A DNA stretch of 64,000 bases from positions 1 to 64,000 of the forward strand of contig JAUCBJ010007408.1 of assembly GCA_032718475.1 (NCBI GenBank). The letters run 5' to 3'. This stretch comes from Nemertoderma westbladi (lineage: Eukaryota > Animalia > Xenacoelomorpha). The notes beneath the pieces were generated by a model. It searched no databases. It was not told the DNA's origin and worked only from the letters and a program-made list of their open reading frames with translations. Shown one piece after another: positions 1 through 64,000 of this stretch. Positions within the stretch are counted from its first letter, which is position 1. Each line of letters starts with the position of its first letter. The position numbers and the translations under genes were made by a program.

Positions 1-265
1 ACAAAGCCGCTTCCACTTTGCAGGACATTGCTTTCGCCTTGAGGACCCGCCAGTGCATAATCTTCCCCATGGAGTGAATAAGCATGGTGGACAGCCCATG
101 ACTTTCTTGAGACGCATCTTAAAGGACACTGGCCTTGAAGATGCGGATGATCTAGCAAATGTCATGGGTGATAGGAAGTTGTGGCGGCGCAATTTTGTCG
201 ACAAGCCGACGCAGCATTCTTGAAAATGCAGCTGCAATGCAGCATGCCGATCCTAGTAGTAGTAT
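1..265 (+). mobile_element. 3' end of a non-LTR retrotransposon (RTE-like LINE), ORF C-terminus plus (TAG)n tail
   Basis: 1-150 closely matches 58585-58745, which encodes the LINE C-terminus (RLRFAGHCFR...FLRRILKDTGL). It is followed by a tagtagtagta tail at ~255-265. Confidence 0.7.
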
Positions 266-376
266 GCTTGCTAAGGCAACAACAGTGCCGCTCCTGGCTA
301 AAACAACATCCACAAGGACGTTATGCAACGAGGCTTTATTAATAGTTGTAGGCTTTACCATATTAACATGCCATTT

Positions 377-650
377 AAAGTAAAGTAGAGTTTTCTTCGG
401 CCGTTTGCGGGTAGGTAGGATTATGCACAAAGTCTGACGACTTATTTCCAGTGCGGTCCCCCGGAACTTTACTCCCAGAGGAAACTCCAGTACTCATTTA
501 GCCACCATTTAAAGGGGCAATGCAGAGATACGGCCTGGCTGGTCCCTTTAACGCATTCGTGCCGAAACGAAAACTGCCCTGGCCCATCCATGTGAGGATC
601 GAACCCACGACCTGCAGTTGATGTGAATTCAATGCAACCACTACACCAAA
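377..650 (-). mobile_element. tRNA-derived SINE, copy 1
   Basis: Reverse complement matches 54205-54477 along its length. Pol III A box (TGGTGTAGTGG) and B box (GGTTCGATCC) are at the 5' end, with a (TTTAC)n-like tail. Confidence 0.8.
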
Positions 651-1711
651 GTCTACACCTGTCCCTGCTGATAAGTTCACCTACAAGAGCGTTCCCATTA
701 ACATTCCATACTACAACACTAACCTTTACTAAACACGTGACAAAGATGTGCTGTACATCCTTCATATCAACTCATACACATATACAACTATGTATCGAAA
801 TAATCTGGCCACAGCTTACTACAAAACAGCTCAATTTTATCGATCGAGTGAAAACGTACTTCCTCAAGAAAATACTTAGTCTTCATAAAACAGCAAGAAA
901 TATATTGGTGATTGATCTCTATAGGAGAATTTAATTGAGGATATCGTTGTCAAATTCCACTTCCAGAGAAAACTGCCCTAAGAATTTACAGTGAAAACGT
1001 AACGGCGAAATACGACCTAATTCCATCCGATTTCTTGACCAGCCCAGGTTTCACATCATTACAAATGGATGGAATCGATGCGAACCAATCCCAATGTCAC
1101 ACAACAAGAGTCTCCATACATGGCTTCCACCATTTAATCTGTCAAATCACGAATTTCCACGAACCAAATGAGTCCTGCCATTGTAAACTCAGTGGAGAAC
1201 ATGCCTCTAGATCAATAGTTAAACTACATTTTATTATTTTATGTATTACTACTATTAATTAATTATATACCAAACCGGACCGGTATATATTTTACTGTGC
1301 ATGCGTATCTGCCACTACCACGGCGTGATTCAGTTAATACAACCTTAAATTAAGATGTGTGGTATGTGGAAGTGTACAAAGAAAACAAACTTCATGAAAT
1401 ATATCGATAGGCTATCGAAAAAGTAGACACAAGTGGCTTTTTTATTTACTTTTGCTTTCAGTGTGAAATAAGAGGAATATAATATAAACAATAATAAGAG
1501 CTGTTGATAGTTTATAATAACCGCACGCAGTACTTATTCATTCTGTTTATGTTCCACAAGAATGGCACGGCAGGTGGTAGGCTAGGCTCCGAGGCTCACG
1601 TAACATTTAGGTGTTTAGTATAGGCCTATACAGCTATAGCATGTTATGTATTTTACCGGTGAGTTCTGGAGTTGGATAGCTGCTGAAAATGTTTCCTAGG
1701 TGACGCATTCT

Positions 1712-1975
1712 CTACGTGTCCATCTCACCATCCTCTTCATCTTCCGGCACTCCACGCAAGTACATAACGTTATTGCAGCGTATCAGCACTTCGCCGAGGT
1801 TTCCAGTTAAAGTACCGTCAATGTATTCCTCGGTGTTTGCCAGTTGTAGGTTCATGTACCCATCCGTCGCCACCAAGTATCCTTTGTATTCCATTCCCCA
1901 CTTGAGTTTAACCATTATTGGTTTCCCGGTAAGTCCATTTAAAAATGGTTTTGGGTTGACAGGAACATGCGACAT
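1712..1975 (-). CDS. SNRPF: small nuclear ribonucleoprotein F (Sm protein F), single coding exon
   Basis: [54 protein letters not shown]...[13 protein letters not shown] is the highly conserved SmF sequence. ATG is at 1975; the ORF track start at 1981 is a TTG. Confidence 0.96.
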
Positions 1976-2317
1976 CTTCAAAATTATATTTAATATAATG
2001 AATTGAATAGGCCTACTGCAGAACTGCTACTAACTACAGAACTATGTATGGAAGTACTGCAGTATAGGGGATTTGCTGATAGTCCTTCTGTCCTTGGCTG
2101 ACGACAGGCTGATAGGTACTGCTGTACTGTATGTATGACAGTATGGGCAATCGCTGAAACAGGTTTTCTATCTCTTTCAGCCAGTTCCGGTATCTAAATA
2201 ATAATAACATGCAAATTAGAAACTCTCAAAATATTAAATACGTAATTAATGTTGATTTATAAATAGAAACTGTGTGTTAGATATAATTATTATTATAATA
2301 TAATTATTTAAATTGGA

Positions 2318-2353
<36 letters not shown>

Positions 2354-2503
2354 AAAACATGTTTAAAGCCAATAAGAAAATTTTCATAATTAAAAAAAAA
2401 ACAAACAATTTTTCACAATATTTTTTTGTCACAATTTTTTTTATTTTTTTATTTGTTTTTTTTTTTTTTTTTTTTTTTGAAAACCTCTGTTTCTTGTATA
2501 GAT

Positions 2504-3560
2504 TTTAAAGGCATGGATTTCTAGAATATAATACTCAAATCTGTATTATTTACTCTATCGCAATTAATAAGGTAACAGTTCCGTATAGCACGGTAACTTT
2601 AAGATTTATGAACAGAGTTGACATGGGTTCACCAACCAAACTCTTCAGTCTGCTACCCAAGCACCTGCGCCGTCATCCAGCCCCAGTAGCCGCCACGAAC
2701 GTCGCCCCCCTCTAAGGCACAAACCCACAGCGCGCACCAACGCGATGGACAGACGGGCCCTAACCCATCCGAGAACGAATCCTGGGGGTTTCTCGTTCCA
2801 ACTGTCCTTCTCTGACAACTTTGCCGCCAAGTGATGGATAAAGTGAGATGCCTCTCTGCCCCACACACCATCCGAAGTCATCGCTAGGGGGGTGAAGGTC
2901 AGGCGCAGCTGCTCGCTAATGCGACAGTGGTGCTGCTTTTTGACTCGTTCCTTCTCGCAGAGGATACTGTCTGTTGTACGGGCACGATATGAGGGAGCGT
3001 CAGCGTTTGTAACGCATACGTCGAACGACGCCTCCCTCTGTGGTGCCCATACGCCCCGGACTAGCAAATCTGTTCGGACTCCCGCGTCTCCAAGATACTG
3101 GCCCTCTCGTAGCACTACCTCCCGCTTGACTGCACTCGTACCCCAGGCCAACCCACACAACTCGCCGATCACATCCCGCATTTCATCATGTCGACGACAT
3201 ATCAGCCCGCCCTTTTTGCAATTCAGGGCGTGGTCTATGGTGAAGATAGCACCACAGCCGTCACAGTGTGATGGCAACTCCGGGGGAGTATAACCATACC
3301 GCAGACACAGGGCGTCGCGGAATGTCTGCGCTGAAATGCCTGTCTGATGAAGCAGCGATGGGGTCACGCTCAACCATCCAGCAGTTTTCGAGTCCAGCTG
3401 GCGCTTCACTGATCGCGCTCGATCTGGCACCATTGCCCCCAATACAACTGTCTGAACCTCGCTCGCCCGCACTGCCTCCCTCAACCTAGTTTCACGGATG
3501 GTTCCCTGTAGCAGCGTTTTATGATCCTCCACTGATAGGGGAGTCTTTTCCTTCAATTCG
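2504..3560 (-). mobile_element. 5'-truncated non-LTR retrotransposon with restriction-like endonuclease (CRE-clade-like); ORF remnant 2645-~3545
   Basis: C-terminal Zn finger CDGC...HALNC, RHDEMRD, then RLE-type motifs RTD...FDVCVT...EKERVK..H and FTPLAMTSDGVWG. The GC-rich insert is flanked by a 15-bp direct repeat GTTTCTTGTATAGAT (2489-2503, 3561-3575), a candidate TSD. Confidence 0.8.
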
Positions 3561-5132
3561 GTTTCTTGTATAGATAGATTTTTTTTATTGATTTTAAACA
3601 CGTTTTAAAACGATTCCATGCGTTTTAAATAGAATCCAGATTTTTTTTCTAAAAAATGTTTAAAAAACATTTTTAGAACAAAAAATATTTGTTCTAGAAC
3701 ATAATATTTTTTTTAAATGAATAGCTAACATGTTCTGGAACATTTTCTATACAAATAGTAAAAAGAACTAGCAACTACAAAATATTTATAGAGGGAAGTA
3801 GGATGTCGGAACCAGTGTCTAAATTACTAGCTAAACCTATCTAAAACACTAGCTACCATAAAATTTAGTATCTTACTTAACGAGGATGCTTCAATTACGT
3901 CCGTTGACCAAATTGCAGCAAATGACAATTTATAGAACTCTCCCGATATCAAAATATAAAATTGTTGTAAAAAAATCTTGCCCCCAGTCACCGCCCCCAG
4001 TTAACTCGATGGCCTTGTATATAGTACGCCTTGATTACGTCCCAAATAGCGATATGTCCCATTGCCATTTAAAGAAGCATGTTAGAAAATGAGCAGGTTA
4101 CAGAGGCTTATTGGTGGAACCAAAGCAATAACCGAAAGTTAAACATATTACAAGATTATGCAGGTTTTTATTATTGGGTCTTTGGTCTTTGTTTTGTCCT
4201 CACTCGAGGATCGTCGGTATAATATGATTAAACATTTTGTTTGATTTATGGAAATAAATAATGAATGGATTTGTATAAAAAATTTGGTGCCGGAAGAATT
4301 GTTTTTGGTTGACGGGTAATTATTTTCTAGGGAGATTTAATAATTGTTTTAGGGGAATTAATAATTGTTTTTCGGGGATGAATAATTGTTTTTTGGGGGG
4401 TGAGTAATTGTTTTTGGTGAGAGAGATATTCAAAATTGGGGGATGTAAATTGGTGCTACTGTACAAAAAAAATATTTTTGGTGATAAATAATTTTTTGAT
4501 GTGAAATAATCTAATTTTGGGTGGCATTCTATTAGTGGCGTTTCTGTTTCTGTATTTACTGTGAAGTATGTACTATCAAGGCGTTGGTATTATATGGTGC
4601 TGACAGTGTGTGGAGCAGTTCTGCAATTGCAGTGGTGTGGGGCCACCCTGCCTCTAAAACGGTAAAATAATCTTAGATACTGCTGCTTAGAATGTGAGTA
4701 AAGTAACTAATCTTTGAAGGTCTTTGAAGGTAACTAAAGCGTCAGTCGTCCATTAACGTCCTGTTGCAGTCTCAGTAGCCTGTTATTGTGATGATTGTGT
4801 CATTGATTTTTTTCAACAGAGACAGATGAATAACAACAGTAGGCTTACATAGTAGGCCTACTACTTGAGTGTACGTACATACATGTAGTTGGTTATGTAC
4901 TGTGTGGTTGGTTTAATACAGTATATATGCATAGCAATTATTGTAACGTTATAAAACGTAAGTTAGTTTATTGTTGTAGTGCGTACTACGTAGTCGTACA
5001 CAGAGTGCAAAATAAGGGAGTTTGAAATATTATGTTTAAAATATTACACACTTATCAATAGAATATTGTAGTACATTTATTTATTAACTTGATACTGTAA
5101 TACCTCTAATTTACTACTACTGTACTAAACTA

Positions 5133-5392
5133 TAGAGACAGGGGGGAAACTGGACGCAAAACCCGCCTTGGCGAATTAATATCCCGCCTCAATGTTAATT
5201 TCTCAATTTAGGGAAAGGAGCAGGTTCCAGTGGCATGTTATTTTAACTAAAACAATAAACTAAGCACAATAGAAAAGGTTACAGTTTAATTTTTTGAGAA
5301 TAATCAGCTGTTATTTGCGTCGAATTTCCCCTGGAGAGGGATGAATTTTTATTTCGTCCAGTTTCCCCCCCCCCCCCCCCCCCCTATCTCTA
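5133..5392. mobile_element. MITE-like element (~260 bp)
   Basis: Terminal inverted repeats TAGAGACAGGGGGGAAACTGGACG ... CGTCCAGTTTC(C)nTATCTCTA; non-coding interior. Confidence 0.55.
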
Positions 5393-5768
5393 TCTGAAAC
5401 TACTGTATAGGTCGAGCGAGCTTGGGCAGTTGAAATTATATCCTCTTATTCCAGTCCAGTTCTCAGATTATCCATAGTTGTCGTAATTTCGTTTCTCCCA
5501 ACTTCAGTATCCACTTTCAAGTTGGTCTACAGTATACTGTATGTTACAGCCGGTCCCCCATTGGAAGGTGGCATTCCTTCCTTGTGTTGGTGCCAGAAAA
5601 GTAGATCTCATCTCTAAAATCTAGAAAAGCCTCTTAAAAAAGCAAACACTGTTAAATGCCCCTACTGTATACGTTGCAACAAGTTAAGAACCGAGTTTTA
5701 TCAGTTTATAAATTTTCACACGGTTGTATTTAAGTCAATTTGTAGGGCCTAATTTGTGTCGTGTACAG

Positions 5769-6360
5769 TGTGACGGGATCCACCGAGGATCCCGGTTTAT
5801 CCGGTTTCTTATCTACGCGTCCCCGCCGTGTGTGTGTAAAAGAGTTCTGATATTGTTGACTGATCGTTGATAGTATAAATACAAGGGTATAATATAGAAT
5901 CAGAATAAGATATAACACAGTTGATTGTAAATCAATGATTGAAAAGTTGATTGTACCGGTAAAATGGATTAATATGGTGGTGGCAGTAGACGGAGATGGT
6001 GATAAGAGTTTCGGTACTGCCCTAACTAACTGACTTACTAAAGTGAATGAAATTGGAACAACCACCGGTAATATATTGCACTGGTTGGCCGTGTTACATT
6101 ACTCAGTGGATGCCTTCCCCCCGATTGGCTAATAACTCATTTCTCACCCTCCCATCTCTCTGGGAGTGTTTCCCCCTGCTGCTATCACTCTCTCCCTCCC
6201 GGAGGTGTAACCTCTGACCCCCGCTGTGTGTTCCCTTTGGGGCTTGTCGCCCCGTTTTATTGGGGTGACACGAGGTTGATTGGTAATCAACCTCGTGCTC
6301 CCAATATTGCTTAAAGCTAACTTTGTGTGGGCCTGGTTAGCGGAATTGAATACGCTAACA
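5769..6360 (-). repeat. 3' LTR of element 1 (592 bp)
   Basis: Direct repeat of 19148-19723 with a few substitutions and one block indel near 5930-5950. Confidence 0.95.
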
Positions 6361-7094
6361 CTCCCCCCCATGCTATCTTCCCGGTGAGAAGATAGCATCC
6401 ACCTCTAGTGCGCTACAATTCCGCTGGATCTCGATCTACTATCGAGTGTGGGGTGGAACTATTTTCCTCGGAGCCGGCTTTCCAGACCGCCCCCTATGGG
6501 TATGATATCGCTAACCTGTTTACCTGGCGTTCCGTGTCGGGCCGATCGTGCGCTCCTCTCACACAATTTTTGTTTCCACAACACTTGCGCCACTCTAACT
6601 CCACTCTACTCTCACCCTGACTCTCCTCTACTCCTCCTTACTCTCGCTCTAACCCTCGGACCTCCTTGTCCCTCACTTTGCCTCTCACTCCTCCCCCCCC
6701 CCACACTTGAATTGCACCCGCACTCTCCTCGCGCTGTTACTCAACCCCTATACCTCCTGTGCCGTCGCACTCAAGAAGTGTGATGTCGTCCCATGTCTCG
6801 TCCGCGATTCATAGTATTATAGTCTATTGGTCCCCAGTCCCAGTAGCTAATTGGAAAAAGGTTGTATGACTATGGTACTTACTTTGATTACATTTGTTTG
6901 CTAAACTAATAATGATTGCTACGTACGTACATACTAATTGCACTTTTCAATTATTTAGATTATTTGAATTTGTACTTAGGAGTTCGCACATCTCTCGTGG
7001 TGCCTTCCAGGCATACCACATCGAAGTCTTAGTTCGTTCCACCTGACTTTGGGAACCACCTCAACTCTTTCCCTCTGTCGTCCTCCTCCCTCAG

Positions 7095-9692
7095 TCATTT
7101 CCTGGTCGCTGCCGCTCCTTTGGTCTTATCTCCCTTCAGGCTCCTGACCCTCGCCGTCACCTCTTTACTAATCCCGGTCGTCGACTCCTTGGGCGCTGGT
7201 GTTATTAGCTCCCGGTATCGCTTCGCGGGTGGCCCCTCCGAGTGGCCCTGTTGTCTCCACCTGGTGGCGTCCCATAGGATCACTTTCATCGCCCTCGGCA
7301 CATGCTCCGCCAAGAAATCCCTGAACTCTCCTCTGTTCTGTGGCGTCCACCTGTCCAAATACCTCGGCGTATTTATCACCCCGGCATACGACACTGCCGT
7401 CGCCACTTCTTGGTAGGTAAATGGAAGCCTCTGTTTGATGATCTCCATGTGGGCCTCCTGATTGATGTTAAAGAAGCCCCACCGGAACTCCTGGGCCTTC
7501 ATACGTTGCCGAGTCATGGCCCCGACGTCGGCCCACTCCTCGAAGATCCTAAACTTCTCTTCGTCGTCCATCCATTCGCACTGGCGTCCATAGTGCCCAC
7601 GAAAGTTGCACTTCGAACACCGGTTGTGCAACCGTGGACACGCCCCCATCATGTGGCTCGACTCGCGGCAATAGAGACAACTATTTCCTTTCTGGAACCG
7701 GTACAAACAGCTCCTTTCCTGGTGGGTCTGTCACCCACAGTAGTCACAGCCGAGCACCAATGTCTCCCGCCCCACGTCGTCTTTCGTCCCAAGCGATCTC
7801 CGCGGTCTGTGGAGTCGCTGGTAAGCGAACTTCTGGACATTAGCGTCCCTGTCCACGTCGATCTCCTCGCCCCTCCCGGGCATCGTCTCCCCGAATACTA
7901 CCCGTGGTGCCGTTCCCGGTTGCTCGCCCAACCTGATGGTGCTCCCCGCGAAATCCATCGCCGGCTCCTCATGCACCCAGGCCCGCTTGCCGGGTCTATC
8001 CCAGAAGGCTCTCACCCCACTGGCCGTCACCACCCTCCCGCCAACCCAGTCCGTGCCCGAGTGGTCGATCCTCCCGATGGGCGGCATCTCTCCGAACTCG
8101 TCGTCATCCTCGTCCTCCTCTGGGAGTGGCTCCAACCCCGGTATCCCGGTGGACCCACTGTGTCCCTTGCCGCCTTGGCTCTCGCCCGTAACTTTCCATC
8201 CTTCCAGCTCCCCTAGCCTCCTTAGCGGCTGATCGCCCTCGGCGCCCGCTGGTATGGGCGTCGTCTGCAATCCCGATGTCGACTGTTTCGGTGATCCCAC
8301 CATCCACCCTAATTCTCGCCCTAGAGACTCCCCCGAACTCCCTGACGATGTCCAACGAAGTTCGTCTAAGGCCGCCTGTTCCTCGAAGCCGTAGCTCTGC
8401 ACCCTAGCTTCCTCCTCCCTTTCTTCTGCTTCTCTCCTCTCCTGTCTAGCGATTTCTTCCAATCGCTTCGCTTCTCGTCTATCCGCCTCTAGCTGCTCCC
8501 ACCTTTGATACGGCGTATCTACCTCCCCGTCTACCAGATGTCGGCAGTTATAATACACCGACTCGCCCTTCAGCCCCGGGTGGTCTACCAGACCCTCGAA
8601 AGCCGTCTTAAAGGCTCTTCTGTGACTTAGGGGTGATTCCGATAATAGGAATGCCGTTGGTTCCCTCTCGATAACCACGGTCATGAATAGGTTACGCAAA
8701 CCTATCATTATCCAGTCCTCTTGTAGGATATATCGCTTCTGATATACCTTTATCGCTCCTCTCCGGAATTGATACACCTCTTGTTTCCCTGGCCTCGCTC
8801 CCCACTTCAGCGAGTTCGCCAAGTCCGCTCCGTACTCCTCTCTGAACTTACCCCAGTCCATTGGTTTGTGACACACGAGCCCCATTAGCTGGCCCATCGC
8901 CACCGCTCCACAATGACCTGAGTTCTCCACTAATCCCAACCCGTCTGGTGCTGTCATAGCCATGTAGACCGTCTGCGTATCCAGAAGGTTGGGGGTGTCC
9001 GGACCGATGATTCTCTCTGCGTCGTCGCGAATCGCAGATCCCACTTTCGTCGTCGACTTCTCTCTCACTAGGGTTTGCACCGCCTTCGGCAACCGGTTCA
9101 ACTTCGGCCCGTCCTTCTTTCCATACGTCCCTAGATCGAATAGGAATATATCCCCATTTGGCGCGGCCAAATGTAGGAGTATGGTTCTGGCCGACCCCGC
9201 CGATCCTCTCCTCGAACCCTCCTCGTCTTCCACAGTCCCCTCATCGTCTAGAACCATGTATCCTCCTCTGCTGACGGACTCTACGAACCTCTTCCAATCT
9301 TTCCTCGGTGGCTCTCTCGCGTACTTCGGAATCCCGAACTTCGCTTCGTCTCCTTTCACCACGTAGTGGAAATGCTCGAAGATCGCGTTGTCCAGCGACG
9401 GCGTCCCGTAGGTCCCGACCAGCCGCTGTTCGTGCACCTCCCTGAAATGGTCCTGTAGCGATCGCGCCTTGTGACCTCTTTCCAACCGCTCGTAGTATCC
9501 CCTCGTCTTCTCTTCCGGATGCCTCTTGGTGAAATCCACCAGTATCTCCTTTCCTCCTAACTCCACCTTTCTCTTTCTGATCAGTTTCCCCGCCATTCCG
9601 AACTCTCTCACTCGCTCACCTGTAAGGTGGTGCCTTGCCAAGGCGCAATACAGATGAGTGATAAGGTTAAGATGGTCTGTACAGTTCGACAA
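7095..9692 (-). pseudogene. Accessory ORF of element 1: DEDDy (WRN/RNase D/Mut-7-like) 3'-5' exonuclease + acidic linker + 3 CCHC zinc knuckles; one in-frame TGA at 7731-7733
   Basis: ExoI YMVLDDEG; ILLHLAAPNGDIFLFDL; ExoII LPKAVQTLVREKSTTKVGSAIRDD; LLDTQ; ExoIII-like QKRYILQED. ORFs 7731-9692 and 7095-7706 are in the same frame, and the homologous codon in element 2 is AGG. Knuckles: CDYCG*QTHQERSC, CLYCRESSHMMGAC, CSKCNFRGHYGRQC. First ATG is at 9596. Confidence 0.8.
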
Positions 9693-10059
9693 TGGCCTAT
9701 TTCTTACTTAACCTCGAGTTATAGCCTAATTTTACTACTTAATTCCTAAAACTACCAAATTGTACCCTAAATTTCAATTTTGTCCATTACTTTAATTATG
9801 TTCCAGAATTTTCTTCCTATTGTTACCATAATTTGTTTAATTTCTAATTTCTTATTTTATTTTAATTTAATTCTACTACTGTGTTACTACTTATTGTTGC
9901 CGATGGATTACTCTATTTCATAATCCACATTCTGGCCTATTCTGTGGGCTTGTGCAGTACAACAGTATATGTCGCGTGGCCTATACGATTTATCCAGCTG
10001 TACTCATATGCCCCCCTCTCGCTACTTACTACTAACTAATATCTATATTATACATACCC

Positions 10060-10580
10060 TTCTACCACTAACTCTTACCAACCGGTACTACGTACCCTCT
10101 TACTAACTTCTAACTCCCACTAACTCCTACTAACCGGTACTACGTACCCTCTTACCAACCTCTAACTCCCACTAACTCCTACTAACCGGTACTACGTACC
10201 CTCTTACTAACTCTTACTCTCTCTAACTAACTAACGGTACTACGTACCCTCTTACTAACTCTTACTCTCTCTAACTAACGGTACTACGTACCCTCTTACT
10301 AACTCTTACTCTCTCTAACTAACGGTACTACATACCCTCTTACTAACTCTTACTCTCTCTAACTAACGGTACTACGTACCCTCTTACTAACTCTTACTCT
10401 CTCTAACTAACGGTACTACGTATCTTCTAACTACTAACTCTTACTAACTAACTAATGGTACTACGTACCCTCTTACTAACTCCTACTATCCGCCTAACAG
10501 TACTACGTACCTTCTAACTACTAACTCTTACTAACTAACTAATGGTACTAAGTACCCTCTTACTACTAACTAACTAACTC
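10060..10580. repeat. Tandem minisatellite (~43-54-bp unit, about 10 copies) between pol and the accessory ORF
   Basis: Repeated GGTACTACGTACCCTCTTACTAACTCTTACTCTCTCTAACTAAC. Confidence 0.9.
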
Positions 10581-10699
10581 CCATCTGCCTACTTACTCTT
10601 TCTTTATTTATTTTATTATTTTTTTATATTTTATGTGTAGGAAGGGCGTCTCGACCTCAATCCCACCCACCTCAGTCCAAAACTTGGACGACTAAACAC

Positions 10700-11770
10700 T
10701 ACTCGTCTAAGATGCTCCCTCTAGTAGGCAGCACTTGCCTACAGCCCTTCTGTAGGTCTTTCTATCTTTCACTCCTATTTTGCCACCTATCCGCACTTCT
10801 ACTCGATCGGACTCTTCCGTCCTCATCGGAGTAAGTGCCCACAACCCCCATCCAATCGCCACTGGTTGTTGATGGTGGTATCGTCCGTGACGATCACCAG
10901 ATCACCCTCTTTTAACTCCCTATTCGTGTTCCTCCACTTGCTTATCCTATGGAGCGTGGGTAGATATTCCTCGACCCACCTCCTCCAGTACTCTGTGCTT
11001 ATCGCCTTGGCGACTTTCCAGCTCTGTCGGGAGTGTATATCGTCTGGGTCTACACCCCGCATGTTGATGGTCGCCGGCCTCTCCATTAGAAAGTGACTAG
11101 GCGTCAGCACATCTAATGACTCCGGGTCATCATTTTTTGGATATAGCGGTCTGCTATTAATGATACCCTCACACTTTGCTAGTACCATCCTCAGCACGTC
11201 CTCTGTTACCATGTGGGTGTTCATCAATTTCGTCATCAGACGCTTGGAACTACCCACGAGTCTCTCGACGCATCCTAGAGTATGCGGAGCATACGGCGTC
11301 CTCCTCTCCCACTTCACCTGTCGTCTTCTCATGGCTGCCCTGACTTCCTCCCCTTCCAGGATATCCAAGGCATCCGCCATCTCGTTCTCCGCCCCCACAA
11401 AGTTGGTTCCGTTGTCAGAATATATTACTGCGATCGTCCCACCTTTGCGGTCTCTGAACCTTTCTAGAGCATTAATGAATGCTGATGCGGTTGCATCTTG
11501 GGCGAGTTCTATCCCTACCGCCCGCGTGTTGTTACATACGAAGATGATGCCGTAGCGCTTCTCCGTGTGCCGCATCACCTTAATCTTTATCGGCCCGAAC
11601 ATATCCACACCGCAATGCGTAAATGGCGGGTTGTGTTGTCTCACCCTACTGACCGGTAGTGGCGCCATCTCCTGTATAGCTCACTCCTTCTTAGCTCATC
11701 GGCAGGTCTGGCACTGCCCCACTACCGCCTTTACCTTCTTTCTCAACTGTTTGACCCAAAAGGCCCTTCA
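10700..11770 (-). pseudogene. BEL integrase (zinc-finger end + DDE core + C-terminal domain), with stops
   Basis: CQTC, MAPLP..R, HCGVDMFGP, IYSDNGTNFVG, VER, INSRPL, LTPSHFL, W..EYL..L. In-frame TGAs at ~11769, 11697 and 11682; frameshift near 10850. Confidence 0.92.
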
Positions 11771-13189
11771 TATCTCCGTGAGGGTCCGGTTGGTGCCCCT
11801 GTGCAATATCGACTTATGGGAGTCCCAGATGATCTGATGGACTATCGGTGATCCATTGGGGATGATGATGGGCTTTGGCGGAATGATGATACTGTTGTTG
11901 TTCGACACTCTAGAGTTCATCACTAAGATTCCATCATCGTTTAGTTGTGGCGACAGCGCGATCAGCTTTCTGTCCCGTCGGAGATGCTGTTGTTTGCCGA
12001 CGCGTTCCACCTCGTCACCGTAATTCTTCCTCTGTTCGTAGCGGATGACGGCCTTGGCTGCCCTTTCCAGATCGACGGTTATTTTACCTTTTGTATCTCT
12101 ACCGATTCCCCTAAGGAAGTCCCCGAAGGCTCTCCAGTACGCCACTAACTTCTTGGTCTTGTACCAACTTGAGCTGTAGCTAAGGAGTTTGTCCGTCGCG
12201 TTATCGCACAGTTCTTCCGGTTTCGGTTGCACGTCCCTTATCTCCCTCACCATCTCGCTGTATATTTCCTCACCTTCTGAATCTCCTCCCTCTTCATCTA
12301 ACGCTACTTGATCTGTGCCCGGGTCCACCTTTCTCATCGGCGGCCAGGCTGTCTTATCGTTCAGGAATTGCGGCCCATGCTGCCACAATACTTCCTTCTT
12401 CAAGAAAGTGTGGCATGCCACGCCCCTCGATAACAAGTCCGCTGGGTTCTCGTCCGTTGGGCAGTAGTGCCACCTTTCTAACTCTGTGGTCGCCCTTATT
12501 TCGTCCACCCTATTTGCGACGAATATAGGGTATCTCGTCCTTTCGTTATGTAGCCAGCCAAGCACTACCATGGAGTCCGTCCAATAGTGAGTCTCCACTA
12601 TGTTGGGAATGGCATCCACTAAGTAGGCTGTGGCCCTAACTCCTAATCTCGCAGCTGTCAACTCGAGTTTCAGAACTGATGCTGAATCTGGTGACGTTGA
12701 CTTCGCTTTGCTGAATGCGAGTCTGGGCTTATGAACCCCCTCTCGTTGTACTAAGTAGAGTGCCGCTCCGTATGCCTCTAATGACGCATCGGAGAACATG
12801 TGCAGATCCAGATTCGTCATGTCCCCATCCGGGAAATATACACATGGCATGCTGTATGTTCCCATCTGCTCTAAACTCTCTGTCCACTTGCTCCATTGCT
12901 TTCTGAGATCTTCCGGGACCTCTGTGTCCCAATCTTCCTTCAGCTTGTATACTTTCTTAAGTATCTGCTTCCCCGTGACTAGTAATGGGGATGCTAGGCC
13001 TAGGGGATCGTATATCCTCGCTATGTACGACACATAGCCCCTCTTTGTGTGGATATCTGCGCCCTCCTGACTCAACTGGTATTTCAACTCGTCTGTCTCT
13101 CGGTTCCACACGATCCCTAGTGCCTTCTGTTGGGACTCCACTCTCTTGTTCGCCATGTCCTGTCCCTTGGCTGTCGTGGGATTATCCAT
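11768..13189 (-). pseudogene. BEL RT connection / RNase H region
   Basis: KALGIVWN, IYDPLG, LHMFSDASLEAYGA, KLELTAA, YWTDSMVVLGW, FVANRV, NPADLLSRG, WQHGPQFL; frameshifted from the upstream ORF at ~13185. Confidence 0.93.
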
Positions 13190-16100
13190 GGTCGACTCTG
13201 GCCTCCTGTCCTCTATGGCCTTTCATGAACTCCTGCGAGCTGGATTGGAACTTGGTTAGGTTGAACCCGGATCCTTTTAGGATGTCGCGAACCTCGCGCC
13301 CCGTATCCAGTAGTTCCTTAACCGTATTTCCAGACTCCATCCCGTCGTCTACATAGAAGCCGCGTCGAATCATATCGACGGCTTTGACGCTACATTTATT
13401 CTCCTTTCCCTCTACTGTGTCTCTTACGGCCACAGTCGTCGTAAATGAAGACGACTTGGCTCCCATATTCTGTACTACCATCTTATACATCGGTATGGTC
13501 GACGGCTCCTCGTCGCCATCGTACCATAGGAAGCGCTGACTGTCGCTATCCTCTTCCGTTACACGGACTTGGTTGAACATGCCTTCGATGTCGCAGGTGA
13601 AAGCGTGTTTACCATTCCTGAATCTGAGTAGGACCTCGATCCCTGAGTTGTAGATGTTGGGACCCTCCAGCAGATAATCGTTTAGGCATTTGCCGTTGGT
13701 TTTAGCCGATGCGTCAACTACCATCCGCAGTTTACCTTTCTTCGGGTCTAGAGCCACGTGGAGTGGCAGGTAATAGGTCCTGTCCGTGTTTGGTTCGTCG
13801 ACCGGTAACTCCACGGCCCATCCTTTCTCGACATACTTCCTGATTGTCTTATGAATGTACTCATTCTTCTCGGGGCTCCATTTTAGCGTCTGCTTCAACT
13901 TACGAAGCCTCGTGAGTACCATTCCTTTATTGTCGGGTAGCGGTAGCTTCGGTAGCTTCCATACCATCCCTATGGTATACCGCCCCTCATCGCATGTCAT
14001 CGATTCCTTTACACTTTGTAAGGCCTGCTTGTCTTCTACCGAGGTTCCGACCCCGGTCTCTTTTAATCCCTCAAAATCCTGTCTGAGCAGTCTCCTGAGC
14101 TGCTCCTCTGCTCCCTCATCTCCCATTTTTCGCATAGTTCCCGCGAACATGCATCCTGATGTCTCCGACATCATAAATGGTATTTTGCTCCTGATTGGGC
14201 CGCTCAGCGTCCACCCGAATGGTGTTAAGATCGCCACCGGGTCACACTGCCTGTCTTCGCCGAAGACCGTTTGCATTCTCTCGTGGGCCGTCGGGCAGTC
14301 CATTCCTACTATAATGGATACCTTCCTAACGTCCACCTCTGGGATTGAGAAATCGATACTGTCCAGGAATCTATATTGTTCGACCTCGATGTTGGTTGGC
14401 CGCCTGGCGTTGATATTTATCGACTCTATCACCTGGATGGGGTCGATGGTCGCCCCATAGTCGCATCCCGGTGCTATTGCTGCTATTGCGCACCATCCGG
14501 TCCTCATCTCCAGGACCTCATCTTTGCTGGAGATGGTTGTTACCGCCATTCTACTTGGCCTCGTTCTCAATCCTATCTCTTCGGCCACCCAATCCTCAAC
14601 TAAGGTGAAGGCTGCACCACTATCGACCAGCATCAGTGTGGTTACTGATCGATTGCCTTCCCCGATTATCCTTACTGGTACTACCCCTAATAGTACCGTT
14701 CCTCTCTTCCTCGCCACTACGGTGCTTGTTGCCATCGTCTGACCTTTACTTTGACCGAACTTAATTGGCGTTTCCTTGCATTGGTTGGCTCTATGTCCGC
14801 TCATCACACATCGTGAACAGATTTCATTCCTTCTCGCGTATTCTACCTGATCTTCCCTGGGTAGCGCTTGCCAGTACCTGCAGTTCATGGTCTTATGAAG
14901 TGCATTTGTATGTAGTTGGCATTTGCTCTTTGGGTTGTAGCCATCCTTATAAAGTGCGTTGCATATCGCACTTATATTTGTACCAAAGTCCCTACTATTC
15001 TTATTGTTTGGGTTCGGCCTACTGGGCGTGCTGGGGTTATGTTTATTTGTGTTGTTATTTTTCCCCTGTCCGCTCCATGATGTGGTCTTACCCCCGGCTA
15101 CTTGTGGACTGGCAGTCCCCTGCGTTGCTGCGTACGGCAGTGACTGTCTGAGCTTTGGCAATGCGTTCGACGCGTTGTGCTCTGGTTTCGGCCTGTGGTA
15201 ATCGGTCTTTGGTCCCTTTCCCAGGCTATCCTCGCTATAGACTGGGTCCGTTATTAGTTCAGCTTCATAGTTTAAGAAGCTCGACATCTCTTCTAAACCC
15301 GGTTCCGCACCCTTCCTATCTCGAGTGGAGAAAGCGATTTCTCTCCACTTATTGCGCAGCCAAATCGGTAGTGCCTGCGCTATCGTAGTGATGTTGTTAG
15401 ACGCGTTGAGTTCGTATGGCGCATCCAGCGTCTTTAGTACGATTAGCGCCTTCTCGACTTTGTTAGCGAATGTCTTTATGCTAACGGGGTTATCCTGTAG
15501 GCCACCCGATGTTATACCTCTCAGGGTTTGCCGGATGATCTTGGCCGGGTGCCCGTACTCCCTGTCTAGTGCCCGCCATGCTGTCGTGAAGCCGCCCTCG
15601 ATGCCCTGGTATTGCCTCACGATGTCGTATGCTGGGCCTCCTGTATACACTTGTAGATACTTTAGGCACTCCGCCTGTGTCAAATTCTTTGTTAATATTT
15701 CATTACTATACATGCGCCGAAACTGTAGGTATTCTTCCGGCCTACTTCCATCGAATTTGAATGGTTCCACGGGTGGTAACTCGATCCTGGTCTTTAATGC
15801 ATCGATTAACGTGGCCATTCCCATCGCTTGCGCTTCCAATGGGTTCGACGGATGCTGTATAGATTCTCCTGTTGGGTGCGGTCCCTTCGTCCTTATTGCT
15901 GCTTTCCTTTGGCTTGGATATATCATTGGGGGTAGCGGCCCCCTCCATATTTCGGTATCGCACGATCTATTCTCGTCCAAGGGGTTCGGTATTCTTGTTC
16001 CTATTGGGGTATATTGTTGATATTGTGATGGGGGAATGTCACCCTGTCCCCCCCCCCCCCCCACCGGTATGTTTGGTACTGGGGTTGATGTTAATATATT

Positions 16101-16853
16101 GGGGCCCATGCACCTATCCGCAATAATTCTCCCCTCCCCTGGGTATATGTTATGTCCTTGCATGCTGTAGTCATACTGCTGTGCTGGTACCGGTATAGGC
16201 CTATCCACTTCTGGCCTACCTGCCGGTATGTACTCCGCGACTTCCGGGTTTAATCCCGTCGTTCGCGCTATCCTATCGCCTACATTATCTCTCCCAGCAT
16301 GGCCTATGGTATGTGCAGTAAGGCCTACAGTATGTCCTGCAGTCTGTATGTGTCGCTCGGGATCAAAGTTTAACCTTCTCGAATAATCCTCCCCGCGACT
16401 ACCGTACTCTCGATCGGTAGGTATATCCCGTCGGGAAGTTTCTCTTCGACCCCCTCTACTGCTCTCGTCCTCATACCGGTACATCCCGTACCCCTCTCTC
16501 TGTGCGTAATACGCCTCGTCAGGTCGCGTTTCCCCGGGACGACGGCAATCTCCCAGAGCCCGACCCCACCGACTCTCCGTCTCCATCTCTACTACCGACG
16601 GCTCACTATCCGTCCTCGCCCTCCTGTCGTTCGCGACGACACTTCTTCTACTCTCTTCCCCTCTTCTCTCTGTAGTGCAGTATCCCCGGTCATGAGATCT
16701 CTCGTCGACCTCCCGGTTAAACTCCACTGTTCTTCTTCCCTCTTCTGATTGGGCTTGGCGTCTCGTCGCTCGCCCTCTCGCGACGTCAACCTGTCTCTCT
16801 CTGCTCGATCGCACGCCGCTGGGGATACTCGTAACCCCCCTACTATTCTCCAT
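13182..16853 (-). CDS. BEL gag core + zinc knuckles + aspartic protease + reverse transcriptase (1223-aa open segment)
   Basis: Gag FDGSRPEEY..F; CSRCVMSGHRANQC; protease LVDSGAAFTLV; RT YYLPLH, KLRMVVDAS, CLNDYLLEGP, DIEGMFNQV, FYVDD. Confidence 0.93.
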   Translation of the reverse strand: MENSRGVTSIPSGVRSSRERQVDVARGRATRRQAQSEEGRRTVEFNREVDERSHDRGYCTTERRGEESRRSVVANDRRARTDSEPSVVEMETESRWGRALGDCRRPGETRPDEAYYAQREGYGMYRYEDESSRGGRRETSRRDIPTDREYGSRGEDYSRRLNFDPERHIQTAGHTVGLTAHTIGHAGRDNVGDRIARTTGLNPEVAEYIPAGRPEVDRPIPVPAQQYDYSMQGHNIYPGEGRIIADRCMGPNILTSTPVPNIPVGGGGGQGDIPPSQYQQYTPIGTRIPNPLDENRSCDTEIWRGPLPPMIYPSQRKAAIRTKGPHPTGESIQHPSNPLEAQAMGMATLIDALKTRIELPPVEPFKFDGSRPEEYLQFRRMYSNEILTKNLTQAECLKYLQVYTGGPAYDIVRQYQGIEGGFTTAWRALDREYGHPAKIIRQTLRGITSGGLQDNPVSIKTFANKVEKALIVLKTLDAPYELNASNNITTIAQALPIWLRNKWREIAFSTRDRKGAEPGLEEMSSFLNYEAELITDPVYSEDSLGKGPKTDYHRPKPEHNASNALPKLRQSLPYAATQGTASPQVAGGKTTSWSGQGKNNNTNKHNPSTPSRPNPNNKNSRDFGTNISAICNALYKDGYNPKSKCQLHTNALHKTMNCRYWQALPREDQVEYARRNEICSRCVMSGHRANQCKETPIKFGQSKGQTMATSTVVARKRGTVLLGVVPVRIIGEGNRSVTTLMLVDSGAAFTLVEDWVAEEIGLRTRPSRMAVTTISSKDEVLEMRTGWCAIAAIAPGCDYGATIDPIQVIESININARRPTNIEVEQYRFLDSIDFSIPEVDVRKVSIIVGMDCPTAHERMQTVFGEDRQCDPVAILTPFGWTLSGPIRSKIPFMMSETSGCMFAGTMRKMGDEGAEEQLRRLLRQDFEGLKETGVGTSVEDKQALQSVKESMTCDEGRYTIGMVWKLPKLPLPDNKGMVLTRLRKLKQTLKWSPEKNEYIHKTIRKYVEKGWAVELPVDEPNTDRTYYLPLHVALDPKKGKLRMVVDASAKTNGKCLNDYLLEGPNIYNSGIEVLLRFRNGKHAFTCDIEGMFNQVRVTEEDSDSQRFLWYDGDEEPSTIPMYKMVVQNMGAKSSSFTTTVAVRDTVEGKENKCSVKAVDMIRRGFYVDDGMESGNTVKELLDTGREVRDILKGSGFNLTKFQSSSQEFMKGHRGQEARVDHG

Positions 16854-19093
16854 CGCCGGGTGCTGCGGTTCACCTAATTCACCCCGCGCACTATCCGCCG
16901 ACGCCTGTGGGACACTCTCTGCCCCCCCCCCCCCCCCCGCTCGCCGCTAATCCCTCATTGTGGGGCTCCTGTAGCCCCCCCCCCCACTCGCCACCTATTA
17001 CTTCACTATCTCTCACTTCACCTCCAAACCCCTCTCTAGTCGACACACTAACCCTACCGCGGCTGGGTCTATTCACCCCCGCCTCTCTCTCTGCTACTGT
17101 GTGGCCTACCAGGCCTTCCACTTCCTGCCTACTAACTGCGTGGCCTACCAGGCCCCCATCGGGTTGACTCAACCCCGCCACCTCCTGCCTACTAACTACG
17201 TGGCCTACCAGGCCCTCACTGGGTTGACTCAACCCCGCCACTTCCTGCCTACTAACTACGTGGCCTACCAGGCCCTCGTTTACCGGGCTATGCACGTCCG
17301 CCACGCTCATATTAATAGCACCACTGCCAGTATTGTCTGTTAAATCAATCAAATCCTCCAAATCAATTAAATTATTTTGCACGCCTAAATTAGAAACGGG
17401 GTTATTTTGTTCGTTCGAAATAAGATTATTTGAATTATTTTGCGCATTTATATTATTTGAATTATTTTGTAAATTTAGATTTAAATTATTTGAATTAGGA
17501 TTATTCGGATTATTTAAATTAGTATTATTATTTGAATTATTTGTATTTAAATTTAAATTACTACTACTAGGTAAAATATTTCCTGCAATAAAGGTTTGGT
17601 TAGAATTATCCAATACGGTACTATTAATATTAACGTCCTCTACTCTATTATTATTATTACCCCCCCCCCCCCCCCCCCGCCCGTACGGTCACACCAGTCT
17701 TGGGTCTGTCGTGCGGTCCCTGTAAGTGGGGCATTAATAAACGTTTTCCTAACTCCCGGCTCCTCGTAAATACTCGAGCCAGCCTCGCTCTCTGATAGCC
17801 CCATCTGCGCCAGTTCCAGTCGGCGCTTCTGTTTGGCTTGATATTGAATAAGCCCCCTTAGGCGGGCATGCAAATCATCCCGCACACGCTTCCCCGTTGC
17901 CTCTCTCTCCAGATCCTCCCGCGCACTCTGATCGGCTAATTCCGCCTCTCTCGCAACCCTCTTGAGTCGTCTCGCCTCGCGCTCCCTTCGCTCACCTTCC
18001 GCCCTCGCCTCGCGCTCTTTACGTTCACTCTGCTCTCTCGCACGTTCACTCTGCTCTCTCGCCTCACGCTCTTCTCGTCTATTCTGCTCTCTCGCCTCAC
18101 TCGCCGCCTCGCGCTCTTCTTGCTCCTTCCTTTCTATCCTCCCTATTTCCTCGCACTCCTTAAAGCTTCTTGCGACCTTCTCGGCCCTCTCTCTGTTCTC
18201 TCTAACCAGTTCTTTCTCCTTCTCTAATAACGCACTCCCTTCCTCTAACTGTCTCTCTAATTCTCTCTGGTCTAGCGCCGCCAGATCGAGCTGGCACGCC
18301 AGATCTATTTCCCTCACCCGTCTTTCTTTTGCGGAGGATGTAGCAGACTTATCGGCCGCGACGGACTCCCGTCGTCTTCCCGTCCTACTAACTTTCCCCC
18401 GCCTCCCGGAATTTTCTCCGACCGACGAGACCGAATCCTCGGGGTTAACCTCGGATTCGCTCTCCTGCGGTCTCCTCCAACCCACCAATTTTCTCCCCGG
18501 CCATCGACTAAGTATGGCCCTACGTACACTACGCTAGGTTCCATACCCTTACATTCCCATAGTTCAAACAGTTCACTGGCAACCCCTCTCGCTCTCTCGT
18601 CGGCTAGTTCTGCCTGCCCAAAGCGCACTAAGTAATCAAAATGTTTGTTCGACTCACCTAGCCGCTTCTTTAACTTCACCTCGTCTATCTTCGCCCCTCC
18701 TTTGGCTTCTCTTAGCTGCTTCCGGGTCGCGGCGTAGGCTCATTGGAGCCGGTTGCTGACCCCGACGTCCTCATCGCCGACGTCTCCTCTATCCCTCCGT
18801 GTCCGGCGTCGTACCGGCGGCCCCACCGTCGCCGTTCCGGTGGGCCGTCCGTCGCCCTCGGCCTGTGGCTGGCCGGCGACTTCGGCACGTCGACCGCCGC
18901 TCTGTGTCGACTCGTCTCTCCCTTCTCTCGACTCGTCTTCTCGTTGTAGATGGCCCCCCTCCTCTTGGATTGCCGGAGTGCCTGTGGTCGACGAACCCGG
19001 CGTCGTGGGTCGGTACCGTCGCGTCGCGGCCTCGCGGATCGTTAGGTCGCCGTCCGGGGTCCGCGGCGGTGTCGTTTCTCCTCCTCGATTCAT
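16854..19093 (-). pseudogene. Long N-terminal gag extension (coiled-coil, Asn-rich block, 60-bp repeats), interrupted
   Basis: ORF pieces 18740-19093, 18314-18679, 17640-18488 and 16891-17613; the first three are collinear with element 2 ORFs 55328-56420. Breaks are at an in-frame TGA (18740), a frameshift near 18500 and poly-C runs (17660-17678, ~16920-16985). Confidence 0.75.
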
Positions 19094-19147
19094 CTTTTCT
19101 CTGGCTGACTAGTCAGTTTCTAGCGGGCAACAGTTGGCTCTTATCAC

Positions 19148-19723
19148 TGTGACGGGATCCACCGAGGATCCCGGTTTATCCGGTTTCTTATCTACGCGTC
19201 CCCGCCGTGTGTGTGTAAAAGAGTTCTGATATTGTTGACTGATCGTTGATAGTATAAATACAAGGGTATAATATAGAATCAGAATAAGATATAACACAGT
19301 TGATTGTAAAGTGAAGTGTACCGGTAAAATGGATTAATATGGTGGTGGCAGTAGACGGAGATGGTGATAAGAGTTTTGGTACTGCTCTAACTAACTGACT
19401 TACTAAAGTGAATGAAATTGGAACAACCACCGGTAATATATTGCACTGGTTGGCCGTGTTACATTACTCAGTGGATGCCTTCCCCCATTGGCTAATAACT
19501 AATTTCTCACCCTCCCATCTCTCTGGGAGTGTTTCCCCCTGCTGCTATCACTCTCTCCCTCCCGGAGGTGTAACCTCTGACCCCCACTGTGTGTTCCCTT
19601 TGGGGCTTGTCGCCCCGTTTTATTGGGGTGACACGAGGTTGATTGGTAATCAACCTCGTGCTCCCAATATTGCTTAAAGCTAACTTTGTGTGGGCCTGGT
19701 TAGCGGAATTGAATACGCTAACA
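19148..19723 (-). repeat. 5' LTR of element 1 (576 bp)
   Basis: Direct repeat of 5769-6360; TG...CA ends; followed by TSD TACAG. Confidence 0.95.
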
Positions 19724-20336
19724 TACAGTATATTTTTAAACAGATATTTAATATCTGTTGTGCATTATTTGCTATATACTGTGCCCGAGATGTCTCCTTG
19801 CATCCAAATAATATAATAATTAGGCAATAAATAATCTGGTTTGACGTCGTCTTTTGTTTCTCCGGCAGGTGGGAGTATAGGGACGACACCTGTTACGCAG
19901 CACGTGACATAAACTTATGTCAACTCGAAATAATTATATGCAGATGTCCCCAATCTCTTTTACCCCCTTGTGGCAGACTGTGTTACTGCAGCCGGTTTAA
20001 AACCTTACAAAAACACACATGTGGTCTAGAATATACAGTATGTGGCCGCCAGAGGTACTGTACTGTATCAATTAGAAATAAATGGCTGATAGGTAGTTTT
20101 CATTTCAGAATTTTTCGAAATAATCATTTCAGCCCTCTAGCGGTAGATTGGAGAACTGCAGTTGTATTAGCATAACACCATAATGGTTAGTGCATACTGT
20201 ATATGCCAGATTCAGATGAAACGGATTAAAATCACAGAAATGGCAGAAAGTAGGCCTACCACTTTCAGACAATTTATCTAGTGGCGGACTGGAGAACTGC
20301 ATCTCGACCACCTCCCTCACAAAAACGGAACATGTG

Positions 20337-20464
20337 AGTAGTAGATAAAGCATGGCCCTCGCAGAAGTCCTCCCTAAGCCTGGGCTATGCACATTTCGTT
20401 CGGAGGCAATTAAAAAATACCAAATTCTGGTGCTAAATTGCGACGCGGGCCACATCTGTCACCA
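20337..20464 (+). repeat. Polinton left TIR (core)
   Basis: Reverse complement of 39889-40016 with about two mismatches. Confidence 0.93.
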
Positions 20465-21007
20465 AACCAATCAATCCAACCAACCAAGCAGCCTGCCTAC
20501 CAGTCCAATCCAACGCTATTATGATACGTGTTGAAATTCCGCCACGTTCCAGCTACACGTATACGAATATTTCCATAGTTATTTCCTATCCACGCAACCA
20601 ACCACTGTATACTGTATATGCTGACAACGTGGCCACCAACTACACGCATCATGCATATATTATATTATATTGATTGCCAACTCCACGACTGCTGTCGCCA
20701 AATCAACAAACCAACTAGTATGATACATGAGATTCCGTCACGTTCTAGCTACGCGTATACGAGTATTAGTGATCATTATTACGCAATAATTTTTTTTGTT
20801 TATACAGTAGTTCCCTACCAGCTAATCAACCAATCAATAAACCGAATTTAGGCTATTTCTCAGTTTAAGACCTGTATTATTTTTGAAAATATCTTATATA
20901 TATAATCTCTTGCTTTAATCGCAATTAATCATTTGTAATGGTTTTAGTTTAAAAGTTTTTACTTTGTTTGTTTGATTTACAATAAAATAAAGTAATAAAG
21001 TAAAATA

Positions 21008-21454
21008 ATGTCTTCTGATTCCGATATGGTTATGCCAATGGTAAGGCATTCATTTTTTGCAGAAGATGGTCAAGCCTATATTGTTATTGATTATACAATT
21101 TACCGTCAGGGAGATGATAAATATAAAATTGAGTTTTCTGAAAAAGCCAGGAAAGTTTTAAGCTCAATTGATATTGATGCTTCTGATAATAGTGTTCATC
21201 TTTTAGATTACAACCTGAAAGCTGAGCATGGGGGAGGAAAATTAAGCAACATTTTACTATTATCCATGATAGAGGGGTTTATTGTTATTACACAATACAA
21301 CGAAGCTGGTGAAAAGTTTGAAATACGGCTAAATCGGCATAGCCCCTACGAAATTATGTCTTTCTTTATTGTAATGATTTCAAAAGAATCCTTTGTCGAA
21401 CCTGAAGAATCAACGGATAATGTTGAATATGTTGATAATATCATTGATTCTTGA
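21008..21454 (+). CDS. Polinton hypothetical protein (148 aa)
   Basis: Clean ORF with an AATAATG start context like neighbouring genes; no motif recognised. Confidence 0.6.
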   Translation: MSSDSDMVMPMVRHSFFAEDGQAYIVIDYTIYRQGDDKYKIEFSEKARKVLSSIDIDASDNSVHLLDYNLKAEHGGGKLSNILLLSMIEGFIVITQYNEAGEKFEIRLNRHSPYEIMSFFIVMISKESFVEPEESTDNVEYVDNIIDS

Positions 21455-21623
21455 CTTTTCCCCCTATATTATAAATATTTTATGATTATATATAAAATTT
21501 TGTTGTTTTTAAATAATCGAAAATTGTAGTAGTATTTGTATATACAGTATAACAGTTTTGTTTGTTGTTGTTGTTGTTGTGTATTGTGGTAATTATTTTC
21601 AAATTTACTTTAAAATTTGGAAA

Positions 21624-22076
21624 ATGGATATTTTAAATGAAAAATGTCCAGTTTGCTATTCTAAGTTATTGCAACAACATCGGGATTATTATAAGTGTGA
21701 AAATAAACATGCAACTTGCGTACAATGTATTGCACAATATTCAGAAATGAATAATTATTGTTCTAAAATTTGTCCTATTTGTCGCGCACCCATATCTAAG
21801 TTTAATATAAAGTTGGCAAGATACCAACCCTATTATTGGAAAGAGCTTCGCAATATAACTTATATTTCTGCGAAAAGTAATGATCCGGGAGATTTATTTA
21901 CAATATTGGAGAATATTTTTTATAGAAACGTAGTACGACGCTGTTGCTACTATATTCCTTATTTTTTTAGCAGCGAACATAAAAAAATCATTAGCGCGAA
22001 ATTTTCGGGAAGTGATTTCCAATCCGCCGATATTACCTATCATTATTTCGCATATAAAGATGCTCACCATGCTTGA
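21624..22076 (+). CDS. RING-finger (C3HC4) protein, putative E3 ligase
   Basis: CPVC-x13-C..KH..CVQC...CPICR pattern; ATG at 21624. Confidence 0.8.
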   Translation: MDILNEKCPVCYSKLLQQHRDYYKCENKHATCVQCIAQYSEMNNYCSKICPICRAPISKFNIKLARYQPYYWKELRNITYISAKSNDPGDLFTILENIFYRNVVRRCCYYIPYFFSSEHKKIISAKFSGSDFQSADITYHYFAYKDAHHA

Positions 22077-22289
22077 AATTACATCAGTCTATACTATAAT
22101 TGGAAATAGCACCTTTTGCTGCAGCGAGCGTCACATACTGTAGTGGCGTCGTATGTTAATTAAATATACAGTACTCTAATATTGTAGTTGCATCAATTAT
22201 TGTTATATACATAGTAATGGTGTTGGTTTATTGATATTGATATTGATATTATATTATATTGTATTGTTGATATATCTTAATAATAATAA

Positions 22290-22970
22290 ATGGCTGACTT
22301 TAATTCAGGTCCATATAATTTAAACTTTCAAATGGGTACAAGTATGATAATTTCAGGGCCATCTGGTTCCGGAAAGTCTACATTTGTTGGCAATTTAATT
22401 AAACACAAGAATGGTTGTTTCAACGAAGCCCCCTTGCGAGTATTGTATTGTTACGGGAGCAATCCCCCGACTATTCCTGGTATTACTCACCTTTACAAAG
22501 GCTTGCCTGAAAATATAGATAGTTTAGTGAATAGTCGAGATTTATTAATTATAGATGATTTGTTAACAGAAACTGAGTCCAGTACAGCTTTAACTGTATT
22601 GTTTACTAAGGTAGCTCATCATTCCAATATATTTATTTGTTTTATAACGCAAAACATGTTTTACGGTGGGAAGCATAACCGCACAAGATCAATTAATAGC
22701 CATACTTTAGTATTAATGAAAAATCCGAGAGACAGTCTATCGGTTTTAAATTTCGCGAAGCAGATGTTACCAGGGCAGACCAAATTTTTAGTTGATTCCT
22801 ATCAAGATGCGACAATTGAACCATTTTCACATTTCTTAATTGATTTACGACAGGAAACACCCGAACATTTAAGATTTAGATCTGATATATTTCGTAATCA
22901 TAATTGTTACATTAAAAATTACACTGACTATAAACGTAGCGAAAATAATAATAATAATAATGATAAATAA
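22290..22970 (+). CDS. A32/FtsK-like genome packaging ATPase
   Basis: Walker A GPSGSGKST, Walker B LLIIDD, HH.NI...ITQN, RTRSIN, KNPRD. Confidence 0.93.
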   Translation: MADFNSGPYNLNFQMGTSMIISGPSGSGKSTFVGNLIKHKNGCFNEAPLRVLYCYGSNPPTIPGITHLYKGLPENIDSLVNSRDLLIIDDLLTETESSTALTVLFTKVAHHSNIFICFITQNMFYGGKHNRTRSINSHTLVLMKNPRDSLSVLNFAKQMLPGQTKFLVDSYQDATIEPFSHFLIDLRQETPEHLRFRSDIFRNHNCYIKNYTDYKRSENNNNNNDK

Positions 22971-23007
22971 TTAATATTTTGTAACAATTTTCAATAATGT
23001 TGCAACA

Positions 23008-23391
23008 ATGAATATACTTGTGCAGAAATATCGTAACGAACTGGAATTTCTATGCAGCGCTACCCCTCAACAAAGAACTTATTTTATTAACCATACCGCC
23101 AGTAACGAATTAATACGACTCATTGTAAATACTGCATTAAATGTTCTAAAAGGTAATGTACAATTGACCCCTCATTCATTTAGAAATATTCGCCGCTATA
23201 AGAAGGTATTGAAATCACTCAACCGTAAAACAAAAAATATATCAAGTTACAGAAAAAAGTTAAGCAATCAATCTGGAGGCATACTACCGTTTCTAATACC
23301 CTTACTCGGCATTGGTGCGAAACTTGCCGCGAGTGCCGGTGCCGCTGCCGCGGGGGCTGCTATTGCGAAAAAAATTAACCGTGGACGGTAG
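23008..23391 (+). CDS. Small basic Polinton virion/core protein
   Basis: Basic protein with QSGG followed by hydrophobic ILPFLIPLLG, typical of Maverick small structural proteins with an adenain-type cleavage site. Confidence 0.7.
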   Translation: MNILVQKYRNELEFLCSATPQQRTYFINHTASNELIRLIVNTALNVLKGNVQLTPHSFRNIRRYKKVLKSLNRKTKNISSYRKKLSNQSGGILPFLIPLLGIGAKLAASAGAAAAGAAIAKKINRGR

Positions 23392-23397
23392 GTAATA

Positions 23398-23553
23398 ATG
23401 GTTAAAACGGGAGTAACATTTAGAAAATTATATTTAGTATCGAGTAAACCGTTAGCTACTGATTTAAAACCACAAGATATACCTAGAGTAAATACTACAA
23501 AAAGAAAACCCTTTAAAACATCAACTTCGAAGAAAATAATTAAAAAATTTTAG
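23398..23553 (+). CDS. 51-aa lysine-rich ORF (below the ORF-track cutoff)
   Basis: AATAATG start; MVKTGVTFRKLYLVSSKP...KKIIKKF*; fills the gap between two genes. Confidence 0.4.
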   Translation: MVKTGVTFRKLYLVSSKPLATDLKPQDIPRVNTTKRKPFKTSTSKKIIKKF

Positions 23554-23619
23554 TTGTTCTTACGGTGATGCCCTTTATAAGAGATTTGAATATACATATT
23601 ACTTGCGGTTATCGAAAAG

Positions 23620-24711
23620 ATGCCTCGCAAGATGAAACCGATTTTAAGCCGAAGCTTAGACAAAAAACTGTTAAGAATTTATTTAGATCCTTCATCCCCT
23701 GCGGGATTTGCAAGTGTTGCAAAATTAGCAAAAGCTGCAAACATCAAACCGGCGCAAGCCCAGAAATGGTTGAGCGGACAAAAGACATACACCCTTCACG
23801 CTCCACGTAGACAACATTATCCAACATCTAAAATATTTACGGGAGGCATAAAAGATATATATATGATAGATCTGGTGGATATGCAGCAATATAAATCGCA
23901 AAATAATAATTATAACTATATATTAACGTGCATTGATGCCTTCAGTCGGCTTGCTTTTGCCTATGGTATGAAAACAAAAAAGGGTATTGAAATTATTAGT
24001 ATATTGCAAAAAATATTCCAGAAAGGAAAACCAAACAGAATCGCCACGGATCAAGGTTCTGAGTTTCTAAATAAATCTGTAAGGAAATATTTAGATACGT
24101 TAGGTATACAGTATTACGTAATGTATTCTGTGAATAAGGCGGCTATTGTCGAGAGATTCAACAGAACCTTAAAAACAAAGATGCTCAAAATTTTCAAGCA
24201 AAGGGGAAATAATATTTGGATAAAAATTTTACCTAAGCTTATCTCGGCTTATAATAGGTCGTATCATAGGACAATAAAAATGACGCCTATTGAAGTTAAT
24301 AAATTTAATGAAACTGAATTAATGAATAGATTATATGGGAAATATAGACAGATAAATCACAAGAAAATAAAATTTAAAGTTGGAGATACAGTACGATTAT
24401 CTATCGCTCGTACTGCTTTTGCTAAAGGCTATCGAGAACAATGGACACGTGAATTATTTATTATTCATCGGGTCAGGTTGGATAGAGTACCAGCGGTAAT
24501 GTTCGATATTAAGGACAGCACCGGAGCTATAATAAAGGGCTCATTTTATTCTCACGAACTCCAAAAGGTTCACCCGAATAGTAATATTTATCTAGCAATT
24601 GACAAAAAAAATATTGGCAAACTTAAAGAACGTGTACGCAATGGGAAGAAAGAATATTTAGTCCGATTCATCGGATCCAAGAAACAGTCCTGGGTACAGC
24701 ATATTCAATAA
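23620..24711 (+). CDS. Polinton retroviral-like (RVE) DDE integrase with C-terminal chromo-like remnant
   Basis: IDLVDM, CIDAFSR, TDQGSEF, AIVERFNRTLK, YN.SYHRTIKMTP, FKVGD.VR, F.KGY...W, GSFY..EL, EYLVRFIG. Confidence 0.94.
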   Translation: MPRKMKPILSRSLDKKLLRIYLDPSSPAGFASVAKLAKAANIKPAQAQKWLSGQKTYTLHAPRRQHYPTSKIFTGGIKDIYMIDLVDMQQYKSQNNNYNYILTCIDAFSRLAFAYGMKTKKGIEIISILQKIFQKGKPNRIATDQGSEFLNKSVRKYLDTLGIQYYVMYSVNKAAIVERFNRTLKTKMLKIFKQRGNNIWIKILPKLISAYNRSYHRTIKMTPIEVNKFNETELMNRLYGKYRQINHKKIKFKVGDTVRLSIARTAFAKGYREQWTRELFIIHRVRLDRVPAVMFDIKDSTGAIIKGSFYSHELQKVHPNSNIYLAIDKKNIGKLKERVRNGKKEYLVRFIGSKKQSWVQHIQ

Positions 24712-24798
24712 GCTTAGGTTTATACTGTATATTAATTCATTTTGGTCGCATATGACCGTAATTAATCAATAATATTAACTCGAATGATATTACTATAT

Positions 24799-25020
24799 CT
24801 ATAGTTCATCCGCTTTAAATAAAGCCAGTAAAATATGATACATAATAAATATTGTCATCAATGTAAAACGATTAATCATAAATATAAAAGAAGTAGATCG
24901 TACCAACAACGTCATAATGTAACCAACTGCAATAGCATAAACTCCATCTCCACAAATAAGCCAGTAAAATATTGATCCCACGCATATACTGTAGAAGATG
25001 CTGGCAATGAACGTGGTCAC
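24799..25020 (-). CDS. Possible small membrane protein
   Basis: 73-aa, strongly hydrophobic ORF antisense to the structural block; GTG start. Confidence 0.3.
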   Translation of the reverse strand: MTTFIASIFYSICVGSIFYWLICGDGVYAIAVGYIMTLLVRSTSFIFMINRFTLMTIFIMYHILLALFKADEL

Positions 25021-25096
25021 AGATGTCTATAATTTAACATTATACTGTATGTACAAAGGAGTCAAGTAGAGAGAGCGAGCTTAAATAATAATAATA

Positions 25097-25969
25097 ATGG
25101 CCACAGATACATATATCACTCTACTTTCAGATAGCTCATTGAACACTTATCCCAATAATAATCCTAGTGAGTTTACTGTTGATTTAGCCGAAGAATTATA
25201 TATTGGTCCAAATGCCAAAATTGGGCTTGCCGAACTTCAATATCATGCAACATACAGTAATATTACGCTGCAAACTCAAATCTCACTGTCAATCGGGGTA
25301 GATGCAAAAGATGCCAAATTATATAGTTTATTTCCTGGTATGCATAACTCTATTCAAGTGATTATTGATGATATAAATAAACTGTTTAATTCTGAAGCGA
25401 AATATAGAGATTTCGAATTCATTTTTAATACAAATAATTCTAGAATTAAATTTAAATTTCCTAAAAAGTTGAAAAAAATACAATTAAGTCTACGTGGTGA
25501 TTTAATACAAATTCTAGGCTTAAAACCGTTATTGGATCGGAATCATCCGGATATTCCGAATTGGGATATATACAGTACCACTACAGTAGATGAATTAAGC
25601 AATATAGAACAGCCGATATTAATTTTAAATTATAGCGGGCCAAAAATTTCGGAAATTGGCATTTTAGATTTTCCAGCTCCCACGAATATAACTCGTAATA
25701 AAGACACTATCTTTATATACACAGATATTATTAAGAGCTCATTTGTTGGCGACGCTTTAGCTCCGCTCTTAAGAACCTGCCCTTTAACGCAATTAAATCG
25801 AAAATATATTAATCACGAATACGAGAGCATTTGCTATTTCCCATTGTTGAATAAAAAACTAAAAACAATCTTAATTACTTTACGTGACGGCCAAGGCCAA
25901 TTAATTAACTTCAGCGGAGGTCGCACTGTTATAACACTTAAGTTAATACGGGGTGGCGGTGATGGATGA
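25097..25969 (+). CDS. Minor capsid protein (penton-like), copy 1
   Basis: YITLLSDSS...YPNN.PSEF.V.L; IGLAEL; IFIYTDII....VGD..APLLR; YFPL....I.I.LRDGQGQLINF..G...ITL: the Polinton mCP pattern. Confidence 0.8.
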   Translation: MATDTYITLLSDSSLNTYPNNNPSEFTVDLAEELYIGPNAKIGLAELQYHATYSNITLQTQISLSIGVDAKDAKLYSLFPGMHNSIQVIIDDINKLFNSEAKYRDFEFIFNTNNSRIKFKFPKKLKKIQLSLRGDLIQILGLKPLLDRNHPDIPNWDIYSTTTVDELSNIEQPILILNYSGPKISEIGILDFPAPTNITRNKDTIFIYTDIIKSSFVGDALAPLLRTCPLTQLNRKYINHEYESICYFPLLNKKLKTILITLRDGQGQLINFSGGRTVITLKLIRGGGDG

Positions 25970-26807
25970 GTTCTACGTTAGACTACCGAGTAATTCCTGT
26001 CCAATTGATTTTCCCCGCAATAGCGCTAGTAATTATCAGATAAATTTCCACGGCGCCTTACCTATAAATCCAAACGAAAACTGGGTGGTAGGTATAAAAA
26101 GTATATTTTACTTAGCAACGTTGCCGTCCATGTATAACAATGTAGAGAATGTTATTTTATTAGAAAAAGGGAAAAAAATTTTTGAGGATACACTTCCATC
26201 TGGTTTATTCTACAGTATCAATGACATTATAGATTATTTTAACACAGGAGCGTTGAAGGATAAATTACAAATAGTTGAAAATACTCAGCAAAATAGATTG
26301 CAATTTATTTTAGGGAAAACTGTGCGAGAGTTATTTATAGGCCAACAATTAGCCTATTATTTTGGAATTACTGAAAATAATCTCGGCGCGAATTTAAATC
26401 CAAATTTTAAAATTATTTTGAAGACAAAAAATAATATAAAGGGTTATTTAATAAAGGTTATCGGAAATGGAGAAAAGGCTTACCAGATGGTATTTTTATG
26501 CCCTCAACCACCCAACTCTATTCCAGAACCTAAGTCGAACATGTACGTGGCTACTAATATAATTGAAAATCAATATATTAACGATTTTGGTTTAGCTTTA
26601 CTTCGTCGTGTTGCGATACCTGATGATGTGAAATATGGTAGCGTAATAAATAAAGAATTTGTCAAGGATACAATTCATTATATCCCTGTAAAAAAATCAT
26701 ATAAGATAACATACATTCATATTGAAATAACAGACAAAGAAGGAAAAGATTTGAATTTTGAATACGGCACAACTTCTATTACATTACACTTTAAACGTAT
26801 AAATTAA
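25962..26807 (+). CDS. Minor capsid protein (penton-like), copy 2
   Basis: Same pattern: FYVRLPSNS...FPRNSASNY; WVVGIKSI; MYVATNIIENQ....LLR; YIPV...IHIEITDKEGK..NF..GTTSITLHFKR. Confidence 0.8.
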   Translation: MDEFYVRLPSNSCPIDFPRNSASNYQINFHGALPINPNENWVVGIKSIFYLATLPSMYNNVENVILLEKGKKIFEDTLPSGLFYSINDIIDYFNTGALKDKLQIVENTQQNRLQFILGKTVRELFIGQQLAYYFGITENNLGANLNPNFKIILKTKNNIKGYLIKVIGNGEKAYQMVFLCPQPPNSIPEPKSNMYVATNIIENQYINDFGLALLRRVAIPDDVKYGSVINKEFVKDTIHYIPVKKSYKITYIHIEITDKEGKDLNFEYGTTSITLHFKRIN

Positions 26808-26808
26808 A

Positions 26809-27369
26809 ATGGATTCTGATTTATTTCAAAGATACAGTAAACCTCAATATGGGGGTTCAGACTCTAATCTTGCTGTTTTTAAAGGCAGAAGAAGTACCAG
26901 AGGCTCGACGCAAGTTCCTGTTTTTCGTGGTGGTTCATATATTGACCCTTACGGTCAACAAATTGGCACATTTGGTCCAAACTTAAAACAGCGTCGTTTT
27001 CAGCGTTATCGTAGAGGTATGCGGGCAAATCAACACGGAGAAGGTATATTTACAGACGCCTTATTGACATTGAAAAAATTTGGTAAGCCATTAGCTAAAA
27101 AAGTTTTACAGAAAGCTTTACCATTTACCACAAAATTTATGAGACAACACGTAATACCAAAAGGTAAGCGGGTCTTACATCAGCAGGCTAATACGGTTAT
27201 TAATAAAGCATTAAATAAAATGAAACCGTCAACAAGGTCGGTTGTAGAAAAAGTTTATAGAGATTTAAAGCGACCCGCTAGACCAATGTCTATGAACATA
27301 CATCATCGACGTAGTAAAAAGAGAAATATAAAAGGCAACCTGAAACACTGCGAAAAAAGTATTTTTTAA
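26809..27369 (+). CDS. Basic core/DNA-condensing protein
   Basis: Arg/Lys-rich; QYGG, VF.G and QHGEGIF motifs typical of the Maverick gene upstream of the MCP. Confidence 0.7.
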   Translation: MDSDLFQRYSKPQYGGSDSNLAVFKGRRSTRGSTQVPVFRGGSYIDPYGQQIGTFGPNLKQRRFQRYRRGMRANQHGEGIFTDALLTLKKFGKPLAKKVLQKALPFTTKFMRQHVIPKGKRVLHQQANTVINKALNKMKPSTRSVVEKVYRDLKRPARPMSMNIHHRRSKKRNIKGNLKHCEKSIF

Positions 27370-27371
27370 TA

Positions 27372-28631
27372 ATATCAATTATTAAGGAATTAGATTTATT
27401 TTCTACACAGCCAATACAGACTGAATTTAAAGCAAAGCATTATGAAACAATTTACCCCGTATCTAATCTCAGAAGTGAATCTAGGGAGGTCACCTTCCTT
27501 GTACCCAGATCCAATGAATTCTATACGAAACTGCAAGACGCGTTATTAATTACAAAATGTACAGTACGTTGGGATAGACGACTTGAAAACTCCCATATTT
27601 ATATGCTGAATTACCCAGCTGAAACTATGTGGAGTGATATTAAAATAGACCTTAATGAGAAGCAGGTTGAAAATAGCAATAACCATTATTTCTACAAGTC
27701 GTACTTATCCAATTTATTATTTACAACTTACGAGGATAAAAATGGGCTACTGGGTGCGGGTAGTTTTCATCAACCTTTATCTGAACACGGAAATGAAATT
27801 GATCCCGGCGCGCATCCTATTGCCGATGCCTTTAGTAAACAAATGCAATTTGTAAGTGGATTGACGATTGATTTTGATACTGAAACTAAAATAATACAAC
27901 CTGGGTATGATTTAAGAATGCATTTTAGAAAAGTATCAAATTCGTTTATTTTTAAAATCACTCCAAACGCAAACGCCGTGACAAATCTTCGACTAGAATT
28001 AGATGAAATAAAAATTATAATCCCTAGAATGGAGGTTAATCCAGTAATAGAAAGCAGTCACCTAAAAGGTTTAGAGAGCTACGATATTGAATATCAATTT
28101 CAAAAAAAGGAGGTGACAACATTTACTATTCCCGCTCAAACCACAAATTACACTCAAACAAACATATTTGATGGTAAAAAACCCAAATTAGTTATTATTG
28201 GCTTCATAACAAATAACGCTTATTCGGGAGAATTAATTAGCAATCCCTTGAAATTTGAACATTTTAACCTTAGACGCGCGGAACTGATTGTAGACGGTCT
28301 TCCAGTAGGGGGTGTAATATACGAACCTAATTTTACAGATGGAACATATATTTTTGAGTATACTCAATTAATGAAGAACATTAATACATATATTAACGGT
28401 TATGGGGGTAATAATATAGACCATGAAACCTACTTAGGTAATTGTCCCATCCTATCCTGGGACCTAACCGCCGACGGCTACGTTAGAGATCCGCAACCGT
28501 CGATATATACTAACGGTCAATTAAAATTAAGATTTGCCGAACCGTTGGTTGAAACCATAAATGTAATCGTTTTTAATATTTATGATCAATCATTAAGTTT
28601 AAATAGCAGGAAAGAAATACATATCGATTAA
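27372..28631 (+). CDS. Major capsid protein (double jelly-roll, PY)
   Basis: The frame is open upstream of the tracked ATG (27603) and contains the N-terminal ELDLF motif at 27387. Also NIFDGKKPKLVIIGF, G....NPLKFEHFNL, DLT.D and L.LRFAEPL. Start inferred at ATA 27372. Confidence 0.88.
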   Translation: MSIIKELDLFSTQPIQTEFKAKHYETIYPVSNLRSESREVTFLVPRSNEFYTKLQDALLITKCTVRWDRRLENSHIYMLNYPAETMWSDIKIDLNEKQVENSNNHYFYKSYLSNLLFTTYEDKNGLLGAGSFHQPLSEHGNEIDPGAHPIADAFSKQMQFVSGLTIDFDTETKIIQPGYDLRMHFRKVSNSFIFKITPNANAVTNLRLELDEIKIIIPRMEVNPVIESSHLKGLESYDIEYQFQKKEVTTFTIPAQTTNYTQTNIFDGKKPKLVIIGFITNNAYSGELISNPLKFEHFNLRRAELIVDGLPVGGVIYEPNFTDGTYIFEYTQLMKNINTYINGYGGNNIDHETYLGNCPILSWDLTADGYVRDPQPSIYTNGQLKLRFAEPLVETINVIVFNIYDQSLSLNSRKEIHID

Positions 28632-28633
28632 GT

Positions 28634-29308
28634 ATGTTATCTACAGAGGACCTTGATAAGTTTCCAGTAAAATGGTTCCAGTTTCCAGAAAAAAAAATTT
28701 CCAGTAATAAAATGGATAATATTATTTTTGTTGATTTTCAATATTATAAGATAGACAATAAAGAGTATCCGGTAGTATTTAAAGAATTTGCAATATACGA
28801 TTCTAATTACACCAAAACTAATGTAAAGACGTTTTTAATTAAAGGCCCGTCTAATATTAAGTTATCAGCTTTAGATGCAGCTCACGTAAACAATTTACGG
28901 GATATGACTTCTCACTTGCCCTGGGACTACGGGGACATTTCTCAAGATGACTTTAAAAAATATATGAAGAGACATTTAAAATATAAAAAAAATATTCATG
29001 TATTTGGGTTGCTGAAACGGGTAATATTAGTTTCCCAACTCGATGTTCTCGAACCAAATTTGGTGGAGAAATTGGGAATATATAAGCAATATCACGATTA
29101 TTTAACACCTTGTCGATTTCACGACCGATTCACTACAATGGAAAGTAAATGCGCGTTCCACTTAAACATAAGGGATAACTGTCTGCGATACTGCTCAGCA
29201 AAATGTGTTGGCGGGTATGAGGCTCTACACTTTTTCATGAGAAAGCGTTTAACTGCGACTGATGATGATAAACAGAAAGAAATAACTGCGGTGGAAGATG
29301 TACTGTAG
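28634..29308 (+). CDS. Putative DEDD-fold nuclease-like protein with Cys/His tail
   Basis: IIFVDFQ...VFKEFAI, HLPWDYGDI, C..H...CA..H...C; resembles a family common in Mavericks. Confidence 0.5.
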   Translation: MLSTEDLDKFPVKWFQFPEKKISSNKMDNIIFVDFQYYKIDNKEYPVVFKEFAIYDSNYTKTNVKTFLIKGPSNIKLSALDAAHVNNLRDMTSHLPWDYGDISQDDFKKYMKRHLKYKKNIHVFGLLKRVILVSQLDVLEPNLVEKLGIYKQYHDYLTPCRFHDRFTTMESKCAFHLNIRDNCLRYCSAKCVGGYEALHFFMRKRLTATDDDKQKEITAVEDVL

Positions 29309-29649
29309 GTTTACTCTAAGCATGTAATGTAATGTGATGGGATAATATAATTGTTTTAATGTCAATAAAAATAATAAAATATAATTTTTTTACAAGTTCT
29401 CTAAAAAAGAGTCAATTGCGCTAGGTTAACCATACACCTTTAACAATATGATGTAGACGTAACATGTACAGTAAGTATTCTCGATATCATTCTAATATAG
29501 ATGTACTGGTATTGCGAAACATCCTTTACGTCGCAAACTAATAACACATACAGTAGTTGACTAGTAATATTAGTCAGAAAATGCAACATAATCTGTATAG
29601 GGTGTAATGATAACCTGTTGGTACCGGTTCTGATAAATTATAGGCCTAT

Positions 29650-32600
29650 CTACAACGGTCATCCACTTTATCAGTACCGGTAGTGTTTTACTCTTCCAAC
29701 ACTGTAGTCGCTGTCTACTGGTATCGGTACAGCAGTAATCTGATGCATGCGGGGGTCTCACATACAGGGATTAGATCACCTATCCAAACAATACAGTACT
29801 GCTGTACTGTCGCTGTTCTTGATGTAACAGCATAATCAGATAGAGCATACTGATTTCCTTTGATTAGCATTGTACCGTACTGCAGTACCCAGCAAATACA
29901 TATCCAGCGATTAGCACGCTAATAGCGGGATGTACCATCCTGCTAATATCCCGCCATTTTTATAAGATAATATCCGGATAATCGCCGTAAAAGTGGTCCC
30001 CGCTATAGCGGTGTTTTTAGCGGGATAATTATCCGGTTTTTAGCGGTTCCTTAGCGGCACTTTAGCGTGGATTTAGCGGCATTTGTAGCTGCCCAGGTTA
30101 AAAAAAATTAGCTTTGTCCAATCACATAGCGTTCCTTGTGCATACTCTGTGGACAGATGAGGGGAGGGGGGGGGGGGGGGTGGGGCTGGAGTGGTTAGCC
30201 TACCATACCTACCCTATGCCTACACCTACACCCTACGGTCCTACACCTACAATACTCTATACAAACTGAGATGTAATCGTTTGAGTATAATAAGAGAATA
30301 TATAATGCATTAAGACTTAGGAGTATCCTATATAACTTTAAGCGATCATCAAAAAATATTAATTCGATTATTAAAATCTATATATTTGATCTTATTTACA
30401 ATCATATTAGATAATTCATAATTATGAATTTATTAAAAATAATAAATTGTAAACTGTTTCTAATCGATTATTCGAAGACAAGAAACCATATATCTATCCA
30501 ATAATTTCAGTTTTCTGCAAATTGAGGTAGTGTCGGGGGGTTGGGGTTGGTGGTTTATGTAAATGCAGTTTAATTTTTGACAGTTTAACATTTTTTTTGT
30601 TCACTGCAAAAATGTACAAATGAAAATTTAAATACAGTACATATTGTCTGTACTACTGTATAACAACTGTAGGTACTGTAACCTGAGATACTGTAGGTAC
30701 TGTATAAATTATTTCCTTAGATAGTTACTAAATTCTTTCCTTTGATTGAGTTTAAACTCTCCCTCCCACCACCACCACCAGGTATATCTACCCCATCATC
30801 ATCTGCACAAACCGGTTCTTAGTGCATTATATTGAATGAGAGTTAATATTAAATATAAATTAATATCGATTGTATCCATCCGTGAATTTGTGTTTTGTTG
30901 TCATTAGATTATTTAAATTGTTGTTTTATCTTATTCTACTGTATTACAGTATGTATCCGGGGCAATATCAAAAGTGTTATAATTGCGAAGTGCTTAATGT
31001 TGTTAGGATGTTGTAAATAATTTTAATTATCAAAAACGTCATTGGGATGGCTTTAATTATGGTAAACTTGTGAAAGTTCATAAAAATTAAAACATCGTGC
31101 CATGATCGTTCATATTTTAGGTACTGTACTGTATTGTTGATATAAATAAATGGACGTAAAACTGAATGAAAAGTGAACGATCATTATTGAATGTGTTGGT
31201 TCATATTTAATTACGTTCAACTAGTGATTAAAATTATTACATTATTTTAAAATTTCAAATTGGCTAATTGGGGTATTTCACTGGTAATGTCGGCATGTTG
31301 TACCTAGGGCCTACTGTAATCCAAACATTGTCTCATAGATTATTACGTCATGGGTTAAAACTGAATAAGTAACCATATGTCAATGTTCAATATCTTTGGC
31401 GAATGTCTTCTGCTTCCTGGAGTATGTTTGTACATATGTTATGGAGGAATACTGTACACATGGCCTCATCCATCCAGAAAAGAGGGGGGGGGGGGTGGAG
31501 TGGTTTCTGACGGCAGCCAAAATTCATATCTAGTCCTATCCATAATAATTTAACAATGAGACGAGATATTAATTCGCCGAGATGGGATTTGTTTTGTGTA
31601 AGTACAACTCACCCCCCCCCCCCCCCCCCCACGTCTCCACCCACCATCCCTTAGTCGCTAGAACACCGCTATTTACTTTTATATTTAGCGACTAAATTGG
31701 TGCTAAAATCCCGCTACTCTCAGCTAGTTTTAGCTTCTCTACTGCTAAATTGACGCTAAAACCCCGCGATCTATTAGGTCGATTTATTCATACGCTAAAG
31801 TGACGCTAAATCAAGGATTTTTTCCAGATATTTAGTGGATATTTTCTCCAGCGAATTGCCGGAAACTATTATCCGGCTATTAGCTGGATATTAAAACGCT
31901 AAAAACCAAGCTAGCGGGGTTTAGCGGGGTTTAGCTGGATATTATCCGGATATTAGCCGGATGTGTCTTTGCTGGGTACCGGTACGACAGTACCTGCAGT
32001 AACAAACTAAACCAATGTATACAATATCGTGAGCTAGTTACAATCAGATGTGTACACAGTCAGCCACGCTGCGGGGATGCGATCAACCTCACAGATAGCC
32101 TAGCAGCTCCTATCCACAACTGTCATCCACTTTATCAGTACAGCAGTAATCTGATGTAATAGCATTTGTTTTTTTTCACCTATAAGGATACTGCTGTCTA
32201 CCCGAACCTTGATTAGCATACTGCTGTCATAACCTAGATTACATCACCTATCCAAACAATACAGTACTGCTGTACTGTCGCTGTTCTTGATGTAACAGCA
32301 TAATCAGATAGAGCATACTGATTTCCTTTGATTAGCATTGTACCGTACTGCAGTACCGGTACGACAGTACCTGCAGTAACAAACTAGGCTAATGTATACA
32401 ATATCGTGAGCTAGTTACAATCAGATGTGTACACAGTCAGCCACGCTGCGTGGATGCGATCAACCTCACAGATAGCCTAGCAGCTCCTATCCACAACTGT
32501 CATCCACTTTATCAGTACAGCAGTAATCTGATGTAATAGCATTTGTTTTTTTTTCACCTATAAGGATACTGCTGTCTACCCGAACCTTGATTAGCATACT

Positions 32601-32885
32601 GCTGTCATAACCTAGATTACATGCAGGGGTCTCACATATAGGGATTAGATCCCCTACCCAAACAATACAGTACTGCAGTACTGTCGCTGTTCTTGATGTA
32701 ACAGCATTGTCAGATAGACCATACTGATTTCCTTTGATTAGCATTGTACTGCAGTACGGTACCGGTACCACAGTAATAATGTAACAGCACCCGTAGTAAC
32801 AAACTAAACCATTGTATACAATATCGTGAGCTGGATATAATCAGATGTGCGCACAGTCAGCCATGTTGCGGGGATGCAGTCAACC
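29650..32885. repeat. Imperfect tandem repeat (~370-400-bp unit, ~3 copies) in the Polinton centre, first copy split by an insertion
   Basis: Blocks such as GTCATCCACTTTATCAGTAC, CAAACAATACAGTACTGC.GTACTGTCGCTGTTCTTGATGTAACAGCAT and AATATCGTGAGCT each recur three times. Confidence 0.85.
29888..31976. mobile_element. Non-autonomous DNA transposon (2,089 bp), TA TSD, CCCAGCAAA TIRs (EnSpm/CMC-like termini)
   Basis: TA|CCCAGCAAA...TTTGCTGGG|TA, with subterminal TAGCG/CGCTA repeats. The uninterrupted site CTGCAGTACCGGTACGACAG is present in the next repeat unit (~32348-32367). Confidence 0.85.
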
Positions 32886-33182
32886 ATGCAGTCAGAGCAG
32901 CATCGCTGCCACCCTCGCGAGCAGCCTCGCGGCACGCAGTCAGCCTGAGACCCTCGCAGCTAGTCACGCAGTCAGCCTCGTGGTCGGTCATGCAGTCAGC
33001 CAGCCAGCCACGCAGCTTGGCACGCAGTCAGCCCGTGAGAGTCATACTTATTCAAACGAGGTTAGTTTTCCCTAACTACCGATAGATTGATTGAAAAATA
33101 ATAATAATGTTTAATTTTCATCTTCTAATCACCAACACCTAAAGTCGCAACACCAAACATTAATAAATAATTAACAAGTTTA

Positions 33183-33701
33183 CTAAATCATAGGGTAATA
33201 AATATGAAATTTGCTAGGTGAACACATTAAAGTACATTTACCGGTATGAAAGCAGCAAATGACTACGGTATTATTTATTCTTATTTTGCAATTATTAAAA
33301 ATTTCAGGTTCATATATAACTTGAAGTTGCACATTATCAAAGACAACATAAAACCCGGTATTGTTTATCAATAACCTATAGACTACAGACTTAATACTAC
33401 AAATATAAGTACATAAATTAACAGATTTTAAAATCAAATTAATACTAGTTTTATCAAATATATGCTTTTTTACTTTTTGGAAATTATACTTACTGCCTAA
33501 TAATGTAATACGACCATTTTTAAATATTAATAATGTGGCACCAAATATCTTATATATAAACTGATTTGGTTTGAGTATGTGTTTACCAGATAATTGATTT
33601 TTTAATTCTTTAAAATTAATCGCTAACACTTGCTGGCAACTTATATTTTTATTTACTATTTGATAATTCATCATCAATACCATCGTCTTTTGGTTCTTCA
33701 T
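33183..33701 (-). CDS. TATA-binding-protein (TBP)-fold protein
   Basis: Two TBP half-repeats: INFKEL...TLLIFKNGRITLLGSK and YEPEIF...ICCFHTGKCTLM (cf. TBP LIF.SGK...TG and YEPELF). Overlaps the pPolB stop. Confidence 0.7.
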   Translation of the reverse strand: MKNQKTMVLMMNYQIVNKNISCQQVLAINFKELKNQLSGKHILKPNQFIYKIFGATLLIFKNGRITLLGSKYNFQKVKKHIFDKTSINLILKSVNLCTYICSIKSVVYRLLINNTGFYVVFDNVQLQVIYEPEIFNNCKIRINNTVVICCFHTGKCTLMCSPSKFHIYYPMI

Positions 33702-36700
33702 AAATTGGTATATTTGATATTTTTATAGGTTTTTTGAGGTTTGTTTTATAGTGCCCCCAAGGAAGCGAATGATTTTTATTAACCCAATAAAGTTTATCGT
33801 CAAAGCTACTGAGTGCAAATTTATTTTGCTTTAAGGTATAAATACGATGTAATTTAGATTGAAATCTGTGTATGTTTTTTTTTATTTCTTCATTTGAGTT
33901 ATAGGCTTTTAAATATTCTTCATGTGTAATATTCGTTTCCACAACAGCTCTTGTAATACCTTTTGCTCTACGAATATTTTTGTTATTCCATTCCAAAATT
34001 GAATATAATTTTGGTCTTAAAAATACTGCTTGTTTAATTTCACGTGAGGCTAGTTCGTCTTTACAGTAATAGAGTCTGGATTTATTTTTATCGCTGTAGA
34101 GAGGGTGATCCTTAGGGTAATTGGAAGTATCTAAAATATTATTTTTAATTAATGCTTTTAAAAAATTATTCTGCGATGTATTATAATAACAACCTATCAA
34201 AGAGTCAGTGTCTGATGCAGCAATTTCAATACGGCAGTTTAATTCTTTCTCAATAGGTAGCAATTTATTGTAAAACAGCTCATACATATCCAATTTAGCC
34301 AAGTCCAACACAGCGCTACCAATAAATATAGGCTTATCGAGAGTTACAGAGTCTTTCACTAATAAATGTCCCGATAATGTATTATTGTATATTATAAATT
34401 GTTCATGATTAATACGATTTACCAATTGATCGCATTTATCGTTGCTATTTGCGATACGAAAGTTACATCGATCTCTTATCTTTTCTATTGTTTTACCAAA
34501 CAGAGAATTATTGAGCAATTTCGCGACAGCAGTTTCAATGTAACTTTTTGCTAGGCGCCTTTGATTAATATTAAAATCTATGTAATTTTTAAATACAAAT
34601 TCTTGTTGAAAAGAATATAATTTATGGAGCTTAGTAACAATTAATCCATGTTTTATATAAAATTTTAACAGTTTCAAATGTAAATGATAAAACTCTTTAT
34701 CAAATTGCGTCAGCAAGAGTTTTGGTGTAGACATCCTATATTTACGGGAGGTACCTCTTTGTATCGATAAATTATTAAATTGTTCCCGCATATAAGGCGA
34801 AAGCATTGTTTCATTTATACTTAAATGCTCAGGGGCTAACGGTAATTGTAATGTTTGATCGTGAATAGCCTTGGGATAATTTAAATCACATATTAAAAAA
34901 TATCCAGTAGATCCATCAATGTCTAAATTTACCAAGTACTCGATTAGTTTTTCTGGAATTGCATTCTCTAAGTGTTTAATACTTACTTCTTTGAATTGCG
35001 AGGTGGGTAGTTTTTTACTTAAATTCCCAGAATATAAAGAGTTGAAATCAATATTAAAAATATGGCATTCTTCCTTAGTAGAATCATATGTGCTTGTTCC
35101 GGGTATATTTGATTCTATATAATGCTTTCGACAAAATGAAACACCACCCCTAATTGATTTTTCAAAATCTCTATATGTCTGATAATCCTTTATTAATTCT
35201 ATTTTACATTTATTATATTTTAGTGCACAATCATAGGTAAATGACGCAATACTACAGTAAAAAACCACTTCTAAATCGTAATTTTGTTTACAAATATTCC
35301 TAAAATTCTCAAATATATCAGCAAGCAAACAAACATCGAGTTTTAAATAGGCTAAAAGATAATCTTTGAGATTCACACAGTCAAATTCTACCCATGATAA
35401 TTCTGCAAACCTATAATCTTCAATTGCGCATGTTTTTTGTGTTAAGTTACTAAAAAAATTATTTATAGACGGCAAACCAGTATCATTAAATTTATTAATA
35501 TCTGTCAAGTACTCGTATGGAAATACACCTTTCCGTTTAATTGTTGAGTTATTCAAGTTTGGATAAAAATATTTCATTTCTTGTAGAGTAATAGGTAAAA
35601 TTGAGCTTATATCATGACTCGCTACATCCTTTGTTGAACACTCAACTAAATTAGTTAAAGAAAAGCTTAAAAATTGATATGTGTCCAAGAAACGTAACTC
35701 AATTTTTTTTAGAAGTGTTTTTAATTGGGATAAATGCACTCATTGAAATATATCGTTCTGTATTTCTCGGTATAACCTTTATATCCCAATCTGTGTATTT
35801 CTTATCTCTAAATCCGGTTTGTAATAAATATACAATGTATATCGTAGTTGTTGGAATTATGCCCGCAAAGTACATACAGGTATCGTTTCAATGATAAACT
35901 TCGGTTACAGCTATTACATGCTGCTGCAATATATTTACCTGTGATATGTGAATGATGTCTGTTTTTCCCCACATTATTATTTAAAGTAACATTACAATAG
36001 AAACAGAATTTTGCTTGTTGAAAATTTACAAAATCAATATTAGTAAATGACATAGTTTTATGTGTATATATGTCTGACCAACAACATAATTCAGTTAAAT
36101 CAGTATATAATGAATCTAAGAAATCTTGAATACAATTATTATTATTTGATTTTACGAATGTTTTCAAATGACATTTTGGTGGGTCAATTAATTCAGTATT
36201 GGGAACAATTAAATAACTCACAGCACACGGTATATGTTCCTGTATAAATTGATTGTTAACTGAAGGTTGTAAGATACATTCTATATCAAAGTAGGTGACA
36301 AACAATGGGGATAAGGTTCTATCTAAATTTGTAAAACTAATGTGTGTTCTTTTTTTTTTATTAGGTAGTTTCTCGCGTTGACTTCTTCCTTGGTAGCAGA
36401 CGAGACGGTGTCGATGAAGAACTTCCGCTCGAAAAAAATGAGTCAAACACCTTTCACAAAATTGCCTACCTCGAGTATGAAGAGCTCTCGTATTCAGCAA
36501 TCGATTCAAGTTAGTTATGCAAACATAATGATTCTGTTTAGGTACATTGTTATTTTTTACTACAAGTAATATATTTAATAACTGTTTATCAGGTGTAATT
36601 TTACTAAACGGCGGTTGTCTTAATATAGATACAGGGGAGTGTTTGTTATCATTATTCCAACATAGTAAATTAATTATATATTTTGAATTTTGTTTTTCAA

Positions 36701-37715
36701 AAAGTTTAATCGCTAACAGCCACTCTGTTGGATAATCTTTGTTCCCATTGTCAAAAATGAAATGACTCATATAATTTTTGTACGATGAAGTACGGTTTTT
36801 GTGATCTTTCACTTTGCTACCAAATTTTGCGGATATAATTGCCCATTTAAAACAGTCATTATCAGCCGATTGTACATTTATAACACATCGTTTACCTGAT
36901 AGAGCCTTAGGTAATTCCATATATCCATGCCCCTTATATAGTAACGACCTACACTTAGATTCAGCTAATTTAATTTCAACCCTTAATAAAGATTTAATAC
37001 GCCACCCGGAACCACGTGTGTTAAAGATGGCTATTTTTTGTAATATATTTCCCGTCACATACTCAAACCATGTGTCAAAACTTTCTGATGAATCTACAGT
37101 ATTAATAGCACCACCGGAAGAATTAAAATAAAAGGTTTCCAATTGCTCACCTTGTGAAAAATGTGATCTGTACATTAATACATTTAGACCTAACCACAGT
37201 CTAAGAACATTCATTTCTTTCAATCTATCTAATATTAACTGAAGAATATTACCTCGAATTTGCGTTAATGCTGTTTCTACATCGGGATAATCTCTAGAAG
37301 TTGGGAGGTCGTGGACATAAATTTCAAGACGATTATCGTGAGCTTCTTGTTCCCGCGTAAAAATTGTTGTGCATGTACCAAGAGCCACCCTTAAGTTTTT
37401 TCTGGATATTATATTTTTATGTTGCGAAAATTTACGCTTTCTTGTGTAGTAACATTTCAAGTGACAGTCGTGTCGTATATAATTCTCATATGTATACTCT
37501 TTATTACAGGTAGAACAAGTCAATTGATAGGTGCGGAACTCCATTTCTTTACAACCAGTAGTTGTAAAATGTCGTTTACAAATTTCGCTGCATGAAGTCA
37601 CGACATGACACTTTAAACAAGAATAACCTTCAAAATGTGTCCGTAGGTGGCGTAAATAATTATGTCTAGTTATATTCATATGACAGAATGAACAACATAT
37701 TGTTATTTTATCCAT
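33649..37715 (-). pseudogene. Protein-primed family B DNA polymerase (pPolB), two +1 frameshifts near 35700-35830
   Basis: N-terminal C2H2 fingers; GSGW; CFKWAI; ExoI YFDIEC; Endonuclease-VII-like CFYC...HHSHITGKY..AAC..CN; HN...YD; RKGVFPYEY; IDFNSLY; KLLNNSLFGK; SDTDS; KG. The bridge LLQTGFRDKKYTDWDIKVIPRNTERYISM lies in a third frame. Confidence 0.93.
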
Positions 37716-37864
37716 GTTGAAGTTTGTTTAGATAAATAATAATAATAATAATAATAATAAAATATCTCCAAAGATTAAAATAAAATGAAATGAAATGAAA
37801 TGATATTGACTATATCTAAACATTTATATGCTAGCGGGTGAAATAATTTTAAATCAATCACCAA

Positions 37865-38953
37865 TCACCAATCGCTTATGGGTATTGGAAACCCCAAAGG
37901 GTTTAACTTATGATCAGGTTTCCATGTAACCTCATCTACTGGAACTCGGTTAACAGCACATTTCTGTTTCTTTGCAGGTGATGCGTTGGTAAATTTACTC
38001 GATGATCTTGGCTTCCGAGGTAATATTTCAGGAAAGACCTGTTGCGGTTGAGAGCAGCTCTCTTCAACATCCGGATTAGGTGATGGGATCTCTACGAACG
38101 CTTTAGGTTTATCCAAAAGGACAAAGCCGTCAACGTGGGCTTCAGTAAGAGAAACGCCATCCAGCGATTCTTTGAGAAAACTAATATGGGCTTTATCATT
38201 CAAGTAATGCAACTCGATAGAATTTCCGCCGGCGCCTACTTCCGTAGAATTATCGGTGTTGGTGATAATAATTTTTTTATTATTGGTTTTAATCATTTTG
38301 AGACGGTCTGATAATTGAATGATATTTTTATCAAAAAGATGCTTGTCTGTTTCAGCGACTTGGTTGTCCCACTCTCGCAGCAAAACAGTTAGTTCCTGTT
38401 TTGACAAATTGAAACCCGTATAATAGTTAAAACCAACACTATCAACGTATCTGAGGCTGATTTTCCATAAGCCAACATAGTTGGTTCCTTTAAAAGCTGT
38501 TACAAATCCAATAAACTCTGGATTTGATAATTCAATGTAGAATTGATCGCTAATAATCTCTAGCGGTGGAGAGAGAAATTGCAATAATTTCCCTCTGTAT
38601 TGAATTAGAACTTCAGTAAAAGCTTTGTTGAGAACTTTACATTTGCCTTGTTTCTGAACGTAAACATCACCCGATGTGGGGTTGATGGAAATATTCAAAT
38701 TTCCCCGCGCAAAACGAGGAGTGGGATATATCCTACCTGGTATAATTGCTGGTCTGGATTGATGTTGGTTGTTGTTGTTGGTTGTTTCTAGAATGTCTAA
38801 CAAATAGCGGGTATCTTGATGGGAAAAACAAATTGAATCGTTGTCCTCCTGAGATTCCACAATAAAATACTTGCTGCGAACGACGGTACAAGTATATTTA
38901 TTGTAAGTAAATTTCCAGCTATTTGTTGCTCCGGTTTTTTGCGTTAAGGCCAT
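37865..38953 (-). CDS. Polinton protein with possible PC4-like ssDNA-binding segment
   Basis: 362-aa ORF; VTAFKGTNYVGLWK...GFNLSKQELTVL resembles the PC4 V..F.G..YV.IR...GI.L...EW..L pattern. Confidence 0.5.
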   Translation of the reverse strand: MALTQKTGATNSWKFTYNKYTCTVVRSKYFIVESQEDNDSICFSHQDTRYLLDILETTNNNNQHQSRPAIIPGRIYPTPRFARGNLNISINPTSGDVYVQKQGKCKVLNKAFTEVLIQYRGKLLQFLSPPLEIISDQFYIELSNPEFIGFVTAFKGTNYVGLWKISLRYVDSVGFNYYTGFNLSKQELTVLLREWDNQVAETDKHLFDKNIIQLSDRLKMIKTNNKKIIITNTDNSTEVGAGGNSIELHYLNDKAHISFLKESLDGVSLTEAHVDGFVLLDKPKAFVEIPSPNPDVEESCSQPQQVFPEILPRKPRSSSKFTNASPAKKQKCAVNRVPVDEVTWKPDHKLNPLGFPIPISDW

Positions 38954-39888
38954 AATAATAATAATAATAAATACGAAAAATATTACAAGTGATAAATTTT
39001 AAACCGTATCGCTGTAATAAATTGACACCATAGTTCTCACTCTAAAATTGTGATGTAAAACAATAGAGAAGATAAGGGATCGCTTTTCTCATTGCTATTA
39101 GTAATACAGCGACCTCGTATCTTCTCTATTGTTTTACAACTCCAAGGTCGGAATCAGTATCATTTTATGTGGTGTCGTTTTCCGACCATCGAATATACAA
39201 CGAATAAGATAATGTAGAAATTATTAAGGAAATAACACAATTTCAGAGTGAGAACAAAAGTATCAATATATTACCATGAAGATTACTACAAGTGATGAAT
39301 TTTATTAAAAACATTCAGTTTATATAAATTTGCGATGTGGCACGTAGTCAACGAAGAAGATGTGGGACGTGTCATAATCATTGACGAATAAGAAAAGAGA
39401 TGTGATGCAACGTGGATGAATGGTTGGTTGCTTGCATGGATAGGAAATACGTGAAAGAATATGAATCATAGGGTTGTGTGTAATAATCAATAATTATTAT
39501 AATAAAAACGCACAGTATAATGTTAGCAGTGGTAGCCTTTCAATATGGCACAGATGCTGTGGGATTGGTTAGGTTGAGTAACTATGGAAATGTTCGTATA
39601 CGTGTAGCCGGAACGTGGCGGAATTTCAACACGTATCATAGTGGTGGACTGGTGACGGCTGTCGAAGAGTAGCACTAACTAACGGTGGGTTAAATCGTTG
39701 AGTTGGCAATCGATATAATATATGCGTGTAGTTGGTGGCCACGTCGCCATCATATACAGTATACAGCGGTGGTGGTGGTGGTGATGATGCGGTGAAAAGG
39801 TGAATAACATTAGGGTTAGTTAGTCAGTAGTCGAGTTAGGCTACGCTACGCTACGATTGGTTGATGGCAACTGCCGATCGATGGATGG

Positions 39889-40016
39889 TGGTGACAGATG
39901 TGGCCCGCGTCGCAATTTAGCACCAGAATTTGGCATTTTTTAATTGCCTCCGAACGAAATGTGCATAGCCCAGGCTTAGGGAGGACTTCAGCGAGGGCCA
40001 TGCTTTATCTACTACT
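39889..40016 (-). repeat. Polinton right TIR (core)
   Basis: Inverted copy of 20337-20464. Confidence 0.93.
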
Positions 40017-40244
40017 TAAATGGCAGATTCCCATGTATAAAAGGCAGACCTCCAGTCCTGCCATGTATAAAAGGCAGACCCCCATGTATAAAAGGCAGAC
40101 CCCCCCAATGTATAAAAGGCTATCGCTAATTTCAACTTCCAGCCAAATACATCGAAAAACTAACCTTAAATAATCGTCTCCAGCAAAAATAAGTGATGTG
40201 AGTGAGTGTGTGTGTGACTGAAATGAAAACTCAAAACATTTAAT

Positions 40245-42915
40245 ATTGTATCCAGAGGCAGTATATCGATGACCTCCAGCAACTCGTCGTACTGAGTCAT
40301 TGTGGATACGTATCCCTCTTTGGACATTATCAAAGGGTTGACGGGCCAAAATCCTAGATATAGTCTCATTGGGAAACGCCGTCTTTGCGCTGACACGTGC
40401 TCGTCCGCTAAATCTTCACAATGGTCAAATAGCTGTTGCATAATCCTTACCGACATGTGCTCGTAAGGAACATCCCAAAGTTGGCACTCCAACGCTCTAT
40501 GTCCCTTGACATTGCAGTAGGTGCACTGCACAACAAAACGCCAGCAAGTGTAGAAAGTATGGGATCTTTGATCTCCGCACCGGTTGCAAACTAAGTCTGG
40601 CAAAGATATGTGTTTGGCCCCACATTCCTTAGCATGATGTCCTGTAGCTCCAAATCATCAACATACGGTGTTAGCAGGATACCAAATGCGTTCGTAAATA
40701 AGGTCGCCAATAGGGCGAGCGCTAACGTCCATGTGATAGTCATAATCATCGGGATCAGTTGGTACGTTCGTCTCCACTGGTTTTACACAGACCATGGCGT
40801 CGCTCCTTTCGAGTTGACAAATCTCGGTTCGTGTCTTCCTTGGAAGATTCTCCTCTATTGCGATAACCTGCCACAATGGCTCGTCGATTATCATGGACTC
40901 GGCCGAATCGTCATCGGGATGATGAATGGTAGGCGCGCGCGCCTTCTGTGATTCTTCCGGGTCCATATTCTCCATATTGTGTTCCCCGTCATAGGGTACT
41001 ATAGTTAACATCGATGGTCTGTCGACGAGACTTCCCGCGTGGGTGTGATAAACTTCTCAAAAGACGCTGAATCCCGCATGCGTGAAAGCATCACAGTGGG
41101 CGTCGGTGTTGTAGAAGGGGTGAAGGAATCAACGAAATACATCTGTATGCATCCTCCCTCCTTCATAGACTGTATGTCCCTCTCCGAGACATAACGGGTG
41201 TCGCTTTAGAGACCTGGACACTATATCGGCGATGAAACACATGGTAACTAATGACTCTATAGCCAAGTAGTACTGTACGATTATCCGCGGAGGTGAGGTA
41301 ATTGCCCAGTATACGCATCCTCACCACTTTAACTGCGATTCGAACTCGTTGAACATGCTCGTATCACCTTCTCCATATATATATCCAGTATCCATATATC
41401 CAGTTCCAGTTTCGAGAGTATTATACTCTCTGAAGTATCCTTGCTCTATCTCCCAGAGCAACAGTGGTCTAGTGTCCACGTACGGCGTAGGCAATCTGTC
41501 TTCCTCCTCGGGCATCCCGGCGAAATCGCTGATGAGATCGTCCCGCACGCTGGATCCGATCTTCACGATGCTCCTGTCTAATATGACATTGCATACCGCC
41601 TTTGGCAACATCCTAGCCTCTATATTACAGGCTACATCCATAGACTTGATTGTCCCCTTTATCATTGCGTGTCATCGAGTTGTTTCTTCCAGCATCGGCA
41701 TCTTGCGATCACTATACTGTCGGCTGAAGATGTGTAGCACCCCATCCGGTGCTCGAATCTGAATGGTTTTCGAGGTGAGGCTCTGTTGGTGGCTCCCACC
41801 CTCGTTGTCATAGAACATATATCCATTCTCGCACAGAGATTGACTCGTCACATCCCACTCGTTCGTCGAGTAAATCCTCCAAGGGGTGCCAAATCTTTCC
41901 AATGGCCTTCTCATCGTCGAAACTGATGGGTTTCCCCATCCAGTTGGTCGCGATATCGGTACCGGTCTCAAACGTACCGACTCCGATCCATGAATGGATT
42001 GTCCTCATCAGATATCCTCTCAAGACAAAAGGCGCGATATCCACTCACGCTCGATCAACTTCCTTGAAGTCGGTAATATGTGGAGGCACGTTGCGAATGA
42101 TTTTCTGCATTATTACTCTATGCAACTCCACAGCCTCTAACACATCGGCAAACGTTACCGATGGGAGGAAATCCAGGTTTGTTATGATCTCCGGATGTTC
42201 CACTATCGGGATCTCGTATGTTGTATCCGCATGAGTTGGTATGCTGATGGGGAAATTGGATATCCTTGCAACCGGCACTACTGCTTGAGTAGGGTGAGGT
42301 TGAGGTTCTTGCGTCATCTCCACGTGAGGTGTCTGTAGTCTCTGCGGCAAGCGTTGAGCGAAGGTAATGCTATCGAAGAGTTCGGGTGTCATCTCCTTAG
42401 GAATGACGTTGTCTTGCGCATGTATACATCCTCCGCATTTATAATAAAGTTTATATATTGAGAACGCGTCTTTAGTCTCCGGATCTGCTCGTCGAGCACG
42501 TCTATACAGGTGCATCCCGTCGAACTCGTCCCTGACTGCAGGCATGGGCTCACTCGCCGTGGTATAGTGGACGTATCTCCGTATCGGGGTCCTCGCATAT
42601 GTCGCTGGCATCGCACGACGCATCGTAAGGGTAAAGCGCGTTGAATTCCTGGTGCAACTCCTCCACCCTTTTGTTTTAAGCGTCTTGTCTTTGTTGTGTA
42701 AGATTCGGGTCTGCTTGAGACTTTGCAAGCTTAGCTGTACTCCTCACCATACCTCTCGACTCCGAATACATTAAAGTCTTTCGCTCCATGTTGGTTGAAG
42801 GGAGCCTGGTGTTCCTGTTCTTGTGTAAATCCCTGTCTCTGTTCCTTATTGATCCTCTCTGCCATTGTATGCGTATTAATATCGTTACGTTTATCGTTAC
42901 GTTTATCTATACCAT
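40245..42915 (-). pseudogene. Accessory ORF of element 3: DEDDy-like exonuclease + CCHC knuckles, fragmented
   Basis: GYMFYDNEG; TIQIRAPDGVLHIF; LPKAVCNVILDRSIVKIGSSVRDD; YVDTR; LKW*...VQYYLAIE; knuckles CNRCGDQRSHTFYTC and CTYCNVKGHRALEC. Collinear with 7095-9692. Confidence 0.75.
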
Positions 42916-43533
42916 TGCGTCTACTAGAGGTAGCACAAACAGAGGTTAGATGTGAGGAGACTTAGAGATTTCGTCTTCTTTTGGCTCAACTTTGCTCTAA
43001 ACCCCCTACCCATAGCCAAAGATTCAGGGTTCTGTGAGACTTCTCACTGGCTCTTAATCTAAAAACTGTGCCGGTAAAAAAAATTCGGTCAAACTGGCCA
43101 TGAGTCTAAAATACTCACTTTTTAATCGCAAACTACTTCCTAGAATAATAATGCAGTCAAGAATTAGTTAAAAATAGAGTAGACACAACTATTGGAACAA
43201 GGCCATTTATATTTGTCAATAAATATTGGAAGGCTCGCGAGCCTTCCATCCCCCTTCTTGTCCCCCCAATTGTTGGTCCCATCCGACCACATCCTAGAAT
43301 CCGTCCACTGGAGAATCAATTTTCCTAAAAAATTCGAAATCCAAATTGATTATCTAAAAATTTTTAAAATTTGTCTCGCTTGTGGGTTCCAAGTGGAATT
43401 CCATTCCTTTGTACACACAAAACCGCTCCTATGTGATACATAAGGGTACTACCCTCCATGTTCACATATAAAGACAATGGAATTCCACCGCTGTCTTTAA
43501 CCTACAGTGTACAGGAATATGGTAGGCACATCA

Positions 43534-43725
43534 CTACTTACGTGGTTTACGTGGAGATTTATAATCTCCTGTCTCGTTTCGAGTCTCCTCAAGGAGTACG
43601 AGATGTTGTATAGGTCTGTCTACAGTACGTCCGTCAATTGTCTGTACAGTCACAGTCCGTATTACACCACCTGATGTCAGGTGTGTGGTCAAAATGACTC
43701 CAGTCAACCAAAACCGTCTTTTCAA
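43534..43725 (-). pseudogene. BEL integrase C-terminal tail (core missing)
   Basis: FWLTGVI...GGVIRTVTVQT..G....RPIQHLVLLE. Confidence 0.7.
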
Positions 43726-44269
43726 GTTGGGCTGTGCTAAAAAGCCCAGCTAATTTGCAGCAAGCGTCAGTCCATGATTGTGTAAGGTTAACTATCCGGT
43801 CGACGTAAGTGTTAGTGATGTCACTAGGTAAGTAAATATGTATAGTGTGGATACTTGTTTGGACATGGTAGGCCCGTGGGCCTTCCGGTAAGTGTCTCCG
43901 TTTGTGCAATGGGCTTGTCTGGGTCCACAAGTACTTTCTTGGTCTCCAATGTCTTACCTTTATCATCAGAACTCGATGGGTTGACCTGTATTAGTGGTTT
44001 TAACTCTACGGCATTGGCACATTTCGTTGGACTTGTAGGTCTCCTAACGTTAGTCACACGTTTAGTCGTAGGTTGTAAGTCAGGTATTTTCCTTGAGCGT
44101 AGTGTGATACCTGTATTTACATTTGGATGGGCACGACCCATATTTGTAATACCTGTAGTCACACCATTGTCATGTTGACTCAAGCATGTCAAGGTAGGTA
44201 AGTTGGTAATACATTACTGGTCAATACTATGCCGCTCCAATGGGGTAATTGCGGTGTTATAGTATACTT

Positions 44270-44760
44270 CATTACATTCTGGTAGAATGTCTGGTGAATG
44301 GTCTGGTGGACAGTCTGGTGAGACGTCTGGCGAACAGTCTGGTGAGATGTCTGGTCGAACACATCATGGAACATCCAGCGAAATGTTAGTCGTACGTCCA
44401 ATAGAAAGTCTGGTGTAATGTCTGGTAGAATGTCTGGTCTAACATCTGGTTGACAGTCTGGCAAGATGTCTGGTACAAAGTCTGGTTGACAGTTTGGCAA
44501 GTTGTCTGGACGAAATTCTGGTGATAAATCCAGCAAAATGTCTGGTGGAAAATCTGGAGAGATGTCCAGTAGACAATCGGTCAAAAGATCTATAAAACAA
44601 TCTGGCGAAAAGTCTGGAGAGTAATCTGGAGGACAGTCTGGTGAACAATCTGGCGAAATGTCTTGTGAAGTTTCCCACGGAACGTCCGGTGAAAGATTCG
44701 TTGGTACGTCTGGTAGAATGTCTGGTGAGACATCTGGCTTAATGTCTGGTGGGGTGTCCA
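44270..44760. repeat. 12-bp-period minisatellite (TCTGGnnnnnTG-type)
   Basis: Dozens of TCTGG/TCCGG units at 12-bp spacing; reads as Pro-Asp-x-x repeats on the minus strand. Confidence 0.8.
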
Positions 44761-44767
44761 GGATATT

Positions 44768-45400
44768 AGACTTGACTTGACAAGGTCAGAGTTAAATACA
44801 TGATAAATGTAAGTAGATGAACCTCCGCAGTATTTGCAGGTGCAGTCATCGGATAATTCGTGGAATGGTGTTTTAATGTTACATAGTTTCCAATAGTAGC
44901 CGTGAACGGTTGATCATGAAATTAAATGTCGGTTTCTTTGTCCGGCAGTGCGCGAGGTGTTACTTGTGAAAGCTGGCCCATGTATATAGTTTTTGTATTA
45001 AATAAATCATCTTTACTATTCAGAAACATTTTATATTGTTCGAAAACGTCGGAATTGAATAATGACAGGATTTTAACGTTGAGATCTTCGATATACGTTT
45101 TGCATCCGACCATCTTCAATGCAATTTTCAGTAGAAGAGGCGTTTTTAGGAAGTCCCAGGAGTCTTTTAACGAATGTTGTTTTAACTTTATCTATTTCTT
45201 TCAAATTAGAAAGTGTAAAATATGGTGCAATCTCTGGGAAACTAATCATAGGCTCAATTTTCAAATTGAAAATTTTCATTCCAGTTTCAATTTCCTTTTC
45301 CTTATTCTTGTTGATTTGTTTTCTGAAGACTAAGGACGGTTGCATTGTGACCCCGAGATATTCATATTCGTTACAGAATCGTAACGACCTGACCCTGACC
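44768..45400 (-). mobile_element. LINE 3' fragment inserted into element 3
   Basis: YEYLGVT...IFNLKIEPMI...IDKVKTTFVKRLLGLPKN is typical of a post-RT LINE ORF2; (TCAAG)n-like tail at ~44770-44783. Confidence 0.6.
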
Positions 45401-45609
45401 TTGGCACTAGCCTTCGCTTTCGACTTGACCACAGTGTCGGTTTTTATCTCGGCACCTTCCCGGGATGGTGTTTGATGTCGCATCGAATAGCGGCGGCCAT
45501 TCATCCGATCGTCGTTGCAGGAAGTCGGGTCCTCGAAACCAAAAGGACTTGTTGCCTGGTTTGCAAAAGTCTATGGGCATCATTCCCCGTGACGCGATGT
45601 CAGCCAGGT

Positions 45610-48240
45610 TCAGTTTCCCTGGGCAGTGACGCCAGTCCTGTGACCAACGTGCCAGACCAACGTGGTGTCAGTCCAATATGTGACCTTCAGATTGGCCTCC
45701 AGTTCACGCTGAACTAGACTGACGATGTTGATAGATATCGTCCCATCCTGAAGCTCTCCCCGAGGTACTGTCATGTACTTCAAAGGCATTGTCTTAGCCT
45801 TTGAAGTTACGAATGACACCTCATAACTGTCTGATGTCACTTGTCTGCGTAGGTACAAAGTAACCCCCAGTCCATCCTTACTAGCATCACTGAAGCTGTG
45901 TAGCTCCAGATCTGCAGGAAATGTGGACTGTAAGGGAAAGTATACCCTTGGGATGGTATAGTCTTGTAGGAGTGGCAACTGTGCCTCCCAGCCCCTCCAT
46001 CGCTTGGCCAGCTTTTCCGGAATGGAATCATCCCATTCCAGTCCGGCTTGCCAAATGCTGTGGAGTATGATCCTTACAGTGGGTCATACAAACGACTCAT
46101 TGTTGACAGGCAGGTTCTCTTGGTGAGAGGCCTTTTCTGGTGGTTCGTTTTTATGCGCACCCTAAAGTTGTTGGTGTTTGGATCCCAACTAAGTCCCAGG
46201 ACCTTGGTCGTGGGCAGAGGTTCCAGGTCTAGTTCTAACGCACCTCCGCTATGTTCAATGGGGTCAAAGGAGTTCACTAGCTCGGGGTTGTTGGAGGCGA
46301 ATCTTGTGAGATGGAAACCCCCCTCTGCGAGGCAGTTCTGGAGCTGGTGTGCTATGGTTGTAGCACGCTCCAGAGTGTCGCAACTCTTGAGGCCGTCATC
46401 CACATAAAAATTACACTCCACTGTCCGAACGACGTCTAGTCTGTCACGCTGGACTAAGGCTGTTTGCTTTAGGGCGTACATGGTACAGTTTGGGCTGTCA
46501 CTGGCCTCAAAAACTCTAACCTGCATTTGGTAGGTTTCTGGTGGAAGGTTTAAATTTCCATCCAGGCACCATAGGAACCTCAAACTGTCCCTCTCTTGCT
46601 CCAAAGCTTGAACCTGGTGGAACATGGCCTCTTCGTCACAGGTGAAGGCCACCTTGCGTTGTCTAAAACGCATCAGGACCCCCATGAGGTAATTGTTCAT
46701 ATTGGGCCTGTCCATCAATTCGGTATTCATCAACATCCCTTGGTAAAGGGCGGTGCAGTCGCTTACGACGCTCACTTTACCAGGTTTGTCTGGGTGCCAT
46801 AAGAAATGATGTGGCAGGTAATATGTCTCGTCTGTGGTTACCTCAGGGTTTGTCATCCTGATAGCATATCCATTTTGGAGATATGTCTGAAGCTATGCGT
46901 TGTATTGCATATGGGCTGTCTCATCACATAATAATCACTGCCTTATCGACTTAAGTCGTTTTAACACAAGCGGATAATTATTGATGAACTTGGGTTGTCA
47001 ATGGTGCCACAACATCCCAACTTCGTAGTGTCCATTCGCGGTCTGGCGAATGCTATCCTTCATAATCTTTAAAGACCGTTTCTCCTGTTCTGAAATAGAA
47101 GTCTCGTAACTACCTGGTTCTGCCATGTCCTGTTCCAACCATTGTATGGTTTTCTCAGTCAATAGTTTGTCAAGCGCCGCTTGCACTGCGCCATGGTCCT
47201 TATCTACATTGTCATTGGATACCGTGGCCAGTGACAATGTGGCTGGTAGGCTCGCAAGCCTTCCGGTGTCACTAGTCGGCATCGAAACGCTGTGAGGTGG
47301 TTTGACAACCGTTGGATCTGTCAGTAGGCTCGCAAGCCTTCCAAAGTCCGCTACCGGTGGCGAAACGTTATGGAATGGCTCGATGACCTTTGGATCTATC
47401 GGTAGGCTCGCAAGACTTCCAAGATCCTCGTTCGTCGATACATCCACCGCGTCAACCCTTTGGTCTTTGGTAGTCGATACAACCTGTTTCGCTGCAAGTA
47501 GCTGTAAGGTAGAGGTTTGTGTGGTCTCGTCTAAGTCAGTTATGTCGGTGTCTGTAGCGACGCAAGTCTGCTGGTGCACTGCCTGTACTGTAGGACCATA
47601 AGAATGTGAGGGAGAATTTACTAATGTAGTAGTAGTTAACAAACTACACGTACTCAGTACGTCGTCCTCCTGATCACTTACCTCTTGTGAACACACAGGT
47701 GCTCTCGTATACAAACCTATAGGAGTACTACAAGCGTAAGGGTTGCCCGCTGTTACCACAGATGGACGTGTCTCCCATACTTGATACAAGTGGTCTGTTC
47801 CAATCAACATCACTATAGAACGATAATTAACTGGACACTCCAGTATTCCAAGATGTCGGAAATACTTACAATCTTCTGGAGATTGCTCTGGCACAGGACC
47901 GAGTAAGTTGCTAAAGTCCTTCGTGGCCACAAATGTAAGGTTTCTTACCAGAAGTAATGAGCATTCCTCCCTACTATGCTCCGCTTTGGAAAGAAGGGTA
48001 TTCAGGGTCAACTTGACCCTTGTTACGGGTATCGCCCTCTTCTTACCATTCATGCTGCTCACGATATACTGAGCTGTCTTACCTTGACTCATGTCGGTGA
48101 CTACGTCAGCCACCTGCTTGGCAATGTAACTATGCGAAGACGCAGAATCTTGGATAGCGTAGATGCGCTTGCTCCCTCTGGTTCCAGTGATTTTAATGGG
48201 GATAACACTGAATCCTTTCAGCTGGTTCTGCATGAGGAGA
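45610..48240 (-). pseudogene. Element 3 pol: protease, RT, RNase H
   Basis: AIQDSASSHSYI; YYLPHH, LMRFRQ, MFHQV, NFYVDDGL, LYDPL; LHSFSDASKDG, VPRGEL, YWTD. Confidence 0.88.
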
Positions 48241-48241
48241 G

Positions 48242-51200
48242 TTATGGATGGCTGTTCTTCCTCCCCTGCATGCACGTAGAAGGTCTCATCCTCTGAGTCT
48301 TTATCGTCCAATAATCCTGATTGGTGGATGTAGGCGGAGTAGAAGGTCTGAACCTCCCTTGGTGTGTGCGCCTTGTAAAGGGTGTTGCACTTGGCCGCTT
48401 TGTCGGGATGATCACATTGAAAACGTTTAGTTGGAGTGTGGCTAGTCTTGTGGAGCAACTTGTCATGGTTGTGTCCACAAGTGTCGTTTCCTGGACAGTC
48501 CTTTCGGACATGCCTGGGCATGGTACATCTCCAACAAGAATCCAATGGATGGATCTGGAGTCTTCTCTCCTCACTCCTAGATCTCTGAAAGCATGACATC
48601 CGCACAACTTGTGTCTGCCGTAGCGTCCTCCATTCATTTCACAGAACTGACATCCGTTGAAATCTGCAGGCAACTGCTGCCATGACTGTTTGGCGCCAAT
48701 GGGTGTCAAAACCTGGGAGGTATCCATCGGAGTAGCATAGCTGACGGCTTTTGCGTTTGTCGGAAGCTGCTTGGTCCGAATCGGCGCTGCGATCATGATC
48801 CCTTCTGCCTCTATGTGATGGACGGTATAGTTCGACCGTGTCTCTACTACGGCCTCTCGTGTATCAGCTGGTAGACATCCATTAGCCGCAGTAATCCACT
48901 GGCCTCTTCACCCTGGTACTCCACCTTACACCACTCTCGATGCAGTCGATGATGGAGTCGGCCGATAATCCTAATCAAGACAGTCGGCGGGTTGGCGTAT
49001 TCGAGTTGACTGATAGACTGCAAGGTTCCTATAGCATTCTTTATCTCATCCGCCAATCGAAGTAGATCTATGGGTTTCGAGATGGGTCTGCCTCCACAGA
49101 AGTCTTCTATAATGGATTTAGCCATCGCGACATTACCACCCTATATGGAGAATAGGAGGTCGTACACTAGCTCGTAGGCATCTGGAACTCTGATAAAGTT
49201 TTCCGGCAACCTTTTCGGCTCACCCGAGAGTACTTGAAGTAGATAGTTGAATTTCTCCATAGAGGTGAATGCACACATGGCAATTTGAGACTCAACATAG
49301 TCTACCAACGTACACCAATGTTTCGCGTTGCCCGAGAACTTCAAAGGTTGTTGTGCCGGTAATCCATGTCAGGCCACGAATTTAGTGATCTCGTTAACTA
49401 TACCCAACTGTCCACATCCCTGTCCAGGGATGGCGTTCAGTCGGTCCTGTCCACGTGAAGTTCGTCGATACGGTTCGTAATCATCAGGATCTTATCCTCA
49501 AGGATTTAGGGTTTGCCATACTTCTGGTTCTCAATAAGGTGGTCGCTGTGGTTGAGGTTGGGGTTGTTTCAACTCATCGCTGGCTCGTGATCTATACGAA
49601 GGCGGCGCTTCGAGTCGCTCTTTGATTTGAGCCAACCGGTCCACTACAGGTCGCATCATCTTGGTGAGTTGTCTGGCGATAATCGCCTCTGCCGGGTGCG
49701 ACGTAGGTCTTTGCACGGGTGTTTCTCATGGAGGATTGTCGATATACGGGTTCGTCGTTCTATCCGGTTCCCGCTTGTAATCGCTGGCCGCATGAAGAAT
49801 ACACCGAATATATCCCTTTCTGTAGACTCCGTATCGCTAGATGAATCGCTGTCGTTTGGATACAGCTGGTGGTTTCGTGTTCGGCGTATTACTCTAGTTG
49901 GTTGGGTTCGTTTTGGTTTGGAATCTACGGTTCTTCGTCGTTCGGTAGGCTCGCAAGCCTTCCACAAAGTCGTAGGTCTCGATAAACTCGGTTCGAACCT
50001 GTTGGTACTACCCACATCTACGGTTCTCCGTCATTCGGTAGGCTCGCAAGCCTTCCAAGAATTCGTAGGTCTCGATACACATTGAGTGAGTGGTGTAGTA
50101 AAGATGCCAGATTTAGGAGGTACTGTTGGTCTATAAATAACAGGGTTTGCGCAGCACGTCACAGGTTTAACTAGAGCCGGTTTACTCACCTGTTTCACTG
50201 TCATAAATGCAGGTTCGTCCCTCTTTACAAGTAAACTACGGCTTACAATAGGTGGACTTCTAACCTTACCTGCTAGAATCAGCGATGATGTCGCTCGTGG
50301 CTGTAGAACTGATTATCGGTTTGATCGGTGATTAACCGGTATCACAAACCTGTTACCTTGAGTTGCACGTACAGGCGATATCTCTTTAGGCTTCACAACT
50401 ATGATCACTTTCACTGGAGTCATGGGTTTGAACATAGGAATAACTTGGGGGAATAGTTGACAATAGTCCTCAACAAACTCCTCTCCTCGCTCTATCGCTC
50501 CTACACTTCCTTCTTCGATACGCTTCTGGATTCCGCAATACCGAGCCTCCAAACGATCTATGGCAGACAAATCATGCCTACCTCGTGATCTTATAGATCT
50601 GCCACTCGCATCGAGTTAGAGATCCTCTTGCGCGTTTGCCAACTTGCTCAATCTGCGATTGAGTTAGAACTGTAGTGCAAATCTTTCTCGCACCGATCGG
50701 CCTCCTGCTGTTGCGCCGCTAACTCCACTTCCCGCACGGCCAAACGAGCGTTTATCTGTCACACTTCCAGCTCGGTACGAGCATCAGTAGCTGCCTTTTG
50801 TTGCGCTATCTCTTCTGTCTTTTGTTGCACTAACTCATCTGCCTTTTGTCGCGCTAACTCAGCTGCCGCAGTCGCTGAGGGTGCTTCTCGTGCTATATCT
50901 TCCTCTAATTTCCGCATCTCTGATGTTTAAAATTCGGTTTGAGCTCAGAGTTGAGCTTTTCTCGCATCATCTTCCCTACGTTGTCTCTCTCCCTTGACTG
51001 CAGCCTGCACCATCAGCAGCAGCGCTTCTTCCTCGGTAATCTGTTGCTGGCATCCGATCTCCTGTTGTTGTCGAGTAATTACTGATGCTGTTCGACCAAC
51101 ATCACCAGCGTCGCTCCATATGCTAACAAACGAAATATCCAGGTGTGGATTTTGGTAGGCTCGCAAGCCTTCTATAGCGAGAACTTCTGTCGTTCCTGTC

Positions 51201-51762
51201 GGTAGAACTTCGATCGGCACGCCACGTCTATGGAGAAAGTTGGTAAGCGCTTCTAATTTCCAGTCCAGGCAGTATAATTCTTCTTCCTCTTCGGGTTGCA
51301 ACAAAGCGTCCAAGACTGACTCACCCATCAGTTGGTCGAGTTGTTCTCTTTGAGTCGATCCTACAACCAACTTAAACTGAATTAGACTTTCCCTCGCACT
51401 TACCAGTTTATCTGTTCTTCTTACCTGAGTAAAATTGTCGTCACATAACTCCACTAATTCGTATAAACTTCGGAGTTTATCTACGGAGGCATGTACCCTA
51501 TGTTCTACTCTTACCTGTAGGGCGTAGAATGCATGACACGACAGAATTCGCGCACAACGTGAAAACCTTCTCTGATATTTCGGGTGATCTGAGCCATGTG
51601 TCCTCCTATGCTCCTAATAATGTTCTCCTGGCTCCCAGTCAAACTTACCATGTCTGGTTCCCGCGATCTGGATTGCGGGATGGTAAGGAAGTCTTCGGTT
51701 CTACCGTCACCACGAGCTATGGCTTCTGGTATTTCCATTGGCGGTACCGGCGACACACACAC
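48242..51762 (-). pseudogene. Element 3 gag, fragmented
   Basis: KFSGNAKHW...EKFNYL..L.GEPK; L..IIGRL...L.REW; Cys/His knuckles CQFC...H..C and CWRC..PRH..KDC; coiled-coil pieces upstream. Confidence 0.7.
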
Positions 51763-51849
51763 GGTTTGACATCAGTAGAATCGTGAGTCCTCACCAAAAA
51801 TCATTACCAAATCAACCTGGATTTTAGACATTATGGGTTTTCTGGGACA

Positions 51850-52360
51850 CTGATCACGAATATGACACTCAAAAATATCGTATTATCCAACCAAACTCGC
51901 TTTTTGCAATTTGAAATGTTTGCTACTTGTAATTTTCGTCCCAACAGAAAAGCACCAAAATTGACAGTTGCATTACCACGAATGATTTGTAACGTGTTAT
52001 ATCGTGATCAGCTACCTTGAAAACCAGTATAGCTTCAGAATTACCAAATCATAGGCATAATTTGACAGTTTATAAGTTTGTGCTACTTGTAATTTTCGTT
52101 CTGGGGCACTAGAATAGCACCAAAATTGGGTTTGCATTACCAGAAATATTTATAACTAGTAATCAATTACTCGTAATCAGCGACCTCGAAAACACATACG
52201 TTCAGAATTATCAAACCAAACACAAATTTTTTTATGTTGACATTTTTTTACTTGTACTTTTCATACTGGGGGACCAAAATAGCACAAAAAATGATGGTTG
52301 CTTTTCCAAAAAATATTTTTAACAAGTTTTATCATGATCAGCGACCTCAAAACCCTATTA
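51850..52360. repeat. ~185-bp tandem repeat (3 copies), probably from a DNA-transposon/MITE insertion
   Basis: TACTTGTAATTTTCGT...AGCACCAAAA...GTGATCAGC.ACCT..AAA.C recurs three times. Confidence 0.7.
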
Positions 52361-53097
52361 TTTAATAGGTTCAGCCACTCTGCTTCAGTTTCCATAATAA
52401 ATTCTAATTTATTCGTGTATTAACTTGTTTGTACAATAACTAACCGAATAGGCTACATATATTCTACGATAATCTATAAAAAAAACAAGTGTATACGGTG
52501 CTTACTACTATTACTAGTATAATACAGTTTGAATTTCGCTCTAATAAAACCCAATAACGACCAATAAACCAATGAAAACAGTCGATTTTAAGAGCCAAAC
52601 TTTAAACGCGTTTTTCTCAGAATAAACATTTTTTCCCCAGGTCCCTTTTCTCGCAACCAGCCACAAATGCATAAATTAGACAGTGGAACCCACAAATTTT
52701 GAGTAATACTGTGCTCTAAGTTTAAACGACACGAGTCGTGAAATTTACGTTAAATTTATGTTTAAATTGACGAGAACTGTTCTGTTTCCAGCATCGCGGA
52801 CGAATCTTTTACCTCCAAAACTTGCTAAAAACGGCTTGATCTTCGAAGCGGTCCAGAAATGAGGCTTTGAGTCCTGAAAAATCAAAGGTGAGAGTTTTAC
52901 GGACTACTCTAGAAAAAAAATTCATAGGTACTGACACAAATTGGTAATTAAACCTTTTCATGTACCAAAAAAAAATAACACCGCACACACACACGGCCTA
53001 AAGACAAAATTTAATTACAAAAAATTAGCCTATAGCTAATCAAATACAAAACTAGTCTAAATTACGTAAATTTTACCGATATTCACTAAAGTTATAA

Positions 53098-53340
53098 AAT
53101 ACCGCTTACTGTAAAATGCATACACGTTTTACAGAATTGTACATTCTGTAAAACGTGTATGGAATTTGTACAATCTGTACGATTGTACAAATTCTAGGCC
53201 TACTAAATATTTAATAAGATACCGCTTACTGTAAAAAACGCACAAGTGTTTTTTACAGAATGTACAAGTTATAGTGATATTAAATGCGCACGCATTTTAC
53301 AGAATGCACGTAAATTATGTACGTACCGCTTACTGTAAAG
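53098..53340. repeat. Short dispersed repeat with internal palindromes
   Basis: TACCGCTTACTGTAAA three times; TTTTACAGAAT...ATTCTGTAAAA inverted pairs. Confidence 0.6.
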
Positions 53341-54204
53341 TCCAGTAATCAATAACAGGGGTTGTACAGTATCTACCATGAAATCCCAGCACAGGAAAGG
53401 TCTAAATAATAGATACTAGTGTACACAAACTACTACTGGCGAGATCGGTGCCTGTTGTCTTCCTCTAAACTTGGGCGAATCAATTGCCCGGGCTAACTTG
53501 ACAATCAGGGTGACCGGTCCCTAACTGGTGAGGCAGATGTACAGTCTACAGGAACAGACCAAACTCTCGAGAAAACAATCCCCACTCCATCACTAACTAC
53601 CGCTAATGGACCTAAAATACTGTAGACTTGCCGCGGTGTGATTTACATGGGTATAATACGAGCCAGTGAGTCAACCAAACACAAGCGTGAAACAATACTG
53701 CCGATTCAAAAAAAGCAGTCAAACAGGGTACAACATCAGAAGAACAATAAAACAGAATCTCGAGGCGCTAGTGTGTGTGTGTGTATTATGGTAAAACAAA
53801 ATTTTGGGGTAATTTTGGAATGATATACTAGGTTTTGATGACTTTAACAACAAAATAATACCGGGTGCTAGCTACTAGAATAAGCTAGTGGCTCTCTGTA
53901 GGTGCAATACTTACAAACTGACGTCAAAGGGGCTCTCTCCTCCTATATTCACAACCTGGTTGGAAAATTACGGTGTTAGTAACTACGCCCATGATCGGCA
54001 CTGATACCAGACTCTGATTGCGAAAATAGAGAATAGGGTGTTAATTTGTTACCGTACTACTAGCTGATCTGGGATGTATTTGATTCTAGAATTTTGTTGC
54101 TGCGGTGGTATACAGCAAATACCTATCAGTACGTGGCAAGGGCGTGGTAGGATGTTAGTATCCACCTTTTAGCCTAAATGTGTGCCAGTAGCACCTTGTT
54201 CCAC

Positions 54205-54477
54205 CTTGGTGTAGTGGTTGCATTGAATTCACATCTCCCGTAGGTCTTGGGTTCGATCCTCACATGAGCCAGGGCAGTTTTCGTTTCGGCACGAATGCTT
54301 TAAAGGGACCAGCCAGGGCGCATCTCTGCCTTGAATCCGTAAGTGGTAGCTAAATGAGTACTGGAGTTTCCTTTGGGGAGTAAAGTTCTGGGGGGACCGC
54401 ACTGTAAATAAGTCGTCAGACTTTGTGCGTAATCCCTGGCCTAGTGGCCGAAGAAAATTTACTTTACTTTACTTTAG
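54205..54477 (+). mobile_element. tRNA-derived SINE, copy 2
   Basis: A box TGGTGTAGTGG, B box GGTTCGATCC, central TAAATGAGTAC block, 3' stem-loop and (TTTAC)3 tail; homologous to 377-650. Confidence 0.82.
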
Positions 54478-54714
54478 CAGAAGGCTGCCCTTTGCCTGAG
54501 TAAATATGTTAGACTCAGACAGATCAGTCAACTGCAAGGCCTATAGTGCTAACTGGTACTGCACCGCTAGTACGGTAAAGTCACCAAATTATAGAGCGTG
54601 CTATTTGAACCTAAGTGTACTCGCGTGTACTAGCAAACAGCACCAGCTCGCACCTGTAAGCGGTACAGGTTCACTGTGGGGTTTCTGTCTGAATCTGAGA
54701 TATTTACTCCTAAA

Positions 54715-55241
54715 TGTGAGTGGATTCAATTCTGCCCACCACCCCATAAAGTTAGGAAGTGGCACCTTTTAGCAATATTGGGGATACACACAAAGGGAGG
54801 TCAGAGGTTAAACCTCCGGGAGAGGAAAGTGACAGCAGCGGGGGGGGGGGGGGGGGGGGAATCACTCCCACAGAGGTGGGAGCCGAGAATTAGGTTATTG
54901 GCCAATCAGAGCCAAAGTAACTGCATCCGCTAAGTAATAAGGCCAAAAGTACAGTTGGTAATCAATATATTACCGGTCAGTATCCATATCATAATTCAGT
55001 TATCTCAGTCACCCAGGGCAGTACGGTGACACTTTAACACCGTCACCGCCATCATCAATATATTACCGTACAGCATTTACCGGTAACCTTGCTTCAGTTA
55101 TCTCATGCTATCACTCTATATTATATATTATATTACCGAACTCTATTAACAATATTGGAACAACAATAACCAATTGTTTTCTTAACCGTGCGGCGACGCG
55201 TAAATAAACCAAACCGGTCGGGATCCCCTGATCCCGTCACA
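54715..55241 (+). repeat. 5' LTR of element 2 (has an internal U3 deletion near 54787)
   Basis: Direct repeat of 58746-59301, lacking ~58783-58849. Confidence 0.9.
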
Positions 55242-55327
55242 GTGTTAAAGTCGCCTACTGACCCAGTAAAGTTACCGAGTACCTAGATAACTGTGACTGC
55301 CACCCACCAGAAAGAAGGAGAGACAAG

Positions 55328-57390
55328 ATGAGCGAAACCCGAAACCTCGAGGGAGAGACGACACCGCCGCGGACCCCGGATGATACGAACGAAACGATCC
55401 GCGAGGCCGCGACGCGACGGTATCGACCCGCAATGCCGGACTCGCCGGAGAGGAACGATCTGGTAGCCCAGGCAGAGGGCGGCCGTCTACCAGGGCAAGA
55501 GGAAGAGTCGACGCGCGACGGCGCACGACGTACCGATGTCGCCGGCCAGCCACAGGCCGAGGGCGATGGAAGGCCCACCGGAACGGCGACAGTGGGGCCG
55601 CTGGTACGACGCCGAACCAGGAGGGAAGGAGGAGAGATCGGCGATGAGGACATCAGAACCAGCGACCGGCTCCGACGAGCCTACAATGCAACCAAGAAGC
55701 AACTCAAGGAGGCTAGAGAGGGTGTAAAGATAGACCAGGGAAGTTAAACCAGCGACTAGGTGAGTCGAACAAACACTTTAAATACCTAGTTCGCTTCAAG
55801 CAGGGAGAACTAGCCAGTGAGAGAGCGAGGAGGGTCGCCACCGAACTATTTGAACTGTGGCGATCCGGGATTATGGAGCCCCAAGTTGTGTACATAGGGC
55901 CGTATTTAGTGGATGCTAGGGGAATTAAGTTAGTGGGTTGGGCAGACCCGCACGAGGGCGAATCCGAGATTAACCCCAAGGATTCGGTCTCGTCGGTTAG
56001 CGAGGACCCCAGAAAGCGGGGGAAAGTTAGTAGGACGGAGAGGCGACGGGAGTCCGTCGTGACCGACAAGTCCGCTACATCCTCCGCAAAAGTAAGAAGG
56101 GTGTTAGAAATAGATCTGGCGTGCCAGTTGGATATGGTGGCGCTAGACCAAAAGGAGTTGGAGAGGCAGTTGAAAGAGGGAACTGCGTTGTTTGAAAGAG
56201 AGAGAGAACTGGCGAGAGAGAACAAAGAGAGGGCTGAGAGGGTCGCGAGAAACTTTAGAGAGTGTGAGGAGATAGAAATAAGGGAAGGAAAAGAGCGAGG
56301 GGTGAGAGAGGAGAGTGAGCGAAAAGAGCGTGAGGCGAGAGAGGCGAGAGAAGCGGAATTGGCCGAGCAGAGTTTGCGAGAGGATAGGGAGAGAGAGAGA
56401 ACGGGAAAGCGTGTGCGGGATGATATGCACTGGACATCAGGGAGTTCGGGCGAGTCTCTAGGGCGAGAATTGGGGTGGACGGTAGGGTCACCGAAACAGT
56501 CGACATCGGGATTGTTGACGACGCCCATACCGGCAGGCACTGAGGGCGATTTCGCGCAGAGGAGGCCAGGGGAACTGGAAGGATGGAGAGTCACGGGCAA
56601 GAGCCAAGGTGGGAACGGACACAGTGGATCCACCGGGATACCGGGATTGGAGCCACTCCCAGAGGAGGACGAGGATGACGACGAATTCGGAGAGATGCCG
56701 CCCATCGGGAGAATCGGCCACTCGGACACGGACTGGGTTGGCAGGAGGGTGGTAACGGCCAGCGGGGCGAGAGCCTTCTGGGATAGACCCAGCAAGCGGG
56801 CCTGGGTGCATGAGGAGCCGGCGATGGATTTCGCGGAGAGCACCATCAGGTTGGGCGAGCAACAGGGAACGGCACCATGGGTAGTATTCGGAGAGACGAT
56901 GCCTGGGCGGGGCGAGGAGATAGACGTGGACAGGGACGCTAATGTCCAGAAGTTCGCTTACCAGCGACTCCATAGACCGAAGAGATCGCTTGGGACGAAA
57001 GACGACCTGGGGCGGGAGGCATTGGTACTTGGCTGCGATTACTGCGGGAGGCAGACTCACCAGGAAAGGAGCTGCTTGTACCGATTCCAAAAGGGGACTA
57101 GCTGTCTCTACTGCTGCGAGTCGAGTCATAGGATGGGGGCGTGTCCACGGTTGCACAACCGGTGTTCTAAGTGCAACTTCCGGGGGCACTACGGACGCCA
57201 GTGCGACTGGATGGATGATGAGGAGAAGTTTAGGATCTTCGAGGAGTGGGCCGATGTCGGTGCCATGACCCTGCAGCGGATGAAGGCCCAGGAATTCCGG
57301 TAGGGCTTCTTTAATATCAACCAGGAGGCCCACCTGGAAATCATTAAACGGAGACTTCCGTTTACTTATCAGGAGGTGTCAACGGCGGAC
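55328..57390 (+). pseudogene. Chimeric gag N-terminus fused in frame to accessory-ORF C-terminus (3 CCHC knuckles)
   Basis: 55328-56420 matches element 1 19093-17880; from ~56428 (HWTSGSSGES) it matches element 1 8355-7400. Confidence 0.85.
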
Positions 57391-57391
57391 T

Positions 57392-58745
57392 AGCGAAGTC
57401 TGCGTGCTAGCAGAACAACGAAATCTGCCTTGCCGCGGCATGACTGGTCCTCTCTGTTGCAACAGCCAAGTGTGAGATCCAGCTTCACGCTACAGCTGAG
57501 CAACAGGTATGAGGCTCTTGCCTCTGAGGCGGCAGATCACTGTGAGGGCTATACTGCCTTTACAGAAGCAGTTAAGTTAGCAGCTGCAGAAACAGTTCCT
57601 GTATACCCTCGAAACAGGAAAAGGGCCCCCTGGACTGACAACAAAATTCAGAAGTGCCGAAATGACCTTCATAAGGCGCAGAAAGAGTCCCGACTCAAAC
57701 AGACTACAGCGGCCAAAAATGCAGTTAAGGCTGCATCTAGGTCCCTGAACAGGCAGTACTCTGCTAATCTACAGGAGCTAATAAACCAACAGGTTGATGC
57801 CATCAATGATGCTGACGACAGCAGGCAATCATCCGAGGCATGGATTCGATCAATCTGCTTACTGGGTGGAAAAGCCAACCAACCACCAAGGTTAAGGCTG
57901 AATCACCAGCCGATCGCCTCAATGGTTGGAAAGCCCACTTTGAAAAGCTCCTCAATAATGACAGGGTATTGCCTGATAACTTTATAGAAGTAAAAGTGTC
58001 TGAGTCTGTACTCCCAGATATTCCCATTGGTGATATCTCCTTTGCAGAAGTGAAGGCTGCTGCAAAGAGCATTAAGACCAATCGTGCCAGTGGAGTAGAT
58101 GGTGTTCACCCTGAGGTGTTTAAATACCTGAGTGTTTAAAGCTCATCTATCCCATCATAGTAGACATGTACCGAACAAAATCTCCCTTACGGCATATCTC
58201 ACATAATGGCCCACAATCTTTTGTACTAACAGAAACATCGCCAGTTGAAATTCAATATCACTTACTACATATGGACCTGGTGAGGACCTTCGAATACGTA
58301 AGGGAAAGGCATGGGCAGCCTTGAATAGGCTTTCCAGGATTTGGAAGTCACCGAGAATTAATCGGAAACTTAAGGTCCGATTATTTAGAGCAGCAGTAGT
58401 TCCAGTACTCCTCTACGGGAGTCCATGCTGGGCTCTAACTGCTGAGGACACCAAATCTCTGGATGGCACATTCACAAGAATGCTACGCCGGGTTCATTGT
58501 GTCAAGTACAATGCACACATCTCCAACCAGACACTATATAACATTGGAGGTGTCTCATTGGTTCCCCCAAGCTTGACACTAGAACAAAATCGCCTCCGCT
58601 TTGCAGGACATTGCTTTCGCCGTGAGGACCAGCCAGTGCATAATCTTGTACTTTGGCAGCCTCATGGAGTGAATAAGCATGGTGGACAGCCCATGACTTT
58701 CTTGAGACGCATCTTAAAGGACACTGGCCTTAAAGATGTGGATGA
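57392..58745 (+). mobile_element. RTE-like LINE fragment nested in element 2 (RT core deleted)
   Basis: LSNRYEAL, WKAHFEKLLN, RASGVDGVHPEVFK, then KAWAALNRLSRIWKS...VLLYGS.CW...RLRFAGHCFR; same family as 1-265. Confidence 0.8.
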
Positions 58746-59301
58746 GTTGGGAAGTGGCACCTTTTAGCAATATTGGGGATACGAGGCTAATCCCCAATTA
58801 ACCTCGTATCACACACCCAATAAACGGGGACAACAAACCCCGAAGGGCCACACAAAGGGAGGTCAGAGGTTAAACCTCTGGGAGAGGAAAGTGACAGCAG
58901 CGGGGGGGGGGGGGGGGGGAAACACTCCCACAGAGGTGGGAGCCGAGAATTAGGTTTTTGGCCAATCAGAGCCAAAGTAACTGCATCCGCTAAGTAATAA
59001 GGCCACAAGTACAGTAGGTAATCAATATATTACCGGTCAGTATCCATATCATAATTCAGTTATCTCAATCACTCAGGGCAGTACGGTGACACTTTAACAC
59101 CGTCACCGCCGCCATCAATATATTACCGTACAACATTTACCGGTAACCTTGCTTCAGTTATCTCATGCTATCACTCTATATTATATATTATATTACCGAA
59201 CTCTATTAACAATATTGGAACAACAATAACCAACTGTTTTCTTAACCGTGCGGCGACGCGTAAATAAACCAAACTGGTCGGGATCCCCTGATCCCGTCAC
59301 A
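58746..59301 (+). repeat. 3' LTR of element 2, missing its first ~36 bp
   Basis: Matches the 5' LTR from GTT.GGAAGTGGCAC to GATCCCGTCACA. Confidence 0.9.
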
Positions 59302-59774
59302 CTAAATTTTACGGCATCCCAGGACGTCGTCACACTTAACCCTGATCTATGGTCTTACGGCGGGCAAAGGCGTCTAACAAAGTCTTACCTCGGGCATGGG
59401 TGCTGTTTGGCTGCCGAATCATGTTCAAATGTGCCTGGGTGAAATAGTGCGGGTTCCCAAATGCGATGTGGGCATTCCCCCCCCCCCCCCCCCCCCCTTG
59501 CATTGCTGTGGCCCATAGATTTAGGCAGCGATTTTCTAACATCGGCTGTTCAAGATAGATACGTTAAAAGTTACCTATTCAGAGTTTTCAGTGTATTCTT
59601 AATGTAAGCAAACAGTTTAAACAAATTAACCAAGTTTTACAAAATACCAACTTAAACTAAGCAATTAATAGTATTACAAGTGAGGTAAATAGTAACTAAA
59701 GTTATACGTTAGTTTGAAATTAAATTAATTAAATTAAATTGAAATAAAGATGTACAAAAATATAAATTTTCCAA

Positions 59775-59836
59775 CTGAGATTTGAACCCTTGACCTAACA
59801 TACGCACGACCTATGCGCTAACCTACCAGGCCACTG
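59775..59836 (-). other. Degenerate tRNA-like/SINE head
   Basis: Minus strand has A-box-like TGGCCTGGTAGG and B-box-like GGTTCAAATC at tRNA spacing; no complete cloverleaf evident. Confidence 0.4.
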
Positions 59837-60984
59837 GACCAGGTGGTATATGAGTGCCAAAATGTACTATATATGGCAAATATACGGTTTTATAACTAAA
59901 CTGTGAAAGCAAGGCAAATATATCAAATTTTGAAAGTGTTCGCGCTTTTAGACCTTTAGCAGTTTAACCTGCCAATTTTAATTGTCTTTTTTGTATATCA
60001 ATTATTTAATGTACTGAAGTTACATCAGCCGAAGCCAGCCTGTGCGCGACCATTCACCCACAGTTAAGGGAGACTGGATTCGGATGCTTTGATAGTGATT
60101 GCAGTGTAGACCTACTGTATTATTCGATTGATCGTTAATATATAATCTCTGACAATATATTTACTTTCGGGGAAATATTAACAGTTCCTTTAGGACGTGG
60201 CGCTTTAAGTATAAAACAGAGTTATGACTTATACTAATCACAACTGGATGGCTACTGAGTTTCGTAAAAGGCGCATTCTTTAGGAGATGCTTTATTAACC
60301 TTCACACTACTTCACACTACTTCACACTACTGCGCACTGATCTGCCGACCGTCACTGAATTTGATCATATATAAGGAGGATCGCAACTGACACATGTAGG
60401 GATTATGAAATAGCATTCAATTCACACAAAAACCACTATAATGTAAGTCGCAGTTGCTACCGGTAAACCTGTTCCTCTAACCTTTAGTAATCAAAGAGAT
60501 TGAGGGTTTTATGATTATTCATCGGTATTCTCCAAATATATCAGCAATATATACCAACATAACACCAATTAATAACAGAATCAAATAATGCGGTGAACAG
60601 TCAGTATGTGTAGTTGAATCGCATTGCGTAGTGCCGCGGTGAGGCGATTCAGATATGAAGTATGATTCAGCAATGATTCAGTAGTTGAATTGTTAATAGT
60701 TTTACGTTCTTTTAATCAAAGCCATCTGATGTTTCTGATGTTTAGGTCAAAGTCTGAAACTTCCACAGAAGTACAGAAGAATCCTAAGCTGGTGTTCTGG
60801 GCTTAGAAAAGATACACACTGACTGAATTGCGTGAGTTTCTGTAGGCACTGTCCAAAACAAAGTGAAAATCGCTCTGATTGGCTGAGCCGAACAAAGAAC
60901 ACAGAGAGATTCAGGTTCCGCGTTGGCAGTAAATCAGCTGACAGATTGCGTCATCTGAGTCATCTTTTAGAGTATTAAGCGAAT

Positions 60985-61115
60985 AGCGGCAAAATGGCTA
61001 GTTATGTCCGCTAAAGCACGCATACAGACATAACGGGTAAAAATGGCTTGTTATGTCCGCTAAAAGCACCTACACGGTACATTGCGGAGAAAATGACTGG
61101 TTATATCCGCAAAAG
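60985..61115. repeat. ~50-bp tandem repeat, 3 copies
   Basis: AAAATGGCT.GTTATGTCCGCTAAA recurs three times. Confidence 0.65.
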
Positions 61116-61199
61116 CTTTTACACCGCTCCCAGAAAATGGGATTTAATTCTATAAAATATAAAAAATCACAGTTTCTAAAATATAAAAATACTCTAAAC

Positions 61200-62772
61200 A
61201 GTTAGTCCTTCTTACGTGAACGGCGTTTACGCAGTTTTTTGAGGCTAGCAAGAGTCCTTTTCTCTTTGGGGCGAGCCACTTTACTAGGAGGGCTATAACT
61301 CCTGGGTGAAGGGTGCAATACAATTGCATCGGAAGGTTTAGAATGACGGTTGGTGTATCCGCCGGTCGCGGTTTTCGGTTGATCGGTATCAACCTCAGTG
61401 GAACGAGGTCAAACAACCTTCAGAGCACGTTTCAAGACAGCAACTCTTACTGGTCCCTGACGATTCGTCTGCACAAGAGCGGTAGGTGGACCGTGTGTAG
61501 TGAGAAATTTCCTCGGTTTGATGGTTCTTTCCGACTCGCGTTCTCGGGCCCTGTCGAAATCGATATGCTTCTCCTCGAGCTGATTTTCCTCCGCTTGTCA
61601 TTGGAAGCATTCATCTAAAACTCGTTTAGAGTGTAGGGTCGTCCAAGTTCGATATCTTCTTAGAGATTCTGGATTTCCCGATCGAACTGAGATAAAGCCA
61701 ACTCGTTCACCGCCTGGACTTGCTGCTGCAACTCACGTTCCTCCATACAATCGTAGGTTCCTTTTCCGATCTTTTGACGAATAGTGTCCAACGCGTTTCG
61801 TACAACTCTCTCCTCCACCTCGCTGACAGGTTGTATCGGGTTAGATCGGGACGATTATACGGGTTAAACAGGGACGATTATACGGTTGAATGGCGATATT
61901 AGGTGTCCGCGTCCCAATCCGGCTAGGTAAGATGGGCGAATATCTAGGGAGCCCACAACCGGAGTGCCACCGACTAATTGTTCGGGTAACACCAGATCTT
62001 TGAACAGTGAGTAAGCTTGGGAGGATCCGTGATACTATTAGGATCAAGAGTCTGAGGTCCCACCAGGGAATGAGGAGGTCTGACCGAGTATTCCGGAACT
62101 CTGATCATGGGTTTATTTAAGGATCATTTGAGTTGAGCGAGCGTAGGTGATACATCGAACAAGTTTCGCTCGAAACTCCCGTAAATATAGCGAGTAAAAC
62201 TGTGTTTAGCGCAATGTCTCCGCGGATGTTTGTCTTTCCGTTTGTTGGTTGGGTCTAGGGCATTCATCGTAATAATACCAAAGACGCACGTCTTGTAGGG
62301 GAAACGCTGGTGATCTTTCTCCAGTTTTACAACGTCTCTCTCAAAAATTCCAAATATACGTTGAAGTCACTGCGTTTATCCGGTTCTTTAACGTCTTCTC
62401 TTTCGAGTTGGTTTCGAATAGAATTTTCGTGTTCGATTCTCAGTTTATTGTTCCGACTCCACTGGGTATGATATTTAAATAGGATCATTTCCCTTTCGGT
62501 GTCCACATCGTCCATATTGTGTAAATCGATAGGATGGCCAGTAGTTAAGAAGTCCATTACGTACCATTACGATGCGTATAGCGAGCGGTGAATTTTCTAT
62601 AGTCCAATTCACACGTGAGTTGTTCCTTTGACATTGGCGGTTCGATATAACGGCCATCGTCCTCTGTAGTGGGTGGACTAGCGTCGCCGTGTATTAAACT
62701 ATCAACAAACGCTTGCAATGGTAGGGTATATCGCTCCCTGATACCAAGATCATCTTCTATCAACTCAGTCAT
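61200..62772 (-). pseudogene. Decayed ORF of unknown origin
   Basis: Consecutive minus-strand ORF pieces (62557-62772, 62327-62557 and further fragments) with protein-like charged composition in a higher-GC block. Confidence 0.35.
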
Positions 62773-63595
62773 AGCTGCTATATGAGTTTATCGATATTAT
62801 AATTAATTATAATTTAGGCTAGCAGTCGTTGCTGCCTCCCCCTCAATGCCCCCGGACAGCGCAAGCTCCTCAGCGCTGATGTACTGTCGCCGCTGTGTCT
62901 ATCGCCAACATAGTAGCTACACAACGACAACAACAACCAGCACGAGTCACTCCACTGTCCGTCCCAAGGGCTTAGATTTACTTCAGGTTCTTACTGCGGA
63001 GGTAGGGCTACTTTCACAACTGCGACTCGCTACTGTAAACACACTTTAGTAGTAACATTCACCTATAGACGCACAAATTCCACACAACTGTCACAAATTG
63101 TACACATTCGGGCCATTTGTCCATTAGTCAAATGCCTTCCAGAATGCCACGTTATTATTATGTATCCCTGGACACTAGCAGTGCGCTATTTATTCCGTAT
63201 GCCATTCAATGGGGCAAGCTTTATATTGTTCTTTTAACTCACTTCTAATTCTAGCGTGGTTGTTGCCATGGTGACATTATGGAAAGCTAGCAGTAGAATT
63301 AGGGTAATTCTCATGCATACAGATCTGGGATGCTATTTAATAGTAATTCTTTAATTGTCAATATTCCCCCTTATACATGATTTTATGAATTTTATCGGCT
63401 ATTGACTATATATTGGAGATTCTCTCACGCTAATATACTTAATAGGGTGAATCTCCGCTCCCATGATCTATTAATTAATGGAATTTAGGGAATGTTATAA
63501 ATTGTATAAAATGACAATTTATCAAATTCATGAGAGGATATGAATTTAAATTTATTCCCATAAATTTTATTATTTAATAATAAAATAGACACAAT

Positions 63596-63962
63596 TTTAT
63601 TCCAGAACATGTCTGGGGACTGGGATCCTTGATTCTAGGAAATTTGTCCTTTTAAGAGTATCGGTAAGTGCTACGATATCTTAATCGACTAGAATTTTTA
63701 AAGGATCTAAATTTTAACAGATTTTGATTTATAGATTTTCTTGGTTTACAAACTCCTTAGAGTTTATTTGTATGTATTCACTCTATTATAACATTTGCTT
63801 TAATAGATTTTTTATAAATATTAACTATGTAATATTTAGTAATATTTAAGATGGGCACTGATTTATTCCAGAACATGTCTGGGGACGTTAACCATTGATT
63901 CTAGAATTTTGTCTTTCAAGTATATCGGTGGGTGCCGCGATATCTTAATCGACTAGAATTAC
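63596..63962. repeat. ~100-bp direct repeat, 2 copies ~265 bp apart
   Basis: TTATTCCAGAACATGTCTGGGGAC...GATATCTTAATCGACTAGAATT at ~63597 and ~63863. Confidence 0.7.
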
Positions 63963-64000
63963 AGATGGTCAAAGGGTTTAACAGATTTATTTTGCGTTGT

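Follow-up and report, generated by a model that had tools for sequence, protein, structure and literature searches.

A DEDDy exonuclease-like and zinc-knuckle gene in the env position of a BEL/Pao-type retrotransposon of Nemertoderma westbladi

Genes for DEDDy exonucleases have been described as third genes, in the env position, of the bdelloid rotifer LTR elements Juno and Vesta; the available excerpts of that work raise RNA 3'-end processing and a Mut-7-like role in silencing for the rotifer ORF3s, whose activity is yet to be demonstrated (PMC5408684). Terminons, which are giant Penelope-like elements, carry a DEDDy 3' exonuclease along with coiled-coil ORFs according to excerpts of their description (PMC6431247), and retroelement DEDDy genes are mentioned further in another article available in part (PMC6338049). 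The ICTV profile of the Belpaoviridae gives a length of 4.2-10 kb, one to three genes and an 18-nt site primed by tRNA-Arg or tRNA-Gly (PMC8742986). Only gag, pol and env are named in that profile (PMC8742986). In the retrotransposon Tf1, RNase H is reported to make the primer, and no exonuclease is known to take part (title of a work cited in PMC4600332).

Here we analyse a stretch of 64,000 nucleotides from the xenacoelomorph Nemertoderma westbladi (assembly GCA_032718475.1, contig JAUCBJ010007408.1, positions 1 to 64,000), hereafter called the window. It holds a complete LTR retrotransposon of 13,955 bp, element 1 (19723-5769), flanked by a 5-bp target duplication (5764-5768 and 19724-19728); the LTRs, genes and sites of element 1 given below all lie on the minus strand. 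The 5' LTR (19148..19723) is 576 bp long with TG..CA ends, the 3' LTR (6360-5769) measures 592 bp, and their alignment contains 8 mismatches and 16 gap columns. Between the LTRs come, in this order, ORF0, gag, protease, reverse transcriptase (RT), RNase H, integrase, spacer, ORF3 and purine tract (6369-6361). Gag (DUF1759 and a knuckle), protease and RT (YVDD) occupy 13182..16946; the end of RT and the RNase H region (11768..13222) are frameshifted relative to the upstream frame, and the integrase (rve, DUF5641; 10707..11680) contains stops and frameshifts, so that pol is decayed in this copy. Pol and ORF3 are separated by a 1.1-kb spacer that includes a 44-nt tandem repeat in about 11 copies (10068..10565), and no Rfam family matched across 5000-20500.

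Judged by its pol domains, element 1 is of the BEL/Pao type, as the original prediction had proposed. Its Pfam matches follow the BEL/Pao order (DUF1759, E 3e-10; Peptidase_A17 over the RT end and RNase H region, E 2e-39; DUF5641, E 1e-14), its LTRs fall within 0.2-1.2 kb, and it has both a target duplication and a purine tract. It shares with the Belpaoviridae the LTRs, gag knuckles, PR-RT-RH-IN arrangement, purine tract and Pfam domains (PMC8742986; excerpts of PMC3118150) and departs from them by a size of 13.96 kb, four ORFs, a third gene other than env and a primer site that is not of the tRNA type. Because 13,955 bp and four ORFs lie outside the ICTV profile, the element is ranked here as BEL/Pao-type and not as a typical member. 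In public DNA sequencing runs, contigs cover all 30 bins of element 1 in four runs out of four; distinct related contigs number tens of thousands in three of the four and are mostly 90-99% alike. This abundance is consistent with a multi-copy family, contig depth not being equivalent to copy number.

ORF3 sits after the integrase, which ends near 10707, and before the purine tract and 3' LTR; it lies 1.1 kb behind pol and on the same strand as gag-pol. It comprises 833 codons from the ATG at 9596 to its end at 7095 (7095..9596); the frame is open from stop to stop beginning at 9707, and 9596 is its first ATG. A sense-strand frame of about 830-865 codons with one TGA had been predicted, and the single internal TGA is codon 622 (7733-7731), within the first zinc knuckle, so that this copy would yield a protein without intact knuckles. 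The N-terminal half carries a DEDDy/RNase D-like domain of 236 residues (aa 85-320; 8637..9344), unbroken in element 1, and the predicted ExoI, ExoII and ExoIII-like motifs could be located at D117 (9248) and E119 (9242), D192 (9023), and Y289 (8732)-x3-E293 (8720), respectively. There follow a charged helix (about aa 361-410) and an acidic low-complexity linker extending to aa 607 (together 7776..8516), three CCHC zinc knuckles (7578..7748), the first cut by the TGA, and a post-knuckle region (7095..7577) conserved in part in element 3, described below. The linker and the three knuckles had been anticipated; the knuckles are canonical (C-x2-C-x4-H-x4-C) and start at aa 617, 640 and 660. The C-terminal 210 aa gave ESM Atlas matches below 0.9 in CCHC-rich clusters, a lead only. 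With a highest 19-residue hydropathy mean of 1.07, ORF3 has no predicted membrane segment, and its basic and polar N-terminus shows no signal peptide; in agreement with the earlier reading of the locus, its composition indicates that it is not env.

The closest counterparts, Juno and Vesta, resemble ORF3 in the env position, an RNase D-like DEDDy domain, the lack of a membrane segment and an Asp-to-Glu variant, in the excerpts available (PMC5408684). They differ by their DEED variant, where element 1 has D-E-D-E, is BEL/Pao-type and possesses an additional ORF0 before gag (same excerpts of PMC5408684). In the element 1 gene, moreover, the domain is followed by a long acidic linker and three CCHC knuckles, "CCHC" occurring 0 times in the main text of PMC5408684; the rotifer ORF3s and this one are compared here by description. 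Terminons, unlike element 1, have neither LTRs nor integrase, are telomeric and belong to a different retroelement class, according to the excerpts of PMC6431247.

To assess the identity of the N-terminal half, 66 bacterial PF01612 proteins were made into a DEDDy profile. The N-terminal 399 aa of ORF3 scored 13.6 bits, a value reached by 0 of 2000 shuffles (maximum 7.6). The significant local alignment spans aa 102-222, that is ExoI and ExoII only, and the ExoIII assignment rests on the global alignment and on element 3. Among 311 six-frame ORFs of the window, ORF3 ranked first on this profile (E 0.0011), with an unrelated ORF reaching 9.3 bits. Alignment of the domain to DEDDy by hhalign gave a probability of 86% (E 4.7e-6), and 25 of 30 ESM Atlas matches fell in clusters with 50% of members assigned to PF01612 (score 0.93; 173 shared features), the three best (0.94-0.95) being unnamed fungal clusters. 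In the reference alignment, D117, E119 and Y289 occupy columns invariant in 64/64 proteins and D192 a column conserved in 63/64, while the fourth catalytic acid is Glu (E293) where all 64 references have Asp. ORF3 thus resembles the PF01612 group in its ExoI D-x-E, ExoII Asp, conserved Trp and ExoIII Tyr, all in register, and in its predicted fold; it differs by an identity of only 11-20% to the bacterial references, several insertions, the last-position Glu and knuckles on the same chain.

Subgroup profiles, sorted by simple motifs such that a few PolA proteins landed in the short RNase D group, were equalled by 1 (RNase D), 4 (short RNase D), 20 (WRN-like) and 325 (PolA) of 2000 shuffles. 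RNA is favoured over DNA as the substrate because the RNase D profile scores the domain and the PolA profile does not. Our preferred reading, to which we give a probability of roughly 40%, is that ORF3 is a predicted RNA-binding 3'-5' exoribonuclease acting on the RNA ends of its own element. A DNA-directed role, whether as a proofreader of RT or in trimming the 3' ends of cDNA ahead of integration, would draw on the presence of WRN and polymerase proofreading domains within the DEDDy fold, and CCHC knuckles bind single-stranded DNA as well as RNA. It is nevertheless improbable: the PolA-type profile is blind to the domain, and ORF3 forms a gene separate from pol, 1.1 kb behind it. Proofreading is the least favoured of the functions initially suggested, since it is the PolA subgroup profile that fails.

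A model of the domain computed from an alignment with 64 bacterial DEDDy proteins (pLDDT 75, pTM 0.76) matched only DEDD-superfamily structures in Foldseek, RNase D first. Structural comparison with RNase D, Nibbler, Egalitarian, Rrp6, EXD1 and WRN gave Z scores from 14.4 to 12.4; the superposition on RNase D (Z 14.4) has an rmsd of 3.4 over 175 residues, with a DEDDy-seeded alignment. This seeding renders the fold match partly circular, and the single-sequence model (pLDDT 31) has no usable fold. HRDC had no Pfam match on aa 1-620, the model extending to aa 359. The domain found no match in Pfam, NCBIfam, PHROGs or the PDB sequences; PF01612 itself, searched in Pfam at E up to 1, did not match and so stays below its gathering score. 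Protein database searches, in which 7990, 469 and 741 candidates near the query length were scored, gave no significant homologue, viral and metagenome contigs contained none, and phages and plasmids returned only chance-level matches.

Taken with these results, the N-terminal half is very probably a divergent DEDDy/RNase D-like domain. The original assignment to a nuclease of the WRN-exo/RNase D type is borne out by profile, Atlas, hhalign and model, with the qualification that E293 replaces an invariant Asp. As the ExoIII pattern Y-x3-D is here Y289 with E293, the domain is filed as a DEDDy-like variant, and the Glu at the fourth catalytic position means that nuclease activity is not assured; we consider it more likely than not that the domain is catalytically active.

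The structural neighbours also bear on another possible function, in which an active exoribonuclease, delivered by the knuckles, would degrade or mis-trim piRNAs, siRNAs or their precursors and so counter silencing. Nibbler, EXD1 and Egalitarian are among these neighbours, and a separately expressed third gene absent from the virion would suit a host-directed role. The many distinct related contigs in all four runs are consistent with a successful multi-copy family, and a silencing role like that of Mut-7 has been raised for the rotifer genes (excerpts of PMC5408684). The neighbours' scores, however, spread over only about 2 Z units and come from an alignment-driven model, so they favour no subfamily. 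Moreover, mature piRNAs are usually 2'-O-methylated at the 3' end, which blocks exonucleases of this type. Counter-silencing is accordingly a possible but secondary explanation.

The same gene recurs in the window in a second BEL family. A tBLASTn search within the window detected ORF3-like sequence at 41896-41537, part of a 593-codon frame on the minus strand (40170..41950) with 6 TGA stops read as X. This ORF3 belongs to element 3, an old and degraded BEL element for which no LTR was found; it follows an integrase C-terminus that ends near 43533, and the RTs of elements 1 and 3 share 33% identity. The parts of the frame come in the order seen in element 1, with the exonuclease-like domain first, then the acidic linker, the three knuckles and the post-knuckle region; nothing in it corresponds to the N-terminal 85 aa of the element 1 protein. 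The two halves match those of element 1 with BLASTP E values of 8e-8 and 6e-5, each unequalled in 2000 shuffles. All five active-site residues, D117, E119, D192, Y289 and E293, are identical at an overall identity of 27% (66/244 aligned pairs), and the neighbouring D294 differs. Element 3 alone is weak on the DEDDy profile (2.2 bits, 8/2000 shuffles), and a two-row profile of both families reached 29% in hhalign, below ORF3 alone. On the evidence of these alignments, ORF3 is a long-conserved accessory gene across two distantly related BEL/Pao families in the window.

Glu at the fourth position in both families marks it as a lineage feature and not as decay. It also fits a non-cutting RNA adaptor, in which the nuclease fold would bind RNA 3' ends or stem-loops in the manner of EXD1 or Egalitarian and localise or shield the element RNA. 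Egalitarian is among the top Foldseek matches, EXD1 and Maelstrom are inactive DEDD derivatives (excerpts of PMC5408684), and element 2, described below, retains an in-frame knuckle half without the nuclease domain. Against such an adaptor, the four acidic positions and the Tyr are kept across the two families despite their divergence. Disabled nucleases usually lose their carboxylates outright. In addition, the rotifer Asp-to-Glu variant DEED was judged possibly active in the excerpts available (PMC5408684); a literature search on the Asp-to-Glu change at ExoIII returned no paper with the term among the matches listed. We regard the adaptor as rather unlikely.

Element 2 (54715..59301, plus strand) is related to element 1 and has its own 5-bp target duplication. 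It is devoid of gag-pol and of the exonuclease domain, and its ORF0 continues in frame into the half of ORF3 that encodes linker and knuckles; since the junction has no splice signals, it is read as a deletion. A LINE-like fragment lies inside it (about 57390-58760). Between elements 1 and 2, the C-terminal half of ORF3 has a dN/dS of 0.11 over 314 codons, with differences distributed 15/16/64 over the three codon positions; by part, the ratio is 0.23 for the linker, 0.04 for the knuckles and 0.03 for the post-knuckle region (53 codons), and ORF0 has 0.23 over 170 codons. Neutral evolution had been named beforehand as evidence against the proposal, and the comparison of this half speaks for the opposite: judged by these ratios, the linker-knuckle half is kept by selection. 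The synonymous distance varies between 0.21 and 0.94, an unevenness suggestive of mosaic ancestry. For the exonuclease domain, putative selection rests on the comparison of elements 1 and 3. One contig piece of 409 bp shows 38 differences and overlaps the domain towards the C-terminus. ORF3 holds 9 of the 40 listed contig differences (of 2965), 4 of them, at 8505-8823, being third positions; among the remaining 5, 4 are second positions, a sample too small and biased for dN/dS.

These comparisons also bear on the reading of the motifs as coincidental, or of ORF3 as a neutral captured host fragment. The absence of any curated family match or protein database homologue would suit it, as would the score of the unrelated ORF on the same profile. 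The recurrence of the gene at an equivalent place in a distant second family with its active-site positions kept, dN/dS values of 0.03-0.23 and the independent language-model match from ESM Atlas all oppose it, so that it is already largely refuted and very improbable.

Upstream of gag, element 1 encodes ORF0 (17640..19093), rich in Glu and Arg and coiled-coil-like, with one stop and one frameshift. This fourth ORF, the unusual primer site and the two related elements are additions to the original prediction, in which they were absent. Nine ATGs lie in the spacer between pol and the ORF3 start, from which we infer that ORF3 is expressed from a separate, probably spliced RNA. A donor-like site at 18658 in ORF0 is conserved in element 2. 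An acceptor had been proposed at about 9620, and the letters CCTTACAG are indeed present at 9627-9620; the pyrimidine tract is weak and outside the top 8 candidates of the spacer, and the same letters also fit a donor consensus. The ORF0 donor and this candidate acceptor are both in phase 1 and would give an in-frame join, phase agreement having a chance of 1 in 3.

A candidate substrate for the predicted exoribonuclease is found at the start of the element. The primer-binding site of element 1 (19138..19147) lacks a TGG start and pairs with a 10-nt segment of its own LTR, exactly complementary to it and a candidate self-primer (19364..19373; 6008-5999 in the 3' LTR). In element 2, the site at 55242-55251 pairs likewise with the LTR segment 55031-55040 (plus strand). 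Neither site starts with TGG after the LTR, and in both elements the first 10 bases following the LTR have an exact complement in the own LTR (10/10 pairs), which occurred in 11 and 14 of 20000 shuffled LTRs for elements 1 and 2, respectively. The two primer sites differ at 4 of 10 positions, all four compensated in the LTR, with no cross-match, and predicted pairing probabilities are 0.98-1.0 and 0.22-1.0. Pairing stops exactly at the LTR boundary. With no TGG start and pairing to the LTR, element 1 appears to lack the 18-nt tRNA-Arg/tRNA-Gly site of the ICTV profile. TATA-like and initiator-like motifs occur at positions 284, 309 and 326 of the 5' LTR, and in both elements the complementary segment is found 25-42 nt beyond initiator-like motifs that follow a TATA-like motif. 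The covarying pairing is, by its sequence pattern, a self-priming signature as in Tf1/Tj1. As in these elements, the primer site is complementary to an own-LTR segment (excerpts of PMC4600332). Tf1 and Tj1 differ in belonging to the Gypsy group and in using the 5' end of the mRNA as primer, whereas the segment here follows initiator-like motifs at a distance of 25-42 nt; no exonuclease gene is described for them in those excerpts (PMC4600332). No paper on self-priming in BEL/Pao was among the literature matches listed.

The preferred reading, processing of the element's own RNA ends, could take the following form. The knuckles would bind the element RNA as nucleocapsid knuckles do, and the 5' part of the transcript would form 10 base pairs with the primer site. 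CCHC knuckles are known both to bind RNA and to promote its annealing, and enzymes of the RNase D type shorten 3' overhangs on structured RNA. An endonuclease, for instance RNase H, would cut downstream of the primer duplex, and the exonuclease would then trim the overhang to the duplex edge, which coincides with the LTR boundary. The self-primer would be the most plausible and most specific substrate for such trimming, but taken as a claim of its own, self-primer trimming is inference and doubtful. Element 2 retains its self-pairing primer site without an exonuclease, an observation against primer trimming, and the RNase H-made primer of Tf1 is a further one. The fullest version is quite doubtful: an old BEL/Pao lineage with four genes, arranged as in a complex retrovirus, would mature its primer with a nuclease that it encodes itself. 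In this version a spliced accessory protein would use its knuckles to bring the transcript's 5' segment and the primer site together, its D-E-D-E exonuclease would cut back to the LTR edge, and reverse transcription would need no host tRNA.

The original prediction had not regarded this gene as standard BEL cargo. No report of an exonuclease third gene in BEL/Pao was found in the literature search, which covered mainly the main texts of open-access articles; PMC3118150, PMC13524379, PMC8220671 and PMC7943196 contain the word "exonuclease" 0 times in their main texts, and element files attached to PMC3118150 may hold such ORFs unannotated. DEDDy genes in the env position, on the other hand, are published for the rotifer elements (excerpts of PMC5408684). 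The exonuclease-knuckle third gene is thus apparently undescribed in BEL/Pao, though of a kind published elsewhere.

With this element, nuclease cargo in the env position is recorded for BEL/Pao as well as for the rotifer elements. BEL/Pao is the least studied of the large LTR groups, and the gene is old and conserved there, which sets it apart from a single isolated capture. What retroelement DEDDy genes do has been a question since 2017 (excerpts of PMC5408684), and element 1 offers both an unbroken 236-residue domain and, in the self-primer duplex, a specific candidate for its substrate. Were host small RNA the target instead, ORF3 would be a retrotransposon-encoded nuclease directed against silencing.

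A charged, coiled-coil-like ORF 5' of gag is common to the three BEL-type elements in the window: ORF0 of element 1, the complete BEL/Pao-type retrotransposon (19093-17640, minus strand), ORF0 of its related copy, element 2 (55327-56436, plus strand), and a comparable, possibly homologous ORF of the old, degraded element 3 (about 51700-50500, minus strand). None of the three has a family match. Between the ORF0 copies of elements 1 and 2, dN/dS is 0.23, and this gene is under purifying selection.

Element 3 also carries about 300 codons 5' of its exonuclease domain (42860-41950, minus strand) that have neither a Pfam match nor a counterpart in element 1; this stretch is either an N-terminal module unlike that of element 1 or a gene in its own right. 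Its integrase region contains a 12-nt tandem repeat (44262-44752), inserted with other sequence.

An AT-rich block (about 21500-39000) holds a retroviral-type integrase (rve, E 8e-11), an A32-like ATPase, a RING protein, capsid-sized ORFs and, in reverse orientation, an ORF resembling a protein-primed DNA polymerase; we take it to be probably a Polinton/Maverick-type element. Inside it, an ORF at 28607-29308 (plus strand) starts with an acidic motif reminiscent of DEDD/Maelstrom-type domains; it has no Pfam match and is absent from the top matches in the window of a DEDDy profile built from bacterial proteins. Near the window start, both on the minus strand, lie an unbroken LSM-domain ORF (1712-1975, E 5e-22), presumably Sm-F-like and either an exon of a host gene or a retrocopy, and a 319-codon ORF (2645-3604) without a Pfam match, which by resemblance would be the end of a non-LTR element that carries the endonuclease.

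In element 2 (54715-59301), ORF0 and the knuckle half of ORF3, the gene in the env position, form one in-frame fusion, after whose origin a LINE-like fragment interrupted the element; element 2 is a non-autonomous derivative. The primer sites of element 1 (19147-19138, minus strand) and element 2 (55242-55251, plus strand) pair with complementary segments of their own LTRs (19373-19364 and 55031-55040, respectively), with four compensated changes between the two pairs, a signature of putative self-priming in these related BEL/Pao-type elements.

Follow-up and report, generated by a model that had tools for sequence, protein, structure and literature searches.

Some LTR retrotransposons prime minus-strand DNA with their own RNA: nematode Cer7 is reported to have a self-encoded primer, and for Tf1 cleavage of the RNA by RNase H is said to have been shown by Levin in 1996. 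The Tf1 primer-binding site (PBS) is copied into single-stranded DNA at the cDNA ends, as described in the available part of PMC11042837. Self-priming has also been predicted from sequence, by a match of at least 10 bp lying 0-5 bp past the LTR, and with this criterion it was predicted for the TAR lineage of plant Ty1/copia elements (Houba, Osr-1), as far as the accessible text of PMC6317226 goes. In the literature that we examined, self-priming is confined to Gypsy elements, where it was shown, and Copia elements, where it was predicted. The ICTV describes BEL/Pao elements as 4.2-10 kb long, with an 18-nt PBS for tRNA-Arg or tRNA-Gly (PMC8742986), and the main text of two BEL surveys (PMC3118150, PMC6238403), in the parts accessible, does not contain the words "PBS", "primer" or "tRNA". 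Neither self-priming in BEL/Pao nor a splice-built primer was found in the literature searched, which comprised full texts with few subscription papers.

Here we describe two LTR retrotransposons, elements 1 and 2, in a 64,000-nt stretch of Nemertoderma westbladi DNA (contig JAUCBJ010007408.1), which we call the window. A previous interpretation made from the letters alone (the sequence-only reading) had proposed that both elements lack a tRNA-type PBS and are primed in a Tf1-like manner by their own RNA.

Results

Elements 1 and 2 are BEL/Pao LTR retrotransposons with 5-bp target-site duplications (Table 1). Element 1, which is 13,955 nt long and lies on the minus strand, has the Pao-type order of Gag, protease (PR), reverse transcriptase (RT), RNase H (RH) and integrase (IN); the Pfam domains DUF1759, Asp_protease_2, Peptidase_A17 and DUF5641 scored above the cut-off and rve below it. 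The LTRs of both elements have TG...CA ends and are flanked by the 5-bp duplications (in element 1 CTGTA, with copies at 5768-5764 and 19728-19724), and a purine tract was seen in element 1 only. The coding region of element 1 is broken by frameshifts and stops, ORF3 having a single in-frame stop at about 7731, and a 44-nt tandem array of about 9-11 copies lies between integrase and ORF3 (window 10068-10565). By its proteins element 1 is filed as BEL/Pao, and it departs from the ICTV description at the PBS: the 18-nt site for a host tRNA 3' end is lacking, TGG being absent after both 5' LTRs. We also considered membership in the Tf1/sushi group (Ty3/gypsy chromoviruses) and rejected it, as the domains are those of BEL/Pao and the frames scanned gave no chromodomain match; any likeness to Tf1 is one of mechanism only.

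Judged by alignment, element 2, on the plus strand, is an internally deleted sister family of element 1. The LTRs of the two are 64-66% identical in local alignment, the first ORF region 76% and the ORF3 tail 89%. Element 2 has lost gag-pol and the exonuclease domain and is therefore non-autonomous. At 57390-58745 an insertion has taken the place of the last part of ORF3, the purine tract and the beginning of the 3' LTR; by eye, and with a weak DUF6451 match, it resembles a non-LTR retrotransposon tail, and a piece related to it occupies positions 1-164 of the window.

Table 1. Coordinates of the features of elements 1 and 2 in the window, and lengths of the PBS-LTR matches in relatives
Feature	Position	Strand	Remarks
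Element 1, 5' LTR	19148..19723	-	TGT...ACA, 576 nt; 571/576 aligned bases identical to 3' LTR
Element 1, stretch with CCAAT box (19492) and TATA-like CAATATATTACCGGT (19443)	19429..19492	-	kept in element 2; putative promoter
Element 1, stretch from Inr-like motif to 10-mer	19374..19415	-	holds GCAGTAC (19385-19379); predicted pairing with leader
Element 1, candidate self-primer 3' end	19364..19373	-	exact PBS complement, 226 nt from LTR end
Element 1, stretch immediately 3' of 10-mer	19340..19363	-	predicted pairing with U5 (~19190-19206)
Element 1, U5 hairpin, 8 bp	19153..19173	-	
Element 1, PBS position	19138..19147	-	first 10 nt past LTR, no TGG
Element 1, long N-terminal coding stretch before gag	16891..19092	-	interrupted by frameshifts and stops
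Element 1, frame with Gag (DUF1759), protease and RT (YVDD)	13182..16946	-	
Element 1, RT end and RNase H	11768..13222	-	Pfam Peptidase_A17, E 2e-39; different frame
Element 1, integrase core and DUF5641 piece	10823..11680	-	
Element 1, ORF3	7095..9707	-	probable DEDDy/WRN-like 3'-5' exonuclease domain, then Cys-His motifs
Element 1, 3' LTR	5769..6360	-	purine tract before, target duplication CTGTA after
Element 2, 5' LTR	54715..55241	+	TGTGA...TCACA; preceded by target duplication CTAAA
Element 2, candidate self-primer 3' end	55031..55040	+	211 nt from LTR end
Element 2, U5 hairpin, 7 bp	55219..55236	+	
Element 2, PBS position	55242..55251	+	predicted pairing runs on for 9-13 nt, with two bulges
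Element 2, internal part	55252..57386	+	first ORF fused to ORF3 tail
Element 2, 3' LTR	58749..59301	+	start lost beside unrelated insertion; followed by CTAAA
Relatives, contiguous matches (4/12)			L007 10 nt, L011 12, L029 11, L045 11
Relatives, intron-crossing matches (8/12)			L022 11 nt, L025 11, L027 12, L035 12, L057 and L060 15, L079 12, L084 10

As the sequence-only reading had noted, the 10 nt past the 5' LTR of element 1 (GTGATAAGAG) do not start with TGG and match, as an exact reverse complement, 10 nt inside the LTR; the equivalent 10-mer of element 2 (GTGTTAAAGT) is likewise the exact reverse complement of a stretch that occupies the same place in the LTR alignment (Table 1). Both PBS 10-mers begin at the first base past the LTR-terminal CA, the LTR ends having been fixed by the second LTR copies and the target-site duplications. 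When each 5' LTR was subjected to 20,000 dinucleotide shuffles, a 10-nt match at offset 0 appeared in a fraction of 0.0005 (element 1) and 0.0004 (element 2) of them, and a match at offsets 0-5 in 0.0016 and 0.0011, respectively. Ten of the 12,778 internal 10-mers of element 1 have a complement in the LTR, the PBS being one of these, and among the 2,140 internal 10-mers of element 2 the PBS is alone in this respect. Moreover, the 10-bp match is the longest Watson-Crick helix in each leader region of about 360 nt. Both elements have the PBS match of at least 10 nt, 0-5 nt from the LTR end, by which self-priming is predicted from sequence. In the 64-kb window ARAGORN detected 0 tRNAs and Rfam gave 0 matches.

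The claim that both partners had changed together was borne out, as 4 of the 10 pairs differ on both sides between elements 1 and 2, with positions 8-10 also readable as a one-base shift. Because element 2 is a sister family of element 1, this covariation represents one contrast, not many. The U5 hairpins that had been reported for both LTRs are present, the previous coordinates for element 2 being one base off.

No close relatives were found, the nearest proteins being 25-41% identical. A search with the LTR-end pattern gave 0 metagenome stretches; its sole viral match, L001, was rejected as a chance match in a phage-like contig, and no locus was obtained in 3 of 3 protein-based viral scans. 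The relatives compared here are 93 BEL loci, namely the best 80 of 577 metagenome stretches from a profile scan and 13 loci (L082-L094) situated inside bacterial genome bins, for which host contamination is the simplest reading. Pao-type domains were present in all relatives scored. Where the 5' LTR ends was settled from the divergence of the two LTR copies in 11 metagenome loci out of 80 and in 1 of 8 longer genome-bin loci, and the resulting 12 fixed-end loci represent 11 families, a sample with no tRNA-primed BEL element as a control.

TGG was found in the first 8 bases past the LTR in 0 of the 12 fixed-end relatives, and all 12 have a match of 10-15 nt to their own LTR, starting 0-4 nt past it (Table 1). 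The complementarity seen in the window is thereby extended to other families, and the proposal of Tf1-like self-priming in a BEL lineage is well supported by this comparison. The PBS letters vary between families, yet each fits its own LTR: in a cross-test the LTRs matched their own PBS over 9-15 nt and the PBSs of other elements over at most 9 nt, the duplicate pair L057/L060 excepted. The helix ends 0-4 nt from the LTR end in 14 of 14 fixed-end cases. Contiguous matches at unfixed LTR ends (L003, L037, L054, L059) were left out of the evidence. A blind scan for contiguous 10-11-mers gave 12 events compared to 9 and 11 in the controls; for plain inverted repeats, the reverse strand is not an independent control. 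The first blind scan, run with no type filters, gave 78 matches against a background of 53.

In 8 of the 12 fixed-end relatives the matching stretch becomes continuous only when a GT-AG intron within the LTR is removed. These introns are 76-338 nt long. Their first bases are GTAAG, GTACG or GTGAG, and the pyrimidine-rich YAG at their other end lies 6-7 nt before the primer 3' end; L022 was counted after the donor list had been widened, the first donor pattern having missed it. The blind scan for such joins covered those 62 of the 93 loci in which sufficient upstream DNA was available, and we relied on its strict version. With strict donors, 14 joins were detected in 13 of the 62 loci and 0 on the reverse strand, and 238 kb of pol gave 2 joins (one event in a duplicated family). 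With wide donors, adopted after L022, there were 24 joins in 21 of the 62 loci versus 4 and 4 in the controls. L018, which is 90% identical to L025 and L034 and was used solely via alignment to them, has an LTR from which precisely the 168-nt intron is absent, and its PBS still matches. Whether L018 is of DNA or RNA origin, the junction is used. Removal of the intron raised the predicted probability of the helix from 0.00-0.05 to 0.59-0.99 in 6 of 7 cases, the exception being L035, where the spliced fold gave just 0.05.

The 3' LTR of L035 has a TATATAA box 36 nt before the donor (near 6620-6740); from this position we infer a first exon of about 5-8 nt, and the spliced primer would therefore form the extreme 5' terminus of the RNA. 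The two LTRs of L045 (1-345 and 6700-7110) are 88% alike and differ in form: the 5' LTR has an acceptor-like site directly before the last five bases of the primer, with the donor beyond the contig start, and in the 3' LTR the 11-mer is uninterrupted. Elements 1 and 2 are of the intron-free form. An intron that would lengthen their match was considered and rejected, as the 10-mer contains no acceptor and the GCAG close to it has only 6-8 pyrimidines in 15.

A CCAAT box and a TATA-like motif are kept in both LTRs, and an Inr-like TCA[GT]T[CT] precedes the 10-mer by about 42 and 35 nt in elements 1 and 2, respectively. The transcription start therefore probably lies upstream of GCAGTAC. The earlier assignment of GCAGTAC as the start site is not supported, as the promoter-like motifs indicate a position some 35-40 nt upstream of the 10-mer. 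GCAGTA is predicted to pair with the leader behind the PBS. The pairing of the stretch upstream of the 10-mer with the leader was equally stable in a fraction of 0.029 (element 1) and 0.006 (element 2) of 2,000 shuffles, and a second helix, formed by the bases past the 10-mer with U5, in 0.034 and 0.007 of shuffles, respectively. When element 1 was folded, all 12 folds predicted the 10-bp helix, with P of 0.87 or more. The six folds of element 2 that included the upstream stretch had 8 of the 10 pairs at P of at least 0.85. The mean probability of the element 2 helix was at most 0.05 in 3 of 12 folds, all among the six that omitted the upstream stretch; these three start at or just before the 10-mer and run 80-180 nt into the internal part. 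Among the duplexes of the Tf1 "pretzel", the primer:PBS helix and the primer-3' helix with U5 are predicted in both elements, and a candidate for the third one (leader with the LTR downstream of the primer) is found in element 2 only.

ORF3 of element 1 is probably a DEDDy-like (WRN-like) 3'-5' exonuclease, as predicted by a protein language model: its look-alikes scored 0.92-0.93, the likeness to WRN-like exonucleases reaching 0.93 with 177 shared features, and 30 of 30 look-alikes belonged to the DNA_pol_A_exo1 set, a family present on 11-38% of cluster members. The exonuclease motifs were identified by eye. ORF3 had no Pfam match up to E 1, no PDB relative and no homolog by word search, and phmmer against 1.84 billion proteins returned 3 short repeated matches and no real homolog; the single-sequence structure model reached a pLDDT of 31.6. 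In the 12 self-matching relatives the longest frame between pol and the end of the 3' LTR is 142 aa, and 0 of 12 have room for an ORF3. The suggestion that the exonuclease might process the primer is thus not supported, and we predict from these sequences that ORF3 is an accessory nuclease dispensable for self-priming.

A third, decayed BEL/Pao element occupies window positions 40100-51800 on the minus strand (Peptidase_A17 at 45610-46083, RT to 47192). It carries a homolog of the ORF3 of element 1 (E ~1e-6) with C-terminal Cys-His motifs, in which two of the exonuclease motifs, D-x-E and RDD, are kept, and no recognisable LTR was found for it. Its RT shares only about 33% identity with that of element 1, and for this reason the exonuclease-bearing BEL elements look old in the host. 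A 12-nt repeat array lies upstream of its integrase end (44190-44785, minus strand). The segment 20331-40022, with inverted ends that are 97% alike, an integrase and a weak A32/AAA ATPase match, is presumably a Polinton/Maverick-like element; inside it, an ORF at 33183-33722 encodes a TATA-binding-protein domain (Pfam TBP, E 7e-9).

In the RT tree (40 rows) element 1 fell into a 31-row group with support of 97/91, to which all the self-matching loci present in this tree also belong. The RNase H tree (46 rows) placed it between the self-matching loci and insect elements, outside the starred 40-row group of the relatives. Element 1 forms a long branch, being 28-39% identical to the relatives, and both trees are midpoint-drawn from row subsets and include neither a non-BEL outgroup nor named clade references. 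On these alignments, common ancestry of the self-priming trait across element 1 and its relatives is likely.

Discussion

Elements 1 and 2 likely self-prime, because they combine the absence of a tRNA-type site with an exact 10-nt match to their own LTR. We estimate at roughly 0.72 the probability that these members of a BEL/Pao lineage prime minus-strand DNA with their own RNA in a Tf1-like manner. In the mechanism that we propose, the 5' piece of the RNA, beginning about 35-40 nt upstream of the 10-mer, would pair with the PBS and the leader. The folded RNA would then be cut where the helix ends on its 3' side, with the RNase H of the element as the probable nuclease, as in Tf1; the acidic residues D145, E187, D216 and D262 of the RNase H are present and conserved in the alignment. 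If the cut falls 3' of ...CAC, it would free a 3'-OH facing the LTR-terminal CA, so that priming would occur at the LTR edge. Plus-strand synthesis would copy the primer into the PBS and keep the partners matched, and this proposed copying could be why they change together. In the intron-bearing families the primer would be complete only after host splicing of the 5' end, and the intron would be kept if the 3' LTR copy, which serves as the template after strand transfer, is unspliced, and lost when it is spliced.

The primer could also be element RNA of another origin, either the 3' LTR copy or, in trans, a small RNA or a second (spliced) transcript; a 3'-5' exonuclease, encoded by the host or by ORF3, would trim its 3' end back to the helix, and no internal cut would be needed. 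The presence of the 10-mer in both LTRs would permit this, a start 35-40 nt upstream leaves sequence for strand transfer, and the WRN-like character of ORF3 (0.93), together with the D-x-E and RDD motifs retained in the third BEL element, would suit trimming. However, none of the 12 self-matching relatives has an ORF of more than 142 aa where the exonuclease would be encoded, the helix is predicted to form readily in cis, and intron retention would be explained most simply by a cap-proximal spliced primer and an unspliced 3' template. We consider this origin of the primer unlikely. A purely structural role of the LTR-leader helix (in packaging, dimerisation or translation control), with a host tRNA fragment or another host RNA serving as the primer, seems to us less probable still. 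It would account for the extension of the pairing past the 10-mer into the leader, and tRNA-half priming in which TGG is absent is known from Copia lineages (accessible parts of PMC6317226 and PMC10886601). Yet the helix ends within 4 nt of the LTR end in every fixed-end case, where a primer must sit, and a host RNA would fit neither PBS letters that differ by family and match each family's own LTR nor splice junctions within that LTR, which it would not track.

Finally, the match might be due to chance or to an assembly or repeat artefact. Ten bases are short, and contiguous 10-11-mers in the blind scans hardly exceeded the controls (12 vs 9 and 11). Such an origin is nevertheless hard to believe, given a shuffle probability near 0.0005 for both elements at a position set in advance, the homologous location with different letters, and the agreement of 12 of 12 relatives.

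We also lean, with less assurance than for the self-priming of the two elements, towards a wider interpretation. A large aquatic-animal BEL/Pao lineage would have given up priming by tRNA, and the host spliceosome would build the primer in many families of that lineage; the unspliced 3' LTR would pass the intron on, and exact intron loss (L018 versus L025) would give an always-ready primer. Elements 1 and 2 would then be a far-diverged, intron-free branch with a primer of about 45-50 nt and a captured exonuclease. If true, self-priming in BEL/Pao puts the mechanism in all three LTR superfamilies, and it bears on whether hairpin priming preceded tRNA priming, a question raised in the available part of PMC3601003. 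It could also free BEL elements from control by tRNA fragments, annotation tools that seek a tRNA site would miss such elements, and a splice-assembled primer would make host splicing a switch of retrotransposition.

Compared to the Belpaoviridae as described by the ICTV (PMC8742986), element 1 shares the LTRs, the PR-RT-RH-IN order, the Pao-type domains and the purine tract, but it has no TGG-type PBS, measures 13,955 nt and carries the exonuclease-like ORF3. An exonuclease-like accessory ORF past pol is a feature that element 1 shares with the bdelloid Juno and Vesta, where a role of the DEDDy ORF3 in RNA 3'-end processing was suggested (PMC5408684, in the part available). Juno and Vesta belong to other LTR lineages, no sequence link between their ORF3 and that of element 1 was found, and the accessible text of PMC5408684 does not contain "priming" or "PBS". 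The TAR lineage resembles the present elements in its predicted self-priming, but it is a plant lineage of the Copia superfamily, and an intron-built primer is not described for it in the accessible text of PMC6317226.

The closest likeness is to Tf1/Tf2/Tj1, Tf1/sushi and Tcn1, which like elements 1 and 2 have no tRNA site, a PBS directed at RNA derived from their own LTR, and flanking helices (available parts of PMC4600332, PMC10085805 and PMC6317226). The intron-split primer of the BEL relatives is undescribed for Tf1/sushi in those same parts. The Tf1/sushi elements are Ty3/gypsy chromoviruses, whereas elements 1 and 2 are BEL/Pao. Unlike in Tf1, where the primer is at the very 5' end of the RNA, the 10-mer here is probably preceded by 35-40 nt, and the three-duplex "pretzel" of Tf1 is only partly evident in elements 1 and 2.

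Follow-up and report, generated by a model that had tools for sequence, protein, structure and literature searches.

The window, a stretch of 64,000 nucleotides of Nemertoderma westbladi DNA that was analysed as a whole (contig JAUCBJ010007408.1), contains a defective Polinton copy bounded by terminal inverted repeats (TIRs) at positions 20337-40016. With 19,680 bp, the element falls inside the Polinton size range of 13-25 kb given in 10.1101/2023.08.22.554363. It comprises the following features:

20337..20464, plus strand: left TIR core, starting with AGTAGTAG; identical to the right end at 126 of 128 terminal bases
21008..21454, plus strand: orphan ORF, 148 aa
21624..22076, plus strand: RING-finger-like ORF, 150 aa (zf-RING_2, E=0.002, below the cut-off)
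22290..22970, plus strand: packaging ATPase, 226 aa (Pox_A32, E=0.002; relatives to 1e-49)
23008..23391, plus strand: pX-like basic core protein, 127 aa (Adeno_PX, E=0.013; 1.4e-7 in a relative)
23620..24711, plus strand: retroviral-type integrase, 363 aa (rve, E=8e-11)
25097..26807, plus strand: two tandem ORFs of 290 and 281 aa, probable minor capsid proteins, with homologues in related loci and no Pfam match
27372..28631, plus strand: probable major capsid protein, open frame of 419 codons, first ATG at 27603
28634..29308, plus strand: ORF of 224 aa without family match
33183..33701, minus strand: TBP-like gene, 172 aa, predicted two-lobed saddle with Pro45 at the equivalent of Phe99 and a short last helix
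33649..35577, minus strand: pPolB C-terminal ORF, 642 aa, with motifs DFNSLY, NNSLFGK and SDTDS
35808..37715, minus strand: pPolB N-terminal ORF, 635 aa
37865..38953, minus strand: ORF of 362 aa, family not recognised, called 'PC4-like' in the original prediction
39889..40016, minus strand: right TIR core, matching the left end

The presence of pPolB, the rve integrase, the packaging ATPase and the TIRs supports the Polinton context in which the TBP-like ORF had been placed. The capsid candidates are conserved ORFs at the expected places in related loci. For the two ORFs at 25097..26807 the minor capsid label is presumptive, taken from their position. Among nine aligned major capsid candidates, four match Capsid_N weakly and the window copy does not, and a comparison of the candidates with PDB sequences gave no match. 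The window pPolB is split over two reading frames, both parts of which match single ORFs in relatives. A maturation protease profile built from the proteases of six relatives matched 11 ORFs in the related loci, with a best E-value of 3.7 in the window, and no target-site duplication was found at the element ends for lengths of 4-9 bp (the Polinton criterion is 5-8 bp). The window copy is called defective because pPolB lies in two frames, the first ATG of the capsid frame is located inside the conserved region, and neither a protease nor a target-site duplication was detected.

Between 29308 and 33183, the region where relatives have the protease, 3.9 kb of the Polinton is free of long ORFs and contains internal 140-200-nt repeats; two short stretches of very high copy number lie within the element near 30150-30190 and 31612-31645. 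Directly outside the right TIR (40017-40120), short direct repeats containing GTATAAAAGGCAGAC are present. To the left, a BEL/Pao-type LTR retrotransposon (5766-19723) ends approximately 600 bp from the Polinton. Its direct terminal repeats are 97-99% alike and approximately 13.4 kb apart, its domains include Peptidase_A17, DUF1759, DUF5641 and rve, and it carries an extra 621-aa ORF (7731-9596) and 44-52-nt tandem repeats (10062-10573). A second, shorter element (54787-59201), with direct repeats approximately 4.06 kb apart, shares with the LTR element an inverted stretch of 950 nt (90%; 7396-8345 and 56437-57386) and is possibly a deleted relative of it. To the right of the Polinton, a 12-nt tandem array (44262-44752) and two ORFs of 260 and 533 aa without Pfam match (in 46074-48599) are found.

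The TBP-like gene is an ATG-to-stop ORF of 172 aa on the minus strand, the plus strand being closed at 33183-33701. In agreement with the original prediction, its start overlaps the pPolB stop, covering the last 53 nt of the C-terminal pPolB ORF. The TBP core begins at about residue 12, and M10 and M11 are possible alternative starts that likewise lie within pPolB. Both half-repeat motifs, on which the TBP assignment had been based, were located in the protein, at residues 57-69 (LLIFKNGRITLLG) and at residues 130-135 (YEPEIF) and 151-156 (FHTGKC), and the Pfam TBP family (PF00352) matches the ORF in two stretches with an E-value of 6.6e-9 and a score of 35.9 bits (cut-off 22.9). In the ESM Atlas, all 30 matches fall in TBP clusters with a score of 0.95, at a low recognition (1758). 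Single-sequence searches against the PDB, a set of 5.8 billion, viral contigs and 1.84 billion representatives were empty, and phage records returned one chance match only (E=0.9). The protein is thus very divergent and recognisable by profile only.

Structure prediction indicates that the window ORF has the two-repeat saddle fold of TBP. A model calculated from the single sequence had a pLDDT of 37, and a model based on a 97-row alignment of TBP homologues reached 83. The comparison with known folds that the original prediction had suggested supports the assignment: in a Foldseek search the top PDB rows for the alignment-based model are all TBPs and the viral matches are large-virus TBPs, while VIA-align superimposes the model on 1mp9 with a Z of 13.2 and an rmsd of 3.6 Å over 161 residues. 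In addition, an 11-sequence profile, constructed from the window protein and its homologues in the ten related loci described below, matches 35 PDB sequences, all TBP-containing, and 97 database proteins, every one of which has PF00352. The conservation of EIFPA among these 97 proteins is partly built in, since the search relies on shared words.

Key residues were mapped via the fungal TBP P0199, using yeast numbering that was taken in part from the table in PMC2265533. The window protein retains the equivalents of N69, F116, F190, F207, E186, E188 and K211, as well as both lobe glycines. Of the residues highlighted in the original prediction, the DNA-intercalating phenylalanines and the TFIIB contacts, three Phe and both Glu are kept and the first Phe has become Pro: canonical cellular TBP has four intercalating phenylalanines, whereas the window protein has three (F60, F135 and F151) and carries P45 at the position of F99. 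Residues E131 and E133 correspond to the C-lobe pair that contacts TFIIB/TFB in canonical cellular TBP. The same pattern is found throughout the locus-derived TBPs (window and ten related loci): all 11 have the F116/F190/F207 and E186/E188 equivalents and carry Pro in place of F99, and 10 of them have N69; the ten related loci, all with both glutamates, were found without word bias. The window protein differs from the rest of its family in having Asn at the Pro191 equivalent, Ser at Asn159 and Met/Cys at Thr215/Gly216, with a last helix of approximately 10 residues. The P191 and G216 equivalents are missing in the window alone and kept in all ten related loci. Several of the positions altered in the window are DNA-binding-null sites in yeast TBP according to the table in PMC2265533. 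In the basic patch of the N-lobe helix (TFIIA/TAF1/Mot1/Brf1) one of four mapped positions is basic in the window, the helix being lysine-rich (6 K/R), and the patch is acidic in loci L022, L025, L014, L018 and L021.

Of 7994 sequences scored against the C-terminal pPolB ORF, 1078 are relatives with E<=1e-20, the best 40% identical and many with PF03175/PF02945; as a single query against viral contigs the ORF found nothing, and three viral records contain no PF00352 match. Using a 31-sequence alignment, 88 pPolB-related loci were fetched, 8 viral and 80 from metagenomes (the best 80 of 355 confirmed). When all their ORFs were searched with the window protein, TBP-like ORFs were found in 10 of the 88 loci, and a deeper profile applied to ORFs from 20 aa recovered the same ten; Pfam TBP lies above its cut-off in each. 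In all ten the TBP is on the pPolB strand and downstream of it (11 of 11 counting the window), the closest pair of genes overlapping by 136 nt and the most distant lying 5.5 kb apart. The proposed linkage of pPolB and TBP thus holds with respect to strand and order, but the overlap recurs in L024 only, the other loci having the two genes 0.6-5.5 kb apart. TBP is present in 10 of the 39 loci that extend at least 1.5 kb downstream of pPolB and in 6 of the 15 that extend at least 5 kb. Six of the ten TBP-bearing loci have two or more of the capsid, integrase and ATPase genes, L021 shows capsid and protease, and three are short. In L022 and L025 the TBP gene abuts the ATPase gene. Among the TBP-bearing elements, L022 also has a KilA-N/DUF3627 gene (11783-12640), and parvovirus-type PLA2-like ORFs occur in L014, L022 and L025.

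In a quick pPolB tree of 66 loci and the window, with SH-aLRT support only and 22 loci without one long ORF dropped, all 11 TBP carriers lie in one branch of 32 rows (99). The other 35 rows, including 14 in which the sequence continues for 2.5 kb or more downstream of pPolB, have no TBP. Several carriers are near kin, so that they represent about six lineages rather than eleven. The window pPolB forms a long (1.42), compositionally odd branch. A FastTree of TBPs, from which 6 truncated hits were left out, places all 11 locus-derived proteins on one side together with 63 similar database proteins (support 96), apart from 20 sequences that a motif rule labels as Phe99-keeping. The gene thus also occurs in related elements of one pPolB branch, and the ORF at 33183-33701 is confirmed as a real, divergent member of a Polinton-linked TBP subfamily. 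Two other origins were rejected: a chance ORF at the pPolB flank, by the Pfam TBP match and by the codon-position pattern in a related copy, and a captured host TBP gene, as the ORF is without introns, has 25% GC like the element and groups with Polinton TBPs.

Related copies of the element were found in contigs of run X1, covering 29 of 30 bins; runs X2 and X3 contain next to none. One X1 contig bridges the pPolB end and the TBP start. A second differs at 36 of 212 bases (17%) within the TBP gene, in a comparison that excludes the last 23 codons (33183-33252). Among 22 listed differences in this copy, 15 are at third codon positions (p=9e-4), and they correspond to 8 synonymous and 9 non-synonymous codons and no stop, the shifted frames having 2 and 3 stops. 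The bias is weak in the bridging contig, where 6 of 13 differences fall on third positions, four listed differences in a gapped zone being excluded. These data bear on the view that the family gene is real, while the version in the window lineage is decaying or partly disabled, having lost DNA-binding residues, and no longer works. Such decay would fit the defective state of the element, the end branch of 2.72, which is the longest of 102 in the TBP tree, and the loss of the Gly216 and Pro191 equivalents together with the short last helix. It is nevertheless unlikely, because the frame is open across 172 codons, the three Phe, both Glu, Asn69 and both lobe glycines are retained, and the 17%-diverged copy shows third-position bias with no stop. 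Moreover, the window pPolB branch is long too, which points to fast change throughout the lineage.

Candidate promoter words were found in relatives. CATAAAC occurs within 120 nt upstream of 11 of the 24 genes in L022 and L025, two near relatives that are approximately 68% identical in DNA, where 0.34 is expected (p ~1e-13, the best shuffled p being ~5e-5). L022, L025 and L038 have 12, 10 and 3 sites, respectively, upstream of genes and on the sense strand; in L022/L025 this applies to 21 of 22 sites, most of them 35-75 nt before an ATG. No TBP is seen in the partial L038 contig. Two other close relatives, L011 and L015, have TTAAGC upstream of 7 of their 15 and 8 of their 13 genes, respectively. 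It is absent upstream of genes in L019 and L021, and a pooled family-wise test failed. Five elements on the TBP-free side have TATAAA before 13 of 46 genes against 4.8 expected, a non-significant excess. Among exact and degenerate 6-7-mers in the window, none passes the family-wise null; the best word, STWTAAA, precedes 8 of 13 genes (1.6 expected), with a p that shuffles reach in about half of 20 trials.

On balance, the evidence leans towards a Polinton-specific-subfamily TBP that likely binds TATA-variant boxes of element promoters and likely recruits host TFIIB and Pol II. The protein would bind such boxes in the promoters of the capsid, packaging and integrase genes of its own element, and once bound would recruit host TFIIB and RNA polymerase II; its placement behind pPolB would lead to its early production, ahead of the genes on which it acts. 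Since the window copy is defective, such a role would be that of the family and of those copies that are still active. The evidence for this role consists of the position behind pPolB in a TIR-bounded Polinton, the shared Pro-for-Phe DNA face, both glutamates, the CATAAAC and TTAAGC upstream words in relatives and the third-position bias in the X1 copy. Against it stand the failure of all window words to pass the null, the limits of TTAAGC, the occurrence of CATAAAC in L038 and the alterations in the window TBP at residues matching yeast DNA-binding-null sites; in addition, host TBP could read CATAAAC or TTAAGC boxes. Scans of 14 ORFs from the window and of 56 ORFs from eight partial TBP-bearing loci gave no Pfam match to the TFIIB family, a search in which a divergent one could be missed, and these loci may contain a divergent TFIIB-like or other partner gene. 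Together with the kept glutamates, the result points to host TFIIB, which would fit the proposal of the original prediction that the element redirects host Pol II.

The original prediction had coupled the TBP to a PC4-like protein on the other side of pPolB. The 362-aa ORF exists at this place (37865-38953, minus strand), and its likeness to PC4/Whirly was judged by eye. The whole ORF and four sub-segments gave no match in Pfam, PHROGs, PDB or Atlas, and jackhmmer found no homologue in the 88 loci. The PC4 identity is thus without support, and with it the proposed module of TBP and PC4. In five loci, small beta-sheet/helix tandem-repeat proteins lie directly upstream of TBP, often overlapping it (L011:7095-8158, L015:2105-3235, L077:4454-5489, L019:8810-9565 and L021:2793-3350). 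They have no Pfam or PDB match, and a profile comparison with the 362-aa ORF gave a probability of 0.2%. These proteins are candidates for a TBP partner or an ssDNA-binding protein.

A role in replication or packaging, in which the TBP would bend DNA through the minor groove, either at the ends of the element or together with pPolB, and play no part in transcription, is quite improbable. It would be in line with the constant position of the gene, which follows pPolB on its strand in all 11 and overlaps it in two, and with the five loci in which TBP follows the repeat proteins of no recognised family. However, the spacing to pPolB varies up to 5.5 kb, the TBP of L022 and L025 abuts the ATPase instead, the TFIIB glutamates would be needless, and most pPolB relatives outside the TBP branch show no TBP.

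A TBP gene in pPolB elements is already noted in passing in print, which limits the surprise. 'TBP' appears in the Fig. 5 legend of Starrett et al. 2021 (PMC8502044), for MELD viruses with adintovirus-like PolB, and in the legends of Figs 5-6 of the preprint 10.1101/697771. As in the window, a gene resembling TBP is thus assigned to a pPolB element of intermediate size. In the accessible text of PMC8502044 this is a legend entry only, the Results neither analysing residues nor surveying lineages nor linking the gene to promoters, and a term search of its supplement, as far as accessible, gave no TBP match. The presence of a TBP gene in such an element is therefore less new than the original prediction implied. 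Searches for TBP and TATA in PMC11161782, 10.64898/2026.10.13.758929 and 10.1101/2023.08.22.554363 returned no term match, and no study of the Polinton TBP family, its residues or its promoters was found in the literature, with subscription papers, Repbase reports and preprint supplements outside the scope of the search.

Comparison with other TBPs helps to place the family. Cellular TBPs (yeast, human and archaeal) share with the window protein the fold, the YEPEIF stirrup and the F-x-x-G-K turns, but the window protein is only 16-19% identical to them, has no N-terminal extension and has a shortened N-lobe stirrup with Pro for Phe99. The TBPs of large dsDNA viruses, as described by Ravarani et al. 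2020 (PMC7221094), have in common with it the two-lobed fold, a central Phe per lobe and a diverged N-lobe. According to the same source, the two C-lobe glutamates are the TFIIB contact, and large-virus TBPs mostly lose them (~40% conserved) and carry their own TFIIB. In contrast, the Polinton TBPs keep both glutamates in 11 of 11, with no TFIIB match, in a 20-kb element without RNA polymerase. The least probable and less favoured reading, a decoy that would bind and sequester host TFIIB (or Brf1) or regulators of TBP, would not lead to productive initiation and would thereby dampen host transcription, agrees with the retention of these glutamates beside an altered DNA face and with the lack of an own TFIIB in the ORFs scanned, but a pure sponge would not need the conserved three intercalating Phe and Asn69, TATA-variant words lie upstream of element genes in relatives, and an element that sits in the host genome and encodes no RNA polymerase would need working host TFIIB.

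For the preferred reading, a promoter-recognition TBP that acts with host Pol II, the functional model is KSHV ORF24, a viral TBP fold that serves host Pol II at a variant TATA box. Such a role is judged somewhat more probable than the alternatives taken together. The accessible text of PMC12529657 describes beta- and gammaherpesvirus TBP mimics as reading a TATT variant box, and ORF24 as multidomain, part of a six-protein complex, with four Phe and without the TFIIB glutamates. The Polinton TBP, unlike ORF24, is a bare core of 160-170 aa with three Phe and both glutamates.

The constant rewired TBP signature across the lineage and the candidate boxes in relatives offer a way to test, with a single small protein and short pieces of promoter DNA, how integrated Polintons that lack an RNA polymerase turn on their capsid and packaging genes. 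A bolder proposal, which we regard as tentative and rather doubtful, is that one branch of animal-type Polintons has a transcription switch of its own, smaller than any other known: a single TBP, captured and then remodelled on its DNA face by the change of Phe99 to Pro, would read TATA variants particular to each lineage (CATAAAC for one subfamily, TTAAGC for another) and still plug into host TFIIB. If so, the TBP and its promoter word would co-evolve, and the element would have a temporal gene programme as in a true nuclear virus. A Polinton TBP acting on its own promoters would argue for a retained, regulated viral cycle, and the family would supply natural TBP variants with altered specificity.
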